DNA of 64,000 bases from the NCBI GenBank assembly GCA_963742735.1, contig CAVUMN010000003.1, forward strand, positions 1-64,000. Direction: 5' to 3'. The stretch comes from an uncultured Actinomycetes bacterium. Lineage in GTDB: Bacteria > Actinomycetota > UBA4738 > JBBDTT01. The notes beneath the pieces were generated by a model that made no database searches, had not been told where the DNA came from, and was given only the letters and a program-made list of their open reading frames with translations. The translations under genes and the position numbers were made by a program. This document shows positions 1-64,000 of this stretch, one piece after another (position 1 is the first letter of the stretch; the number at the start of each line of letters is the position of its first letter).

Positions 1-1
1 C

Positions 2-487
2 GTGCCGCCGGCCTGCACCTCGGGGACTCCGGCCACCTGCACGGTGGACATGGACATCAACCGAACGGTGACCGCGACGTTCAACCTCGAGGAGCCTCCC
101 GAGGAGGGGGCGGACCTCTCCCTCACCAAGATCGATGCGAACGATCCTGTGACGCGCGGACAGAACATCGTCTACATCGTGAGGGTCGACAACCTGGGGC
201 CGGCCGCGGCGACCGAGGTCAGGATGCTGGACCATCTGCCCTCGGGCGTGACGTTCGTCTCCGCCCAGGCGGTGACGCAGGGCTCGTGCACCTACCTCCC
301 CAACCAGCGGATCGTGCGCTGCTTGCTCGGCACGATCGCGGACGGCGGGTTCGCGCGGGTCCGGATCGTCGTGAAGACGCAGTCGGCCGGGACCTACACG
401 AACAACGCGGCCGTGGTCTCCCCGGTGGACGACCCGAACCACGGCAACAACAGCGACTCCGAGACGACGACGGTCCAGAACCCCTGA
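2..487 (+). CDS. DUF11/Ig-like domain surface protein, C-terminal part (5' truncated by window)
   Basis: ADLSLTKID...YIVRVDNLGP...DHLPSGVTFVS...DDPNHGNNSD matches the DUF11 repeat pattern. Confidence 0.8.
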   Translation: MPPACTSGTPATCTVDMDINRTVTATFNLEEPPEEGADLSLTKIDANDPVTRGQNIVYIVRVDNLGPAAATEVRMLDHLPSGVTFVSAQAVTQGSCTYLPNQRIVRCLLGTIADGGFARVRIVVKTQSAGTYTNNAAVVSPVDDPNHGNNSDSETTTVQNP

Positions 488-503
488 ACCATCGAGAGCA
501 TTG

Positions 504-537
504 AGAAGGGGGGCGGCCGAGCCGCCCCCCTTCTTTT
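504..537 (+). terminator. Rho-independent terminator
   Basis: 14-bp stem AGAAGGGGGGCGGC / GCCGCCCCCCTTCT, 3-nt loop, T-run after; follows the stop at 487. Confidence 0.85.
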
Positions 538-641
538 CGTTCGGCTCATCTACAGTGGAGGAGCGCTTTCGAGCGCGACCGCCCGGCCGCCGACCCACCG
601 TCGGCAGCCGAAGGCGGTTATTCGTGCTGTCCGGAGGGTGC

Positions 642-3600
642 GTGAACGAGCTTCTGGATCGTCTCGTCCAGTCCCCGCGGTTCGAGCGGCTGCTCTCCGC
701 GTCCGGGCCTCGCGTTGCTCGCGTGCCCGAGTCCGGCCAGCCGTTCGCGGCCGCGGCCCTCGCCCGGGCGGTGGGCGCCCCGGTCCTGGTGGTGGCGCCC
801 GGCCTGGCCGAGGCGGAGCGGATCGCGAACGGCGCCGAGCTGTTCCTGCCGGGCTCGGTCGCGCTGTTCCCGGCGTGGGAGGCCCTGCCCTACGAGGGGA
901 TCAGCCCGAGCCCCGAGGTGGCCGGCCGCCGCGCCTTCGCGCTGCACACGGCGCGCGCCGCGACCGGCCCGTTCGTCCTGGTGGCCCCGGTGACCGCGGC
1001 CATGCAGGGGCTGGTGCCGACCCTGGGAGCCACGGCGCCGCTTCGGCTCGAGCCCGGCCTGGAGCTCGCGCCCGACGTCCTGGCCGAGCGGCTGGTGGCG
1101 CTCGGCTATGGCCGGACCGACCTGGTCGAGCACCGCGGCGAGTTCGCGGTCCGCGGCGGCATCGTCGACGTCTTCTCGGCGAACGGCACCCGCCCCGTTC
1201 GCGTGGAGTACTTCGGCGACGAGATCGAGTCGCTGCGGGCGTTCACGCCCTCGACGCAGGTCACCTCGTCGACCGTGAAGTCCGCGGACCTGTGGGCCTG
1301 CCGGGAGCTGGTCCCCACCGAGGAGGTCCGCGAGCGGGCCGCGGCCGAGGCGCCCCGGCACCTCGGCCGGTTCCGGGAGGCCCTGGCCCGGGTGGGCGAG
1401 GGGCTCTCGTTCGAGGGCATGGAGATCGTCGCCCCGATCGTGTTCGACGAGCTGCCCTCGCTGGCCGAGTGCCTGCCGAAGGAGACGTGGGTGGTCCTCG
1501 CCGCCAGCCGCCGCACCGAGGACCGCGCCGCGATGATCCTGCGCGAGGCCGACGCGCTCGCCGGGGCCCAGGACTGGCCCGCGGCCCGGGTGGTCCGCTC
1601 GCTGGAGGCCTCGCTCGGCGCCCGGCCGCGCGTGGACCTCTCCGAGCTCGCCGAGGGCGACGCCCTGGGGATCGAGTCCTGGGCCCCCGCCGAGGGCAAA
1701 CGCGAGAAGCTCGCCAAGCAGGCGAAGGAGCTCGCCGGGCAGGGGTTCACGCTCGTCCTGACCGCGGCGGGCCACGGCTCGCTGGAGCGGATGCGCGAGC
1801 TCGTCGGCGACGCGGAGGTCGCGGTCGAGTCCCAGGCCGGCCGCGGGTTCGTGTTCCCCGCCGGCAAGCTTGCCGTCCTGGGCGAGGAGGACCTCTTCGG
1901 GGCACGGCGCGCCACCCGCCTGGAGGCCCGCCTGACCCGGCGGCGGCGCGAGCAGTTCGTCCTGGACCTGTCGCCGGGCGACTACGTCGTTCACATCGTG
2001 CACGGCGTCGCCAAGTACGGGGGCATGGTCCGCCGCGACCTGGCCGGGGCCGAGCGCGACTACCTGCTCCTGGAGTACGCGCACGGCGACCGCCTCTACG
2101 TCCCCACCGACATGGTCGGGTGGGTCTCGAAGTACCTGGGCGGCGAGTCGCCCCGCCTGTCCCGCCTGGGGACCGACCAGTGGTCCAAGACGAAGAACCG
2201 GGTCCGCCGCGCCGTCCGGGACATGGCCGGCGAGCTGGTCCGGCTGTACCAGGTGCGCATGTCGGTCCCCGGCTTCGCGTTCTCGCCCGACACGCCGTGG
2301 CAGCGCGAGCTCGAGGACGCGTTCCCCCACTCCGAGACTCCCGACCAGGCCACCACGATCGACGAGGTCAAGCGGGACATGGAGCAGCCCAAGCCAATGG
2401 ACCGCCTGGTGTGCGGCGACGTCGGCTACGGCAAGACCGAGATCGCGGTGCGCGCCGCGTTCAAGGCGGTGCAGGACGGCAAGCAGGTCGCGGTGCTGGT
2501 GCCGACCACCCTGCTCGCCGAGCAGCACTTCCAGACGTTCTCCGAGCGCTACGCGCCGTTCCCGGTGACGGTGGCGATGCTGTCGCGGTTCCTCCCGGCC
2601 GCCGAGCAGAAGCGCGTCCTGACCGAGCTCGCCGCCGGCAAGGTCGACGTCATCATCGGCACCCACCGGCTGCTCTCCCAGGACGCGAAGTTCAAGGACC
2701 TCGGCCTGCTGGTGGTGGACGAGGAGCAGCGGTTCGGCGTGGCCCACAAGGAGCGTCTGAAGCGGATCCGCTCGTCCGTGGACGTCCTGACGATGACGGC
2801 CACCCCGATCCCGCGAACCCTGGAGATGGCGCTCACCGGGGTCCGCGAGATCAGCGTGGTGGACACGCCGCCCGAGGACCGCCAGCCGATCCTGACCTAC
2901 GTCGGCGCGTACGACGAGAGCCACGCCGTCGCCGCCGTCCGCCGCGAGCTCCTCCGCGACGGGCAGGTGTTCTGGGTCCACAACCAGATCCGCACCATCG
3001 AGGGCGCCGCCCGGATGATCAAGGACAAGGTCCCGGACGCGCGCGTCGTCGTCGCCCACGGGCAGATGGACGAGGCGCTGCTCGAGAAGCAGATGATCCG
3101 GTTCTGGGACCGCGAGGCCGACGTCCTGGTGTGCACGACGATCATCGAGTCGGGCCTGGACGTGCCGAGCGCGAACACCCTGGTCGTGGACCGAGCCGAC
3201 AAGCTCGGGCTCGCCCAGATGTACCAGCTTCGCGGCCGGGTCGGCCGATCGAGCGAGCGGGCGTTCGCATACTTCTTCTTCCCGAAGCAGCGCGAGCTGA
3301 CCGAGGAGGCCCACGCCCGGCTGGCGACGATCAGCGAGCACACCGCCCTCGGCTCGGGGTTCCGGATCGCCCTGCGCGACCTGGAGATCCGCGGTGCCGG
3401 GAACCTGCTCGGCGCGGAGCAACACGGCCACATCGCCGCGGTCGGGTTCGACACCTACGTCCGCCTGCTGCAGGAGGCCGTCGCCGAGATGCAGGGCGAG
3501 CCGCTGCCGGAGCGCCGCGAGATCCGCGTGGACCTGCCCGTGAAGGCGTTCCTGCCGGTGGACTACGTCGGAAGCGAGCCGCTGCGCCTGGAGCTCTACC

Positions 3601-3977
3601 GGCGGATCTCCGACCCGACGAACCACGACGAGCTCGCCGACATCCGGGCCGAGCTCGAGGACCGGTTCGGCGAGATCCCCGAGGAGGTCGAGTCCCTCCT
3701 GGAGCTGGTCGGGCTGCGCCTCACGGCCGAGCGGGTCGGCGTCGAGGAGATCGCCACGCTGCGCGGCCAGGTGCGGATCAAGCCGGTGCGTTTCCGCGGC
3801 GAGGGCGCCTCGGCCGCGGCCCTGGTCCCCGGGTCCATCTACCGTCCCGCCACGTCGACCCTGAACCTCATCGCGGCCCTGCGCGGGCCCGAGCTGATCC
3901 GCTACGTCCGTCGGGCCCTGGAGACCCTCGAGCCCTCGATCGAGACCCCCGGCCGGACCGAGGAGGCGCCGGTATGA
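642..3977 (+). CDS. mfd: Transcription-repair coupling factor
   Basis: RGGIVDVF, CarD-like HIVHGVAKY, GDVGYGKTE, DEEQRFGV, QLRGRVGRS, TRCF domain; GTG at 642 after GGAGGG. Confidence 0.97.
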   Translation: MNELLDRLVQSPRFERLLSASGPRVARVPESGQPFAAAALARAVGAPVLVVAPGLAEAERIANGAELFLPGSVALFPAWEALPYEGISPSPEVAGRRAFALHTARAATGPFVLVAPVTAAMQGLVPTLGATAPLRLEPGLELAPDVLAERLVALGYGRTDLVEHRGEFAVRGGIVDVFSANGTRPVRVEYFGDEIESLRAFTPSTQVTSSTVKSADLWACRELVPTEEVRERAAAEAPRHLGRFREALARVGEGLSFEGMEIVAPIVFDELPSLAECLPKETWVVLAASRRTEDRAAMILREADALAGAQDWPAARVVRSLEASLGARPRVDLSELAEGDALGIESWAPAEGKREKLAKQAKELAGQGFTLVLTAAGHGSLERMRELVGDAEVAVESQAGRGFVFPAGKLAVLGEEDLFGARRATRLEARLTRRRREQFVLDLSPGDYVVHIVHGVAKYGGMVRRDLAGAERDYLLLEYAHGDRLYVPTDMVGWVSKYLGGESPRLSRLGTDQWSKTKNRVRRAVRDMAGELVRLYQVRMSVPGFAFSPDTPWQRELEDAFPHSETPDQATTIDEVKRDMEQPKPMDRLVCGDVGYGKTEIAVRAAFKAVQDGKQVAVLVPTTLLAEQHFQTFSERYAPFPVTVAMLSRFLPAAEQKRVLTELAAGKVDVIIGTHRLLSQDAKFKDLGLLVVDEEQRFGVAHKERLKRIRSSVDVLTMTATPIPRTLEMALTGVREISVVDTPPEDRQPILTYVGAYDESHAVAAVRRELLRDGQVFWVHNQIRTIEGAARMIKDKVPDARVVVAHGQMDEALLEKQMIRFWDREADVLVCTTIIESGLDVPSANTLVVDRADKLGLAQMYQLRGRVGRSSERAFAYFFFPKQRELTEEAHARLATISEHTALGSGFRIALRDLEIRGAGNLLGAEQHGHIAAVGFDTYVRLLQEAVAEMQGEPLPERREIRVDLPVKAFLPVDYVGSEPLRLELYRRISDPTNHDELADIRAELEDRFGEIPEEVESLLELVGLRLTAERVGVEEIATLRGQVRIKPVRFRGEGASAAALVPGSIYRPATSTLNLIAALRGPELIRYVRRALETLEPSIETPGRTEEAPV

Positions 3978-4972
3978 TCGGCCGCGTGACCCCCCGTCGG
4001 ATCGCCCTGATCCTGCTGGCCTGCGCGCTGCTCCTGTCCGGGTGCGGCGACACGTTCGTGACCGCCGCCGCCATCGTGAACGGCGAGAAGATCACCGACC
4101 AGGAGGTCCAGGCGCAGCTCGACCTGGCGCTGGCCGATCCGCAGACCAGCGCCCAGCTGGGGGAGGGCGCGGCCCGCGAGGAGCGCATCAAGGACGCCAC
4201 CCGCCTGACGCTGTCGATCCTCATCCAGGCCCAGCTCGTGGAGAACTTCGCCACCGCCCAGAAGGTCGAGGTGGATCCGCAGGCCCTGGACGAGCAGATC
4301 GCCGGGGCCGTGCAGCAGGCCGGCGGACAGGCCGCGTTCGACCTGGAGCTCGAGCGGCTCGGCCTGACGCTGGACGAGGTACGGGAGAACCTGTCGCGGC
4401 AGCTTCTGGTGGAGGCCGTCGCCGCCCGGATCGCCCGCGACGAGGTCTCCGAGGCCGAGCTCCGCGCCGCCTACGACGACCGGATCCTCGAGTTCACCGA
4501 GGTCCGCATCTCCCACATCCTGCTCCTGAACGTCGAGCAGGCCGAGGCCGTGAAGGCTGAGGCCACGCCGGCGAACTTCGCGCGCCTGGCCCGTACCCGG
4601 TCCGAGGACCCCTCGAGCTCCGCCCGCGGCGGCGATCTGGGAACCCGGCGGGCCATCGAGCTGCCGGAGGCTCTCGCCCAGGCCGTCCTGCGCGCCGGCA
4701 TCGACAAGGTGGGCGGCCCGGTCCTGACCGACTCGGGCTACCACGTGTTCCTCGTCAAGCAGCGCCGGGAGATCCCGTTCGCGGAGGTGAAGGCGGACCT
4801 GCTCTCCGAGCGGCAGAACGACGTGTTCGCCGCCTGGCTCGGCGAGCAGATCCGCACCGCCGAGATCCGCGTCAACCCCCGGTACGGGCGGCTGGACGTC
4901 GCGTCCGGCCGCGTCCTGCCGTTCTCCTCGACCGACACCAACGCGCCGCCCGAGGTCCAGCTCGAGCCGTGA
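3974..4972 (+). CDS. PrsA/SurA-like parvulin peptidyl-prolyl isomerase lipoprotein
   Basis: Lipobox LLLSGC, AAIVNGEKIT, SHILL, FARLARTRSEDPSSSARGGDLG, GYHVF; ATGA overlap with mfd. Confidence 0.88.
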   Translation: MIGRVTPRRIALILLACALLLSGCGDTFVTAAAIVNGEKITDQEVQAQLDLALADPQTSAQLGEGAAREERIKDATRLTLSILIQAQLVENFATAQKVEVDPQALDEQIAGAVQQAGGQAAFDLELERLGLTLDEVRENLSRQLLVEAVAARIARDEVSEAELRAAYDDRILEFTEVRISHILLLNVEQAEAVKAEATPANFARLARTRSEDPSSSARGGDLGTRRAIELPEALAQAVLRAGIDKVGGPVLTDSGYHVFLVKQRREIPFAEVKADLLSERQNDVFAAWLGEQIRTAEIRVNPRYGRLDVASGRVLPFSSTDTNAPPEVQLEP

Positions 4973-5739
4973 CCCCCGCGGAGCGCTCGAAGGGTGACTC
5001 GCTCCTGGAGGTCGTTCGCGTCATGGCGCGGCTGCGGGCGCCCGACGGTTGCCCGTGGGACCGGGAGCAGACCCACGCGTCGCTTCGCCGTCAGATCCTG
5101 GAGGAGGCCCACGAGGTCCTGGAGGCCATCGACTCCGGCGACCCGGCGAAGCTTCGCGACGAGCTCGGCGACCTGCTGATCCACGTGATCTTCCACTCCC
5201 AGATCGCCGAGGACGACGGCGACTTCACGGTCGACGACGTGGCGAAGGGGACCGTGGAGAAGCTCGTCCGCCGCCACCCCCACGTGTTCGCCGAGGTCGA
5301 GGCGGAAACGGCCGCGCAGGTCGTGAAGAACTGGGACGCCATCAAGGCCGAGGAGAAGGGCGAGCACGCCGTCGACGAGGAGATCCCCCCGACGCTGCCG
5401 GCGTTGCTCCGCGCCTACAAGGTCCAGCGCCGGGCGGGATCGCAGGGCTTCGACTGGCGCTCGCCGGAGGGCGCCATGGAGAAGGTCCGCGAGGAGCTCG
5501 GCGAGCTCGAGCAAGCCGCGACGCCCGAGGAGATCGAGGGCGAGATCGGCGACCTGCTGTTCGCGGTGGCCGCCCTCGCCCGCCAGCACGGCGTGGACGC
5601 CGAGAGCGCCCTGCGGGGGACGACGAAGCGCTTCGCCGAGCGGTTCGAAGCGCTCAAGGCCTCGGCGGCGAGCGAGGGCGTGGACCTCCACGACCTCAGC
5701 GAGGAGGACCTTCTCGCCCGCTTCCGGGCGGCGCGGTAG
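4969..5739 (+). CDS. mazG: Nucleoside triphosphate pyrophosphohydrolase MazG
   Basis: LRAPDGCPWDREQTH, EEAHEV, DELGDLL, KLVRRHPHVF, second domain EIGDLLF. Confidence 0.95.
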   Translation: MTPAERSKGDSLLEVVRVMARLRAPDGCPWDREQTHASLRRQILEEAHEVLEAIDSGDPAKLRDELGDLLIHVIFHSQIAEDDGDFTVDDVAKGTVEKLVRRHPHVFAEVEAETAAQVVKNWDAIKAEEKGEHAVDEEIPPTLPALLRAYKVQRRAGSQGFDWRSPEGAMEKVREELGELEQAATPEEIEGEIGDLLFAVAALARQHGVDAESALRGTTKRFAERFEALKASAASEGVDLHDLSEEDLLARFRAAR

Positions 5740-5751
5740 CCGATCCCTGCG

Positions 5752-8313
<2,562 letters not shown>

Positions 8314-8319
8314 GGAGCG

Positions 8320-8649
8320 ATGAGCTCCTCGGCCGCCCTTCCCCGCCGCCGGCACCGGGTCACTCCCCGGGCCCTCGGCCTGCTCGGGATCGTGCTCGCC
8401 CTGCTCGTCGCGATCTCCTACCCCGTCCGCCAGTACCTGGAGGAGCGGGGGAGCCTCAACCGGCTCGAGGCCCAGGTCGACGAGCTCCACGCCGAGAACG
8501 TCGAGCTCCAGGCGGAGATCAAGCGCCTGGAGGATCCCGAGTACATCGAGTACCTGGCGCGCAAGTGCCTGGGGATGGTCAAGAAGGGCGAGATCGCTTT
8601 CGTGACGGTGCCGGAAGGCGGGGTCCCGGCGCCCCCCAGCTGCTCGTAG
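8320..8649 (+). CDS. ftsB: Septum formation initiator (FtsB/DivIC family)
   Basis: TM helix plus coiled coil plus DPEYIEYLARKCLGMVKKGE; conserved position after eno. Confidence 0.88.
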   Translation: MSSSAALPRRRHRVTPRALGLLGIVLALLVAISYPVRQYLEERGSLNRLEAQVDELHAENVELQAEIKRLEDPEYIEYLARKCLGMVKKGEIAFVTVPEGGVPAPPSCS

Positions 8650-8655
8650 CTGACG

Positions 8656-9204
8656 GTGTCGCTCAGGTATCGGCCGGCGACCCTCGAGGACGCACCCGCA
8701 ATCTCCGCGCTCCACGCGCGAAGCTGGCGAGAGCACTATCGCGGCGCCTATCGCGACGACTATCTCGACGGGCCCGTCGACGAGGAGCGCCGAGCCGTCT
8801 GGACGGAGCGGCTCACGGAACCGCCCCCGGATCAGTTCGTCGTCGTCGCGGAGGACGGGGACGGCATCGTCGGGTTCGCCTGTGTGTACGGAGGCCGCGA
8901 CACGGAGGGCTCGTTCCTCGACAACCTCCACGTCGATCCGGAGCACCATCGCGAGGGGATCGGCGGCGGCCTCCTGGCCGAGGTCGTCGAGTGGTGTCGT
9001 GAGCGGTACCGCGATCAAGGCCTCCACCTGAAGGTGCTCTCGCCGAACACTCGCGCACGGCGCTTCTACGAGCGGTTCGGCGGGGAGGATCGTGGAGGGA
9101 CGCCGCCGGACATGCCGTGGGTGGTCGAGAACGTCGAGGTCCGCCAGATCGCCTGGCCGACGCTCGCCGCGGTGACTCGGCGCCAAGCTCCAGACGTACG
9201 CTGA
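8656..9204 (+). CDS. GNAT family acetyltransferase
   Basis: YRPATLEDA, LHVDPEHHREGIGGGLL, NTRARRFYERFG. Confidence 0.88.
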   Translation: MSLRYRPATLEDAPAISALHARSWREHYRGAYRDDYLDGPVDEERRAVWTERLTEPPPDQFVVVAEDGDGIVGFACVYGGRDTEGSFLDNLHVDPEHHREGIGGGLLAEVVEWCRERYRDQGLHLKVLSPNTRARRFYERFGGEDRGGTPPDMPWVVENVEVRQIAWPTLAAVTRRQAPDVR

Positions 9205-9224
9205 ATGTCCCCATGGCAGCACGG

Positions 9225-9254
9225 TTGACGCCTCGATTCGGGCGGTGGGATAGT
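9225..9254 (+). promoter_or_regulatory. Putative housekeeping-sigma promoter for the S1 gene
   Basis: TTGACG-18 nt-GATAGT with TG extended -10. Confidence 0.55.
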
Positions 9255-9319
9255 CCGGCTGCGACCCGTGACGCGGGTCGCGCGTCCATCCGGGCGCCGG
9301 TTCGCTGAAGGGAGCGGAG

Positions 9320-9685
9320 ATAGCAGATCTCGAGGTCGGCGCGGTCGTGGAGGGAACCGTGCAACGCATCACCCCATATGGGGCATTCCTCCAGCTCGAG
9401 GGCGGCAAGATCGGCCTCGTGCACATCTCCGAGATCGACCGCAACTACGTGAAGGAAGTGCGGGAGCACCTCCGCGAGAACGACACCGTTCAGGCGAAGG
9501 TGGTGGCGATCAAGGAGGACGGCAAGATCGACCTCTCGATCAAGGCGCTGCAGGACCCGGCGCCGAGGCTCGAGCGGCGCGGCAAGGACCCCGAGTTCGA
9601 GGGCATGCTCAAGAAGTTCATGCGGGGCAGCGAGGAGCGCCAGGTGGACTACAAGCGCTCCCTCGACCGCAAGAAGGGCCGCTGA
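9320..9685 (+). CDS. S1 RNA-binding domain protein (YabR/YugI-like); probable AUA start
   Basis: (M)ADLEVGAVVEGTVQRITPYGAF...GLVHISEI...GKIDLSIK...FEGMLKKF; SD AAGGGAG 5 nt before ATA at 9320. Confidence 0.88.
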   Translation: MADLEVGAVVEGTVQRITPYGAFLQLEGGKIGLVHISEIDRNYVKEVREHLRENDTVQAKVVAIKEDGKIDLSIKALQDPAPRLERRGKDPEFEGMLKKFMRGSEERQVDYKRSLDRKKGR

Positions 9686-11061
9686 CCGAGCGCGATCGCC
9701 GCGCGGTCGCCGAGCAGATCGGCCGCGAACCCACCGTCCCGTTCGAGGTCGTCGCGCGTTGTCCCGACGGCCATCCGCTGGTCATCCGCAACGGCACGCG
9801 CGACGCCGACGGCACGCCCTTCCCGACCCGCTACTGGCTGACCTGTCCCGCCGCGGTCAAGGTCGTCTCCCGGCTCGAGTCGAAGGGAGCGATCGGCGAG
9901 CTGAACCTCCGTCTCGACGAGGACCAGCCCTTCGCCCGCGCGCTCGCCGAGGCCCATCTGCGGTACGCGGCCGACCGGGCTCGGTCGGAGCCGGAGGCGA
10001 TGAACTGGGGTGGCGTTGGAGGAACTCGGCTGGGCGTCAAGTGTCTTCACGCGCACCTTGCCTTTTACATTGCTGGCGCGTCCGACCCCGCCGGCCTCTG
10101 GACAGTGGAACGCCTGGAGCCGTATCACTCCGCCCCGCCCGAGCCTCCGGTTGCCGCCGTCGATCTTGGGACGAACTCGATCCGGCTGCTCGTCGCGCTT
10201 CGGGGCGAGGACGGCTCGCTGCGCGACCTCGCGCGCGACATGGTCATCACCCGTCTCGGCCAGGGGGTCGACGAATCCCGGCGGCTCTCCGACGACGCCC
10301 TGAAGCGAACCCTCCGGGTTCTGGAGCGCTATGCGCGCCGGGCCCGCGCCCTCGGCGCCGAGCGGATCGAGCTGAGCGCGACCAGCGCGGTCCGCGACGC
10401 GTCGAACCGCGAGGAGCTCGCCGGTGAGGTCGAGCGCATCACCGGCTCGCCGATGCGGGTGCTGAGCGGCGAGGAGGAGGCGGCCGCGTCGTTCCTGGGC
10501 GCGGTGCGGACGGTCGAGGCCGAGGCCCCCGTCCTGGTGATGGACATCGGGGGCGGCAGCACCGAGTTCGTCCTGGGCGAAGACGTGCCTCGCGCCTCGA
10601 TCAGCACCGACATGGGCAGCGTGCGGCTGACCGAGCGCCACATCGCCCACGACCCGCCGGCGCCCGACGAGCTCGACCGTCTGCGCGACGACGCCGACGG
10701 CTTCCTGGCCCAGGTCGAGGACGCGGTTCCCGTCGGCGAGGCCCGCACCCTGGTCGCCGTGGCCGGGACCGCCACGACGGTGGCCGCCATGGCCATGGAC
10801 CTTCCCGAGTACGACCCCGACCGGATCCACGGGACCCGCCTGACGCTTCAACAGGCCCGCGACGCGCGCGACCGGCTCGCGTCGATGACCACGCCCGAGC
10901 GCCGCGACCTGCCGTTCATGGCTCCCGGTCGCGAGGACGTGATCGTCGCCGGGGCCTCGATCCTGGTCCGGGCGATGGAGCGGTTCGGCCTCGAGGAGGC
11001 CGTCGTCTCCGAGCACGACATCCTGGACGGGCTGGCGTTCCGGATGCTCGAAATCCGCTAA
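9682..11061 (+). CDS. ppx: DUF501 - Ppx/GppA exopolyphosphatase fusion; probable CUG start
   Basis: DUF501 motifs DGTPFPTRYWLTCP and VKCLHAH, then AAVDLGTNSIRL, ATSAVRDA, DIGGGSTE, GREDVIVAG, SEHDILDG in one frame. Confidence 0.85.
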   Translation: MTERDRRAVAEQIGREPTVPFEVVARCPDGHPLVIRNGTRDADGTPFPTRYWLTCPAAVKVVSRLESKGAIGELNLRLDEDQPFARALAEAHLRYAADRARSEPEAMNWGGVGGTRLGVKCLHAHLAFYIAGASDPAGLWTVERLEPYHSAPPEPPVAAVDLGTNSIRLLVALRGEDGSLRDLARDMVITRLGQGVDESRRLSDDALKRTLRVLERYARRARALGAERIELSATSAVRDASNREELAGEVERITGSPMRVLSGEEEAAASFLGAVRTVEAEAPVLVMDIGGGSTEFVLGEDVPRASISTDMGSVRLTERHIAHDPPAPDELDRLRDDADGFLAQVEDAVPVGEARTLVAVAGTATTVAAMAMDLPEYDPDRIHGTRLTLQQARDARDRLASMTTPERRDLPFMAPGREDVIVAGASILVRAMERFGLEEAVVSEHDILDGLAFRMLEIR

Positions 11062-11072
11062 CCTCGCCGCCC

Positions 11073-11870
11073 GTGAGTCCGAGCAACGCCCGACGACGAC
11101 AGCTCCAGAAGCTCGCGCAGCGCCGTGCCGAGGAGCGCAAGCGCGCCCGCCGCAGGAAGGCCCTGACGATCACCGTTGCCTTCCTGGTCGCGGCGGGAGG
11201 CGGCACCGCCGCTTTCCTGGCGTTCACCGGGAACGACGCGAAGACGCCCCAGGCCGCGCCCAGCGCCAACGTCAGCCCGATCGCGAACCCTCCCGCGCAG
11301 CCCGCGCCGAAGAAGGTGGCGTGTGGCGCGAAGGCCCCGGCCGGCGCCGGCGCGGAGAAGACCCTCTACGCCACGACTCCGCCGTTCGAGCTCGACACGT
11401 CGAAGGAGCACACCGCCGTGATCAAGACGTCCTGCGGCACGATCGAGGTCGAGCTGCTCGCCACCGACAGCCCGATCACGGTGAACAACTTCGTGTTCCT
11501 GGCGACGCAGAAGTTCTACGACGGCACCTACCTCCACCGGGTGATCAAGGGGTTCATGAACCAGGGCGGCGACCCGACCGGCAGCGGCGCGGGAGGGCCC
11601 GGCTACCAGTTCGAGGACGAAACCACCAACGGCCTGGTGTTCGACAAGGTCGGCCTGCTGGCCATGGCGAACCGGGGGCCGGGCACCAACGAGAGCCAGT
11701 TCTTCATCACGGTCAGCAAGCCCACCCACCTGAACGGCAAGCACACGATCTTCGGCCGCGTCACCAAGGGCTACGACGTGGTGCAGCGCATCAACAACCA
11801 GAAGACCGGCGAGGGCGACCGCCCCACGTTCGCCATCTACATCGAGTCCATCCGCATCGTCGTCGCGTGA
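11073..11870 (+). CDS. Membrane-anchored cyclophilin-type PPIase
   Basis: Basic N-terminus plus TM; HRVIKGFMNQGGDPTG, LAMANRGPGTNESQFFIT, HTIFGRV. Confidence 0.92.
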   Translation: MSPSNARRRQLQKLAQRRAEERKRARRRKALTITVAFLVAAGGGTAAFLAFTGNDAKTPQAAPSANVSPIANPPAQPAPKKVACGAKAPAGAGAEKTLYATTPPFELDTSKEHTAVIKTSCGTIEVELLATDSPITVNNFVFLATQKFYDGTYLHRVIKGFMNQGGDPTGSGAGGPGYQFEDETTNGLVFDKVGLLAMANRGPGTNESQFFITVSKPTHLNGKHTIFGRVTKGYDVVQRINNQKTGEGDRPTFAIYIESIRIVVA

Positions 11871-11899
11871 CGGCGGAGGCCGGGGGAAGGAGACCGACC

Positions 11900-12412
<513 letters not shown>

Positions 12413-12421
12413 GTCCGGGCG

Positions 12422-13543
12422 ATGGCTCGGGCGCTGTACGTCATCACGCGCGCGCAGCGGCGCGGCGCCGAGGTCGACGCGACGCTCCTCGCCGCCCAGA
12501 TGCTCCCCGACTACGAGCCGCTGGTGGCCACCTTGTACGCCGGCGCCGATCCGGCGGTGCTCGGGGGCCGGGTGCCGGTCCTGGCCAGCAAGATCGCGCC
12601 GGGCCCCCTCCGCCGCCTGCTGGGGATCTCGCCGGCCTCGGTCCGCTTCGTGCGCACGACGATCCGCGACTACCAGCCCGACCTGATCGTCGCGTACGGC
12701 GGCGAGCCCCTCCTGCACGCGATCCCCGCGGCGCGCAAGGCGAAGGTCCCGGTCCTGTACGTGAAGATCTCGATGGCCGTCGAGAAGCTGAAGCGCGGAC
12801 GGCGGCGGGCCGCGTTCCGCCGCGCCGTCGCCCGGGCGGCCGCGGTGGCGGCGGTCGCGCCGCACCTGGCCAGTGAGCTGCTCGAGGATCTCGACGTCGA
12901 GCGCCACGTCCACATCACCCCGACGTTCCGTACGGCGGCCGACGTGGCCCCGGCCCGCCAGCGCGAGACCGTCCGCGGGGAGCTCGGGCTCGGCGAGGAC
13001 GACGTGCTGGCGGTCTTCGTCGGGAACCTCTCCGCCGAGAAGGGACCGGATCTGGCCCTCGAGGCCCTGGCCGGCGGTCCGGCGAACCTGCACCTGCTGG
13101 TGGCGGGCGACGGCCCGCTGGCCGGGACCCTCGCGGAACGCGCCGCGCGGCCCGACCTCCTGGGGCGGGTGCATCTGCTGGGCACGCGCACGGACGTGCC
13201 GCGCCTGCTGGCCGGCGCCGACCTGGTCCTTTCCACGAGCCGTGAGGAGGGCCGGCCGGGGGTGATCCTCGAGGCGGCCCTGGCCGGGCTGCCCGTGGTC
13301 GCCACCAGGGTCGGCAGCGTGGGCGAGCTGGTCCGCGACGGGATGGACGGCGTGCTGGTGGCGCCGGGCGACGTGGCCGGGCTCGCCGCCGCGCTGACGG
13401 AGCTCGCCGGCGACACCGCCCGCCGGTCCCAGATGGGGCTCGCCGCACGCGCCGGCTCGATCGAGTACCTGCCCGACGCCGTGCTCCCCGCGTGGCGGGC
13501 CGCCTTCGAGGCCGCGCTGGGCGGCGAAACGAGCACGGAATAG
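12422..13543 (+). CDS. Glycosyltransferase family 4
   Basis: FVGNLSAEKG, LLVAGDGP, EGRPGVILEAALAGLPVVATRVG. Confidence 0.9.
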   Translation: MARALYVITRAQRRGAEVDATLLAAQMLPDYEPLVATLYAGADPAVLGGRVPVLASKIAPGPLRRLLGISPASVRFVRTTIRDYQPDLIVAYGGEPLLHAIPAARKAKVPVLYVKISMAVEKLKRGRRRAAFRRAVARAAAVAAVAPHLASELLEDLDVERHVHITPTFRTAADVAPARQRETVRGELGLGEDDVLAVFVGNLSAEKGPDLALEALAGGPANLHLLVAGDGPLAGTLAERAARPDLLGRVHLLGTRTDVPRLLAGADLVLSTSREEGRPGVILEAALAGLPVVATRVGSVGELVRDGMDGVLVAPGDVAGLAAALTELAGDTARRSQMGLAARAGSIEYLPDAVLPAWRAAFEAALGGETSTE

Positions 13544-13594
13544 TCCCGCGCGTACAGGGAATACCCCAAAGTGCCCGTTCTGAGAGGAGGAGCC

Positions 13595-14260
13595 ATGGGG
13601 TTCCAGTGGCGCAAGGACGACGACACCACGATCGAGGGTGGGCGCCGCGTGGTCACCGAGCGCGCTCCCGACGGCACGACCGTCACCCAGGTGGACAACG
13701 GCGACGTCGACACGGCGACGCGCACGACGCAGATCGAGCCCGTCACCAAGCGGGTCGCGGCCCCGGCCGCCTACGAGGTGCGCCCGGCGATGGCCAGCCT
13801 GGCGGCGCGGATGAGCCTGTCGATGATCGGTGCCGCGATGATGATCGTGGGTGCGTTCATGAACTGGTTCGACGGCGTGTTCCGCGCGAACGCAACCGGC
13901 CTGGGCTTCAACGCCCTGTGGCCGACGGGATCGTTTCGCCGCGAGGGGCCGTTCTACGAGTCGATCGCGTTCATCGTCCTGCTCCTGGGATTGGTCGCGA
14001 TCGTCGGGCTGGCCTCGCGCTCGGGTGCGCTGACTCGCCTGGCGGGGGCCCTGGGGCTGGTGGTCTTCGTCATGTACACGGTCCGGTTGTTCCGCGCGGA
14101 CGAGGCGTTCGTGCCCGAGTCGATCGGGATCGGCGCGTGGCTGACGCTCGCCGGCAGCCTCACCGCGCTGATCGGGGGCTTCATGGGCACGGCCCGTGAG
14201 GTCGTCGTACCCGAGGAGACCGTGGTCGTGACCGGCGGCAAGGCGAGCTGGGCCGCCTAG
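13595..14260 (+). CDS. Membrane protein of unknown function (about 4 TM)
   Basis: GAGGAGG SD; Thr-rich N-terminus followed by four hydrophobic segments. Confidence 0.7.
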   Translation: MGFQWRKDDDTTIEGGRRVVTERAPDGTTVTQVDNGDVDTATRTTQIEPVTKRVAAPAAYEVRPAMASLAARMSLSMIGAAMMIVGAFMNWFDGVFRANATGLGFNALWPTGSFRREGPFYESIAFIVLLLGLVAIVGLASRSGALTRLAGALGLVVFVMYTVRLFRADEAFVPESIGIGAWLTLAGSLTALIGGFMGTAREVVVPEETVVVTGGKASWAA

Positions 14261-14264
14261 CTCG

Positions 14265-15614
14265 CTAGAGCAGGACGACGTTCTTCGGGGGTGGCCCGCC
14301 CAGGTGGCGGGTCACCCCTCGCGTGTCGAACACGAGCCTCGCGCGCTCGACCACCGCGCGGAAGTCGATCCCGTCGTGCGCGGTGAGGATCGCCACGCAG
14401 TCGGCTCCCTCCAGCGCCGCCTTGGTGAGCTTCACGGAGGTGAGGCGCTTCCCGTCCAGCGTGAGCTCGGGCACGAACGGGTCGTGGTACGCGACCGTCG
14501 CGCCCTGCTTCCGGAGCAGGTCGAGGACCGCGACCGGGGCCGACTCGCGAACGTCGTTCACGTTGGCCTTGAACGTCACCCCGATCGCCAGCACCTTGGC
14601 CCGGCGCATCGGCTTGCCGTGGGTGTTGAGGGCTTCCGCGATCCGGCTCACGACGTAGGTCGGCATCCGCGCGTTGACCTCCTGCGCGTGCTCGACGAAG
14701 TTCACCCGGTGGCCGCGGCGCTGGCCGACCCGCCACGAGAGGTAGGACGGGTCGATCGGGATGCAGTGGCCCCCCACGCCCGGCCCCGGCCAGAACGCCA
14801 TGTATCCGTACGGCTTGGTGGCCGCGGCGTCGAGGGCCTCCCAGATGTCGATCCCCAGGTCGGGGGCGAGCATCGCCAGCTCGTTGACCAGGGCGATGTT
14901 CACGTGTCGGAAGGTGTTCTCGATGATCTTCGCCATCTCGGCCTCGCGGGGCGACGACACCGTCACCACCTTGTCCACCAGCGTTCGGTAGAAGGCCGCC
15001 GCCGCCTCCGTGGACTTCGAGCCGACGCCGCCGACCACGCGCGGCGTGGTCGCCAGGTGCTCGGGGTCGCGGCCGGGGTCGATGCGCTCCGGCGAGTAGG
15101 CGAGCCCGAAGTCGACGCCGGCGACCAGACCGGACGCCTCCAGGAGCGGGCCGAGCTCCTCCTCGGTGGTGCCCGGGTAGGTGGTCGACTCCAGGATCAC
15201 CAGCGTGCCCGGCCGCAGGACGTTCGCCAGGGCCCGGCCGGCGCCGTGGATGAACGACAGGTCCGGCTCCTGGTCCCGCAGCGGCGTGGGGACGCAGATC
15301 ACGACCACGTCGGCCTCGGCCAGGGCCTTGGTCCGGGTGGTCAGCTGGGCGCCCTCGCGCAGGTCCTCGAGCTCGTCGTCGGCGATGTCGCTGATGTAGG
15401 AGGTGCGCGACTTCAGGGCCTGGACCTTGGCCGGATCGGTGTCCAGGCCGATGACCTCGAACCCGGCCCGGCGAGCTCCGAGCAGCACGGGCAGCCCGAC
15501 GTAGCCCAGGCCGACGACCGCGACGCGTGCCTCGCGACGCTTGATCCGGTCTTTGAGCGGCCTGAGCCAGCCGGCGGAAGGGGTGTTCGTGGCTGCCTGC
15601 ACGGGAGACCTCAT
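14265..15614 (-). CDS. Nucleotide-sugar dehydrogenase (UDP-GlcNAc/ManNAc 6-dehydrogenase, WbpA/WecC type)
   Basis: GLGYVGLP, ICVPTP, ESTTYPGTT, SPERIDPG, GVGGHCIPIDP, DVRESA. Confidence 0.93.
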   Translation of the reverse strand: MRSPVQAATNTPSAGWLRPLKDRIKRREARVAVVGLGYVGLPVLLGARRAGFEVIGLDTDPAKVQALKSRTSYISDIADDELEDLREGAQLTTRTKALAEADVVVICVPTPLRDQEPDLSFIHGAGRALANVLRPGTLVILESTTYPGTTEEELGPLLEASGLVAGVDFGLAYSPERIDPGRDPEHLATTPRVVGGVGSKSTEAAAAFYRTLVDKVVTVSSPREAEMAKIIENTFRHVNIALVNELAMLAPDLGIDIWEALDAAATKPYGYMAFWPGPGVGGHCIPIDPSYLSWRVGQRRGHRVNFVEHAQEVNARMPTYVVSRIAEALNTHGKPMRRAKVLAIGVTFKANVNDVRESAPVAVLDLLRKQGATVAYHDPFVPELTLDGKRLTSVKLTKAALEGADCVAILTAHDGIDFRAVVERARLVFDTRGVTRHLGGPPPKNVVLL

Positions 15615-15640
15615 CGTAGGCTTGGCTCACGGGAGGTGCA

Positions 15641-16255
15641 ATGACGGAGACCACCGATGCGCGGCGGGCCGGCGCCGTCGAGCCCGCCGTTCCGGCCGAC
15701 GCCGAAGCCGTGGCGCGACTGCACGCGGAAGGGATCGGCGAGGGATTCCTGTCCTCGCTCGGCCCCAGGTTCCTCGAGCACCTCTACCGCTCGATGGCGG
15801 GCTCGCCCAGCGCCACGCTCTTCGTCTCCCGCGGCGCCGGCGGCGAGGTGATCGGCTTCATCTCGGGCGCGGTGAGCCCCGGCGCCTTCTACAAGGAGTT
15901 CTTTCGGCGCCACGGGGTCCGCGCAGCGCTGCTGCTGGCCGGACGGGCCCTGCGGCCCTCGGTGCTCCGCCGGATCCTCGAGACCGTGCGCCACGTGGGG
16001 AAGGAGGGCGGAGGCGGCCCGGAGCTGCTCTCGGTGGCGGTCGGGCCGCCGGCCCGGCGGACCGGGCTGGGGTCGATGCTCGTCCGCCGGCTCGAGGAGG
16101 ACCTCCGTGGCCGGGGCGCCGAGCGGCTGGCGGTGGTGGTCGGCGCCGGGAACCAGGGCGCCCGGACGTTCTACGAGCGGCTCGGGTTTCACCCACTCGG
16201 CGCGGTCTCGGTCCACCAGGGGTACGCGTCGCTCCGCTACGAGAAGGCGTTGTAG
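15641..16255 (+). CDS. GNAT acetyltransferase (glycan-cluster type)
   Basis: FLSSLGPRFL, ELLSVAVGPPARRTGLG, NQGARTFYERLGF. Confidence 0.85.
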   Translation: MTETTDARRAGAVEPAVPADAEAVARLHAEGIGEGFLSSLGPRFLEHLYRSMAGSPSATLFVSRGAGGEVIGFISGAVSPGAFYKEFFRRHGVRAALLLAGRALRPSVLRRILETVRHVGKEGGGGPELLSVAVGPPARRTGLGSMLVRRLEEDLRGRGAERLAVVVGAGNQGARTFYERLGFHPLGAVSVHQGYASLRYEKAL

Positions 16256-16264
16256 GGTCGGGCC

Positions 16265-17251
16265 ATGCCTGAGGTCCCTCCGTTCTTCGTCGTGGGCTCG
16301 GCCCGGTCGGGCACCACGCTGTTGCGGGTGATGCTCGAGCGCCATCCGGACGTGGCGATCCCTCCCGAGTCGCACTTCATTCCCAAGCTCTGGGAGCGCC
16401 GCGGCCGGTACGGCGACGGCGATCGTCTGGAGCGCCCTCGCGAGTTCCTCCGCGACCTGGCGTCGGACTCGCGGTTCCGATCGTGGGACCTGCCCATCCA
16501 GGCGGTGGCCGACGAGCTCGAGCTGGTTGAGCGCCCGACGTTCGCGCGGGGGATCGAGGCCGCGTTCGTAGCCTTCGCGAAGGCCGACGGAAAGACGCGG
16601 TGGGGCGACAAGACCCCGAAATACGTGGATCACATCCCCCTGATCTCGACCCTGTTTCCGGACGCGCGATTCGTCCACCTGGTCCGCGACGGGCGCGACG
16701 TGGCGCTGTCCGTCCTGGACATGGAGCGCTTGCACGCGCATGCGGCCACTGCGGCCAAGGTGTGGGCGCGCCAGGTCGCGGGCGGGCGGACGTCCGGCCG
16801 CGCGCTGGGCGAGTCGCGATACCTGGAGCTTCGCTACGAGGACCTGCTCGAGGACGGCCCCGGCGAGATCCGTCGGGTGTGCGCGTTCCTGGGGATCCCG
16901 TTCCGGCAGGCGATGTTGAAGCACGAGGGCGGCGCGCTCGAGCGGATCCCGGAGCGCCAGCGGGGCATGCACAAACGCCTGTCCCTGCCGCCGACCAAGG
17001 GGCTCCGCGACTGGCGGAGCCAGATGTCCTCGGACGAGCTGGCGGAGTGGGAGGCGGTTGCCGGGCCGCAGCTCGAGGCGTTCGGCTACCGGCGGGCCGC
17101 GAGTCATCCCGGCCTGTTCACCCGGATGAAGGCGAGTCTCCGCACGCTGGGGTTCTGGGGCCGCTACGCGCGGGGCCGCGCCGGCGTGACGCGCCGCCGC
17201 CGCCGCCGGCGGCACGAGCGCGAACGCGAGGCCCGCGAAGCGGTGCGCTAG
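16265..17251 (+). CDS. PAPS-dependent sulfotransferase
   Basis: FVVGSARSGTTLL (5'-PSB), WGDKTP, HLVRDGRDVALS (3'-PB), LRYEDL. Confidence 0.92.
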   Translation: MPEVPPFFVVGSARSGTTLLRVMLERHPDVAIPPESHFIPKLWERRGRYGDGDRLERPREFLRDLASDSRFRSWDLPIQAVADELELVERPTFARGIEAAFVAFAKADGKTRWGDKTPKYVDHIPLISTLFPDARFVHLVRDGRDVALSVLDMERLHAHAATAAKVWARQVAGGRTSGRALGESRYLELRYEDLLEDGPGEIRRVCAFLGIPFRQAMLKHEGGALERIPERQRGMHKRLSLPPTKGLRDWRSQMSSDELAEWEAVAGPQLEAFGYRRAASHPGLFTRMKASLRTLGFWGRYARGRAGVTRRRRRRRHEREREAREAVR

Positions 17252-17329
17252 GTCTCCGGTTCCCGGGGAGCGGCCCGCCCGCCCGGTATGCTGCTTCCGC
17301 GCTCCCTTCGACCCACGAGGCGTTCCCCT

Positions 17330-18514
17330 ATGGCGTCCGAACCCATACCCCTCGCCAGGCCCGACCTCGGGCCCGAGGAGGAGGCCGAGGTCCTCGCGGT
17401 CCTGCGCAGCGGCCAGCTGTCCCTGGGGCCCCGGGTTCCGGAGTTCGAGCGCCGGGTTGCCGGCTACACGGGCGCCGCGTGGGCGTCGGCGGTCTCCAGC
17501 GGGACGGCCGGACTCCACCTCGCCGTCCGGGTGCTGGGGATCGGGGCGGGCGACTGCGTGGCGACCGTCTCCTTCTCGTTCATCGCCAGCGCCAACGCGA
17601 TCGCCTACGAGGGCGCGGCGCCTGTGTTCCTGGACATCGATCCGGTCACCAACGGCATGGACCCCTCCGCCCTGAAGGCCTACCTGGACGCGTGCCGGGG
17701 CTCCGACGGCCTCCGCGACCCGGCGACCGGGCTGCGGGTCGCCGCGGTCCTGCCGGTGCACGCCTTCGGGCACCCTTACGACGTCGAGGCCGTTGGCGCG
17801 CTGGCCGCGGAGCACGGCCTTCCGGTGATCGAGGACGCCTGCGAGGCCCTGGGGTCCTGGTACCGCGACGGCCTGGGGGACTGGGTCCACGCGGGGACGG
17901 CCGGCGCGTTCGGCGTCTTCGCGTTCTATCCCAACAAGACGATCACCACCGCCGAGGGGGGCATGGTCATCGGCCGCGACCCGGCACACGGCGAGCTGGT
18001 GTCGAGCCTGCGCAACCAGGGCCGGGCGCCGGACGCCGCGTGGCTGCACCACGACCACCTCGGCTTCAACTACCGGATGGACGAGCTGTCCGGCGCGCTG
18101 GGCGTCGTGCAGATGCGCCGGCTCCAGGAGATCCTGGACGCCCGGGCCGGCGTGGCCGCCATGTATGCCGAGGTGCTCCCCGGAGTCGAGGGCGTGCGGC
18201 TCCCGGCCGTCGCCGAGTGGGCCCGCCCGGCGTGGTTCGTGTACGCGGTGCGCGTCCCGGAGGGGACCGACCGCAACGCGGTGGTCCTCGGTCTGAACGA
18301 GCGCGGCGTGCAGTCCAAGGCCTACTTCGAGCCGCCGATCCACCGTCAGCCGCCGTATTCCGCCCGCGGTGAGCTGGTACCCTTCGCCCTCCCCGAGACC
18401 GAGGCCGCGGCCCGTGACACGCTGATCCTGCCGTTCTTCTCCACCATGACCCGGGCCCAGGTCGAGCGAGTAGGCGAGACCCTGTCCGACGTGCTGGAGG
18501 CCGGCCCCCGATGA
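17330..18514 (+). CDS. DegT/DnrJ/EryC1/StrS sugar aminotransferase
   Basis: SSGTAGLHL, IEDACEALG, FAFYPNKTITTAEGG, GFNYRMDE. Confidence 0.93.
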   Translation: MASEPIPLARPDLGPEEEAEVLAVLRSGQLSLGPRVPEFERRVAGYTGAAWASAVSSGTAGLHLAVRVLGIGAGDCVATVSFSFIASANAIAYEGAAPVFLDIDPVTNGMDPSALKAYLDACRGSDGLRDPATGLRVAAVLPVHAFGHPYDVEAVGALAAEHGLPVIEDACEALGSWYRDGLGDWVHAGTAGAFGVFAFYPNKTITTAEGGMVIGRDPAHGELVSSLRNQGRAPDAAWLHHDHLGFNYRMDELSGALGVVQMRRLQEILDARAGVAAMYAEVLPGVEGVRLPAVAEWARPAWFVYAVRVPEGTDRNAVVLGLNERGVQSKAYFEPPIHRQPPYSARGELVPFALPETEAAARDTLILPFFSTMTRAQVERVGETLSDVLEAGPR

Positions 18515-20461
18515 CCCCGCGACTGCCCCGGATCCGCAAGACGAACGTGCGCCGGGTGCTGTTCTTCATGGCCGCGGACCTGGTGGTGACCTCCGCCTCG
18601 CTGTACGCCGCGTTCTTCGTCCGCTTCGAGATCCCCGTGCCGCTGCCGTACTGGCGGTCGATCCCCAAGCTCCTGCTGATCCTCGTCGCGGTGCGCCTGG
18701 CCGCGAACGCGCTGTTCCGTCTGTACAACCTGACGTGGCGCTTCGTGGGCACCCGCGACATGGTGAACGTGATCGCGGCGACGCTGCTCGGGAGCCTGCT
18801 GTGGGTCGGCGCCTCCTACGCCCTGAACGACGTCTTCCCGCCGCCGTTCCGAACCCCCCCGCGGTTCGTGGTCGCCGGCGAGTTCCTGTTCACGCTGATG
18901 GGCGTCGGCGGTCTGCGCGCGTTCAAGCGCATCTGGCAGGTCGTCACGCTCGGCTCCTCGCGACGGCGGACCGAGGGCCGGCGGGTCCTGGTGGTCGGGG
19001 GCGGCCGGGCCGGCGAGAAGCTCATCCGCGAGATGGTCCACGACCGGGTGCAGGGGCTCCGCCCCGTCGGCGTCCTGGACGACGACCGGCTCAAGCACGG
19101 GACGTACCTGCACGGGGTGCGGGTCCTGGGCGGCCGCGACCTGCTCGAACGGGTGGTCCGCGACGAGCGGGTGGAGGACGTGATGATCGCCATGCCGTCC
19201 TCGCCGGGCCAGGTCATCCGGGAGATCGTGAACGCCGCGCGTACGGCCGGCGCGCCCTCGGTCTCGATCATCCCGGGCGTCGCCGCCATGCTCGAGGGCA
19301 AGATCGCGCTCGCGTCGGTGCGCGAGGTGAAGGTCGAGGACCTGCTCGGCCGGCAGCCGGTGGAGCTCGACGCGAAGGCCATCGGCAGCTACCTCTACGG
19401 CCGAACCGTCCTGATCACGGGCGCCGCCGGATCGATCGGCTCGGAGCTCGTGCGGATCATCGCCGCGTTCGACCCCGGCCACCTGGTGCTGCTCGAGAAG
19501 GACGAGACGCGGCTGTTCGGCCTGGAGCTCGACCTGCGTCGCATCGCGCCGCGGGTGCCGGTGTACCCGGTGGTGGCCGACGTTCGCGACGCCACCCGGA
19601 TGCGGCAGGTGCTCAAGCTCTACGAGCCGCAGGTGGTGTTCCACGCCGCCGCCTACAAGCACGTCCCGATGATGGAGGCCCATCCCGAGGAGGCGATCAC
19701 CACGAACGTGCTCGGGACGAAGGCGGTCGCCGAGGCCGCGGCCGAGGTGGGCGACCGAGACCTTCGTCCTGATCTCGACGGACAAGGCCGTGAACCCGAC
19801 GTCGGTGATGGGCGCGTCGAAGCGCGTCGCCGAGATGGTGGTGCGCCGGCTGAACGAGACGTCCGCCACCCGGTTCATGGCAGTCCGCTTCGGCAACGTC
19901 CTCGGCTCGCGGGGCTCGCTCATCCCGGTCCTCGAGGAGCAGATCCAGCGAGGCGGGCCGATCACCGTCACCCACCCGGACATGGAGCGGTACTTCATGA
20001 CCTCCACCGAGGCCGCGCGGCTGATCCTGAAGGCCGGCGCCATCGGCCGCGGCGGCGAGGTGTTCGTGCTGGACATGGGCAACCCGGTGCGGGTCCGCGA
20101 CCTGGTCGAGGCGCTGATCCGCCTGTCCGGGCTGGAGCCGGACGTCGACGTGGCGATCCAGTTCACGGGCACGCGGCCGGGGGAGAAGCTCCGCGAGGAG
20201 GTCCTGCTCGCCGAGGAGGGGACCGAGGCCACGAGCGCCGAGCAGATCTTCACCGGGATCCTCGGCGAGGAGCCCGACCCAGAGGGCCTGGTCCGAGGTG
20301 TCGAGGGCCTGGCCGCCGCCGCCGAGGCGGGCGACCAGCGCCGGATCCGCCTGCTGCTCCAGGAGCTGGTCCGGACCTACCAGCCGGGCCCGGGCGCCGG
20401 CGACGAGCCGATCGTCGAGCTGCTCGAGGCGCCCCTCGAGCCCGAGGCGGCCACCGAGTGA
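18511..20461 (+). CDS. UDP-GlcNAc 4,6-dehydratase (PglF/CapD/WbpM family); one apparent frameshift near 19753
   Basis: TM N-terminus, EDLLGRQPV, TGAAGSIGSE, HAAAYKHVP; removing one base near 19753 restores FVLISTDKAVNPTSVMGASKR, VRFGNVLGSRGS, RPGEKL. Confidence 0.9.
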
Positions 20462-21399
20462 CCGAGCTCCACCTGGTCACCGGGGGGGCCGGCTTCATCG
20501 GCTCGAACCTCGCCCGCGCGCTCCTCGAGGACGGGCTGCGGGTTCGAGTGCTGGACGACTTCTCGACGGGGCGCAAGGAGAACCTGGAGGACATCGAGTC
20601 CGACCTGGAGCTCGTCCAGGGCGACGTTCGAGACCCCGAGACCGTGGGCGAGGCCGTGGCCGGCGTCGCGGTCGTGTATCACCAGGCGGCCATCCCCTCG
20701 GTGGTCCGCTCGATCCAGGACCCGGTGACCAGCCACCTGGTGAACGCCGGTGGAACGCTCAACCTGCTGCTCGCCGCGCGGGAGGCGGGGGTGCGCCGGT
20801 TCGTGTACGCGTCGTCCTCGAGCGCGTACGGGGCCACCGAGGTCCTGCCGATCACCGAGGACACCCCGCCGAACCCGCTGTCGCCCTACGCCGTGGCCAA
20901 GCTGGCCGGCGAGCACTACGGGCGGGCGTTCTTCGCGGCCTACGGCCTGCCGACCGTGGCCCTGCGCTACTTCAACGTGTTCGGCCCGCGCCAGGACCCC
21001 TCCAGCGAGTACAGCGCGCTGATCCCACGGTTCGCCGCGTCGATCCTGTCGGGCGAGGCCCCGACGATCTTCGGCGACGGCGAGCAGAGCCGGGACTTCA
21101 CCTTCATCGCCGACGTCGTGCAGGCCAATCGGCGCGCCGCGGAGGCGGAGGGCGCTCCGGGGCAGTGGTTCAACGTCGGCCAGGGCGGACGGACGACGGT
21201 GAACGAGCTGCTGGCGATGTTCCACGCGATCGAGCCCGGCGAGCACCCGGCCGCGGTGCACGGGCCGGCCCGGGTGGGCGAGGCTCGCCACTCGCAGGCG
21301 GATATCTCGAAGGCGCGCTCGGTGCTCGGCTACGAGCCGAAGGTCTCCCTGGAGGACGGCCTCCGCCAGACCCTCGACTGGTTCCGCGACCGCCGGTAG
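20458..21399 (+). CDS. NAD-dependent nucleotide-sugar 4-epimerase (WbpP-like SDR)
   Basis: LVTGGAGFIGS, YAVAK, RYFNVFGPRQDP, GDGEQSRDF; GTGA overlap. Confidence 0.92.
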   Translation: MTELHLVTGGAGFIGSNLARALLEDGLRVRVLDDFSTGRKENLEDIESDLELVQGDVRDPETVGEAVAGVAVVYHQAAIPSVVRSIQDPVTSHLVNAGGTLNLLLAAREAGVRRFVYASSSSAYGATEVLPITEDTPPNPLSPYAVAKLAGEHYGRAFFAAYGLPTVALRYFNVFGPRQDPSSEYSALIPRFAASILSGEAPTIFGDGEQSRDFTFIADVVQANRRAAEAEGAPGQWFNVGQGGRTTVNELLAMFHAIEPGEHPAAVHGPARVGEARHSQADISKARSVLGYEPKVSLEDGLRQTLDWFRDRR

Positions 21400-21421
21400 T
21401 TCGAGTCATACTGCACGGCCC

Positions 21422-22840
21422 ATGGCGCAGATCGCCCCCTCGGCGGGGTACACGCTCACGCTTCGCGTGAACCTGCAGAACGTCCCGGGCACGCTCGGGC
21501 GACTGACCACGGCGATCGGGCTGGCCGGCGGCGACATCGGCGGGATCGACCTGGTCGAGCACCGCGGCACCGTCGTGGTCCGCGACATCGCAGTGAAGGC
21601 CCGCAGCGAGGAGCACGGGCACGCCATCGCCGACGCGGCGCGCGCGGTGGAGGGGGTCGAGATCCGCACGGTCACCGACCGGGTGTTCGCCATCCACGAG
21701 GGCGGCAAGATCTGGGTGACCCCGAAGTTCCCGCTGAAGAACCGCGACGACCTCTCCATGGCCTACACGCCCGGCGTCGGACGCGTCTCGAGGGCAATCG
21801 CCGACGAGCCCGAGAAGGTGTGGGACTACACGATCAAGTCGAACGCCGTGGCGGTGCTGACCGACGGGACCGCGGTGCTCGGGCTCGGCGACATCGGGCC
21901 CGAGGCGGCGATGCCGGTCATGGAGGGCAAGGCGATGCTCTTCAAGGAGTTCGCCGACATCGACGCGTACCCGATCTGCGTCCGGGCCGGCTCGACCGAG
22001 GAGCTCATCACGATCGCGAGGGGGATCGCCCCCGGCTTCGGGGGGATCAACCTGGAGGACATCGCCGCGCCGGCCTGCTTCGAGGTCGAGGACCGGCTGC
22101 GCCGGGAGCTCGACATCCCCGTGTTCCACGACGACCAGCACGGGACGGCCGTGGTGGTCCTCGCCGCGTTGCTGAACGCGGCGAAGGTCGTCGGCAAGCA
22201 GCTGCCGGACATGAAGGTGGTGTTCCTGGGGATGGGCGCCGCCGGCGTGGCGTGCACGAAGCTGCTGCTGAACGTCGGGGTCGGCGACGTGATCGGCGCC
22301 GACAGCCTCGGCGTGATCCACACCGGGCGGACCGAGAACATGAACGACATGAAGCGGTGGATCGCGGAGAACACCAACCGCTCCGGGGTCAGCGGGGGAC
22401 TCGACGAGGCGTTCCGCGGTGCCGACGCGTTCGTCGGGGTGAGCGGGCCGGGGCTGGTGAAGACGGACTGGGTCGCTGAGATGGCGGACCGGGCGATCGT
22501 CTTCGCCCTGGCCAACCCGGTGCCCGAGATCATGCCCGAGGAGATGCCCGAGAACGTCGGGATCGTCGCCACCGGACGCAGTGACTACCCGAACCAGATC
22601 AACAACGTGCTCGTGTTCCCGGGGTTCTTCCGGGGACTGCTCGACTGCCGCGCCCGGACCGTGAACGACGAGATGAAGGTCGCCGCGGCCGAGGCGCTCG
22701 CCGCGATCGTCGGCCCCGACGAGCTCTCCGAGGAGTACATCGTGCCCTCGGTGTTCGACCGGCGGTACGTGCCCGCGGTGGCCGAGGCCGTCCGCCAGGC
22801 CGCCGCCCGCACCGGAGTCGCCCGCGCCGTCGAGGACTGA
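21422..22840 (+). CDS. NAD(P)-dependent malic enzyme with N-terminal ACT domain
   Basis: ACT NVPGTLG; AYTPGVG, DGTAVLGLGDIG, FHDDQHGTA, TGRSDYPNQINN. Confidence 0.94.
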   Translation: MAQIAPSAGYTLTLRVNLQNVPGTLGRLTTAIGLAGGDIGGIDLVEHRGTVVVRDIAVKARSEEHGHAIADAARAVEGVEIRTVTDRVFAIHEGGKIWVTPKFPLKNRDDLSMAYTPGVGRVSRAIADEPEKVWDYTIKSNAVAVLTDGTAVLGLGDIGPEAAMPVMEGKAMLFKEFADIDAYPICVRAGSTEELITIARGIAPGFGGINLEDIAAPACFEVEDRLRRELDIPVFHDDQHGTAVVVLAALLNAAKVVGKQLPDMKVVFLGMGAAGVACTKLLLNVGVGDVIGADSLGVIHTGRTENMNDMKRWIAENTNRSGVSGGLDEAFRGADAFVGVSGPGLVKTDWVAEMADRAIVFALANPVPEIMPEEMPENVGIVATGRSDYPNQINNVLVFPGFFRGLLDCRARTVNDEMKVAAAEALAAIVGPDELSEEYIVPSVFDRRYVPAVAEAVRQAAARTGVARAVED

Positions 22841-22845
22841 GGCCG

Positions 22846-23775
22846 ATGGCGCGTTCGGTGTGGACCGGGACCGTGAGCTTCGGGCTCGTGGCGATCCCGG
22901 TGAAGCTGTTCAACGCGACGGAGTCGCGCAGCGTGCGGTTCCACCAGGTGGATCGGGAGACCGGCGCGCGCGTGCGGTACCGGCGCGTGGTGGGTGAGCT
23001 CCCCGGCGAGTCGCGGGTGGGATTCCCGGAGGATGACGACGCCTACGAGCCCGGCGCCGAGCCCGAGGAGCCGCCCGGCCCCCGGGCCACCGTCGATCCC
23101 GGGGAGGCCGGCGAGGTCGAGGTTCCCTACGAGCGGATCGTCAAGGGATACGAGGTCGAGCCCGACCGGTGGGTGCTCCTGGAGCGGGAGGAGGTCGAGG
23201 CCCTGCAGCCGACGCCGTCGCGCTCGATCGAGATCGAGGACTTCGTCGACCTGGCCGAGGTCGACCCGGTCCACTTCGAGAAGAGCTACTTCCTGGCGCC
23301 GGTCCCGAACGTCGGCGCCGAGCGGCCGTACGCGCTGCTGCTGCGGGCGCTGCAGGACGAGCGCGTCGCGGGGATCGGCCGGTTCGTGCTGCGGCGCAAG
23401 GAGCACCTGGCCGCGATACGCCCGCGCGAGGGCGTCCTGGGGCTGGAAACGATGTTCTTCGCCGACGAGGTCCGCTCGCCGGCCGACGTGATGCGTCCGC
23501 TCGAGCTCGAGGACGTCGGCGAGCGCGAGCTCGACCTTGCCCGGACGATGATCGACTCGCTCCGGGCGCCGTGGGACCCCGAGCGCTACGCCGACACCAC
23601 CCGCGAGCGGCTGATGGACCTCATCGCCAGCCGCGCCGAGTCCGGCGACGTGATCGAGCGCCCGGACGAACCCGAGCCCGAGACCAAGGTCCCCGACCTG
23701 ATGGAGGCGTTACGCGCCAGCGTCGAGGCCCTCAAGGGCACGAAGCAGCCGAAGGTGCGCAAGCGCGCGCAGTAA
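22846..23775 (+). CDS. ku: NHEJ DNA end-binding protein Ku
   Basis: ARSVWTGTVSFGLVAIPVKL, IVKGYE, FEKSYFLAP, DLMEALRASV. Confidence 0.95.
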   Translation: MARSVWTGTVSFGLVAIPVKLFNATESRSVRFHQVDRETGARVRYRRVVGELPGESRVGFPEDDDAYEPGAEPEEPPGPRATVDPGEAGEVEVPYERIVKGYEVEPDRWVLLEREEVEALQPTPSRSIEIEDFVDLAEVDPVHFEKSYFLAPVPNVGAERPYALLLRALQDERVAGIGRFVLRRKEHLAAIRPREGVLGLETMFFADEVRSPADVMRPLELEDVGERELDLARTMIDSLRAPWDPERYADTTRERLMDLIASRAESGDVIERPDEPEPETKVPDLMEALRASVEALKGTKQPKVRKRAQ

Positions 23776-23785
23776 GCTCGACAGC

Positions 23786-23870
23786 GCCCGGGTGGCGAAA
23801 TCTGGCAGCCGCGACGAGCTTAAGCCTCGTTGGTCTCCGGACCATGTGGGTTCAAATCCCACCCCGGGCA
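23786..23870 (+). tRNA. tRNA-Leu(UAA), bldA-like, CCA not encoded
   Basis: Acceptor stem GCCCGGG/CCCGGGC+A; anticodon stem ACGAG/CTCGT with loop CTTAAGC; long variable arm; T arm GTGGG-TTCAAAT-CCCAC. Confidence 0.95.
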
Positions 23871-23874
23871 CTCG

Positions 23875-24294
23875 ATGATCTCCGACCGCGTGCGCCGAGG
23901 GAGCTCCGCCGGGCCGAGGCTCGCGGCGACGATGGCCGCGGTCCTCGCGGTGGCGGCGGCGCTGTGGATGGCGCTGTATCCGTGCACCTACGTGGGCATC
24001 GCGGCGACCGGCACGGATGACCTGGAGACCGGAACCCGGACGTGTCGCTCGTTCATCGAGGTGAACGGGATCGGCGGCGTTCTCGTCCTTCTCGTGCCGG
24101 TGGCCCTGGCAGGGCTTGGACTCGCCGCGGCGAGGAGGGGCCGCCGCGCTCCGTTCATCGTCGCCACGGTGTGGCTGGTCGGCTTCTGTGCGCTGAGCCT
24201 GGCCAGCGTGGGCCTGTGGTTCGTTCCTTCCGCCATCGCCACGCTGATCGCCGTCGTGTCGGCGTGGGAGACCCCCGAGGCCGTCCGCCCCTGA
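23875..24294 (+). CDS. Small membrane protein (about 4 TM)
   Basis: Hydrophobic ORF with a Cys-flanked loop; start uncertain (23875 or 23932). Confidence 0.55.
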   Translation: MISDRVRRGSSAGPRLAATMAAVLAVAAALWMALYPCTYVGIAATGTDDLETGTRTCRSFIEVNGIGGVLVLLVPVALAGLGLAAARRGRRAPFIVATVWLVGFCALSLASVGLWFVPSAIATLIAVVSAWETPEAVRP

Positions 24295-24372
24295 GCGACG
24301 ACGGCGGGTTGACTCCGGGACCGAGGACGCGCGAGGCTCGGGGTGTCGCGCCCCGGCGGAGGGAGGCGCGTC

Positions 24373-24789
24373 GTGAAGGAGTTCAGAGAGTTCCTGCTTC
24401 GAGGCAGCGTGGTGGATCTCGCGGTCGGGGTGGTCGTGGGAGCCGCGTTCGGGGCGGTCGTCACCGGCCTGGTGACCGCATTCCTCACACCGTTGATCGG
24501 ACTGGTCGCGGGGAAGGCGGACCTGTCCTCGCTCGCGTTCACCGTAGGGAGCAATCCGCCCACGGAGTTCCCCTACGGCGTCTTCCTCAACGCCCTCATC
24601 GCCTTCGTCCTGATCGCGGCGGCCGTCTTCTTCTTCGTGGTCAAGCCGGTGAACCGGCTGATGGCCCGCCGCAAGACCGAGCCTCCCGCGGACGCGACCA
24701 CGCGCGACTGCCCCGAGTGCCTGTCGAGCATCCCCAAGGCCGCGGTTCGCTGCGCGTTCTGCACCGCGAAGGTGGGAGCGGCCGCCTAG
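24373..24789 (+). CDS. mscL: Large-conductance mechanosensitive channel with C-terminal CxxC..CxxC ribbon
   Basis: KEFREFLLRGSVVDLAVGVVVGAAF; FFVVKPVN; CPECLS...RCAFCT. Confidence 0.95.
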   Translation: MKEFREFLLRGSVVDLAVGVVVGAAFGAVVTGLVTAFLTPLIGLVAGKADLSSLAFTVGSNPPTEFPYGVFLNALIAFVLIAAAVFFFVVKPVNRLMARRKTEPPADATTRDCPECLSSIPKAAVRCAFCTAKVGAAA

Positions 24790-25463
24790 CGCTCGATCGC
24801 CCCGCCGCGTCGCTTCAGATGGTCGCGAAGGGTGTAGCTCGGGTCACGGTCGCGTTCCGCCAGGTAGGAGCGGAAGTCGAGCTGGTCGCGGAGCGAGGTC
24901 CCCCCGCGCATCGCGTCGGCCTGCCCCGTCTCGGTGCCGGCGATCTCCGCGGCGACGCGAAGGATCTCCTCGGCCCGGTCGCCGGGGAGCAGGATCACCC
25001 CGTCGGCGTCCCCGACCACCACGTCGCCCTGCTCCACGGCGTGCTCGCCCAGGTGCGCGACGGCGCCGGGCCTCGCCGGCTCGACCCCCGCCGGCCCGTT
25101 CGGCATCGCCCCCAGGCTGAACACCGGCAGCCCAACGTCGATCAGCTGCGCGGTGTCCCGGTGGCAGCCCCAGACCACGATCCCGTCGCCGCCGGCGCCC
25201 TTGACCTCGAGCGCGGTCAGGTCCCCCGTGCACGCCCGGTCCGTCCGGCCGCCGTCGTCGATGACCAGCACGTCGCCGGGAGACATCGCCTCGCACGCCT
25301 CCAGGAAGACGTCGACGCTGCCCAGGTGCAGGACTGCCCGGGCGGGCCCGTGCACCCGCCGGGCCGGGTCGATCGGGCCGAGGGCGACCGGCCCCACCCG
25401 CAGCGGAACGCCAAGCTGGACGCAGGCATCCGCGCAGAGGGCGGTGGCCGGGTGGTCGTCCAT
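24786..25463 (-). CDS. RraA/HMG aldolase family protein
   Basis: GDVLVIDDGG, ACTGDL, WGCHRD, GDVVVGDADGV. Confidence 0.88.
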   Translation of the reverse strand: MDDHPATALCADACVQLGVPLRVGPVALGPIDPARRVHGPARAVLHLGSVDVFLEACEAMSPGDVLVIDDGGRTDRACTGDLTALEVKGAGGDGIVVWGCHRDTAQLIDVGLPVFSLGAMPNGPAGVEPARPGAVAHLGEHAVEQGDVVVGDADGVILLPGDRAEEILRVAAEIAGTETGQADAMRGGTSLRDQLDFRSYLAERDRDPSYTLRDHLKRRGGAIER

Positions 25464-25497
25464 CGAACGGGAGCCTATCGCCGCCGGCCGAACCGGC

Positions 25498-26490
25498 TCA
25501 GTCCGGCCGGAGCGCCTTGCTATGTCCCCACCGGTCGGTGGCGTCCGTCGTCGCGTCTCGGCCGTGCGAGGCCTCGAGCCGTGAGAGCCGACGCTCGGCC
25601 TCCTTCAGCCCACGGGCCCGCCGTCCCATCCCCGACCACGGGTCGCCGACGTCCTCCAGGCGCTCGGGCACCGTCCGGATGGTGAATGCCGCCGGCGACA
25701 GGCCGGCGTCCTCGACCTCGGCCCACTCCACCGGGGTCGAGACCGGCGCGCCGGGCTGCGCCCGCACCGAGTACGCCGCCACCAGGAGCTGCGCGTAGCC
25801 GTTGCGCCACGTGTCGAGGAAGAGGCGTCCGTTCCGCTTGGCCTTACGGCCCTCCATCGTCAGCCGCTCCGGGTCGCGGCGAACGAGCTCCGCCCCGACG
25901 CGATCCGCGAACCCCGCCACCTCCTCCGTCCGCGGCCCCCGGGTGAGAGGGACCACGACGTGGAGCCCCTTCGACCCGCTCGTCTTCACGAACGCGGGCA
26001 GCCGGAGCTCCTCGAGCACCTCCCGCGCCAGCAGCGCCGTCGTGCGGACCAGGTCGAACCCCGCGCCCTCCGGCGGATCCAGGTCGAGCACCATCCGGTC
26101 CGGCTGGTGCGGCCGGTCCGCCCGGGAGAGCCACACGTGCAGCGTGATCGCGTTCTGCTGCGCGAGCCATGCCAGCGCGGCCACCTCGTTCACCACGACG
26201 TGCCGGACCGTCCCGCCCTCCTTCGGCAGCTCGACCGTGTCCAGCCAGTCCGGCGGGTACTTGGCGTCCTTCTGGTAGAAGCGCTCCCCGCCGATGCCGG
26301 ACGGAAACCGCTCGAGCGCCACCGGCCGGCCCCGGACGTGGGAGAGCATGGCCCGGCCCACCCGCACGTGGTAGTCGAACAGGTCGGCCTTGGTGATCCC
26401 GTCCTCGGGGAACAGGACCCTGTCCGGGCTCGACAGCGCGACCAGGCGCCGTCCCACGCGCACCTCGCGACGCTCGGCACGCGGGCTCAT
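25498..26490 (-). CDS. Stand-alone LigD polymerase (primase-polymerase) domain
   Basis: ITKADLFDY, ERFPSGI, FYQK, DLDPP, KTSGSKGLHV, YSVRAQPGAPVSTP. Confidence 0.92.
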   Translation of the reverse strand: MSPRAERREVRVGRRLVALSSPDRVLFPEDGITKADLFDYHVRVGRAMLSHVRGRPVALERFPSGIGGERFYQKDAKYPPDWLDTVELPKEGGTVRHVVVNEVAALAWLAQQNAITLHVWLSRADRPHQPDRMVLDLDPPEGAGFDLVRTTALLAREVLEELRLPAFVKTSGSKGLHVVVPLTRGPRTEEVAGFADRVGAELVRRDPERLTMEGRKAKRNGRLFLDTWRNGYAQLLVAAYSVRAQPGAPVSTPVEWAEVEDAGLSPAAFTIRTVPERLEDVGDPWSGMGRRARGLKEAERRLSRLEASHGRDATTDATDRWGHSKALRPD

Positions 26491-26598
26491 CGGCACAAAC
26501 CGGCACGCACGGTACGATCCGGTCCCGGGCGTGCAGGGACGGGACCGACCGCGTCGAACCTACGAGCGCCGCCCGTCAGAGCCATGGAGAAGACCGCG

Positions 26599-27918
26599 AT
26601 GACGCCAGTCCGCCCAATCCGGGCGATCGTCCTTACCCTCGCCGCGCTCGTGCTCGCCGCGGCTCCCGCCTGGTCTGGCCCGCTCGCCGAGCCCATGGCC
26701 GAGCCGCACATGGCGGAGCCCGCGTACACCGAACACGCGCCCGTCCGGATCGAGGACGACGCCGAGTTCGACCGGGAGCACGGCGTCCGCTCGGGCAACG
26801 GCACCGCCCGGCGTCCGTACGTGATCTCCGGCTGGCACGTCGCCTCGATGTTCATCTCCGATACCACCAAGCACCTGGTCATCCGCGACAACCTCGTCGA
26901 CGGGCAGCTCATCCTGGACTGGAACGGTGCCCACGTGCACGTCCACGGCAACACGGTGGGCGACCTCCGCGTGAACCGCAACGTCAAGCGCACCGGCCGG
27001 GCGACCAGCGGCGTCATCGCGCACAACACGTTCGGCCTGGTCGGCCAGCTCCGTCACTTCGACGGAGCCTTTCAGCACAACGTGGTGGGGAGCCCTGCCG
27101 GCAACGCCATGGGGCACTACCAGACGCAGGCTGTTCAGTTCGACGGGTTCAACGGCTCGCGGTTCGTGGACAACACCATCTACGGCTACGTCGAGGCCCG
27201 CCTGCACGGGCACCACCACGGCTCCGGGTTCGGCGCGCCCAGCCACGAGCACATCGAGCACATGGGCTACGCCGACCACACCAAGCGTTACCACGAGGTG
27301 TGGATCGCCCGGAACACCATCTACGCGAACCACGCCTACGCCCTTCGCTTCTACGACACCGGCCACGCCGGCAACGACCGCACGAACAACTCCGAGACCG
27401 ACACCGCTCTGAACCGTCCGCACATCCACTCCACCCGCGTCCACCTGATGCAGAACCGGCTCATCGGCTCCGGGCTTGCCGTGCACGTCTTCAACGCCAA
27501 CGACGACCACCACACCGGGACCACCCGCGGCCTGGTCGAGATCCGCGGGAACCGCATCTCGCTCGAGGACCCGCCGTTCGACACGAGCACCGCGCGAGAC
27601 GGGATCCAGATCCGCACGGTGCGCGACGGCGACCTCCGGGTCGTCGGCAACGTCATCGAGGCCCCGCCCGCCGGGAAGACCAAGCCGTTCACCCTGCTCG
27701 CATCCCTCGGCCGCGCCGCGGGCATCCGCATCGAGGGCGTGAGCGAGGGCCGGGTGTGGTTGTACGACAACCGCGTGGCCAACCGGCACTTCGGGGTCTT
27801 CGCCACGCGGCTGGAGAAGAACGTCCGCTGGTGGATCCGCGGGCTGGTCACCGAGGGGGTGGCCGAGGAGATCCACTACGACGCCAGCGTGCGCAACGAG
27901 CCCATCCGCCAGGGCTGA
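26599..27918 (+). CDS. Secreted His-rich probable beta-helix protein, paralog A
   Basis: Signal peptide; GVRSGNGTARRPYVISGW; repeated I-x-x-N-T/R-I strands; LHGHHHGSGFG; GGAGAAG SD. Confidence 0.75.
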   Translation: MTPVRPIRAIVLTLAALVLAAAPAWSGPLAEPMAEPHMAEPAYTEHAPVRIEDDAEFDREHGVRSGNGTARRPYVISGWHVASMFISDTTKHLVIRDNLVDGQLILDWNGAHVHVHGNTVGDLRVNRNVKRTGRATSGVIAHNTFGLVGQLRHFDGAFQHNVVGSPAGNAMGHYQTQAVQFDGFNGSRFVDNTIYGYVEARLHGHHHGSGFGAPSHEHIEHMGYADHTKRYHEVWIARNTIYANHAYALRFYDTGHAGNDRTNNSETDTALNRPHIHSTRVHLMQNRLIGSGLAVHVFNANDDHHTGTTRGLVEIRGNRISLEDPPFDTSTARDGIQIRTVRDGDLRVVGNVIEAPPAGKTKPFTLLASLGRAAGIRIEGVSEGRVWLYDNRVANRHFGVFATRLEKNVRWWIRGLVTEGVAEEIHYDASVRNEPIRQG

Positions 27919-28044
27919 ATCTCCCGGCGAATCGGTACGAGCCGGACGATCGAGACGCACCCTCGCGTTTCACGCTGAAGGGGACGGGCACACTCCGTCG
28001 AAGTCTCCTGCTGAAGTCCCGTCCGCCCGAGGGGGTGTTGTCCG

Positions 28045-29379
28045 ATGTTCCGTCGCTTCCGCCTCGCGTTTGTCGCTGCCGTCACGCTCCTCGCGCCGCT
28101 CCCGGCCGGTCAGGCCCTCGCCGCGGAACCGCCCACGCTCGAGGCCCGTGACGACATCCGGATCACGCGCGACACCGAGTTCGACCGCGCCCACGGCGTG
28201 CGCTCGGGCAACGGATCCGCCGCCCATCCCTATGTGATCTCGGGCTGGTCGATGAGCAACCTGGCGATCAACGACACGCTGTCGCACTTCGTGATCCGCG
28301 ACAACGAGATCCTCGGGACGATGGTCCTGGACTGGAACGGCCCGGGACAGGTCGTGGTCCACAACAAGGTCGGGGACCTCCGGGTCAACCAGAACGTCGC
28401 CCGCTCCGGCCAGGCCACCTCGGGCCGGATCGCCCACAACACGTTCGGGGTGGTCGGACAGCTCCGGCACTGGGACGGGGTGTTCGAGCACAACGTCGTC
28501 GGCGCCGCCGTCGACGACATGGCCAAGGCGCCGACCGGCCGGGCCGTGAACTTCGACGGGTTCAACGGGGCCCGGTTCCGCCACAACACCATCTACGGGT
28601 ACATGGACTCCACCCTGCACGGACATCACCACGGCTCGGGGTTCGGCCGCGCCAGCCACGACCACTCCGGCGAGATGGCGGCGGCCGAGGCCGAGCACGC
28701 CGGCCACCAGGGCGAGATGGCCCACGAGATGGTCGACCACACCAAGCGCTACCACGAGGTCTTCATCGCCCACAACACGATCTGGGCGAACGCCCCCTAC
28801 GCGCTCGGCTACAACGACATCAACCACGCCGCCAACGACCGGACGAACGCCTCGGAGACCGACCCGGCGCTCGTGGAGCCGCACGTCCACTACACGCGGG
28901 TCCATCTGGTCGGCAACCGCCTGATCGGGGCCGGGCTGGCGGTGGACATCTTCAACGCGACCGACGACCTGCACACGGCGACGCGGCGCGGCCTGGTCGA
29001 ACTTCGCGGGAACCGGATCACGCTGCAGCGCACCGGCTGGAACGGCCTGTGGAGCGGCCCGGACGGCATCCGCATCCAGCAGGTCGTGAACGGCCAGGTC
29101 CGGGTGATCGGCAACTCGATCGACTTCGCGACGACGGAAGGCCTGCCCTCGATGATCGTCTTCCGGGACCAGGACCACGGCGCCGGCATCCGCCTGGGGA
29201 CCGTCGACCGCTCGGACGTCTACCTGTTCGGGAACACCGTGGCCAACCGGCCGTACGGGATCGTCGCCGCGCAGTTCACGAAGACCACGCACTGGTGGAT
29301 CAAGGACTTCCGGACCACCGAGGTCGCCCAGCGGGTGGTCTACGACGCCAGCGTGGTCAACCCGCCGAAGCGCGGCTGA
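28045..29379 (+). CDS. Secreted His/Met-rich probable beta-helix protein, paralog B
   Basis: Signal peptide; colinear similarity to paralog A (GDLRVN, HNTFGxVGQLRH, FDGFNG, DHTKRYHEV, NDRTN). Confidence 0.75.
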   Translation: MFRRFRLAFVAAVTLLAPLPAGQALAAEPPTLEARDDIRITRDTEFDRAHGVRSGNGSAAHPYVISGWSMSNLAINDTLSHFVIRDNEILGTMVLDWNGPGQVVVHNKVGDLRVNQNVARSGQATSGRIAHNTFGVVGQLRHWDGVFEHNVVGAAVDDMAKAPTGRAVNFDGFNGARFRHNTIYGYMDSTLHGHHHGSGFGRASHDHSGEMAAAEAEHAGHQGEMAHEMVDHTKRYHEVFIAHNTIWANAPYALGYNDINHAANDRTNASETDPALVEPHVHYTRVHLVGNRLIGAGLAVDIFNATDDLHTATRRGLVELRGNRITLQRTGWNGLWSGPDGIRIQQVVNGQVRVIGNSIDFATTEGLPSMIVFRDQDHGAGIRLGTVDRSDVYLFGNTVANRPYGIVAAQFTKTTHWWIKDFRTTEVAQRVVYDASVVNPPKRG

Positions 29380-29386
29380 GCGGCCG

Positions 29387-29875
29387 CTAGTCCGAGGTCA
29401 GGGCCCGCCTCGCGGCGTCGAGGCGGAGGTCCTCGAGCGTCGCACGCTGGGCCTCGGCGCGCTCCAGCAGCGCCTCCAGGTCGACCTCGGCCAGCTCCGG
29501 GAGCTTCGGGGCGACCTCCTGCAGCGAGCGCCACAGCGCCCCCTTGCCCTCGACGCCCAGGCGCAGCGCCTCGAGCTCGATCAGCCGGCTGAGCGGGGAG
29601 TAGGAGGCCAGGCGGCCGTTGGGTTTCAGGCTGCCCACCCGCTCGGCCAGCCGCACGGCCGTTCGCTTGAGCGGGTCGGGGCGCACGGCCAGGCGGTCCA
29701 TGATCGACCGGAGCGCCGCGTGGTCCTCCTCGAGCTCGGCGATGAAGGCTCGCAGGGCGCGGCCGGTGGCATTTCCGGCGTTCGACTCGGCCGAGCGCCG
29801 GGCGAGCGCCACCGCCCCGTCGGCGCCGGCAAGGTGGTCGTTCAGGTAGATCCCGAGCAGCTTGGGTACGGCCAC
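29387..29875 (-). CDS. Conserved actinobacterial helical protein
   Basis: LGIYLNDHLAG, ERVGSLKPNG, SPLSRLIELEALRLGVEGK. Confidence 0.75.
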   Translation of the reverse strand: MAVPKLLGIYLNDHLAGADGAVALARRSAESNAGNATGRALRAFIAELEEDHAALRSIMDRLAVRPDPLKRTAVRLAERVGSLKPNGRLASYSPLSRLIELEALRLGVEGKGALWRSLQEVAPKLPELAEVDLEALLERAEAQRATLEDLRLDAARRALTSD

Positions 29876-29919
29876 GGCACCAATCTTGCCCACCTCGCCG
29901 GGAAACGAACGCCCGTGGA

Positions 29920-30708
29920 TCAGTCCCCGGCGACCTCCGCGTAGCGGGCGAGCACGCCGGGCCAGCCGGAGGCGTAGCCCTCGCGGACGTCGGCGCCCCG
30001 GGGCCCCAGCCGCTCCCAGCCGCGGTGCACGAGGTCCACCCGGGTCCCCTCGCCCTCGGCGGTGAACGTGACCTCGATCTCGGTGGTGGGCCGCTCCTCG
30101 CGGCTGGGGTTCCACGCGATCACGACGCGGCCGGGGGGCTCCCACGCCGTTACCGTGCCCCAGTCGAGCTCCGTCCCGTCGGCGTGGCGTTCGAACACAC
30201 GACCGCCCGCGCGGGACTCGATCACGGCGGTCTCCGGGGCCACGCGCTGCGCGCCGGGCTCGACCTCCTCGATCCCGATCGAGTGCGTCTCCAGCGGCCA
30301 CCACGTCCCGAACCCGCCCGTGAACACCTCGAACGCCTGCTGGGGTGACGCCTTCACCGTGATCGAGCGTTCGACCGGTTCGATCTCCGTCATCTGCATC
30401 GCCTCCTCGTCTCGCTCGGCGGCCGCCGCGAAGCCGGCCAGCGCCCGATCCCACATCGATTCCACGTACCGGCGGAGTCCCTGGAACCCCTCGGGCTCCA
30501 GGCGGTAGATCCGCCGGGTCCCCTCCGGGCGGTCGCTCACCAGCCCCGCTCGGCGGAGCACCGCCAGGTGCTGTGACACGGCCGGCCTGGACACCGGGAG
30601 CCCCTCGGCGAGCTCGCTCACCGACCGGTCGCCCTGCCGAAGCCGGTCGACGATTGCCCTCCGGGTGCGGTCGGCCAGGGCATCCATCGTCAGTTCGTAA
30701 GTTTTCAC
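29920..30708 (-). CDS. ArsR-family HTH fused to SRPBCC (AHSA1-like) domain
   Basis: ALADRTRRAIV, VSRPAVSQHLAVL; then AFEVFT...WWP, WEPPGRVVIAW, TRVDLVHRGWE, GWPGVL. Confidence 0.88.
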   Translation of the reverse strand: MKTYELTMDALADRTRRAIVDRLRQGDRSVSELAEGLPVSRPAVSQHLAVLRRAGLVSDRPEGTRRIYRLEPEGFQGLRRYVESMWDRALAGFAAAAERDEEAMQMTEIEPVERSITVKASPQQAFEVFTGGFGTWWPLETHSIGIEEVEPGAQRVAPETAVIESRAGGRVFERHADGTELDWGTVTAWEPPGRVVIAWNPSREERPTTEIEVTFTAEGEGTRVDLVHRGWERLGPRGADVREGYASGWPGVLARYAEVAGD

Positions 30709-30792
30709 GAACGTAAGTATCAACGAACGGGTGGCGTGAGGTCAACCCCGAGGGGGTTGACGAAATTCGGATTACATAGTAATTAAGTAATC
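30696..30792. promoter_or_regulatory. Divergent promoter region with operator-like repeats
   Basis: Tandem 16-mers CGTAAGT-N4-ACGAA (30696, 30712); palindrome GTCAACCCC-GAG-GGGGTTGAC gives two back-to-back -35 boxes; GATTAC-N11-GTAATC (30770-30792). Confidence 0.7.
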
Positions 30793-30815
30793 ACAACCAC
30801 GAAGGGAGACGCGAG

Positions 30816-31331
30816 ATGGATGCCGAGGAGATCAGGGGATGGTTCGCCGGGCGGCTGCCGGACGGGTGGTTCACGGAGCCGCCGGAGGTCGGCGCCGACC
30901 GGGAGGAGATCCAGGTCGTGGGGAAGCTGGCCGCCCCGGAGGGCGAGCTGAGCGCCGCGGAGCGATCGGCCGCGGAGGAGTCACGGATCTCCGGGTTCCG
31001 CGAGGACACCCGGGAGCAGCGGATGAAGATCGCCCGCGAGGCCCAGCACCGGTTCCGCCGGAAGGTGTCGTGGGGCGCCGAGTGCGGCGACACCCGGCAC
31101 CTGTTCACGACGCTGGCCATGCCGGTCATGACCCGGCTGCGCATGGCGGACCGCGACGTGCTGGACACCCTGGTGGAGGCCGGCGTCGCCCGCAGCCGCA
31201 GCCACGCGCTGGCGTGGTGCGTTCGCCTGGTGGGCGAGAAGCAGGCCGAGTGGATCTCCGAGCTGCGCGAGGCCCTCGCCGACGTGGAGCGCGTCCGCGC
31301 CCAGGGCCCCGGTCAGCCCAGCGTGGTCTGA
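30816..31331 (+). CDS. Conserved protein with C-terminal ribbon-helix-helix-like segment
   Basis: GWFAGRLPDGWF, FREDTREQRM, PVMTRLRMADRDVLDTLVEAGVARSRSHALAWCV; AAGGGAG SD. Confidence 0.75.
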   Translation: MDAEEIRGWFAGRLPDGWFTEPPEVGADREEIQVVGKLAAPEGELSAAERSAAEESRISGFREDTREQRMKIAREAQHRFRRKVSWGAECGDTRHLFTTLAMPVMTRLRMADRDVLDTLVEAGVARSRSHALAWCVRLVGEKQAEWISELREALADVERVRAQGPGQPSVV

Positions 31332-31332
31332 C

Positions 31333-32133
31333 CTACAGCAGCGCGGCGAGCTCGGTCGCGGCGTACGCGGCCGCGATGGCGCCCAGGACGAGCGCGACGC
31401 CCCGGCGCAGCGTGCGCTCGGTGGCCCGCACGGTCAGCGCCGAGCCGAAGGTCGCTCCCGGGATGACCCCCGCCGCCAGCGGCAGGGCGTAGGACCAGTC
31501 GATCCCGCCGAGCAGCGCGTGCGTGATCGTGCCGGGGATCGCCAGCAGGCCCACGCACGCCAGGGACGTTCCGATCGCCTCCTTGATCGGGTAGCGAAGC
31601 CACGTCACGAACGCCGGGACCATCACGATCCCGCCTCCGATCCCCAGCAGCCCCGACAGCAGCCCGGCCACCGCCCCGGTCACGGCGAGCCGGAAGGGCG
31701 AGGCTCGGTCGGGGCCGCGGCCCCCCGCCGGCGCCGCCGAGGGCTCCAGGGGCTCGGCGGCCCTGGGCGTGGCCGCCACCCGGGCGGCGGTGAACGCCAT
31801 CAGCGCCGCCGTCGCGAGCATCAGCAGGTGGCCCTCGCCCGGGACCCGGCGAGCCAGCGCCGCGCCCAGGATCGCAGCCGTCACCCCCGTCCCGCCCGTC
31901 CACGCCACCGCGTCCCACCGGACCAGCCCCTCGCGCCGATAGCGGAGGGTCCCGGTGATCGCGCTGGGCAGGATCGCGGGCAGGGTCGTCCCCACCGCCT
32001 CGAGCGCCCCCGCGCCCAGCGCGCGGATGGCCGGGGTGGTGACCACCGCGCCGCCAACGCCGAACGAGGCCGACAGGACGCCGCTGGCCAGCCCGGCCAG
32101 GACGGTGAGGGCGATCCGAAGGATGTCGGGCAC
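31333..32133 (-). CDS. TauE/SafE (TSUP) family transporter
   Basis: Two repeats: SASFGVGGAVVTTP / SGLLGIGGGIVMVP, AIGTSL. Confidence 0.88.
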   Translation of the reverse strand: MPDILRIALTVLAGLASGVLSASFGVGGAVVTTPAIRALGAGALEAVGTTLPAILPSAITGTLRYRREGLVRWDAVAWTGGTGVTAAILGAALARRVPGEGHLLMLATAALMAFTAARVAATPRAAEPLEPSAAPAGGRGPDRASPFRLAVTGAVAGLLSGLLGIGGGIVMVPAFVTWLRYPIKEAIGTSLACVGLLAIPGTITHALLGGIDWSYALPLAAGVIPGATFGSALTVRATERTLRRGVALVLGAIAAAYAATELAALL

Positions 32134-32177
32134 GCGCGCAAGGGTAGGTCAGCGCGGCGCCCGCGCGGGCGCTCCGG

Positions 32178-33083
32178 TCAGGAGGCCAGGACGGGGAGCC
32201 AGCCGGGGAGCTCGGGGGCGCGGTCGGTCGGCGCCCCCGCGCGCGTCGTCGCGGCCAGCTGGTGATCGGCGCCGGCCGAGGCCGCCGACGACTCGGCCGG
32301 GAGCACGAATCGAACCCCGGTCGAGCCGACCCGGGTGGCGTGCACGGAGCCGGCCCCGTCCACCCCGGAGAGCTTCGCCATCAGGTGCCCGCGCTCGTAC
32401 ACGATCCGGGCCACGACGTCGGCGCCGTCGATCGCCCCGTCGGTGTTGACGTCGAACAGGACGGAGAGCCGGTACGGGGTGCCGGGCCGCAGGGCCAAGG
32501 TCGCCCAGCGGTCCCAGGTGAGGACGGTGACCACCAGGTCGCCCGCCCCGTTCCGGTTGGCCGCCAGCGAGCGGACGTCGAGCTGGCCCCGTACGTCGTC
32601 TCGGTCGGTGACCACGGTGCGGCCCTCGGGGACCACGACGAGGGTGGCCTCCATCGAGGTGATGGGATTGTTCGAGGTCTCTCCGCCGTGGACGGTGCAC
32701 ACGTAGGGGAACACGCCGGGCACGGCGAACGACGCGCGGAACGGGAACCCGTCGGCGCGGTGGGTCCCCGAGGCGAACAACGGCTTGCCGCGGAACGTCG
32801 CGATCGAGGTCGCGTCGTGCCCGGGGCACGACAGTGGGCTGCCCGGGATCTGGAAGTAGAGAGACTCGCAGTTCGGCATGGGGTCGAGCGGGTCCTCGTC
32901 GTCGTAGTGCCACTCGACGATCCGACCGCGGTTCACGACCAGCCGCTCGGGCAGGAACTCGAAGTCCTTCATGCTCACCACGGCGGGGGCCGGGGCCGAG
33001 GACGCCGCATGGGCCGGGGGCGCGAGCGGGACCCACACGCAGAGCGCGAGTAGAAGCGCGAGCGACCGGCGGACGGACGTCAC
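32178..33083 (-). CDS. Secreted cupredoxin-domain protein with extra C-terminal beta domain
   Basis: Signal peptide; FEFLPERLVV, GHDAT, PGVFPYVCTVH...SMEATLVV give a type-1 Cu H/C/H/M set; TACGAT 6 nt before GTG. Confidence 0.78.
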   Translation of the reverse strand: MTSVRRSLALLLALCVWVPLAPPAHAASSAPAPAVVSMKDFEFLPERLVVNRGRIVEWHYDDEDPLDPMPNCESLYFQIPGSPLSCPGHDATSIATFRGKPLFASGTHRADGFPFRASFAVPGVFPYVCTVHGGETSNNPITSMEATLVVVPEGRTVVTDRDDVRGQLDVRSLAANRNGAGDLVVTVLTWDRWATLALRPGTPYRLSVLFDVNTDGAIDGADVVARIVYERGHLMAKLSGVDGAGSVHATRVGSTGVRFVLPAESSAASAGADHQLAATTRAGAPTDRAPELPGWLPVLAS

Positions 33084-33142
33084 CGATGCATCGTACGTCC
33101 GCCCGTCGGTCCAAGGGAGCGCCGGCTCGGGGGTATGCCGTA

Positions 33143-33604
33143 CTACTTCTGTTGCTCGACCTCGCCGCGCCACGCTCCGGTCTCGGAGCCGCGCTCCTCG
33201 ATGAAGGTCTTGAAGCGCTCCAGGTCACCCTGGATGCGAGCGCCGACCACGCCGAGCTTCTCCGCGGCGTTCTCGGCGAACCCCTCCGGGTCGAACTCCA
33301 TCTGGAGCATCACCCGGGTGCGGTTGGGATCGAGCTTGTGGAAGGTCACGACCCCGGCGTTGGTGGCGCCCTCCGTGCTGCGCCACGCGACGCGCTCGTC
33401 GGGGTGCTGCTCGGTGATCTTGGCGGTCCACTCGCGCTCCTGGCCGGCGATCTCCGCCTTCCACCGCAGCGTCGTGTCGTCGAGCTGCTGGACCTGCTCG
33501 ACGCCCTCCATGAACTTCGGGAACTCCTCGAACTGCGTCCACTGGTTGTAGACCGTGCGTATGGGCTGGTCGACCTCGATCGACTTCTCGTAGGTCTTGG
33601 TCAT
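33143..33604 (-). CDS. SRPBCC/polyketide cyclase family protein
   Basis: VYNQWTQFEEFPKFMEGV, PDERVAWRS, GDLERFKTFIE, GAWRG. Confidence 0.92.
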   Translation of the reverse strand: MTKTYEKSIEVDQPIRTVYNQWTQFEEFPKFMEGVEQVQQLDDTTLRWKAEIAGQEREWTAKITEQHPDERVAWRSTEGATNAGVVTFHKLDPNRTRVMLQMEFDPEGFAENAAEKLGVVGARIQGDLERFKTFIEERGSETGAWRGEVEQQK

Positions 33605-33691
33605 GGCGAGGCTCCTCCTCCGTCATTGGATGTGGGGCGTCCTCACCACCATTCCTACCCAGGGAGCGTGCTGGCGAATCGGTCGACCCCG

Positions 33692-34537
33692 TCAACTCAG
33701 GTCGATCTCGAGCCCCTCGTAGGCGAGCACGGGGGGCGAGCCCTCCTCGCCCCACAGCTCCTCGGCCCGGCCCAGGATGCGCTCGAGCTGGTCGTCGTTG
33801 TGCAGCGGGTCGTGGTGGAACATCACCAGGTGCTCCACCTTGGAGATCGAGGCGAAGGACACGACGTGGTCGGTGCTGGAGTGACCCCAGCCGACCTTCT
33901 CGGGGTACTCCTCCTCGCTGTACTGGGCGTCGTGGAGCAGGTAGTCGGCGCCGAGGGCGATCGAGTACCCCGAGACCCAGTCCGGCGACACGGTGCGCAG
34001 GTCGACCCCCAGCGCCGGCTCGTGGTCGGGGATGTAGGCGAGCACCCGGTCGTTCTCCTCGATGCGGTAGCCCACCGAGGGGCCCGGATGCGAGACCGGC
34101 TGGGCCATCACCCGGGCGCTGCCGATCTCCCATTCCTCGTCCGGCACGTTGTGGAAGGTCGGGTTCGACGGGATGTCGGCCAGGTGGATCGGGAACAGCG
34201 GGGGCGACAGGTAGCGGGCGATCCTCTCCTCCAGGCTGCGCAGCGGCGAGGGCGGGCCCCACACGTGGAGCTCGACGTCGGGGCTCCACAACGGCGAGAA
34301 GAACCCGAGGCCCTCCAGGTGGTCCAGGTGCAGGTGCGAGAGCAGCAGGTGGATCACCTTCGGACGGTCGCTGCCGAGCGAGAGCCCGAACGGGCGGATA
34401 CCCGTCCCGGCGTCGAGGATGATCAGCGAGCCGTCGGCTAGCCGCAGCTCGACGCACGAGGTGTTTCCCCCGTACCTGACCGTCTCCGGTCCCGGCGCCG
34501 CGAGTGAGCCGCGGCAGCCCCAGATCTTCGCTCGCAC
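33692..34537 (-). CDS. MBL-fold metallohydrolase (putative phosphodiesterase)
   Basis: WGCRGSL...YGGNTSCVE, DAGTG, HLHLDH, WGHS, FHHDP. Confidence 0.9.
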   Translation of the reverse strand: MRAKIWGCRGSLAAPGPETVRYGGNTSCVELRLADGSLIILDAGTGIRPFGLSLGSDRPKVIHLLLSHLHLDHLEGLGFFSPLWSPDVELHVWGPPSPLRSLEERIARYLSPPLFPIHLADIPSNPTFHNVPDEEWEIGSARVMAQPVSHPGPSVGYRIEENDRVLAYIPDHEPALGVDLRTVSPDWVSGYSIALGADYLLHDAQYSEEEYPEKVGWGHSSTDHVVSFASISKVEHLVMFHHDPLHNDDQLERILGRAEELWGEEGSPPVLAYEGLEIDLS

Positions 34538-34546
34538 CCGTTCCTC

Positions 34547-34963
34547 CTAGGGACTGCCGTCCCGTTCGTCCTCCCAGAACACCGCGACCGCGCCCACGAA
34601 CTCCTGCTCGCGGGCGAACAGCGGGAACGCGGTGACCGACAACAGCCGCTCCGTGCCGTCGAAGCTCGTGATGAAGAAGCGGGCATGCGCGGGCTGGTGC
34701 TTCAGCAGCGCCCACGAGAGGGGCAGCTCGTCGAGGCCCATCGGGGAGCCGTCCGCGTTGCGCGGGGCGAAGTCGGTCCCCCACTGCTCGCGGGAGAGCT
34801 CGCCCGTCTCGGCGAACGAGCTCCCCAGGATGGCCTCCGCCGGCTCGTTGAAGTACACGAGCGTCCCCTCGGGGTCCACGATGAACATGGCCGTCGCGAG
34901 CTTCGATGCCAGCTCGCGGGCCAGGATCAACACGATGCTCTTCTGGGGCGTCGGAGAGGCCAT
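34547..34963 (-). CDS. Stand-alone PAS domain protein
   Basis: MFIVDPEGTLVYFNEPAEAILG...VTAFPL...GAVAVFW. Confidence 0.85.
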   Translation of the reverse strand: MASPTPQKSIVLILARELASKLATAMFIVDPEGTLVYFNEPAEAILGSSFAETGELSREQWGTDFAPRNADGSPMGLDELPLSWALLKHQPAHARFFITSFDGTERLLSVTAFPLFAREQEFVGAVAVFWEDERDGSP

Positions 34964-35068
34964 GGACTGCCCAGGGTATCCGTCGGATGGGGGACCCCAC
35001 AAGACGCGCCAACTGTGACGCGCGACACATCTCCCGGCATCCCCAGGACGGTGGTTCAATGGATCGAC

Positions 35069-37045
35069 GTGAGCGTCGAGACTCAGCTGGACGACCATCT
35101 GCGCGCGGGCCGGGAGGCTCTTGCCCGCCATGCCTGGGGTGAGGCGTTCGAGCACCTCCAGGCGGCCGATCAGGCCGGCGACCTGGACGCCGACGGCCTG
35201 AAGGACCTGGGGTGGGCCGCGTGGTGGTCGGGCCACTCGGACGAATGCGTGGCCGCCCGGTCCCGCGCCATCGCCGCGTACGTGGCCGAGGGCCGCCCGG
35301 AGGATGCCGCGCGAGTCGGCCTCGACCTGACCATGGTGCTCTCCAACCGCGGCGAGAGCGCCGCCGCGAACGGCCGGCTGACCCAGGTCAAACGGCTCCT
35401 CGAGGGCCGGCCCGAGTCCCCGGAACACTCCTACCTCGAGTCGGTCTTGGCGGTGTACGCGCAGTACGGCGGCCAGGGTCCGGAGGCGGCTCTCGAGCAC
35501 GCGGAACGATCCGTGGCCATCGCGGAGCGATCCGGGGTCCGGGAGCAAGTGGCCGTCGCGCTGAACCGCTACGGAGCGATCAAGGTGTGGGCCGGCCACG
35601 TCGAGGAGGGCCTCGCGCTGCTCGACGAGTCGATGGTCGCCGCCGTCGAGGGCGACCTGGACCCGTTCGTCACCGGGGTCATCTACTGCAACATGATCTC
35701 GGCCTGCTCAGAGCTGGCCGACTACCGGCGGGCCGGCGAGTGGACCGAGGCCGCGCGGCGGTGGTGCGAACGGCAGTCCATCAACGGGTTCCCCGGGATC
35801 TGCCGGGTCCACCGGGCCGAGATCATGCGCCTGCGCGGCGCCTGGAAGGACGCGGAGGTCGAGGCGCGCCGCGCGGCCGACGAGCTCGGCGGACACGGCA
35901 TCCTGAGCATCGCCTCCGCGGGCCTGTACGAGGTGGGTGAGATCCGCCTTCGGATGGGCGACCTGGCGGGCGCCAAGGAGGCGTTCCGCCAGGCGCACGA
36001 GTTCGGCCGCGACCCTCAACCCGGCCTGGCCTACGTGTGGCTGGCGGAGGGACGGCTCGACGCCGCCGCGGCGGCGATCAACGCGGCGCTGACGGGAAAC
36101 TCTGTAGACCGGCTGCACCGGGCCCGGCTGCTTCCCGCCCGGGTCGAGATGGCCGTTCGCACGGGAGACCTGGAGTCGGCCCGGGCCGCCGCCGAGGAGC
36201 TCGACGCGATCGCCGAGGCCTACGGATCGCAGGCCCTGATGGCAAGCGCCGCGTCGTGCCGGGCCAGCGTGCGCATGCTCGAGGGCGACGTCGAGGCGGC
36301 GATCGGCGACGCGCGAGCCGCGTACCGCTTATGGCATGAGGTTGAGGCTCCATTCGAGGCATCGCGGGTCCGGGTGCTGCTCGCGGAGATCCACTCCCGC
36401 GCGGGCGACCAGGACTCCGCGCTCCTGGAGCTCCAGGCCGCCCGGGCTACGTTCGAGGAGCTGGGGGCGATCCCCGACGCGCGGGCCGCCGCCGAGGCCA
36501 TGGAGGCCCTCGAGTCGAGCGGCGCCGGGGAGTCGAAGGACACGCGCGAGGTCCGCACCTTTATGTTCACCGACATCGTCGGGTCCACGAACCTCCTCGA
36601 GGTCCTCGGCGACGAGTCGTGGACCGGGGTGCTCCGATGGCACGACGCCGCCTTGCGGGCGCTGTTCGCGGACCATCGGGGCGAGGAGATCGACCACACC
36701 GGCGACGGGTTCTTCGTCGCGTTCCCCGACGCCGCCCACGCCGTGGCCTGCGCGGTCGCGATCCAGCGCGGCTGGCCGAGCAACGGCGCGACCACGGTTT
36801 CGCGCCGCAGGTCCGGATCGGCCTGCACGCCGCCGAGGCGACCCGCCAGGCCGGCTCGTACCGCGGAAAGGCGGTGCACGAGGCGGCGCGCATCGGGGCG
36901 CTGGCCACGGCCGGGGAGATCCTCGCCAGCGTGAACACCGCCCGCGACGCCGGGGACGCCGCTTCGTACGGGGAGCCCCGTTCGGTCGCGCTTAAGGGGT
37001 TGGAGGCCCCGGTCGGACGTAGTCTCCATCCAGTGGCAGAGCTAG
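35069..37045 (+). CDS. TPR (MalT-like) sensor fused to class III adenylate/guanylate cyclase; apparent frameshifts near 36769 and 37015
   Basis: Helical repeats, then TFMFTDIVGST, TGDGFFVAF; next frame VRIGLH, GKAVHEAARI, GEILAS, LKGL; corrected end VDVVSIQWQS*. Confidence 0.85.
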
Positions 37046-38227
37046 CCGCGGTCGCCTCGCCCGACGTCTGGGAGCGCATCCAGGACCTGCCGCGCCGATT
37101 CCGCCCGCAGGCCGCCGCCGGGCTCACCGCCGAGTACCTGCTTCGGGTCGACGGCGCCGACTTCACGGTGACCGTCGTCGACGGCGCGTGCTACGTGCGG
37201 CAGGGCCCGAGCCTGTCGCCGCAGGCCCGCATCGGGACGGACGCCGACACGTGGCTGGCCCTGGACGACGGACGGCTGACGGGCGCCGATGCGTTCCTGT
37301 CCGGCAAGCTCGCCGCGCGGGGCAACCTGGACCTGGCGGTCAGGCTCCAGACGATGTTCGAGCCCCACGCGCGGCCGCGGCGCCCATCCGACATCGAGCA
37401 GACCGACGTTCGGGTCAACGGCATCTCGCTGTCGACCTATGCGTTCGGCGAGGGGTCGCCGGTCTACCTGCTCCACGGCCTCGGCGGAACGAAGGTCTCC
37501 TGGATGCCGCTCCTGGAGCCGCTGGGGGAGCACTACCGGGTGATCGTCCCCGACCTCCCCGGCCACGGGGACTCGGACAAACCGAGGGCCGACTACAGCC
37601 CCCACTATTACGCCGACGTCGTCCGCAAGCTGATGGACGTGCTCGGTACCGGCCCGGCGGCGCTGCTCGGGAACTCGCTCGGGGGACGGATCGCTCTGGA
37701 GATGGCGGTGCGCTACCCGAAGCGGGTCAAGGCCCTCGCGCTGCTGGGGGCGGCCGTGCCCGGCCTGCGGTGGCGGTACCTGGTGGGCTTCACCCGCGTC
37801 GCGCCGACCGAGATCGCCGGTCTGCCGTTTCCCATGCGCGAGCGGTGGATGCAGCTGTCGATCCGGCGGTTGTTCGCCCGGCCCGAGCGGCTTCCCGCCG
37901 AACGCGTACGAGGCCGGCGCCGACGAGTTCATGCGCGTCTACCGGGAGGGACGGGCGCGGATCGCGTTCTGGGGCTCGCTGCAGAAGATCGTCATGGAGC
38001 GGCCCGACGAGTTCTTGCCGCGGCTGCGACGGGTGCAGGCCCCGGCGTTGATCCTGCACGGCGACCGCGACCGGCTGGTGCCGATCCGGCTCGGGAACCG
38101 GCTGGCCGAGGCGCTGCCCACCGCGGAGTACCGAGTGCTGGCCGACGTCGGCCACGTCCCGCAGTTCGAGGCGCCGCAGACGACCCGCGAGGCCGTCCTC
38201 GGGTTCCTGGAGACCGTCGCCGCCTGA
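37033..38227 (+). CDS. SCP2 sterol-binding domain fused to alpha/beta hydrolase; apparent frameshift near 37900
   Basis: AFLSGKLAARGNLDLA (SCP2); LLHGLGG, PDLPGHGDS, GNSLGG, HGDRDRLVP, GHVPQFE. Confidence 0.85.
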
Positions 38228-38235
38228 GGCGCGGA

Positions 38236-40651
38236 TCAGCCCGGCGCGCAGCCGAACTTCGAGAGCGGGCTGCGGCTCATGCGACGGCGGGCGCGTTGGC
38301 CCCGGTCGTGCCCCAGGACTCGTTCGCCGCCGGGCCCATGCTCAGGATCAGCCCGCCGCCGTCGGCGATCGCCGAGTGCGCGAACCACGTGCGCGAGAAC
38401 GCCGCCCCGTCCAGGGTCCCGGACTGCACGTACTTGCCGGCGGGGACACGCCAGGGGCCTTGACGGTGAAGCGCGGCCCGCGGGCAGACGGAGTGCGGGC
38501 TTCGGGGAACACGGGGCTGCCGATCACGTACATCGGCGCGCCCGCGATGGCCGGGTAGAAGCCGAGGGCACTCCACACGTACCACGGCGCTCATCGTCCC
38601 CAGGTCGTCGTTGCCCGGGCAGGCCGTCGGGGGTCGGCCGGTACAGGCCCTGGTAGGCCCGAGCCAGCGCCTGGGTCTTCCACGGCTGCGAGGTCCAGTC
38701 GTAGAGGAAGGGCGCGTGCAGGTCGTGCTCGTTCGAGGGCGCGTACTGGTTGCCGTAGTAGAAGATTCCGAACGCGGTGATCTTCTGCTGGATCTCGGGG
38801 TGACCGACCCAGGGGGACGTCGCGGTGAGGGCCAGTGGAGAAGAAGTCGTCCAGGCGTTCCTCGACGGTCCGACCCGGCCTTTGGGATCGCCGATGGCGG
38901 CGAACAGCCCGGCCACGTCGTGGGGAACCAGCCACGTGTACTGCCAGCCCGTGCCCTCACGGAAGTGGTCGGGAAGCTCGGGGTGATAGTCGGGATCCAG
39001 GACCCGTTCATGCCGTGGCCGGACGAACCGCGTCTGTGGGTCGAAGACGTTGCGCCAGCTCGCGGCCCTGCCAGGAGCGCCGACCGCGGTCCGGGACGCG
39101 GCCGAGATCTTCGGCGACGAGGGCAAGGGCGAAGTCGCCCAGGGCGTGCTCAAGGGTGGAGCTCGCGCCGCTCCCGCTGATGTCGTATGGGACGTACCCG
39201 TACTTCAGGTACGACGGGATCGCGGTGGTCGGGTCAGGGCCAGGCGCACGCCCTCGGCGAACAGCGGCTCGACCGCGCCCTCGGGCACCGAGCCCGCGAC
39301 AGTACGCGTCGGCGAATACCTGCAGCGCCGGCTCGCCGTTCATGAAGTCGGCGTACTCGGTCATCAATCCCCAGCGCGGCAGCCGGCCGCCCCACCGGCG
39401 GATCGCCTCCAGGCTCCACACCATGTCCCGGAACCGGTCCGGCGCCACGAGCATCAGCAGCTGCACCTGGCCGCGGTAGGTGTCCCAGAAGGAGAAGTTC
39501 GCGTAGTGCTCGGTCCCCGCCGGCATGGGATCGCCCGGGGCGCCGATCCGGTGGATCCGGTCGTCGTAGCCCATGTAGCGCCCGTCGGCGTCGGCGAACA
39601 GGTTGGGGTGCTGCAGCACGTGATAGAGGGCCGTGTAGAAGGACGTCTGCTCGAGCGGGGTGCCGCCCTCGACCTGGATCGCCTTCAGCTCGTCGTTCCA
39701 CGCCGCCCGGGTGCGCTCGCGCAGGGCGTCGAACCCGAAGTCGTCGGCCGGCAGCTCGTCCTCGAGGTTCGCCAGCGCGCCGGCCTGGTCGACGAAGGAG
39801 ATCCCGACCTTGATCACCACGTCGCGGTCTCCCGTGGCGTCGAAGCGCACCGCCGCGCCGGCGCCGGTGCCCGTGACCTCCGTCTTCGACCAGTCGACGG
39901 CCGCGCCCCGGGATCCCCACACCCCGAAGCCCTCGATGTCGCGGTCGAAGCGAGCGGCGAAGTGGACCGCGTAGTGGTCCTCGGCGGCGCGATCGGCGTT
40001 CGCCGTTCCGACGATGGTCCGCGAGCCGACCTGTTTCACCGTCGCCTTGTTGGTCCCGTCCGTCCGCTGCGGGCCCTCCGAGCCGCCGGCCACCTGGCGG
40101 CCGACGTCGAGCAGGACGTGGGCCTCGGGAACGGGAGGGAACGTATACCGGTGCATGCCCACGCGCTCGCCCGCGGTGAGCTCCGCGTCGATGCCGTAGC
40201 GGGCCAGGAGCACGCGGTAGTAGCCCGGCTCGGCTTCCTCCAGGGCGTGGGAGAAGGGCGACTGGTACTGCATGACGTCGGTGGACAGCACCGGCCCGGC
40301 GACCGGCATGAACGGAACGTTGCCGCCCTCGGACACGCCCATGCCCTGGACGTGCACGTGGCTGAACCCCCGGATGAACGCGTCCGCCCACTGGTAGCCC
40401 GTGTAGGCGAAGTTGCCCTCGGTGTCGGGCGAGAGCTGGACCATCCCGAACGGCGCCTGCGGTCCGGGGAAGACGAAGCCGGCGCCGAGGGTCCCGATGA
40501 ACGGGTCCACCAGGCCGGCGGGGTCGGCGACCGCCGCGGCGGATCCATCATCGGCCGGGCGGGCGGCGGCAGGGCCGGCGAACGAGGACGCCACCAGGGC
40601 GAGCGCGCACGCCACGACGGCAACGCGAGCGGGGCGGGAGCGGGCGGTCAT
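38236..40651 (-). CDS. Secreted GH92 alpha-mannosidase; multiple frameshifts in the 3' half (error or pseudogene)
   Basis: VDPFIGT, PFGMVQLSPDT, AEPGYY, SFWDTYR, STLE, EGTGWQY, NEHDLHAPFLY, GNDDLGTMSA spread over frames. Confidence 0.85.
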
Positions 40652-40698
40652 CTGAAGAACATGTTCCCCCGAAGGGGCGGCACTTCCTGCCGGGGCGG

Positions 40699-41403
40699 CT
40701 ACTCGACCACGATGCCGAGCGCCTCGGCGAGCATGCCGATCTCGTCCTGGAGCGCGGGCCACACGTTCCGGTTCCGGTCGCGCGCGGCGAGCTCCCGGAA
40801 CATGGCCACGCCCGGCCCGGGGTGCGCGGCGATCTGCTTCGCGAGCTCGACCGCGGCCGGGCGCACCTCCTCGGTCGAGCCGACCAGCCGGTTGAGGATC
40901 CCGGCCCGCGCGGCCTCCTCGGCGCCGATCGGGCGTCCGGTCAGGCCGACGTCGCGGGCCAGGCTCTCGCCCAGGATCGCCCGGAGCAATCCCCACGACG
41001 GCGGGATGCCGAACGTGACCTCGGGCGTGCCGAACACCGTCTCCGGTCCGCCCACGCGGAGGTCGGCCGCCAGCGAGAGATAGAACCCGCCGCCCATCGC
41101 CGCTCCGTGGGCGGCGGCGACCATCGGCTTCGGGTACGTCTGGAGGGTCTCGAACAGCAGGATCGTCGAGTCGTACAGGTCCCGGTGCCGGGTCCCGAAC
41201 TCCGACTTGTCGAACCCGCCGCAGAAGGCCGGTCCCTCCCCGGCCAGGACCACCGCCGCCACGTCCGGGTTGTCCGCCGCCTCCCGCAGCGACTGGACGA
41301 GCTCCAGGCGCAGCGAGATCCGCAGCGCGTTTCGCTTCTCCGGCCGGTTCAGGACGACCAGCCGCACGGGGCCCTCGTCGCGGGTGAACAGCTCCTCGGT
41401 CAC
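40699..41403 (-). CDS. Enoyl-CoA hydratase/isomerase family protein
   Basis: LNRPEKRNAL, AFCGGFD, GAAMGGG, PEVTFG, LTGRPIGAEEA. Confidence 0.9.
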   Translation of the reverse strand: MTEELFTRDEGPVRLVVLNRPEKRNALRISLRLELVQSLREAADNPDVAAVVLAGEGPAFCGGFDKSEFGTRHRDLYDSTILLFETLQTYPKPMVAAAHGAAMGGGFYLSLAADLRVGGPETVFGTPEVTFGIPPSWGLLRAILGESLARDVGLTGRPIGAEEAARAGILNRLVGSTEEVRPAAVELAKQIAAHPGPGVAMFRELAARDRNRNVWPALQDEIGMLAEALGIVVE

Positions 41404-41432
41404 GGCCCGCGCAGCATATCGGGACTCATCCC

Positions 41433-41467
41433 TTGCATAGTCATGCACATTCATGCATACTCATGCG
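41433..41467 (+). promoter_or_regulatory. arg operon promoter overlapped by tandem ARG boxes
   Basis: TTGCAT-17-CATACT; palindromes TGCATAGTCATGCA and TGCATACTCATGCG 20 nt apart; argR is in the operon. Confidence 0.88.
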
Positions 41468-41470
41468 TTC

Positions 41471-42516
41471 GTGGCCACCGAGACGATCCCCGTCGCCGTG
41501 CTCGGCGCCTCCGGCTTCGCCGGGGGGAGCTCATGCGCCTGCTCCTGGGGCACCCCGACCTGGAGCCCGCGTTCCTCGGCGCCCGCAGCGACGCCGGGAA
41601 GACGGTGGGCGAGGTGTTCCCGTACCTGGCGCCGCTCGCCGGCCGGACGTTCGAGCCGGTGGACGCCCTGGACGCCGCGTCCGTCGCTGCGGCCTTCGTC
41701 GCCCTGCCCGCCGGGGGAAGCGCCTCCGTCGTCCCCGGCCTGGTCGAGGCGGGCGTGCGCGTGGTGGACCTCGGTGCCGACTTCCGGCTCGTCGCCGGCG
41801 CGTATCCCGCCTGGTACGGCTTCGAGCACTCGGCCCCGGAGTGGCTCGACAAGGCGGTGTACGGCCTCACCGAGCGGACCCGGGAGTCGGTGGCCGGCGC
41901 CGCGATCGTCGCCAACCCGGGGTGCTACCCGACGCCGGTCGGCCTCGGCCTGGCCCCGCTGTTCGAGGCCGGGCAGCTCGATGCGTCGGGTCCGGTGATC
42001 GTCGACGGCAAGTCCGGGATCTCGGGGGCGGGGAAGGAGCCGACCGCGTCGTCGCACTTCGCGGCGCTCGACGGCTCGGTCCGCGCGTACAAGGTCGGCC
42101 GGCACCAGCACACGCCGGAGATGGAGATGGTCCTGCGCACCGGCGGGGCGACGCCCACCGTCACCTTCGTCCCGCACCTGGTGCCCACCGTCCGCGGCGT
42201 GGTCACGACCTGCTACGCGCGGCTCGCCGCCGGCGCGACCGCGGAGGACCTGCGGGCGACGCTGACGGCGGCCTACGCGGGGGAGCCGTTCGTGCGCGTC
42301 CTCGCGGACGGAGAGACCCCCGACCCGAAGCGTCTGACCGGGAGCAACGGGTGCGAGCTCTCCGCGCACGCCGACGCCCACGCCGGGACCGCGGTGGTGA
42401 TCGGGGCGGTCGACAACCTGGGCAAGGGTGCGGCCGGCCAGGCCATCCAGAACCTGAACCTGATGCTGGGGCTCACGGAGACGGCCGGGCTCACCGCGGT
42501 GGGGGTGTACCCGTGA
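41471..42516 (+). CDS. argC: N-acetyl-gamma-glutamyl-phosphate reductase; one base missing in the G-run at 41522-41528
   Basis: VAVLGASGFAGGELMRLL after correction; DLGADFRL, ANPGCYPT, SGISGAG, HQHTPE, DNLGKGAAGQA. Confidence 0.95.
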
Positions 42517-43676
42517 GCGTCACCGCGCCACGGGGCTTCCTGGCCGCCGGGGTGTCGGCCGGCCTCCGGGCGGGCGACCGCCCCGACCTCGGCCTGCTCT
42601 TCTCGCAGACGCCGGCGTCCGCCGCGGGGCTGTTCACACGCAATACGTTGCCGGCCGCCCCCGTGGTGATCGGCCGCCGCCGGCTGGAGGCGGGGACCAC
42701 CCAGGCGGTCGTCGTCAACAGCGGACAGGCCAACGCCGGAACCGGGGACGAGGGGCTCGACGACGCCGCGGCCGTGTCCACCGCGACCGCGCTGGCCCTC
42801 GAGATCGACGTCGCCGAGGTGATCCCGTGCTCGACGGGCGTGATCGGTCCGCGGATCGACGTGGTCCGGGCCAGCGACGGGGTTCGCGCGGCCGCCGCGG
42901 CGCTGTCGCCCGACGGCGGCCCGGCGTTCGCGGAGGCCATCCTGACCACGGACCCGGGCCCGAAGCAGGTCATCGTCGACGGTGAGGGCGGGTTCGTCGT
43001 CGGCGGGTGCGCCAAGGGAGCCGGGATGATCGCCCCCGACCTCGCCACGCTGCTCGTGTTCCTGACCACCGACGCGGTGGTGTCACCGGCGACCGCGACG
43101 GCGGTGCTCCGCCGCACGGCGGCGCCGATCTGGAACGGGGTGACGGTCGACGGGTGCCAGAGCACCAACGACACCGTGCTCCTCATGGCGAACGGCGCGT
43201 CTCAGGTCGAGCCCGACCCGGGCGCGCTGGCCGAGGCCGTGGCGGTGATCTGCACCGAGCTGGCCCGCAAGGTGGTCAACGACGCCGAGGGCGCGACGAC
43301 GAGCCTGATCGTCCAGGTCGACGGCGCGGCCACCGACGCCGACGCGCGGGCCGTGGGGCGGGCGGTGGCGGGATCGCTCCTGGTCAAGACGGCGGTGTTC
43401 GGCAAGGACCCCAACCCCGGCCGGATCCTGGCCGCGGTCGGAGCGTCCGGCATCCGGCTCAAGCCCTGGGCGTTCCAGGCGAGGATCGGAGACGTCGTCG
43501 TGATCCGCGAGGGGCGCGTGCCCGCCTCGTTCGATCCCCAGGCCTGCGCGAACGCGATGAAGGAGCGCGAGGTCGTGATCCGGGTCGGCCTCGGCGAGGG
43601 ACGTGGCTCGGCGACGGCGTTCGGCTGCGACCTCGGCTACGAGTACGTCCGCATCAACGCGGAGTACACGACGTGA
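42513..43676 (+). CDS. argJ: Ornithine acetyltransferase
   Basis: NSGQANAGTG, CSTGVIG, KGAGMIAPDLAT, STNDT, YVRINAEYTT. Confidence 0.96.
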   Translation: MSVTAPRGFLAAGVSAGLRAGDRPDLGLLFSQTPASAAGLFTRNTLPAAPVVIGRRRLEAGTTQAVVVNSGQANAGTGDEGLDDAAAVSTATALALEIDVAEVIPCSTGVIGPRIDVVRASDGVRAAAAALSPDGGPAFAEAILTTDPGPKQVIVDGEGGFVVGGCAKGAGMIAPDLATLLVFLTTDAVVSPATATAVLRRTAAPIWNGVTVDGCQSTNDTVLLMANGASQVEPDPGALAEAVAVICTELARKVVNDAEGATTSLIVQVDGAATDADARAVGRAVAGSLLVKTAVFGKDPNPGRILAAVGASGIRLKPWAFQARIGDVVVIREGRVPASFDPQACANAMKEREVVIRVGLGEGRGSATAFGCDLGYEYVRINAEYTT

Positions 43677-44596
43677 CCGTGGCGCCCACGAACCCGCCCG
43701 GCGTCCGGCAGCGAACGCTGTCCAAGGCCCGCGTCCTGCTGGACGCGCTGCCGTACTTCCGGGAGCACTCGGGCGCGACGGTCGTCATCAAGGTCGGCGG
43801 CGCAGCGATGGACGCGGGGCGGCTGGCCGAGTCGTTCGCCGACGACGTCGCGCTGCTCCGCCTGGTCGGCGTCAAGCCCGTGATCGTCCACGGGGGCGGC
43901 CCCCAGATCACGGAGATGGCGGCGCGCCTGGGCATCGAGCCCTCGTTCATCGACGGGCACCGCGTGACCGACGAGGCCACCCTGCAGGTCGCGCGGATGG
44001 TCCTGCTCGGGCTGGTCGGCCAGGACCTGGTCGCCCACCTGGTCGGCCGCGGCACGCCGGCGATCGGACTGTCCGGCGGCGACGACCGCCTGCTCGTGGT
44101 ACGACCTCGGGCCGAGGAGCTCGGCCTGGTCGGCGACGTCGAGCGGGTCAACACCGGCCTGCTCACCCACCTGATGGAGCGGTGCGTCCCGGTGATCGCC
44201 TCGATCGGCACGGACGAGAGCGGCCAGCCCTACAACGTGAACGCGGACCTGGTCGCCGGCGCGGTCGCGGCCGCCCTCGGGGCCGAGAAGCTCGTCTACC
44301 TCACCGACGTCCCGGGGATCCTGGACGCCGAGGGTGAGCTCATCTCCGAGGCGAGCGTGTCGGGCGCCGAGGCCCTCCTCGCGAAGGGGGTCGCGTCCGG
44401 CGGCATGCTCCCGAAGCTCGAGAGCGCGATCGCCGCGATGCGCTCCGGCGTCCGGCGCACCCATCTGATCGACGGGGGCGTGGAGCACGCGCTGATCCTC
44501 GAGCTGTTCACGCCCGAAGGCCTGGGCACGATGCTCACCCACGACGCCGAGCCGCCGTCCTCGGCGTTCCCCGAAGCACAACGGAGCGAGCCGTGA
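43673..44596 (+). CDS. argB: Acetylglutamate kinase
   Basis: VIKVGGAAM, HGGGPQI, NVNAD, GGMLPK. Confidence 0.96.
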   Translation: MTVAPTNPPGVRQRTLSKARVLLDALPYFREHSGATVVIKVGGAAMDAGRLAESFADDVALLRLVGVKPVIVHGGGPQITEMAARLGIEPSFIDGHRVTDEATLQVARMVLLGLVGQDLVAHLVGRGTPAIGLSGGDDRLLVVRPRAEELGLVGDVERVNTGLLTHLMERCVPVIASIGTDESGQPYNVNADLVAGAVAAALGAEKLVYLTDVPGILDAEGELISEASVSGAEALLAKGVASGGMLPKLESAIAAMRSGVRRTHLIDGGVEHALILELFTPEGLGTMLTHDAEPPSSAFPEAQRSEP

Positions 44597-45750
44597 GCGT
44601 CGAGCTCCGGTCCGCGGTGATGAACACCTACAAGCGCTACCCGCTCACCCTGACCCGCGGCGAGGGGTGCCGGGTGTGGGACGACGCCGGCCGCGCGTAC
44701 CTCGACTTCGCCGCCGGGATCGCGGCCGTTCCCCTCGGACACGGCCATCCGGCGTGGGTGAAGGCGGTCACGGCGCAGGCCGGCGAGCTCGTCCACGTCT
44801 CGAACCTGTTCACGACCGCGCCGCAGGAGGCCCTCGCCGCGCGCCTCACCGGCCTGGCCGGGTTCGGCCTGGCCTTCTTCGCGAACTCCGGGGCCGAGGC
44901 CAACGAGGCGGCGTTGAAGGTGGCGCGCAAGGCGGGGGCCCCGGCCGGACGGCTCGAGGTCGTCGCGCTCCAGGGCTCGTTCCACGGGCGGTCCTTCGCC
45001 ACGCTGGCCGCCACCGGGCAGCCGGCGAAGCACGCCCCGTTCGCGCCGCTGCCCGAGGGCTACGTCCACGTGCCCCCGAACGACGTCGCCGCCCTCGACG
45101 CCGCGGTGGGCGAGGGGACGGCCGCGGTGTTGCTCGAGCCGGTGCTGGGCGAGGGCGGGGTCATCCCGCTCGACCGGGCGTTCCTGGCCGCGGCCCGGGC
45201 CCTGTGCACCGAGCGCGGCGCGCTGTTGATGTTCGACGAGGTCCAGACCGGCGTCGGCCGGTGCGGCGAGTGGTTCGCCTTCCAGGGGCTGGGCGTGGAG
45301 CCCGACGTCTTCACGCTGGCCAAGGGGCTGGGCAACGGCCTGCCGGTGGCCGCGGCCATCGCGCGAGAGGAGGTGGCCTTCGGCCCGGGCGACCACGCCT
45401 CGACGTTCGGCGGCGGGCCGGTCGTCTGCGCCGGGGCGCTCGCGGTGCTCGAGGCGATCGAGGCCGAGGGGCTGCTCGAGAACGCCCGGGCCCGGGGCGA
45501 GCAGCTGCGCGCCGCGCTCCGAGCCCTGCCGGGTGTGACCGCGGTGCGAGGGATGGGCTTGCTGCTCGGGGTGGCCCTCACGGGACCGCGCGCGAACGAC
45601 GTCGTCAACGCGCTGATCGGGCGGGGGGCGCTGGCCACCGAGGCGGGCCCGGACGTGGTCCGCGTGACGCCGCCGCTGGTGGTGACCGACGCCGAGGTCG
45701 CCGCGTTCGCCGAGGCCCTCGGCGGCGCGCTCGAGGAGACGTTCGGATGA
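44593..45750 (+). CDS. argD: Acetylornithine aminotransferase
   Basis: NSGAEANE, SFHGRS, DEVQTGVGR, TLAKGLG, HASTFGG. Confidence 0.95.
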   Translation: MSVELRSAVMNTYKRYPLTLTRGEGCRVWDDAGRAYLDFAAGIAAVPLGHGHPAWVKAVTAQAGELVHVSNLFTTAPQEALAARLTGLAGFGLAFFANSGAEANEAALKVARKAGAPAGRLEVVALQGSFHGRSFATLAATGQPAKHAPFAPLPEGYVHVPPNDVAALDAAVGEGTAAVLLEPVLGEGGVIPLDRAFLAAARALCTERGALLMFDEVQTGVGRCGEWFAFQGLGVEPDVFTLAKGLGNGLPVAAAIAREEVAFGPGDHASTFGGGPVVCAGALAVLEAIEAEGLLENARARGEQLRAALRALPGVTAVRGMGLLLGVALTGPRANDVVNALIGRGALATEAGPDVVRVTPPLVVTDAEVAAFAEALGGALEETFG

Positions 45751-46205
45751 AGCGCCAGCGCCAGCAGGCGCTCCTGGACCTGGTTCGCCGGGAGCCGCTC
45801 GGCAGCCAGCAGGAGATCCGCGACCGGCTGGCCGCAGCCGGCCACGCCGCGACCCAGTCCACCATCTCTCGAGACCTCGAGGAGCTCGGGCTGGTCCGCG
45901 TCCGCGACGGCGAGGGCCACCTTCGCTACGCCGATCCGAACGACGTCCCGGCGCCTCGGTCCGACCGCCACCTGCGGGCGGTGCTGTCGGAGTTCGTGAG
46001 CGGCGTGGAGTCCTCCGGGAACCTGGCCGTCGTGTGGACGCCGCCGGGCGCCGCGAACGCGGTCGCCGAGGTCCTCGACCACTCGACCCTGCCCGGCGTC
46101 CTGGCCACGGTGGCCGGCGACAACACGATCCTGGTCGTCGTCCGGGAGCAGGCCAGCGCGCGAACGGTGGCGGCGCGCCTCCGCGAGATGGCGGGGTTGT
46201 CGTGA
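45747..46205 (+). CDS. argR: Arginine repressor
   Basis: SQQEI, TQSTISRDLEELG, TPPGAA, TVAGDNT. Confidence 0.96.
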   Translation: MKRQRQQALLDLVRREPLGSQQEIRDRLAAAGHAATQSTISRDLEELGLVRVRDGEGHLRYADPNDVPAPRSDRHLRAVLSEFVSGVESSGNLAVVWTPPGAANAVAEVLDHSTLPGVLATVAGDNTILVVVREQASARTVAARLREMAGLS

Positions 46206-48943
46206 GTCCGAAGGTCGCGCTCGCGTACTCGGGCGGCCTGGACACCAGCGTGTCCGCGCGGTGGCTGGCCGAGGAGCGCGGGTACGAGGTCCTCGCGGTG
46301 CTGGTCGACGTCGGCCAGCCGATCGACCACGCCGCGGTCCGGGCGCGTGCGGCGGCCGCCGGCGCGGAGCTGCTCGTCGCCGAGGCTCGCGAGGAATACG
46401 TCACGCGGTTCTGCTGGCCGGCGCTGCAGGCCAACGCGTTGTACGAGGGCCGGTACCCGCTGGTGTCCTCGCTGGCCCGCCCGCTGATCGCCGAGAAGGT
46501 CGTCGCGGCGGCCCGCGAGGCCGGCGCGCAGGCGGTGGCGCACGGCTGCACCGGCAAGGGCAACGACCAGGTCCGCTTCGAGACCTCGTTCGCCGCCCTC
46601 GCCCCGGACCTGGAGGTGATCGCCCCCGTCCGCGACGTGGTCATGTCGCGGGACGAGGCCCGCGAGCGCGCCGCGGCGTGGGGGATCCCGCTGTCGGCCG
46701 AGGCCAAGATCTACTCGGTCGACGAGAACGTGTGGGGGCGGACCATCGAGTGCGGCCTGCTCGAGGACCCGTGGGCCGAGCCCCCGGCCGACGCGTTCGC
46801 GTGGACCGCCGACCCGGTCTCGGCGCCGTCCGCGCCCCAGGACGTGGTCGTCACCTTCGACGGCGGCGTCGCCGTCGCCCTGGACGGGCTCCGGCTCGAC
46901 CCGGTGCACCTGGTCCGCCAGATCGGCGAGACGGCCGGGCGGCACGGGTTCGGGCGCGTCGACATGGTCGAGAACCGGCTGGTGGGCATCAAGTCGCGCG
47001 AGCTGTACGAGGTCCCCGCGGCGCTGGCCCTCATCGCCGCCCACCAGGACCTGGAGGCGCTCACGCTCGAGCGCGAGGTCGCCCACGAGAAGGCCGGGCT
47101 CGAGCGCCGGTGGGCCGAGCTGGCCTACTACGGCCAGTGGCACGGCCCCCTGCACGCCTCGCTGCGGGCGTTCATGGAGTCGACCCAGGGCTCCGTGACC
47201 GGCGACGTGAAGCTGCGGTTCCACAAGGGCTCGTGCCGGGTCGTCGGCCGCCGTTCGGATCGCGCGCTGTACGACTACGGGCTGGCGACCTACGAGGCCG
47301 GCGCGGACCGCTTCGACCACAAGCATGCCGAGGGGTTCGTGCGCCTCTGGTCCCTTCCTCTGAGGACGTGGGCCGCCGTGAACCGCGTCCCCCTTCCCGA
47401 GTCACCACCGCCAGCTACTGACGGCAACGGGAAGGTCGCCATGCCCGATTCGCCTCGGGGGGTCCGCCCGCCGTCTGGAACGGACTCCGGCACATCCCAG
47501 GGCGGGCTACCCCCCCGAACCCCCCTCTGGGCCGGGCGGTTTGCGGCCGGCGGTCCATCCGAGGGCACGCTCGCCTTTTCCCGTTCGATCGGGTTCGACA
47601 TGCGGCTTGCGCCGTACGACGTGAAGGCGACGACGGCCCACGCGGAGGCGCTGCGGGAGGCGGGCGTCTTGAGCGACGACGAGACCGTCGCGATCACCGG
47701 CGCGCTGAAAGCCGTGGGCGCCGAGATCGCCGAGGGCAGCTTCGTCCTCGCCGACCACGACGAGGACGTGCACATGGCGATCGAGCGTGCGCTGATCGAG
47801 CGGCTCGGCGAGACGGGCGCGAAGATCCATGCGGCCCGCAGCCGCAACGACCTGGTGGCCACCGACTTCCGGCTGTGGACGATCGACGCGGCCCGCGCCC
47901 TCGCGTCGGCGGCCGCCGGGCTGGCGGAGGCCCTCGCCGAGCGCGGGGAGGAGCACCCGGACGCGATCCTCCCCGGATACACCCACCTCCAGCGGGCCCA
48001 GCCCGTCCTGCTCGCGCACCACCTGCTGGCCCACGCGTTCCCGCTCGTCCGGGACGCCGAGCGGCTGCTCCGGGCCGCGGAGACCGCGGCGGTCAGTCCG
48101 CTGGGCGCCGGGGCGCTCGCGGGATCGACCATCGAGCTGGCGACCGGCGCGACCGCGCGCCGTCTGGGCATGCCGGGGGCGTTCGACAACTCGATCGACG
48201 CGGTCTCGGACCGCGACTTCGCCCTGGAGTTCCTGGGGGCCGGGACCATCCTGGCCGTGCACCTGTCGCGGCTGGCCGAGGACCTGGTGCTGTGGGCGAC
48301 CGAGGAGTTCGGGTTCGCCCGGCCCGCGGACGCCGACGCGACGGGGTCGAGCATGATGCCCCAGAAGCGGAACCCCGACGTGGCCGAGCTCGTGCGGGGC
48401 AAGGCCGGCCGCGTCCTCGGGGCCCTCGTGTCCCTGGCCACGGCGATGAAGGGCCTCCCGCTGGCCTACGACCGCGACCTCCAGGAGGACAAGGAGCCGG
48501 CGTTCGACGCGTACGACACCCTCTCCGGCGGGCTGGAGGCCCTCGCGGCGATGGTCCGAGGGCTCACGTTCGACACCGAGCGCATGGCCGCGGCCGCGTC
48601 CGGCGGCTTCCTGCTGGCCACCGACCTCGCCGAGCATCTGGTGTCGAAGGGCATGCCCTTCCGCGACGCGCACCACCTGACCGGCACGATCGTGGCGGAG
48701 CTCGAGGCGACGGACCGGGCGTTCGACGACGTCGGCCCGGACGAGTGGGCCGGCTGGTCGCCGCTGCTCGGGCCCGAGGTGGCCGAGCTCCTGACGCCGG
48801 AGCGGGCCGTGCGCCGGCGGACCACGCCGGGTGGCACCTCGCCCGAGTCGGTGGCCGGGCAGCTCGTGGCGCTGCGGGCGCGGCTCGGCGACGTGCGCGA
48901 GCGGGCCGGCGAAGCGGGCACCTACACTGTGCCCCTTCGATGA
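46202..48943 (+). CDS. argG-argH: Argininosuccinate synthase and argininosuccinate lyase in one reading frame (argH part has its own ATG at 47441)
   Basis: [29 protein letters not shown]; then [34 protein letters not shown]. Confidence 0.9.
47457..47525 (+). repeat. 69-bp structured dispersed repeat, copy 1 (in argH N-terminus)
   Basis: 58/69 gap-free identity to the reverse complement of 60490-60558 (manual alignment). Confidence 0.88.
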
Positions 48944-50607
48944 CCGAGGACCTCCAGCACCGCAGCCGCGACGTCGTCACCCGGCCCCCGTCCCGGGCGA
49001 TGCTCCGCGCGGTCGGGTTCACCGACGAGGACTTCGGGCGCCCCCAGATCGGCGTCGCCTCGTCGTGGAACGAGGTCACCCCCTGCAACTACCACCTGGA
49101 CCGCCTGGCCGATGTCGCGAAGGAGGGCGCGCGGGAGGCCGGCGGCGTCCCGATCGAGTTCACGACGATCGCCGTCAGCGACGGCATCTCGATGGGGACC
49201 GAGGGGATGCGCGCGTCCTTGGTGTCCCGCGAGGTCATCGCGGACTCCGTCGAGCTCGTGATGCACGCCGAGCGCCTGGACGCCATGGTCACCATCGCCG
49301 GCTGCGACAAGAGCCTTCCGGGCATGGTCATGGCCGCCGCCCGCCTGGACCTGCCCACGGTCTTCGTCTACGGAGGCTCGATCCTTCCCGGCCATGTCCG
49401 GGGCCGGGACATCAACATCCAGGACGTCTTCGAGGCGGTCGGAGCGAACGCCGCCGGGCAGATGAGCGACGAGGAGCTCGACGAGATCGAGCGCAATGCG
49501 TGTCCCGGCCCGGGGTCGTGCGCGGGGATGTTCACCGCGAACACGATGGCGGCCGCGGTCGAAGCCCTGGGGATGTCGCTGCCCGGCAGCGCGTCCCCGC
49601 CGGCCGTCGACCCGCGCCGGGACGACTTCGCGCGCGCCAGCGGTGTGGCGGCGGTCCGCGCGCTGGAGGCGGGCGTCCGTCCGCGCCAGGTGATCACCCG
49701 TGACGCGCTGGAGAACGCGATCGCCGTGGTCATGGCGCTGGGGGGATCGACCAACGCGGTCCTGCACCTGCTGGCGATCGCCGTCGAGGCGGAGGCCGAG
49801 CTCGACATCGACGACTTCGACCGCATCGGCCGCCGCGTCCCGCACTTCGGCGACCTCCGCCCCTCCGGCCGTTTCGTAATGGCCGACCTGGACCGCGTCG
49901 GCGGCGTTCCGGTGGTCATGAAGGTCCTCCTGGACGCCGGGCTCCTGCACGGCGACGCCCTCACGGTGACCGGCAAGACGGTGGCGGAGAACCTGGCCGA
50001 GCTCGACCCCCCGGCACCCGACGGGGACGTCGTGCGCCCGTTCGACCAGCCGATCCACGCCGACGGCGGCCTGGCCATCTTCAAGGGCTCGCTGGCGCCG
50101 GAGGGCGCGGTCGGCAAGATCTCCGGCATGGACGGGACGACCTTCCGCGGCCGCGCCCGGGTGTTCGATCTCGAGGAGGATGCCTTCGACGCGGTGACCC
50201 ACGGCCGGATCGTGGCCGGCGACGTGATCGTCATCCGCCACGAGGGGCCGAAGGGCGGGCCGGGGATGCGCGAGATGCTCGCGGTGACGGCGGCGGTCGT
50301 CGGAGCGGGCCTGGGCCGCGACGTCGCGCTGGTCACCGACGGCCGATTCTCGGGGGCCACCCGCGGCTTCGCGATCGGCCACGTCGCGCCCGAGGCGGCG
50401 GTCGGCGGGCCGATCGCGCTGGTGGAGGAGGGCGATTCGATCGTCCTCGACGTCGACGGCCGCCGCCTCGACCTGGAAGTCGCCGACGAGGAGCTCGAAC
50501 GTCGCCGGGCCGGATGGAAGGCCCCCCAGCCGCGCTACACCCACGGCGCGCTGGCGAAGTACGCGCGGCTGGTCAGCAGCGCCTCCCGCGGCGCCGTCTG
50601 CGGCTAG
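48940..50607 (+). CDS. ilvD: Dihydroxy-acid dehydratase
   Basis: [52 protein letters not shown]. Confidence 0.97.
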
Positions 50608-50654
50608 GCGAAACCGGGCAGGAGCCCGCCCCCCGCGCAGAGAATTCCACACAA

Positions 50655-52091
50655 ATGCGCCCCCAGCCCGCCCCGTCGCGTCCCGGCGACGCCCGCCGCC
50701 CCTTCTCCGGAGGCGGCCTCGTCGCGCGCTTCGCGCTGGTGTCCCTGGTCGTGTTCCTGCTCGTCGGCGGGTCCCTGCACCTGTTGATCTCCGGGCAGCT
50801 CAAGGACCGAGCCGAGGCCTCCGCCACCCAGCATGCCGTGGTGCTCACGCGGGCAGTCCTCGAGGACATCCTGGAGCCCTCCGACGTGGATGCGCCGCTG
50901 CGCGGGGAGCGGTACGAGGAGGTGCTTCGCGGGGTCCTCACGCGGGTCGTGATCGGCGACGCCCTGCGCCTCAAGGTGTGGCGGCCCGACGGCACCGTGG
51001 TGTTCTCCGACGAGATTCGGCTCGTCGGCCGGCGATTCCCCGAGGAGGCCCCCGAGCTCGCCACGGTCCTCCGGGACGGGCCTGTCGGCGAGGTCAGCGA
51101 CCTGCTGGCAGCGGAAAACGTCTACGAGCGCGGCCTGGCGGAGCGGATGCTGGCCACCTACGTGCCCCTGCGCCTGGGGACGGCGTCCGAGCCGGTCGCG
51201 GTCGCGGAGCTGTATCAGGACTACGGACCCACGGCCGCGGAGACCTCCGCCTCCCTGGCCCAGATGGACGTGATCGTGGGCAGCGGGTTCCTGCTCCTCT
51301 ACCTGGTGCTGCTGCCGATCGCCCGCAACGCTGGAACGACGCTCGTCCACCAGACGCAGGGCCTGGCCCAGCAGCGCGACGAGCTGGAGACGCTCGTCAG
51401 GGAGCGAGGCGAGCTGCTTCGCCGGCTGGTCCGCGCCCAGGAGGACGAACGGACCCGGATCGCCGGCGACATCCACGACGACTCGATCCAGGCGGTGACC
51501 GAGGTGGCCTGGCGGCTCGAGGGCGTGCGCCGCCGCATCCACGACCCGGAGGGGCTGGCGCGCCTGGAGGGGGTGGACGACGCCATCCGGGGCACGCTCG
51601 GCCGTATGCGGAACCTGCTGTTCGAGCTGCGCCCGCCCTCGCTCGAGGAGTCGGGGCTGAGCGCCGCCTTCGTCACCTACCTGACGCGCGCCGCCGCCCA
51701 CGAGGGGTTCGAGTACTCGATCGACAGCCGGCTGGCGAGCGAGCCGCCGCTGGAGACCCGGACGATCGCGTACCGGATCGGTCAGGAGGCCCTGGCGAAC
51801 GTGCGAAAGCACGCCAAGGCGACGCGGGTCGAGGTGATCCTCGACGAGGTCGACGGGGGCCTGCGCATGCTCGTGCGGGACGACGGCGTGGGGATGCCGG
51901 CGGAGGTCCCGGACCGGCCCGACCACTTCGGCCTGATGAGCATGCGCGAACGGGCCACCATGGTCGGTGGGTGGTGTCGCGTGGGCGGCGCCCCCGGCCA
52001 GGGGACGACCTGCGAGGTCTGGCTGCCGCTCGAGGCCGGCCCCCGCCCGGAGGAGACGCCCGCCGACCCACGGCCGGCATCGGAGATCTAG
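50655..52091 (+). CDS. Membrane sensor histidine kinase (HisKA_3/NarX-like); no adjacent response regulator
   Basis: 2 TM; ERTRIAGDIHDDSIQ, ELRPPSL, QEALANVRKHA, DDGVG, GLMSMRERA. Confidence 0.92.
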   Translation: MRPQPAPSRPGDARRPFSGGGLVARFALVSLVVFLLVGGSLHLLISGQLKDRAEASATQHAVVLTRAVLEDILEPSDVDAPLRGERYEEVLRGVLTRVVIGDALRLKVWRPDGTVVFSDEIRLVGRRFPEEAPELATVLRDGPVGEVSDLLAAENVYERGLAERMLATYVPLRLGTASEPVAVAELYQDYGPTAAETSASLAQMDVIVGSGFLLLYLVLLPIARNAGTTLVHQTQGLAQQRDELETLVRERGELLRRLVRAQEDERTRIAGDIHDDSIQAVTEVAWRLEGVRRRIHDPEGLARLEGVDDAIRGTLGRMRNLLFELRPPSLEESGLSAAFVTYLTRAAAHEGFEYSIDSRLASEPPLETRTIAYRIGQEALANVRKHAKATRVEVILDEVDGGLRMLVRDDGVGMPAEVPDRPDHFGLMSMRERATMVGGWCRVGGAPGQGTTCEVWLPLEAGPRPEETPADPRPASEI

Positions 52092-52600
52092 CCCAGCGCC
52101 CGTTCGAACGCGGCGTACGCGTCCTCCCCGAACAGCGTGAACCGAACGGTCTCGACCCCCGTCGCGGCGTCGCGCACCGCCGACACCGCCACCGGCGCGG
52201 CGAGGTCCAGCGGGTAGCCGTACACGCCGGTCGAGATCGCGGGGAACGCCACCGTCCGCGCGCCCACCTCGTCGGCGATGCGCAGCGCGTTCGTGTGGCA
52301 CGCGGCGAGCAAGCCCGAGCGGTCCTCGGACGTCGCGAACACCGGGCCGACCGTGTGGATCACCCAGCGGGCGGGCAGGCGCCCGGCGGTGGTCGCCACG
52401 GCGTCGCCGGTCGGAAGCCCGCCCGGATAGCGCTCCTCGCGAAGCCGCCGGCACTCGGCCAGGATCTCCGGCCCGCCGCGGCGGTGGATCGCCCCGTCGA
52501 CGCCGCCCCCGCCGAGCAGAGACCGGTTGGCGGCGTTCACGATCGCGTCGACGTCCTGTTCGGTGAGGTCTCCCCGGACGAGCTCGATCTCCGGGGCCAC
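52088..52600 (-). CDS. Macrodomain O-acetyl-ADP-ribose deacetylase (YmdB-like)
   Basis: GDLT, IVNAAN, GGGGVDGAIH, HTVGP, AFPAISTGVYGYP. Confidence 0.95.
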   Translation of the reverse strand: MAPEIELVRGDLTEQDVDAIVNAANRSLLGGGGVDGAIHRRGGPEILAECRRLREERYPGGLPTGDAVATTAGRLPARWVIHTVGPVFATSEDRSGLLAACHTNALRIADEVGARTVAFPAISTGVYGYPLDLAAPVAVSAVRDAATGVETVRFTLFGEDAYAAFERALG

Positions 52601-52607
52601 CGCCGGG

Positions 52608-54110
52608 CTAGTCGCCGAAGTCCGGCATCTCGCCGACGTAGGTCGCCGTGGGGCGGATGAGGCGGTTGTCGGCGATCTGCTCCAGGATGTGCGCGGCCCA
52701 GCCCACCACCCGGCTGCACCCGAACGTCACCGTTGCAAGCTCGCGGGGGATGCCGGCCATCTCGAAGACCACCGCCGAGTAGAACTCGACGTTGGTGTAG
52801 AGCGGCCGCCCCGGCTTCAGCTCCCGCAGGACCTCGTGGGCCATCTGCTCGACGTGCAGGGCCAGCTCCACCCGGCCGCCCCCGAACTCCTCGGCGGTCC
52901 GTTTGAGGGCCAGCGCCCGCGGGTCGTCGGTGCGGTAGACACGATGCCCGAACCCCATCAGCCGGTTGCCCGCCTTGACCCGCTCGGCCAGCCAGTCCCT
53001 GGCCTTCTCCTTCGAACCGATCGCGTCGAGCATGTCCAGAACGAGCGACGGCGCGCCGCCGTGAAGCGGCCCCGACAGCGCCCCGACCCCGCCCACGACC
53101 GCGGCGCCAACGTCGGCGCCGGTGGACGTGATGACCCGTGCGGTGAACGTGGACGCGTTCATCCCGTGGTCGGCGGTGAGGGTGAAGTAGCGGTTCATCG
53201 CGATGACCTGCGCCTCGGTCGGCTCGGTGCCGGTCACGGCGCGCAGGTATCCGGCCACATGGCCGCCCTCGCCGAGGTCGACCGGGCTGGTCCCCCCGGC
53301 CCGGATCGCGCCGACGATCGCCGGGAAGGCCGCGGCCAGGCGCAGGACGTCCTCGCGCGGCTTGGCCGGGTCGTCCTCCTCCAGCCAGGGGGCGTAGCCC
53401 CACTCGGCGGCCAGCGCGGAGGCGGCCGAGCGCAGTCCTGACATCGGCGAGCCCACCCCGGCCGCCGCGGCGATCCCCGCCTCCTCGGCGGACAGGCGCC
53501 GGCGGGCGGCGAGCTCGGCCGTGAACGCCTGGAGCTCGTTCGGGTCCGGCAGGCGCTCCTCGAGGAGCAGGAACCACACCGCCTCGAACGAGTGGTTCAT
53601 CGCGAGCTCGACGGCGTCGTGGCCGACGTAGACCAGCCGGCCCTTCTCGCCGTCGATGAAGCTCTTGCGCGTCTCGCCGACGACGACGTTCTCCAGGCCC
53701 TTGGCGCTGCTCGGGCGGGACGGGTCGACTTCGCTGATCCGCAGGCCGGTGACCAGATCGCGCAGCGACACCACCCCGGCGAGCTTTCCGTCGTCGATCA
53801 CCGGAAGGTGGCGGAACCCCTTCTGGGAGAGCAGGTCGAGGGCTTCGGCCGCCGAGGTGTCGGCGTCGACGGTCACCGGCTCGGAGGTCATCCATGCCGA
53901 GACCAGCGAGGTCTCCGGCTGGGCGGCGCCCGCCGTCGAGCTGACCATGTCGCGCTCGGTGATGATCCCCACCAGGCGCCCGTCCTCCGTCACCAGCGCG
54001 GAGCCGACCCCGCGCTCGCGCATGGCTTGCGCGGCCACGCCGATCGGGTCGCTCGGGCGGACGGTGACGGCGTCGGAGGTGAGGAGGTCGCGGACGGTGA
54101 CGTCGGCCAT
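52608..54110 (-). CDS. CBS-pair domain fused to citrate synthase (CitA/PrpC type)
   Basis: CBS: LVGIITERD, FRHLPV, GVVSLRDL; CS: KGLENVVV, DHGMNASTF, GPLHGGA, MGFGHRVY, DPRA, NVEFY. Confidence 0.92.
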   Translation of the reverse strand: MADVTVRDLLTSDAVTVRPSDPIGVAAQAMRERGVGSALVTEDGRLVGIITERDMVSSTAGAAQPETSLVSAWMTSEPVTVDADTSAAEALDLLSQKGFRHLPVIDDGKLAGVVSLRDLVTGLRISEVDPSRPSSAKGLENVVVGETRKSFIDGEKGRLVYVGHDAVELAMNHSFEAVWFLLLEERLPDPNELQAFTAELAARRRLSAEEAGIAAAAGVGSPMSGLRSAASALAAEWGYAPWLEEDDPAKPREDVLRLAAAFPAIVGAIRAGGTSPVDLGEGGHVAGYLRAVTGTEPTEAQVIAMNRYFTLTADHGMNASTFTARVITSTGADVGAAVVGGVGALSGPLHGGAPSLVLDMLDAIGSKEKARDWLAERVKAGNRLMGFGHRVYRTDDPRALALKRTAEEFGGGRVELALHVEQMAHEVLRELKPGRPLYTNVEFYSAVVFEMAGIPRELATVTFGCSRVVGWAAHILEQIADNRLIRPTATYVGEMPDFGD

Positions 54111-54231
54111 CGCGCGCATCGTACCCGCATGCCCGCGGCACCGGCGAGGGAGGTTGGAAGGCGGTCGCGGGGCGTTTGGCGGGTTCGCCCGAAGGGGTTA
54201 CCCGCCGCCACCGTGTGGGAACGCTACAGGC

Positions 54232-54477
54232 ATGAATCGATGGTGGACCTGCCCTCGCTGCGGAGAGGTCGTCCCCGTCTCCTATCAGCTCGAGGAGTCC
54301 TTCGACGAGACGGGCATGGCGACGTTCGATCCCTCCGAGCACATCGCGCCCATGCGCGAGGACAAGCTCACGGCATCGTGGATGGGCGTGGTGCGCTGCC
54401 CCAACCACGAATGCGAGGCCGCGTGGGTGTTCACGCTCTACCCGGCCGAGAAGTCGCTGTTCGCCGAGTCCGCCTAG
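54232..54477 (+). CDS. Small putative zinc-ribbon protein
   Basis: CPRC ... CPNHEC; codon usage like neighbours; GTTT-N17-GGGTTA upstream. Confidence 0.65.
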   Translation: MNRWWTCPRCGEVVPVSYQLEESFDETGMATFDPSEHIAPMREDKLTASWMGVVRCPNHECEAAWVFTLYPAEKSLFAESA

Positions 54478-54523
54478 TCCGCCCAGGTAGGAACCCGCCC
54501 GCCCCCGCGGCGAATATCCCTGC

Positions 54524-55960
54524 GTGCGAACCGCCCGCCCGATCGCGCTCGTCCTGATCGTCCTGTCGTTCGCGTGGGCATCCGCCGCGTCGCCGGCCGG
54601 CGCCCGGCCGAAGCCGAAGGCCGTGACGCCGCCGATGGCGGTGGTCGCGCTGATCGACTCGGGGATCAACCCGTACGCGGCGGCCTTCCGGGACCGTTCG
54701 CCGCTGGCGTACCGGCATCCCTCCACGTACATCCCCGGATACCCGAAGGGCGCGCGCGAGCTGCGCCTGACCCTCGACGTCCCCTACGAGCGAGCGCTGG
54801 AGCGGGACCGGCGCACGTGGACGCGCGTCCGCCCGGAGACCCTGTACTGGATCCCGGGCACCCGGATCGTCGGCGCGATCTCCATGGCGAGCGGCGGGAC
54901 GAGCTGTCCGGTCGTGCCGGTGCCGCCCGCCAACGCGGTCAACCAGACCTCGTGCGAGGACTTCCCGATCCTCGACGGCCACGGCCACGGGACCATGACG
55001 GCCTCACGCGCCGCGGGCCGGCCGAACTCGCTGGCGCCGTACGCGCGCATCGTCGAGGTCGAGGGCCTCGGCGCCGCCTCCGTTCGGTGGGCCGCCGACC
55101 AGGGCTGGATCGACGTCCAGTCGAACTCGTGGATCGACCTGATCCCGCCGCCGGTGAACGGCCTGGTAGGGGACACCTCGGCGGCCTTCGCGTACGCGTC
55201 GACCCGGACGCTGACTCTGGCCGCCTCGGGGAACGGAAGCGCGTACATCCTGGGCGTCGCCCCGACCCCCACCTACGTGCTGTCCACGGCGCCGCCGGGG
55301 GTGATCCTGGTCGGCGGCCACGACAACGGACGGATGACCCTGTGGTCGGGCTCGCCCCCGCACGTGGTCGCCGACTCCTACGCGGGCTACGCGGCGCTGC
55401 GGACCTCCTCCGGCCCGATGGTCCCCGACTCGATCGCGTGCTGCTCCAGCGCGGCGTCCCCGTACGCGGCCGGCGCCGCCGCGGCGATCGTGGACCGTGC
55501 GCGGAAGATCCTCGGCGACCACCGCACCGGGATCCACGACGGCGTGGTGGCCCGGGGGCCGGCCGGCCGCGTCAAGGCCGGACCGCTCGCCGACGGCATG
55601 TTCACGCTCGACGAGCTTCGCTCGCTGTTCCTGCACACCGCCGAGGCCCGCCCCGCGGAAGGTCGCGACGACGGCCTGGTCCACTGGACCGGCGAGCCCC
55701 GCGCGCCCGAGCTGACCCCGTTCGGCCCGGGCGCGAACCCCTTCTGCCAGGGCTGCTGGACGACGCCGGTCTCCTGGGAAGACATCCCGGCCGAGGGACC
55801 GACCTACCCCCTGCTCGGCTACGGGGCGATCAACGAGCGCTCGCTGGTCCTGGCCCTGCGGGTGCTGAGCGGCACCGCCAACGAGCCCGAGCGCCCCCAG
55901 GAGGACCAGGCCTTCGACCTGGACCAACAGCTGCGCGCGCTCATCTTCGGGTCGGGATGA
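54524..55960 (+). CDS. Secreted S8 (subtilisin-like) peptidase, divergent
   Basis: Signal peptide; IDSGI, GHGTMTAS, AASGN, CSSAASP. Confidence 0.72.
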   Translation: MRTARPIALVLIVLSFAWASAASPAGARPKPKAVTPPMAVVALIDSGINPYAAAFRDRSPLAYRHPSTYIPGYPKGARELRLTLDVPYERALERDRRTWTRVRPETLYWIPGTRIVGAISMASGGTSCPVVPVPPANAVNQTSCEDFPILDGHGHGTMTASRAAGRPNSLAPYARIVEVEGLGAASVRWAADQGWIDVQSNSWIDLIPPPVNGLVGDTSAAFAYASTRTLTLAASGNGSAYILGVAPTPTYVLSTAPPGVILVGGHDNGRMTLWSGSPPHVVADSYAGYAALRTSSGPMVPDSIACCSSAASPYAAGAAAAIVDRARKILGDHRTGIHDGVVARGPAGRVKAGPLADGMFTLDELRSLFLHTAEARPAEGRDDGLVHWTGEPRAPELTPFGPGANPFCQGCWTTPVSWEDIPAEGPTYPLLGYGAINERSLVLALRVLSGTANEPERPQEDQAFDLDQQLRALIFGSG

Positions 55961-56022
55961 GGATGTCGGTGCGGCGCGGTAGCCTTGACACACCTCTCCC
56001 GAAGCGGGGATAAGGAGGAGAG

Positions 56023-56265
56023 GTGGAAGCGCTCAACACCATCATCAACGCGTTCGCGATCGGGATCGTCGGCCTCCTGCTGGGGCTGCAGACCCGTTCG
56101 ATTCGCGGCGAGGTCACCGAGCTCGGGCGCGAGATGCATGATGAGTTTCGGTCGGTGCGGGGGGAGCTGGCGTCCTTACGGTCAGATCTCACAAATGTGG
56201 CCCTCACCGTCGGCGCCGCTGCCTCGCCGCGCTCAGGAGCTCCTGGAGCCTCAGGCACGCGGTAG
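56023..56265 (+). CDS. Small membrane-anchored coiled-coil protein
   Basis: TTGACA at 55985 and AGGAGAG SD; hydrophobic N-terminus plus heptad-like tail. Confidence 0.5.
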   Translation: MEALNTIINAFAIGIVGLLLGLQTRSIRGEVTELGREMHDEFRSVRGELASLRSDLTNVALTVGAAASPRSGAPGASGTR

Positions 56266-56332
56266 GTCGCGCTCGTTCTTGGGCCAAGCTGAAAATGATC
56301 CACGCGGGCCTGCTGGACTAGGCTCCAACGGC

Positions 56333-56500
56333 GTGAGGGTGGCTCTAGGGATACTTGTTGCATTGGTCGGGCTCGCCTTGACGGCCTACTCGATCCCCTT
56401 CGTGACGGGGGTTGCTTTCGCTGTCTTCCTGCTGGGGATCGCAACGCTGGTCGCTGGAGTCCGGCTAGCGTTGCGCGGACGGGGCTCCACCTCAAACTGA
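56333..56500 (+). CDS. Possible small 2-TM protein
   Basis: Very hydrophobic 55-aa ORF; atypical codon usage, no clear SD. Confidence 0.35.
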   Translation: MRVALGILVALVGLALTAYSIPFVTGVAFAVFLLGIATLVAGVRLALRGRGSTSN

Positions 56501-56524
56501 CCCACTACCTCGGCGCCCAGGCAC

Positions 56525-56553
56525 TTGACGGAGCGTCAGATGGGGCGCATCAT
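56525..56553 (+). promoter_or_regulatory. ilv-leu operon promoter
   Basis: TTGACG-17 nt-CATCAT just upstream of the leader peptide. Confidence 0.65.
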
Positions 56554-56563
56554 GGGCGGTCCA

Positions 56564-56620
56564 ATGTTCGGGCCGACGGAGTTTGCGCGCATCGACCTGA
56601 GCCTCGTACTTATTAGGTAG
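56564..56620 (+). CDS. Branched-chain amino acid attenuator leader peptide [18 protein letters not shown]
   Basis: Ile/Leu/Val control codons ATC..CTG..CTC GTA CTT ATT directly before the antiterminator/terminator. Confidence 0.85.
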
Positions 56621-56622
56621 GC

Positions 56623-56689
56623 GCGGGGCCGGGCAAGCATGCCCGCCGCGCGCCAGACGACCTCCGGCCCCGCCGGGGGTCTTTTGTTT
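56623..56689 (+). terminator. Attenuator: antiterminator and terminator
   Basis: Terminator GACCTCCGGC/GCCGGGGGTC+TTTTGTTT (56659-56689); mutually exclusive pairing GCGGGGCCGG (56623) with CCGGCCCCGC (56664). Confidence 0.9.
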
Positions 56690-56767
56690 CCCCGGCTTCA
56701 GCGCCGAAGCCAAGCGTCCGAGAACAGAGCAAAGGGTGCGAAGCGCCCCCGAGCAGGAGGGAACGAG

Positions 56768-57070
56768 ATGCGGTTCGAGTTTCACGACAAGGACAGCCGG
56801 GTCGGCACGGCCCAGTGGGAGGGCCCGGGCCAGGTCCGGCTGACGGTCGAGGATCCCGCGGAGCGGGACTACCTGACCACGTACTTCGCCGGCGAGATGC
56901 ACTACATGGCGACCCCGTTCGACGAGGACGAGGACGCGCTGCAGGTTCGCCGGCGCGACTGGACGCCGTGGGAGTTCGAGCGGGCGTGCCTGGCCCTGAC
57001 CTCCAAGCGCGGCTACCGCGTGCACATGACCCCGTCCGAGGCCGTCGAGGCCCGCCCCGAGGCCAGCTGA
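56768..57070 (+). CDS. Hypothetical 100-aa protein, first gene of the ilv-leu operon
   Basis: AGGAGGG SD, typical GC3 codon usage, 29 nt before ilvB. Confidence 0.8.
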
Positions 57071-57099
57071 ACCCCAACCCCCGAGAGGAGACGACCGAC

Positions 57100-58869
57100 A
57101 TGACCCGATCCACCCCGAAGCCCGGGCGCCTCAGCGGCGCGCAGTCGCTGATGAAGAGCCTCGAGCTCGAGGGCGTAGAGGTCATCTTCGGGATCCCCGG
57201 CGGGGCCATCCTGCCGGCCTACGACCCGATGCTCGACTCCTCGATCCGTCACCTGCTGATGCGCCACGAGCAGGGAGCCGGCCACGCCGCGGAGGGCTAC
57301 GCCCACGCCACCGGGAAGGCCGGGGTGTGCATGGCCACCAGCGGTCCCGGCGGCACGAACCTGGTCACCGCGCTGGCCGACGCGCTCATGGACTCGGTCC
57401 CGGTGGTGGCGATCACCGGGCAGGTCCCGACCGCGGTCGTCGGCAACGACGCGTTCCAGGAGGCCGACATCACCGGCATCACGATCCCGGTCACCAAGCA
57501 CAACTGGCTGGTCACCGACGGCGCGGATATCCCTCACGTGATCCGAGAGGCGTTCCACATCGCCACGACCGGACGGCCCGGCCCCGTCCTGGTCGACATC
57601 CCCAAGGACGTCCTGATCAACGAGACCGACTTCGAGTGGCCGGAGCAGCTCGACCTTCCGGGCTACAACCCGACCACCAAGGGCAATCTCAAGCAGGTCC
57701 GCGAGGCCGTGAAGCTCATCATGGCGGCCGAGCGCCCGGTCCTCTACGTCGGCGGCGGCGTGATCAAGGGCGAGGCCTCGAAGGACCTGTTCAAGCTGGC
57801 CGAGACCGGCCGGATCCCCGTGGTCACCACCCTCATGGCGCGCGGGGCGTTCCCCGACACCCACGAGCTGGGCCTGGGCATGCCCGGGATGCACGGCAAC
57901 TACACGGCGGTCACCGCGATGCAGAAGGCCGATCTGCTGATCGCCCTCGGCACCCGGTTCGACGACCGCGTGACCGGCAGCCTCGCCTCGTTCGCGGCGG
58001 GCGCCAAGATCATCCACGTCGACGTCGATCCGGCGGAGATCGGCAAGAACCGCCGCGCCGACGTGCCGATCGTGGGCGACGCACGCGACGTGACCGCCGC
58101 GCTGGCGCGCGAGCTCGCGAAGGCGGTCTCGGAGAACGGCAACCCCGACCGGTCGAAGTGGCTCGCCCAGATCAAGGACTGGCAGGATCGGTTCCCGCTG
58201 CGCTACGACCAGACCGACGACGGCCCGATCAAGCCGCAGTACGTGGTCGAGCGCGTCTACGAGGCCACCGGCGGCGAGGCCACGATCGTGGCCGGCGTCG
58301 GGCAGCACCAGATGTGGACCTCACAGCACTACAAGTTCACCCGGCCCCGTCAGTTCATCAACTCCGGGGGCCTGGGGACGATGGGCTTCGCGGTCCCCGC
58401 GGCCCTCGGCGCCAAGATGGGGCGGCCGAAGGACGTCGTGTTCGCGATCGACGGCGACGGCTGCTTCCAGATGACCGCGCAGGAGCTCGCCACGTGCGCC
58501 TTCGAGGACATCCCGATCGTGGTCGGCATCCTGAACAACGGCTACCTCGGCATGGTCCGCCAGTGGCAGGAGCTCTTCTACAACCGTCGCGAGTCGCAGG
58601 TGGAGTTCGGGTGGGACGTGCCCGACTACGTGAAGCTCGCCGAGGCGTACGGCGGCGTCGGACTGCGCGCCGAGACGCCCGACGAGGTCGACTCGATCCT
58701 GGACAAGGCCCTGTCGGTGAAGGACAAGACCGTCGTCATCGACTTCCGCGTCGACCGCACCGAGATGGTCTTCCCGATGGTCCCGGCCGGAGGGTCGAAC
58801 GACGACATCATCCTCGGCCCCGAACAGGCGGAGCCGGCGGACGAGCCGGCCGACGCCCCGATCGCGTAG
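57100..58869 (+). CDS. ilvB: Acetolactate synthase large subunit
   Basis: [50 protein letters not shown]. Confidence 0.97.
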
Positions 58870-58878
58870 GGGGTTCGG

Positions 58879-59406
58879 ATGTCACTGCACACCGTCAGCG
58901 TCCTGGTCCAGGACAAGCCGGGAGTCCTGGCCCGTGTCGCGGGGCTGTTCGCCCGCCGCGGCTTCAACATCCACTCGCTCGCGGTGGGCAACACCGAGGA
59001 CCCGGGCACGAGCCGGATGACGATCGTCGTCGAGATCAAGACCAAGCCTCTCGAGCAGGTGACGAAGCAGCTCAACAAGCTCGTGAACGTCCTGAAGGTG
59101 GCCGAGCTGGAGCACGGGAGCGCGGTCGAGCGCGAGCTGGCGTTGATCAAGGTCCGCGCCACCAACGGCGACCGTCCCCGCGTGATCGAGGTCGCCCAGA
59201 TCTTTCGCGCGCGGATCCTCGACGTCGCCCACGACGCCCTGACCATCGAGATCACCGGGAACTCCGACAAGGTCGAGGCGTTCCACGATCTGCTTCGGCC
59301 GTTCGGGGTGATCGAGATGGTCCGGACGGGCCGCGTCGCGCTCGCTCGCGGCGAGGAGGGTCTGAAGGACCGCCGGCTTCGCGCCGTCAAGACCGGCACC
59401 GACTGA
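58879..59406 (+). CDS. ilvN: Acetolactate synthase small subunit
   Basis: [37 protein letters not shown]. Confidence 0.97.
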
Positions 59407-59440
59407 TCGACATCACCGACACGACCACGAGGAGACCGAC

Positions 59441-60467
<1,027 letters not shown>

Positions 60468-60475
<8 letters not shown>

Positions 60476-62096
60476 CGGTGGCGTAGGCGGGGGGGTACGG
60501 GGGGGTAGCGCGCCCCAAGGTGCCCCGGAGTCCGTTCCGGAGAGCGGGCGGACCCCCCGTGAGCAGGATGTAGTCCGGTTCTTCGACACCACCCTGCGCG
60601 ACGGGGAGCAGGCGCCCGGCATCGCACTCTCCGGCGCCGAGAAGATCGAGATCGCGGAGCACCTGGCCCGACTCGGCGTCGACATCATCGAGGCCGGTTT
60701 CCCGGCGTCGAGCCAGGGGGACTTCGACGCGGTCGCGAAGATCGCCGACCAGGTGAAGGGCCCGACCATCGCCGCGCTGTGCCGGACGAACCACGACGAC
60801 GTCGATCGTGGCTGGGACGCGATCAAGGGAGCGGCGAAGGGCCGCCTGCACCTGTTCGTGTCCACGAGCGACGTGCACATGACCTCGATGCTGAAGATGG
60901 ACGCCGACCAGGTCCTGACCCTCACGCGGGAGACCGTCCGTCGCGCCGCCGGCTACACCGACGACGTGGAGTTCTCGGCCCAGGACGCCACCCGAACCGA
61001 CCCCGAGTTCATGCTCGAGGTGTTCCGCGTCGCCGTCGAGGAGGGCGCCACGACGATCAACGTGCCGGACACGGTCGGCTACGCCCTGCCCCACGAGTTC
61101 GGCGAGCTGGTACGCATGGTCCGCGAGGCCCTGCCCGAGCACGTGATCATCTCCACGCACTGTCACAACGACCTCGGGCTCGCCGTGGCGAACTCCATGG
61201 CCGGCGTCATGAACGGGGCGCGACAGGTGGAGGTCGCGGTCAACGGGATCGGCGAGCGCGCCGGCAACTGCTCGCTCGAGGAGGTCGCGATGATCGTGCA
61301 GACGCGCGGCCAGGCCCTCGGCCTCTCCCACAACCTGAACCTGAAGGAGATCGCCCGGACGTCGCGGCTGGTCAGCCTGTTGACCGGCTACGTCGTGCAG
61401 CCCAACAAGGCCGTGGTCGGCGCGAACGCGTTCGCCCACGAGTCGGGCATCCACCAGCACGGGGTGCTCATGAACCGCGCGACCTACGAGATCATGGACC
61501 CCGCCGAGATCGGGCTGGAGGGCTCCCGGATCGTATTGGGCAAGCATTCCGGGCGCCACGCGTTCTCCGACGCGCTGGCCAAGCTCGGCCTGGAGCTGGA
61601 CCGCGACGCGCTCGATCGCGCGTTCGCCCGGTTCAAGGACCTGGCCGACCGCAAGATCCAGCTGACCGACGCTGACCTCGAGGCGATCGTGGCCGAGGAG
61701 CTCGGCACGTCGGACCGCGACGGCTTCGTGATCGAGTCGCTCGCCGTCACCGGCGGGACGCACCTGTCGCCCACGGCCACGGTGCGTCTTCTCCGAGGAG
61801 GAGAGACGTTCGAGGACTCCGCCCTCGGAGACGGGATGATCGACGCCGCGTGCGGCGCCATCGCCCGCGCCACGGGCGTCGACGCCCGCCTGGTGAACTT
61901 CAATGTGTCGAGCGTGACCGGGGGATCGGACGCGTTGGGCGACGTCGTCATCCAGCTCGACGTCGACGGCAGGCTCGTGACCGGCCGCGGCGTGAGCAGC
62001 GATGTCGTGGAGGCCAGCGCCAGGGCCTACCTCTCCGCCATCAACCGAGCCCTCTCCGTCGAGGCGAACGACGCGGGCGAACGGGGCAGCCGATGA
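60468..62096 (+). CDS. leuA: 2-isopropylmalate synthase with repeat-derived N-terminal extension
   Basis: [40 protein letters not shown]. Confidence 0.96.
60490..60558 (-). repeat. 69-bp structured dispersed repeat, copy 2 (in leuA N-terminus)
   Basis: Reverse complement matches 47457-47525 at 58/69. Confidence 0.88.
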
Positions 62097-63412
62097 CCCC
62101 CATGACGATCACCGAGAAGATCCTGGCGCGCGCCAGCGGGAACGAGTCGGTCCGCCCCGGCGACCTGATCATGGCCAACGCCGACCTGGCGATGGGCAAC
62201 GACGTGACCGCGCCGGTGGCGATCGCCCGCTATCGCGAGCTCGGCATCGAGAACGTGTGGGACCCGTCGAAGGTCGCGCTCGTCCCCAGCCACTTCTCGC
62301 CGGCGAAGGACATCGCCAGCGCGAAGCTCGGCATGACCATGCGCGAGTTCGCCCGCGAGCAGGGGATCGAGCACTACTTCGAGCTCGGCCGCGGCGGGAT
62401 CGAGCACATCCTGCTTCCCGAGCAGGCTCTGGCCCTTCCCGGCCACGTGATCATCGGGGCCGACTCGCACAGCTGCACGTACGGCGCGCTCGGCGCGTTC
62501 TCGACCGGCGTCGGCTCGACCGACCTGGCCGCGGTGCTGGCCACCGGCAAGATCTGGCTTCGGGTGCCCGAGACCGTGCGCTTCGTCTACGAGGGCGTCC
62601 CCAACCCGTGGGTGATCGGCAAGGACCTCATCCTGTCGGTGATCGGGCTCGTCGGCGACGAGGGCTGCGCGTACCAGGCCATGGAGCACACCGGTCCCGC
62701 GCTGCAGCACCTGTCGATGGACTCCCGGTTCACGCTGACCAACATGGCCATCGAGGCCGGCGCGAAGTCGGGGATCGTCATCCCCGACGAGATCACCCTC
62801 GACTACGTGAAGCAGCGCCAGGAGCTCCACCAGCGGTTCACCGAGTACTTCGTCTACGACAGCGACCCCGACGCCGAGGTCGCGGCCACGCACACGGTCG
62901 ACGTCTCGGCGCTCGAGCCGCAGGTCTCGCTGCCGTCGCTGCCGTCGAAGTCCCAGCCCGTGTCGACCGCCGAGCGCGTGAACGTGGATCAGGTGTTCAT
63001 CGGCTCGTGCACCAACGCGAAGATGGAGGACCTGCGGATCGCCGCGCACATCCTCCGCGGCCGCCAGGCCCACCCCCGGGTGCGGCTGATGGTCATCCCG
63101 GCCACCCAGGAGATCTGGAAGCAGGCGAACAAGGAGGGGCTGCTCGACGTGTTCGCCGAGGCCGGCGCGACCGTCTCGACGCCCACGTGCGGACCGTGCC
63201 TGGGCGGGCACATGGGCGTCCTGGGGCCGGACGAGGTCTGCGTCTCCACGAGCAACCGCAACTACGTGGGGCGCATGGGCGACAAGACGGCGAGGGTGTA
63301 CCTGGTCAACCCCGCGGTCGCGGCGGCCACCGCGGTCCTGGGCAAGCTGTCGCACCCGGACGAGATCGGCATCGAGGCCCCCAGGTTGAACACGGTCGGT
63401 GAGCTCGTATGA
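62093..63412 (+). CDS. leuC: 3-isopropylmalate dehydratase large subunit (short HacA/DmdA-like type)
   Basis: MTITEKIL, GADSHSCTYG, GSCTN, CGPCLG, STSNRNY. Confidence 0.95.
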   Translation: MTPMTITEKILARASGNESVRPGDLIMANADLAMGNDVTAPVAIARYRELGIENVWDPSKVALVPSHFSPAKDIASAKLGMTMREFAREQGIEHYFELGRGGIEHILLPEQALALPGHVIIGADSHSCTYGALGAFSTGVGSTDLAAVLATGKIWLRVPETVRFVYEGVPNPWVIGKDLILSVIGLVGDEGCAYQAMEHTGPALQHLSMDSRFTLTNMAIEAGAKSGIVIPDEITLDYVKQRQELHQRFTEYFVYDSDPDAEVAATHTVDVSALEPQVSLPSLPSKSQPVSTAERVNVDQVFIGSCTNAKMEDLRIAAHILRGRQAHPRVRLMVIPATQEIWKQANKEGLLDVFAEAGATVSTPTCGPCLGGHMGVLGPDEVCVSTSNRNYVGRMGDKTARVYLVNPAVAAATAVLGKLSHPDEIGIEAPRLNTVGELV

Positions 63413-63975
63413 GCCAGGACGTCATCGAGGGCCGGGCGCACGTCTACGGCGACAACGTCGACACCGACGTGATCATCCCGGCGCGCTACCTGACCACGAT
63501 CGACCCGGCCGAGCTCGCGGCGCATTGCCTGGAGGACCTCGACCCCGACTTCGTGAAGAACGTGAAGCCGGGAGACGTGATCGTGGCCGGCCGGAACTTC
63601 GGGTCGGGCTCTTCCCGCGAGCACGCCCCGATCGCGATCAAGGCCTCCGGGATCGCGTGCATCGTCGCCGTCTCGTTCGCCCGGATCTTCTACCGCAACT
63701 CGATCAACGTCGGCCTGCCGATCGTCGAGTGTCCGGACATCGCAGATGGCGTCGAGTCCGGAGACGTGGTACGTATCGACATGGCTGGCGGGGTGGTCGA
63801 GAACGTGGCTCGGGGGCGCAGTCACGCGGCCACCCCGCTGCCGTCTTTCATGAAGGACATCCTTGACGCCGGCGGCCTCATGCCGTGGGTGAAGCGCAGC
63901 CTCGACGCCGGCGGACAGGTCTCGGTGGGGGTCTCCGCGGACGAGCCCGTCCAGGCCGACTGGCGGCTCGACTGA
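63409..63975 (+). CDS. leuD: 3-isopropylmalate dehydratase small subunit
   Basis: DNVDTDVIIPARY, NFGSGSSREHA, FARIFYRN. Confidence 0.95.
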   Translation: MSQDVIEGRAHVYGDNVDTDVIIPARYLTTIDPAELAAHCLEDLDPDFVKNVKPGDVIVAGRNFGSGSSREHAPIAIKASGIACIVAVSFARIFYRNSINVGLPIVECPDIADGVESGDVVRIDMAGGVVENVARGRSHAATPLPSFMKDILDAGGLMPWVKRSLDAGGQVSVGVSADEPVQADWRLD

Positions 63976-64000
63976 TGGACGCCTACCGGGTTGGGGTGAT
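63975..64000 (+). CDS. leuB: Start of next gene, probably 3-isopropylmalate dehydrogenase (truncated by window)
   Basis: TGATG overlap; MDAYRVGV fits a LeuB N-terminus and the operon context; only 8 codons visible. Confidence 0.5.

Follow-up and report, generated by a model that had tools for sequence, protein, structure and literature searches.

A dispersed ~69-nt hairpin repeat of uncultured Actinomycetes, likely a non-autonomous element, resides in frame in unrelated host genes

In the genome of an uncultured Actinomycetes bacterium and a patchy set of its relatives, we found a hairpin repeat of ~69 nt that is dispersed, forms tandem arrays, faces empty sites in orthologs, shows compensatory changes in two stems, leaves no target duplication, resides in frame in proteins and is strongly biased in the strand that genes read. 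We posit, with a probability of roughly 0.6, that it is a selfish non-autonomous element, which a trans-acting enzyme is predicted to copy in the form of a folded single strand and which is likely kept only where the host protein still works, the repeat contributing no more than a flexible peptide or a stop codon.

The window, i.e., the whole stretch of 64,000 nt that was analysed, carries two copies of this repeat (A and B; Table 1), which form its longest inverted repeat. As described in the initial annotation, the two align without gaps in opposite orientations at 58/69 positions (59/70 with the flanking C). Six of the 11 mismatches are concentrated in one stretch of 11 columns. A BLAST search of the pair against the 3.08-Mb genome (G000) gives an E-value of 1e-15, and an Rfam 15 scan of the window at the gathering score returns one tRNA only, the repeat matching no family. 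The leaders of the two copies potentially extend the outer stem: T47455 of copy A is predicted to pair with A47518, and the predicted pair 60560/60497 of copy B is A-T where copy A has T-A, a compensatory change.

Table 1. Features of the window that hold or adjoin the two repeat copies
Feature	Coordinates	Strand	Remarks
Argininosuccinate synthase (ArgG) fused to argininosuccinate lyase (ArgH)	46202..48943	+	single 913-aa frame; copy A in linker
In-frame ATG within fusion linker	47441..47443	+	putative secondary start of ArgH part
5' leader of copy A	47447..47456	+	T47455 and C47456 lengthen outer stem; remainder weakly conserved, pyrimidine-rich
Repeat copy A, core	47457..47525	+	outer G-run/C-run stem, 7-bp inner stem, variable loop, unpaired C-rich tail; covariance model 76 bits
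ilvC	59441..60475	+	named from own sequence alone; TGA overlaps leuA ATG by 8 nt
leuA, 2-isopropylmalate synthase	60468..62096	+	542 aa; holds copy B near N-terminus
Repeat copy B, core	60490..60558	-	covariance model 63.7 bits
5' leader of copy B	60559..60568	-	60560 predicted to pair with 60497

Each copy lies, as had been noted, between an in-frame ATG (47441 and 60468, both read as M-P-D) and the first conserved motif of the enzyme. The accompanying claim of N-terminal placement stands for leuA and fails for argH: as ATG 47441 is internal to the 913-aa frame, copy A is located in an interdomain linker and is not necessarily N-terminal. Since the ArgG-ArgH fusion occurs lineage-wide (68 other full-length fusions among the best 70 matches, with linkers of 48–94 aa in 35 parsed proteins), we rejected, as the main reading, that argH is a gene of its own with the copy at its N-terminus; a comparable ATG is found in the relative G001. 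In-frame reading of copy A follows its C-tail strand and would yield a Pro-rich peptide in a linker whose site is empty in relatives. Copy B is read in frame on the G-tail strand, with a predicted Gly-rich peptide at the N-terminus of LeuA. This protein is 25 aa longer than three homologs sharing 91–93% identity, its frame has no alternative start (ATG/GTG/TTG) between its ATG and the FDTTLRD motif, and the site lacks the repeat in relatives, including G001, where the overlap of ilvC and leuA is likewise 8 nt.

The suggestion that the repeat is non-autonomous and dispersed, with more copies in this and related genomes, was borne out. G000 carries seven copies with unrelated flanks; a pattern search, which delimits a core of 64–68 nt (75–78 nt for the whole repeat including the leader), recovers 29, 34, 17, 3 and 4 copies in five relatives and none with the reversed pattern, and the number of copies reaches 36 in relatives. 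Carriers are patchy across the class (14/294 genomes), and some copies are arranged as tandem arrays of 75–78-nt units. The G-run/C-run shell occurs with other inner stems in other families of the phylum. We recovered no matches in viral contigs or plasmids, and only two 28-nt matches (E 0.7) in phages, which we take as chance.

Empty sites, which the initial annotation had proposed to look for, are present in orthologs at leuA and the ArgG-ArgH linker, as well as in comparisons of purA/purD, of two G001 copies with G000 and of G027 with G046. In-frame internal insertions with empty orthologs are displayed by genes for an acyl-CoA dehydrogenase, RsmB (two units), the PHP domain of DNA polymerase III alpha and a DUF6504 protein, in keeping with the residence in unrelated proteins predicted earlier by analogy to the Rickettsia palindromic elements (RPE). 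Target duplications, also suggested for inspection, were not found at 37 single-copy sites, with the observed value being reached by 345/1000 shuffles. One locus (L022) has an 11-nt repeat that may be a tandem remnant. The insertion ends are not clean, the leader matching the empty allele in some comparisons and not in others. At a site common to three genomes, the left arm differs at 2–3/16 nt and the coding flank at 2–3/150, and this decay of the arms is in keeping with a constraint that acts while the repeat spreads and not once it is resident.

The conserved fold comprises two stems that enclose a hypervariable loop of ~30 nt, followed by an unpaired tail that is nearly invariant across copies; identity between copies is 0.91–0.92 in the arms and 0.38–0.64 in the loop. 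The two stems are 96.6% paired with 13 double changes, a result equalled by 0/500 shuffles and by none of the slid controls (38–61%), although this covariation and the strand counts given below are overstated because the related genomes are not independent. Conservation at the nucleic-acid level, as initially proposed, is thereby upheld. One outer pair varies as U-A (35), C-G (34), A-U (2) and G-C (1), three of these four types being found inside G000. In contrast, the inner CYGGA/TCCGG hairpin of the initial annotation is not a feature of the family (36.7% of cells paired, a value that 491/500 shuffles reach). On the G-rich strand, a GTAG adjoins the foot of the 7-bp inner stem, with its A conserved in more than 90% of copies and its first G pairing within the outer stem. 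No start codon is present in the conserved arms, and single copies have only a modest folding advantage over shuffles (z -0.1 to -2.6).

About half of the 72 sites touch a reading frame, the site classes being approximate as gene calls come from a simple hexamer model (site 29 was missed and later recovered). Frames entering the element read its G-rich strand in 26/29 cases overall and 25/26 outside G000, and a similar bias is seen by eye at distinct metagenome sites (13/14); replication-strand bias was examined with seven copies and a weak skew only. The built-in TAG ends 10 of the 26 genes that enter the element outside G000, and in some cases the host frames maintain stop-start coupling. 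As copies are read in several frames and on both strands, the encoded peptide is not conserved. The proteins with altered ends, linkers or loops include LeuA, ArgG-ArgH, RsmB, DNA polymerase III alpha, PurA and a ThiS-like sulfur carrier. We distrust a PurA-PurD fusion at C4:994323, which is likely an assembly indel, since the copy there exceeds the usual length by one base, purD itself carries a second frameshift further on, the two genes are separate in 4/4 relatives checked and no close full-length fusions are among the best matches.

The location of many copies at gene junctions, the reading of one strand by most entered genes and the G-U-compatible changes in the stems would suit an RNA structure that acts in cis at operon junctions, adjusting stability, processing or coupled translation, and is maintained by host selection, in line with the role in mRNA processing suggested in the initial annotation. 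We nevertheless regard this as unlikely: presence and absence of the repeat differ among close relatives at each site tested, the host genes are unrelated, and resident arms decay. Moreover, wobble pairs favour the C-tail strand (47 vs 21), whereas the mRNAs mostly carry the G-tail strand, and copy A has neither an Rfam match nor a terminator-like site.

Turning to potential mobilising enzymes, we searched for an HUH/TnpA-REP or IS gene flanked by the repeat, as the initial annotation had advised, and found none. Y1_Tnp (PF01797, RAYT) is not detected in G000 and is detected in one of five repeat-rich genomes (incomplete assemblies, 61–98% complete), with no repeat beside this single match, and no gene in 25 further genomes, likewise incomplete, exceeds the PF01797 cut-off. 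IS110 and DUF559 genes do not track with the repeat, and their loci are without its arms. Scans for an autonomous partner recovered nothing but decayed copies in 20 regions with orphan arms and no partner in 18 metagenome loci. A lone right arm on a low-quality contig without usable frames (L182) was left out, and two more loci end at a contig edge.

G000 and most relatives tested do encode a reverse transcriptase (RT)-like protein of 200–300 aa with a W-V/M-D-D motif, which is found across the class, and in G052 one decayed copy lies ~90–190 nt upstream of the RT-like open frame. Together with the strong strand bias relative to transcription, this raises the prospect of copying through RNA by this short host protein, which we hold to be quite improbable given that the gene is also present in families without the repeat (5/5 f5 genomes), that none of the other RT loci (14 scanned) carries a copy and that the bias is slight (9 vs 6) among intergenic copies flanked by co-directional genes. 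Slightly more doubtful is spread with no dedicated enzyme. Here the G-rich strand would form a purine-motif intrastrand triplex, in which a third G-run folds back onto the G/C stem, and stall replication, and template switching or gene conversion would spread the repeat, a mechanism put forward for the instability of BoxC/TM-ECO. The lack of a detected transposase, the near-invariant tail, the recurrence of the shell around other inner stems in further families of the phylum and the class I order of the G-rich strand (G-run, 3–4-nt loop, G-run ... C-run; class definition in the part of PMC4666352 covered here) are consistent with it; yet the second loop is ~45 nt as against 1–6 nt in that definition, and an enzyme-free origin of new dispersed insertions is hard to explain. 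Least probable is a classical MITE moved by a DDE transposase, since the ends, readable as imperfect 10-bp terminal inverted repeats, are 90.6% paired, worse than all 500 shuffles, their variable position anti-covaries (42/81 unpaired), and target-site duplications are absent.

For the favoured non-autonomous element, we propose that the copying enzyme reads the bulged stem together with the unpaired tail but not the loop, which would constrain the arms during copying and let the loop drift; an HUH/RAYT-like nuclease is a tentative first guess for this role. In these gene-dense genomes, most landings would be in genes, with the survivors at gene ends, linkers and loops. Genes would favour the G-rich strand since two of its frames encode a Gly-rich peptide and the third reaches a TAG within ~6 codons. 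Read-through copies may often preserve the stop-start overlap with the next gene, and the added peptide is predicted to be translated. A wider proposal is that mobile hairpins lacking a transposase form a class found throughout the phylum Actinomycetota, with a shared G-run/C-run shell, exchangeable inner stems, copying by a host enzyme (e.g., the short RT-like protein) and harmless landing in genes by virtue of Gly-rich frames, a built-in stop and a coupling-preserving 75–78-nt unit; we consider so broad a class unlikely.

For the RPE, likewise, no dedicated transposase is known to us. They are palindromic repeats of 105–150 nt, roughly half of whose copies are fused in frame to unrelated housekeeping genes, according to the sections of PMC10969869 and PMC3733652 covered here. 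The present repeat resembles them in being palindromic, dispersed and in frame in unrelated genes with empty orthologs, and differs in its ~70-nt length, GC-richness, actinobacterial hosts, non-conserved peptide, hypervariable loop, strong strand bias, built-in TAG and tandem arrays. With the GTAG REPs and REPINs, as described in parts of PMC3733652 and PMC8266576, it shares a GTAG at the foot of the inner stem that often supplies the TAG stop of the upstream gene, a bulged stem, intragenic copies and tandem clusters into which flanking DNA is incorporated; however, its GTAG appears to be inside a longer two-stem hairpin and not an unpaired end tag, it has an unstructured loop of ~30 nt, and no RAYT gene was found. 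The main text of the REP/RAYT survey PMC3733652, as far as covered, does not contain the word 'actino'.

The MIRU (covered parts of PMC3184786, PMC12548453 and PMC4128351) are similarly actinobacterial, 40–100 bp long (with a 77-bp class), located at operon junctions, read within coupled frames with -4 overlaps and known from empty and filled sites. A small ORF of their own, insertion at start codons and 4-bp direct repeats set them apart from our element, which, compared by description and not by sequence, extends or ends host frames, also lands within domains and makes no duplication. BoxC/PIT/TM-ECO share two G-rich runs with a 3–4-nt loop between them and one C-rich run on one strand (PMC4666352, in part); the differences from that account are the class I rather than class II order, the pure G runs, a 45-nt insert replacing the short loop and the often intragenic location, TM-ECO being always intergenic in E. 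coli. The repeat is likely best described as a REP/RPE/MIRU-like non-autonomous repeat, filtered by selection on host proteins. The literature searched holds no description of this family, and four of its sequence motifs are found in 0 papers; a related family could appear in the family consensus lists that PMC3733652 gives in its figures and supplements, or in PMC2267715 and PMC12306157, which are outside this scope.

The behaviour itself is already known from Rickettsia and others, which limits the surprise. The family is nonetheless a clean comparative set for the spread of small palindromic repeats that have no known transposase (RPE, CGTC REPs, MIRU and BoxC): filled alleles can be set against empty ones in close relatives, the covarying stems point to what the enzyme recognises, and the sharp strand bias allows insertion to be told apart from survival. 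In these bacteria, such repeats rewrite core enzymes at their ends and in linkers and loops.

We found that the repeat in the ArgG-ArgH linker (copy A) and that in leuA (copy B) belong to a dispersed repeat family under structural constraint, whose copies have come into and gone from genes of unrelated function, in most cases in frame. As the initial annotation had described, the two copies match over 69 bp in opposite orientation (58/69 positions identical by BLAST) and form an inverted repeat that exceeds all others in the window in length; 6 of their 11 mismatches are clustered in a single 11-column stretch. Its expectation of further copies genome-wide also held: BLAST, four nhmmer rounds and a covariance model agree on seven in the source genome (G000), five read through by a called frame and two intergenic. 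Five relatives carry 29, 34, 17, 3 and 4 copies by an exact pattern (reversed control 0), and a slightly looser pattern places the element in 14/294 genomes of the class, with up to 36 copies per genome; the carriers are G000 and the comparison genome G001, 10/27 genomes of family f8 and 2/9 of f6, with 0/223 in f5 and 0/27 in f7. Species-representative genomes contribute 54 loci, and the 10 assemblies that carry them all have actinobacterial titles. Some copies are arranged in head-to-tail arrays of up to six units, repeating every 75-78 nt. The covariance model also detected related shells of 54-87 nt with different inner stems in six of the 150 genomes scored elsewhere in the phylum; the seven loci read, from four of these genomes, keep the G-run/C-run shell and tail, their inner stems being different but compensated or the middle much shorter (54 nt), and two lie inside long frames. 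G000 additionally displays a lone decayed right arm without a left arm.

The leuA ATG at 60468 overlaps the stop codon of ilvC. Copy B lies between this ATG and the FDTTLRD motif, a stretch with no second in-frame start codon; its predicted in-frame position at the LeuA N-terminus is upheld. The corresponding claim for argH is not: the ATG at 47441 upstream of copy A is internal to a 913-aa frame holding both ArgG and ArgH, a fusion shared among relatives, and copy A therefore occupies an interdomain linker. This fusion is found in 69 of the best 70 protein matches, query included (865-973 aa, both domain sets), and in the comparison genomes G001 and G004; the 68 related proteins and these two genomes rule out a quirk of one assembly. 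The linker is Pro/Ala-rich and hypervariable, spanning 48-94 aa in the 35 of 120 proteins parsed by pattern.

Empty-site orthologs, which the initial annotation had proposed to seek, were found for both genes. Three LeuA proteins, 91-93% identical, have 517 aa versus 542 aa here, with the whole difference N-terminal, and the G001 leuA is 81 nt shorter at the copy B site; the element peptide is missing from a 91%-identical ArgG-ArgH protein and from the G001 one. Likewise, the purA/purD junction is empty in 4/4 relatives read, and G000 has no insertion at the sites of two G001 copies. In comparisons of genomes G027 and G046, two of four sites have an unambiguous empty allele and a net insertion of at least 75 nt, another may keep a right-end remnant and the last is too diverged to read. 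At the element end stands a leader of 6-10 nt, rich in pyrimidines and with preferences that vary by lineage; it agrees with the empty allele when G000 and G001 are compared, but not in two of the G027/G046 comparisons, and the insertion ends accordingly read as inexact.

The proposal that conservation acts at the nucleic-acid level was supported in an analysis of 81 of the 104 distinct copies (each array counted once). In two stems (columns 10-16/68-74 and 20-26/58-64) pairing reaches 96.6%, with 13 double changes; 0/500 shuffles attain this, and slid controls stay at 38-61%. RNAalifold adds a pair at the outer-stem foot (U-A 35, C-G 34, A-U 2, G-C 1), seen in G000 as T-A in copy A, A-T in copy B and G-C in the copy before the TtuA-like gene, with 2/7 G000 copies unpaired as aligned; the U-A/C-G split is largely lineage-bound and hence represents few events. 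The ~30-nt loop is conserved in length, whereas its sequence varies (identity 0.38 overall, 0.64 in G000, versus 0.91-0.92 for the arms), and the 7-nt tail is unpaired yet almost invariant. The CYGGA/TCCGG inner hairpin previously suggested fails the pairing test as a family feature, and an end-to-end inverted-repeat fold is disfavored. At one site common to three metagenome contigs, where the right arm was fixed by the search, the left arm changed at 2-3/16 positions and the coding flank at 2-3/150, a hint that the arms may be constrained during spread and decay once resident. Single copies fold only modestly, and on the count of wobble pairs the C-tail strand is favored, 47 versus 21. A host-selected function of the RNA is unlikely.

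By our own gene caller, 72 sites comprise 20 read through, 16 overlapping a gene end and 36 intergenic. Internal insertions add 24-26 residues to an acyl-CoA dehydrogenase, RsmB (two units), the PHP domain of DNA polymerase III alpha, a DUF6504 protein and two proteins without a Pfam match, and the G000 orthologs are empty. Protein-matched frames entering from upstream read the G-rich strand in 26/29 cases (25/26 once three G000 self-matches are removed), as does the nearest matched gene at 13/14 distinct metagenome sites read manually. Intergenic copies between co-directional genes are split 9 versus 6 by strand, which places the bias mainly where the element is translated. The built-in TAG is the stop for 10 of the entering frames; G000 purA, with CAG as the codon, is the only frame to continue past that position. 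Of the six frames that read through to a stop, three have a -4 overlap with an ATG or GTG and a fourth may have one with a TTG, and the G000 ThiS-like gene likewise ends in a -4 overlap. Pro-Pro motifs slow ribosomes. We infer that the bias comes from selection, the G-rich strand giving Gly-rich peptides or a quick stop and the other strand Pro-Pro motifs. Copy A, among the exceptions, is in an already Pro-rich linker.

Several genes and junctions are hit across genomes, namely the dehydrogenase E1 alpha/beta junction, rsmB, DNA polymerase III alpha and the leu and arg operons, by either inheritance or repeated insertion. The ThiS-like sulfur carrier has residues beyond its Gly-Gly motif, element-derived in G000 and of other sequence in G004, a tail that the one JAMM-motif protein of G000 could trim. 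The G000 purA runs in frame through the element into purD, which has a second frameshift; both are probably assembly indels. TANNNT hexamers resembling leaderless actinobacterial promoters precede GTG starts by 6-8 nt; they flank one copy on both sides and follow another. A separate 17-19-bp palindrome (core TCTGACGG-W-CCGTCAGA), absent from the window, is dispersed in G000 with 8 exact occurrences, 20 with at most one mismatch (9 inside called genes) and 26 with at most two (reversed and rearranged controls 0); it has the look of a protein-binding site spread along the chromosome and not of an insertion.

Coordinates of the element copies and accompanying features
Feature	Location	Remark
Copy A	window 47457..47525 (+)	ArgG-ArgH linker; called frame
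ArgG-ArgH fusion	window 46202-48943 (+)	single frame
Copy B	window 60490..60558 (-)	LeuA N-terminus; called frame
ThiS-like gene before TtuA-like gene	G000:C3:926575-926859 (L001); also L134	copy at C-terminus in G000; called frame
purA into purD	G000:C4:993052-995683 (L004)	copy at purA C-terminus; called frame
Gene before glycosyltransferase		copy at C-terminus; called frame
TANNNT sites	G000:C1:249394-249505 (L005); C4:225910-225935 (L003)	read from sequence
Lone right arm	G000:C3:689026 (-)	decayed
Recurrent targets	L021, L048, L192; L063, L060, L188; L102, L197; L113, L186; L123, L184; L018	
Related shells	L201, L202, L203, L205, L208, L209, L212	
JAMM-motif protein	G000:C4:1525637-1526041	
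RT-like gene	G000:C3:886173-886787 (L268:477-1088, -); also L258-L261, L263-L266	
Palindrome, examples	G000:C1:22809, C3:212994, C4:545252	
Direct repeats, diverged, 90-185 nt	window 26744-29373 (spacing ~1413-1461 nt); 11513-12366 (542 nt)	probably duplicated protein domains or paralogous genes
Inverted duplication, long, near-perfect	G000:C2:224098-224431	at the contig end (C2); may be an assembly artefact
Tandem repeat	G000:C4:1474754 onwards	273-nt unit, ~12 repeats

No mobilizer was found among the incomplete assembled genomes and element sets searched, and the transposase flanked by element ends that had been envisaged (HUH/TnpA-REP or IS) did not emerge from those genomes. Y1 transposases are absent from G000 and 4/5 repeat-rich genomes, with none over the cut-off in 25 more; IS110 (13/30 genomes) and DUF559 (5/30) do not track with the element, and their loci contain no copy of it. 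Orphan arms examined for an autonomous partner are decayed copies only, and viral contigs, plasmids and phages yielded nothing of use on the element. Copying by a reverse transcriptase (RT) is a doubtful prospect: a short RT-like gene (200-300 aa, W-V/M-D-D motif), apparently single-copy and chromosomal, is present in most genomes of the order tested, in two recurring neighborhoods, in carriers and non-carriers alike.

The family is real and apparently undescribed, and akin to known kinds. Rfam has no family matching copies A or B, the literature text searched does not name it, and four of its motifs had no match there. As far as the excerpted sources go, it works in like manner to RPE (PMC10969869), shares with GTAG REPs a TAG ending upstream genes (PMC3733652), is like MIRU in size, arrays and kept coupling (PMC3184786, PMC12548453, PMC4128351) and has the strand order of class I triplex repeats (PMC4666352); it departs from each of the four in at least one defining test. 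Enzyme-free spread by a triplex is likewise doubtful. The target duplications looked for at the initial annotation's suggestion are not general, flank sharing at 37 single-copy sites being reached by 345/1000 shuffled pairs, and a DDE MITE is the least probable source of the copies. We instead posit, at a probability of roughly 0.6, that enzymatic reading of a folded strand is combined with host selection. A trans-acting enzyme would read the folded single strand, much as TnpA-REP reads the tag and bulge of REPs in the excerpted text of PMC8266576; such an enzyme fits with the lack of target duplication, the asymmetric tail, the internal loop and the arrays with flanking bases. Host selection would then retain the copies that lie at termini, linkers and loops.
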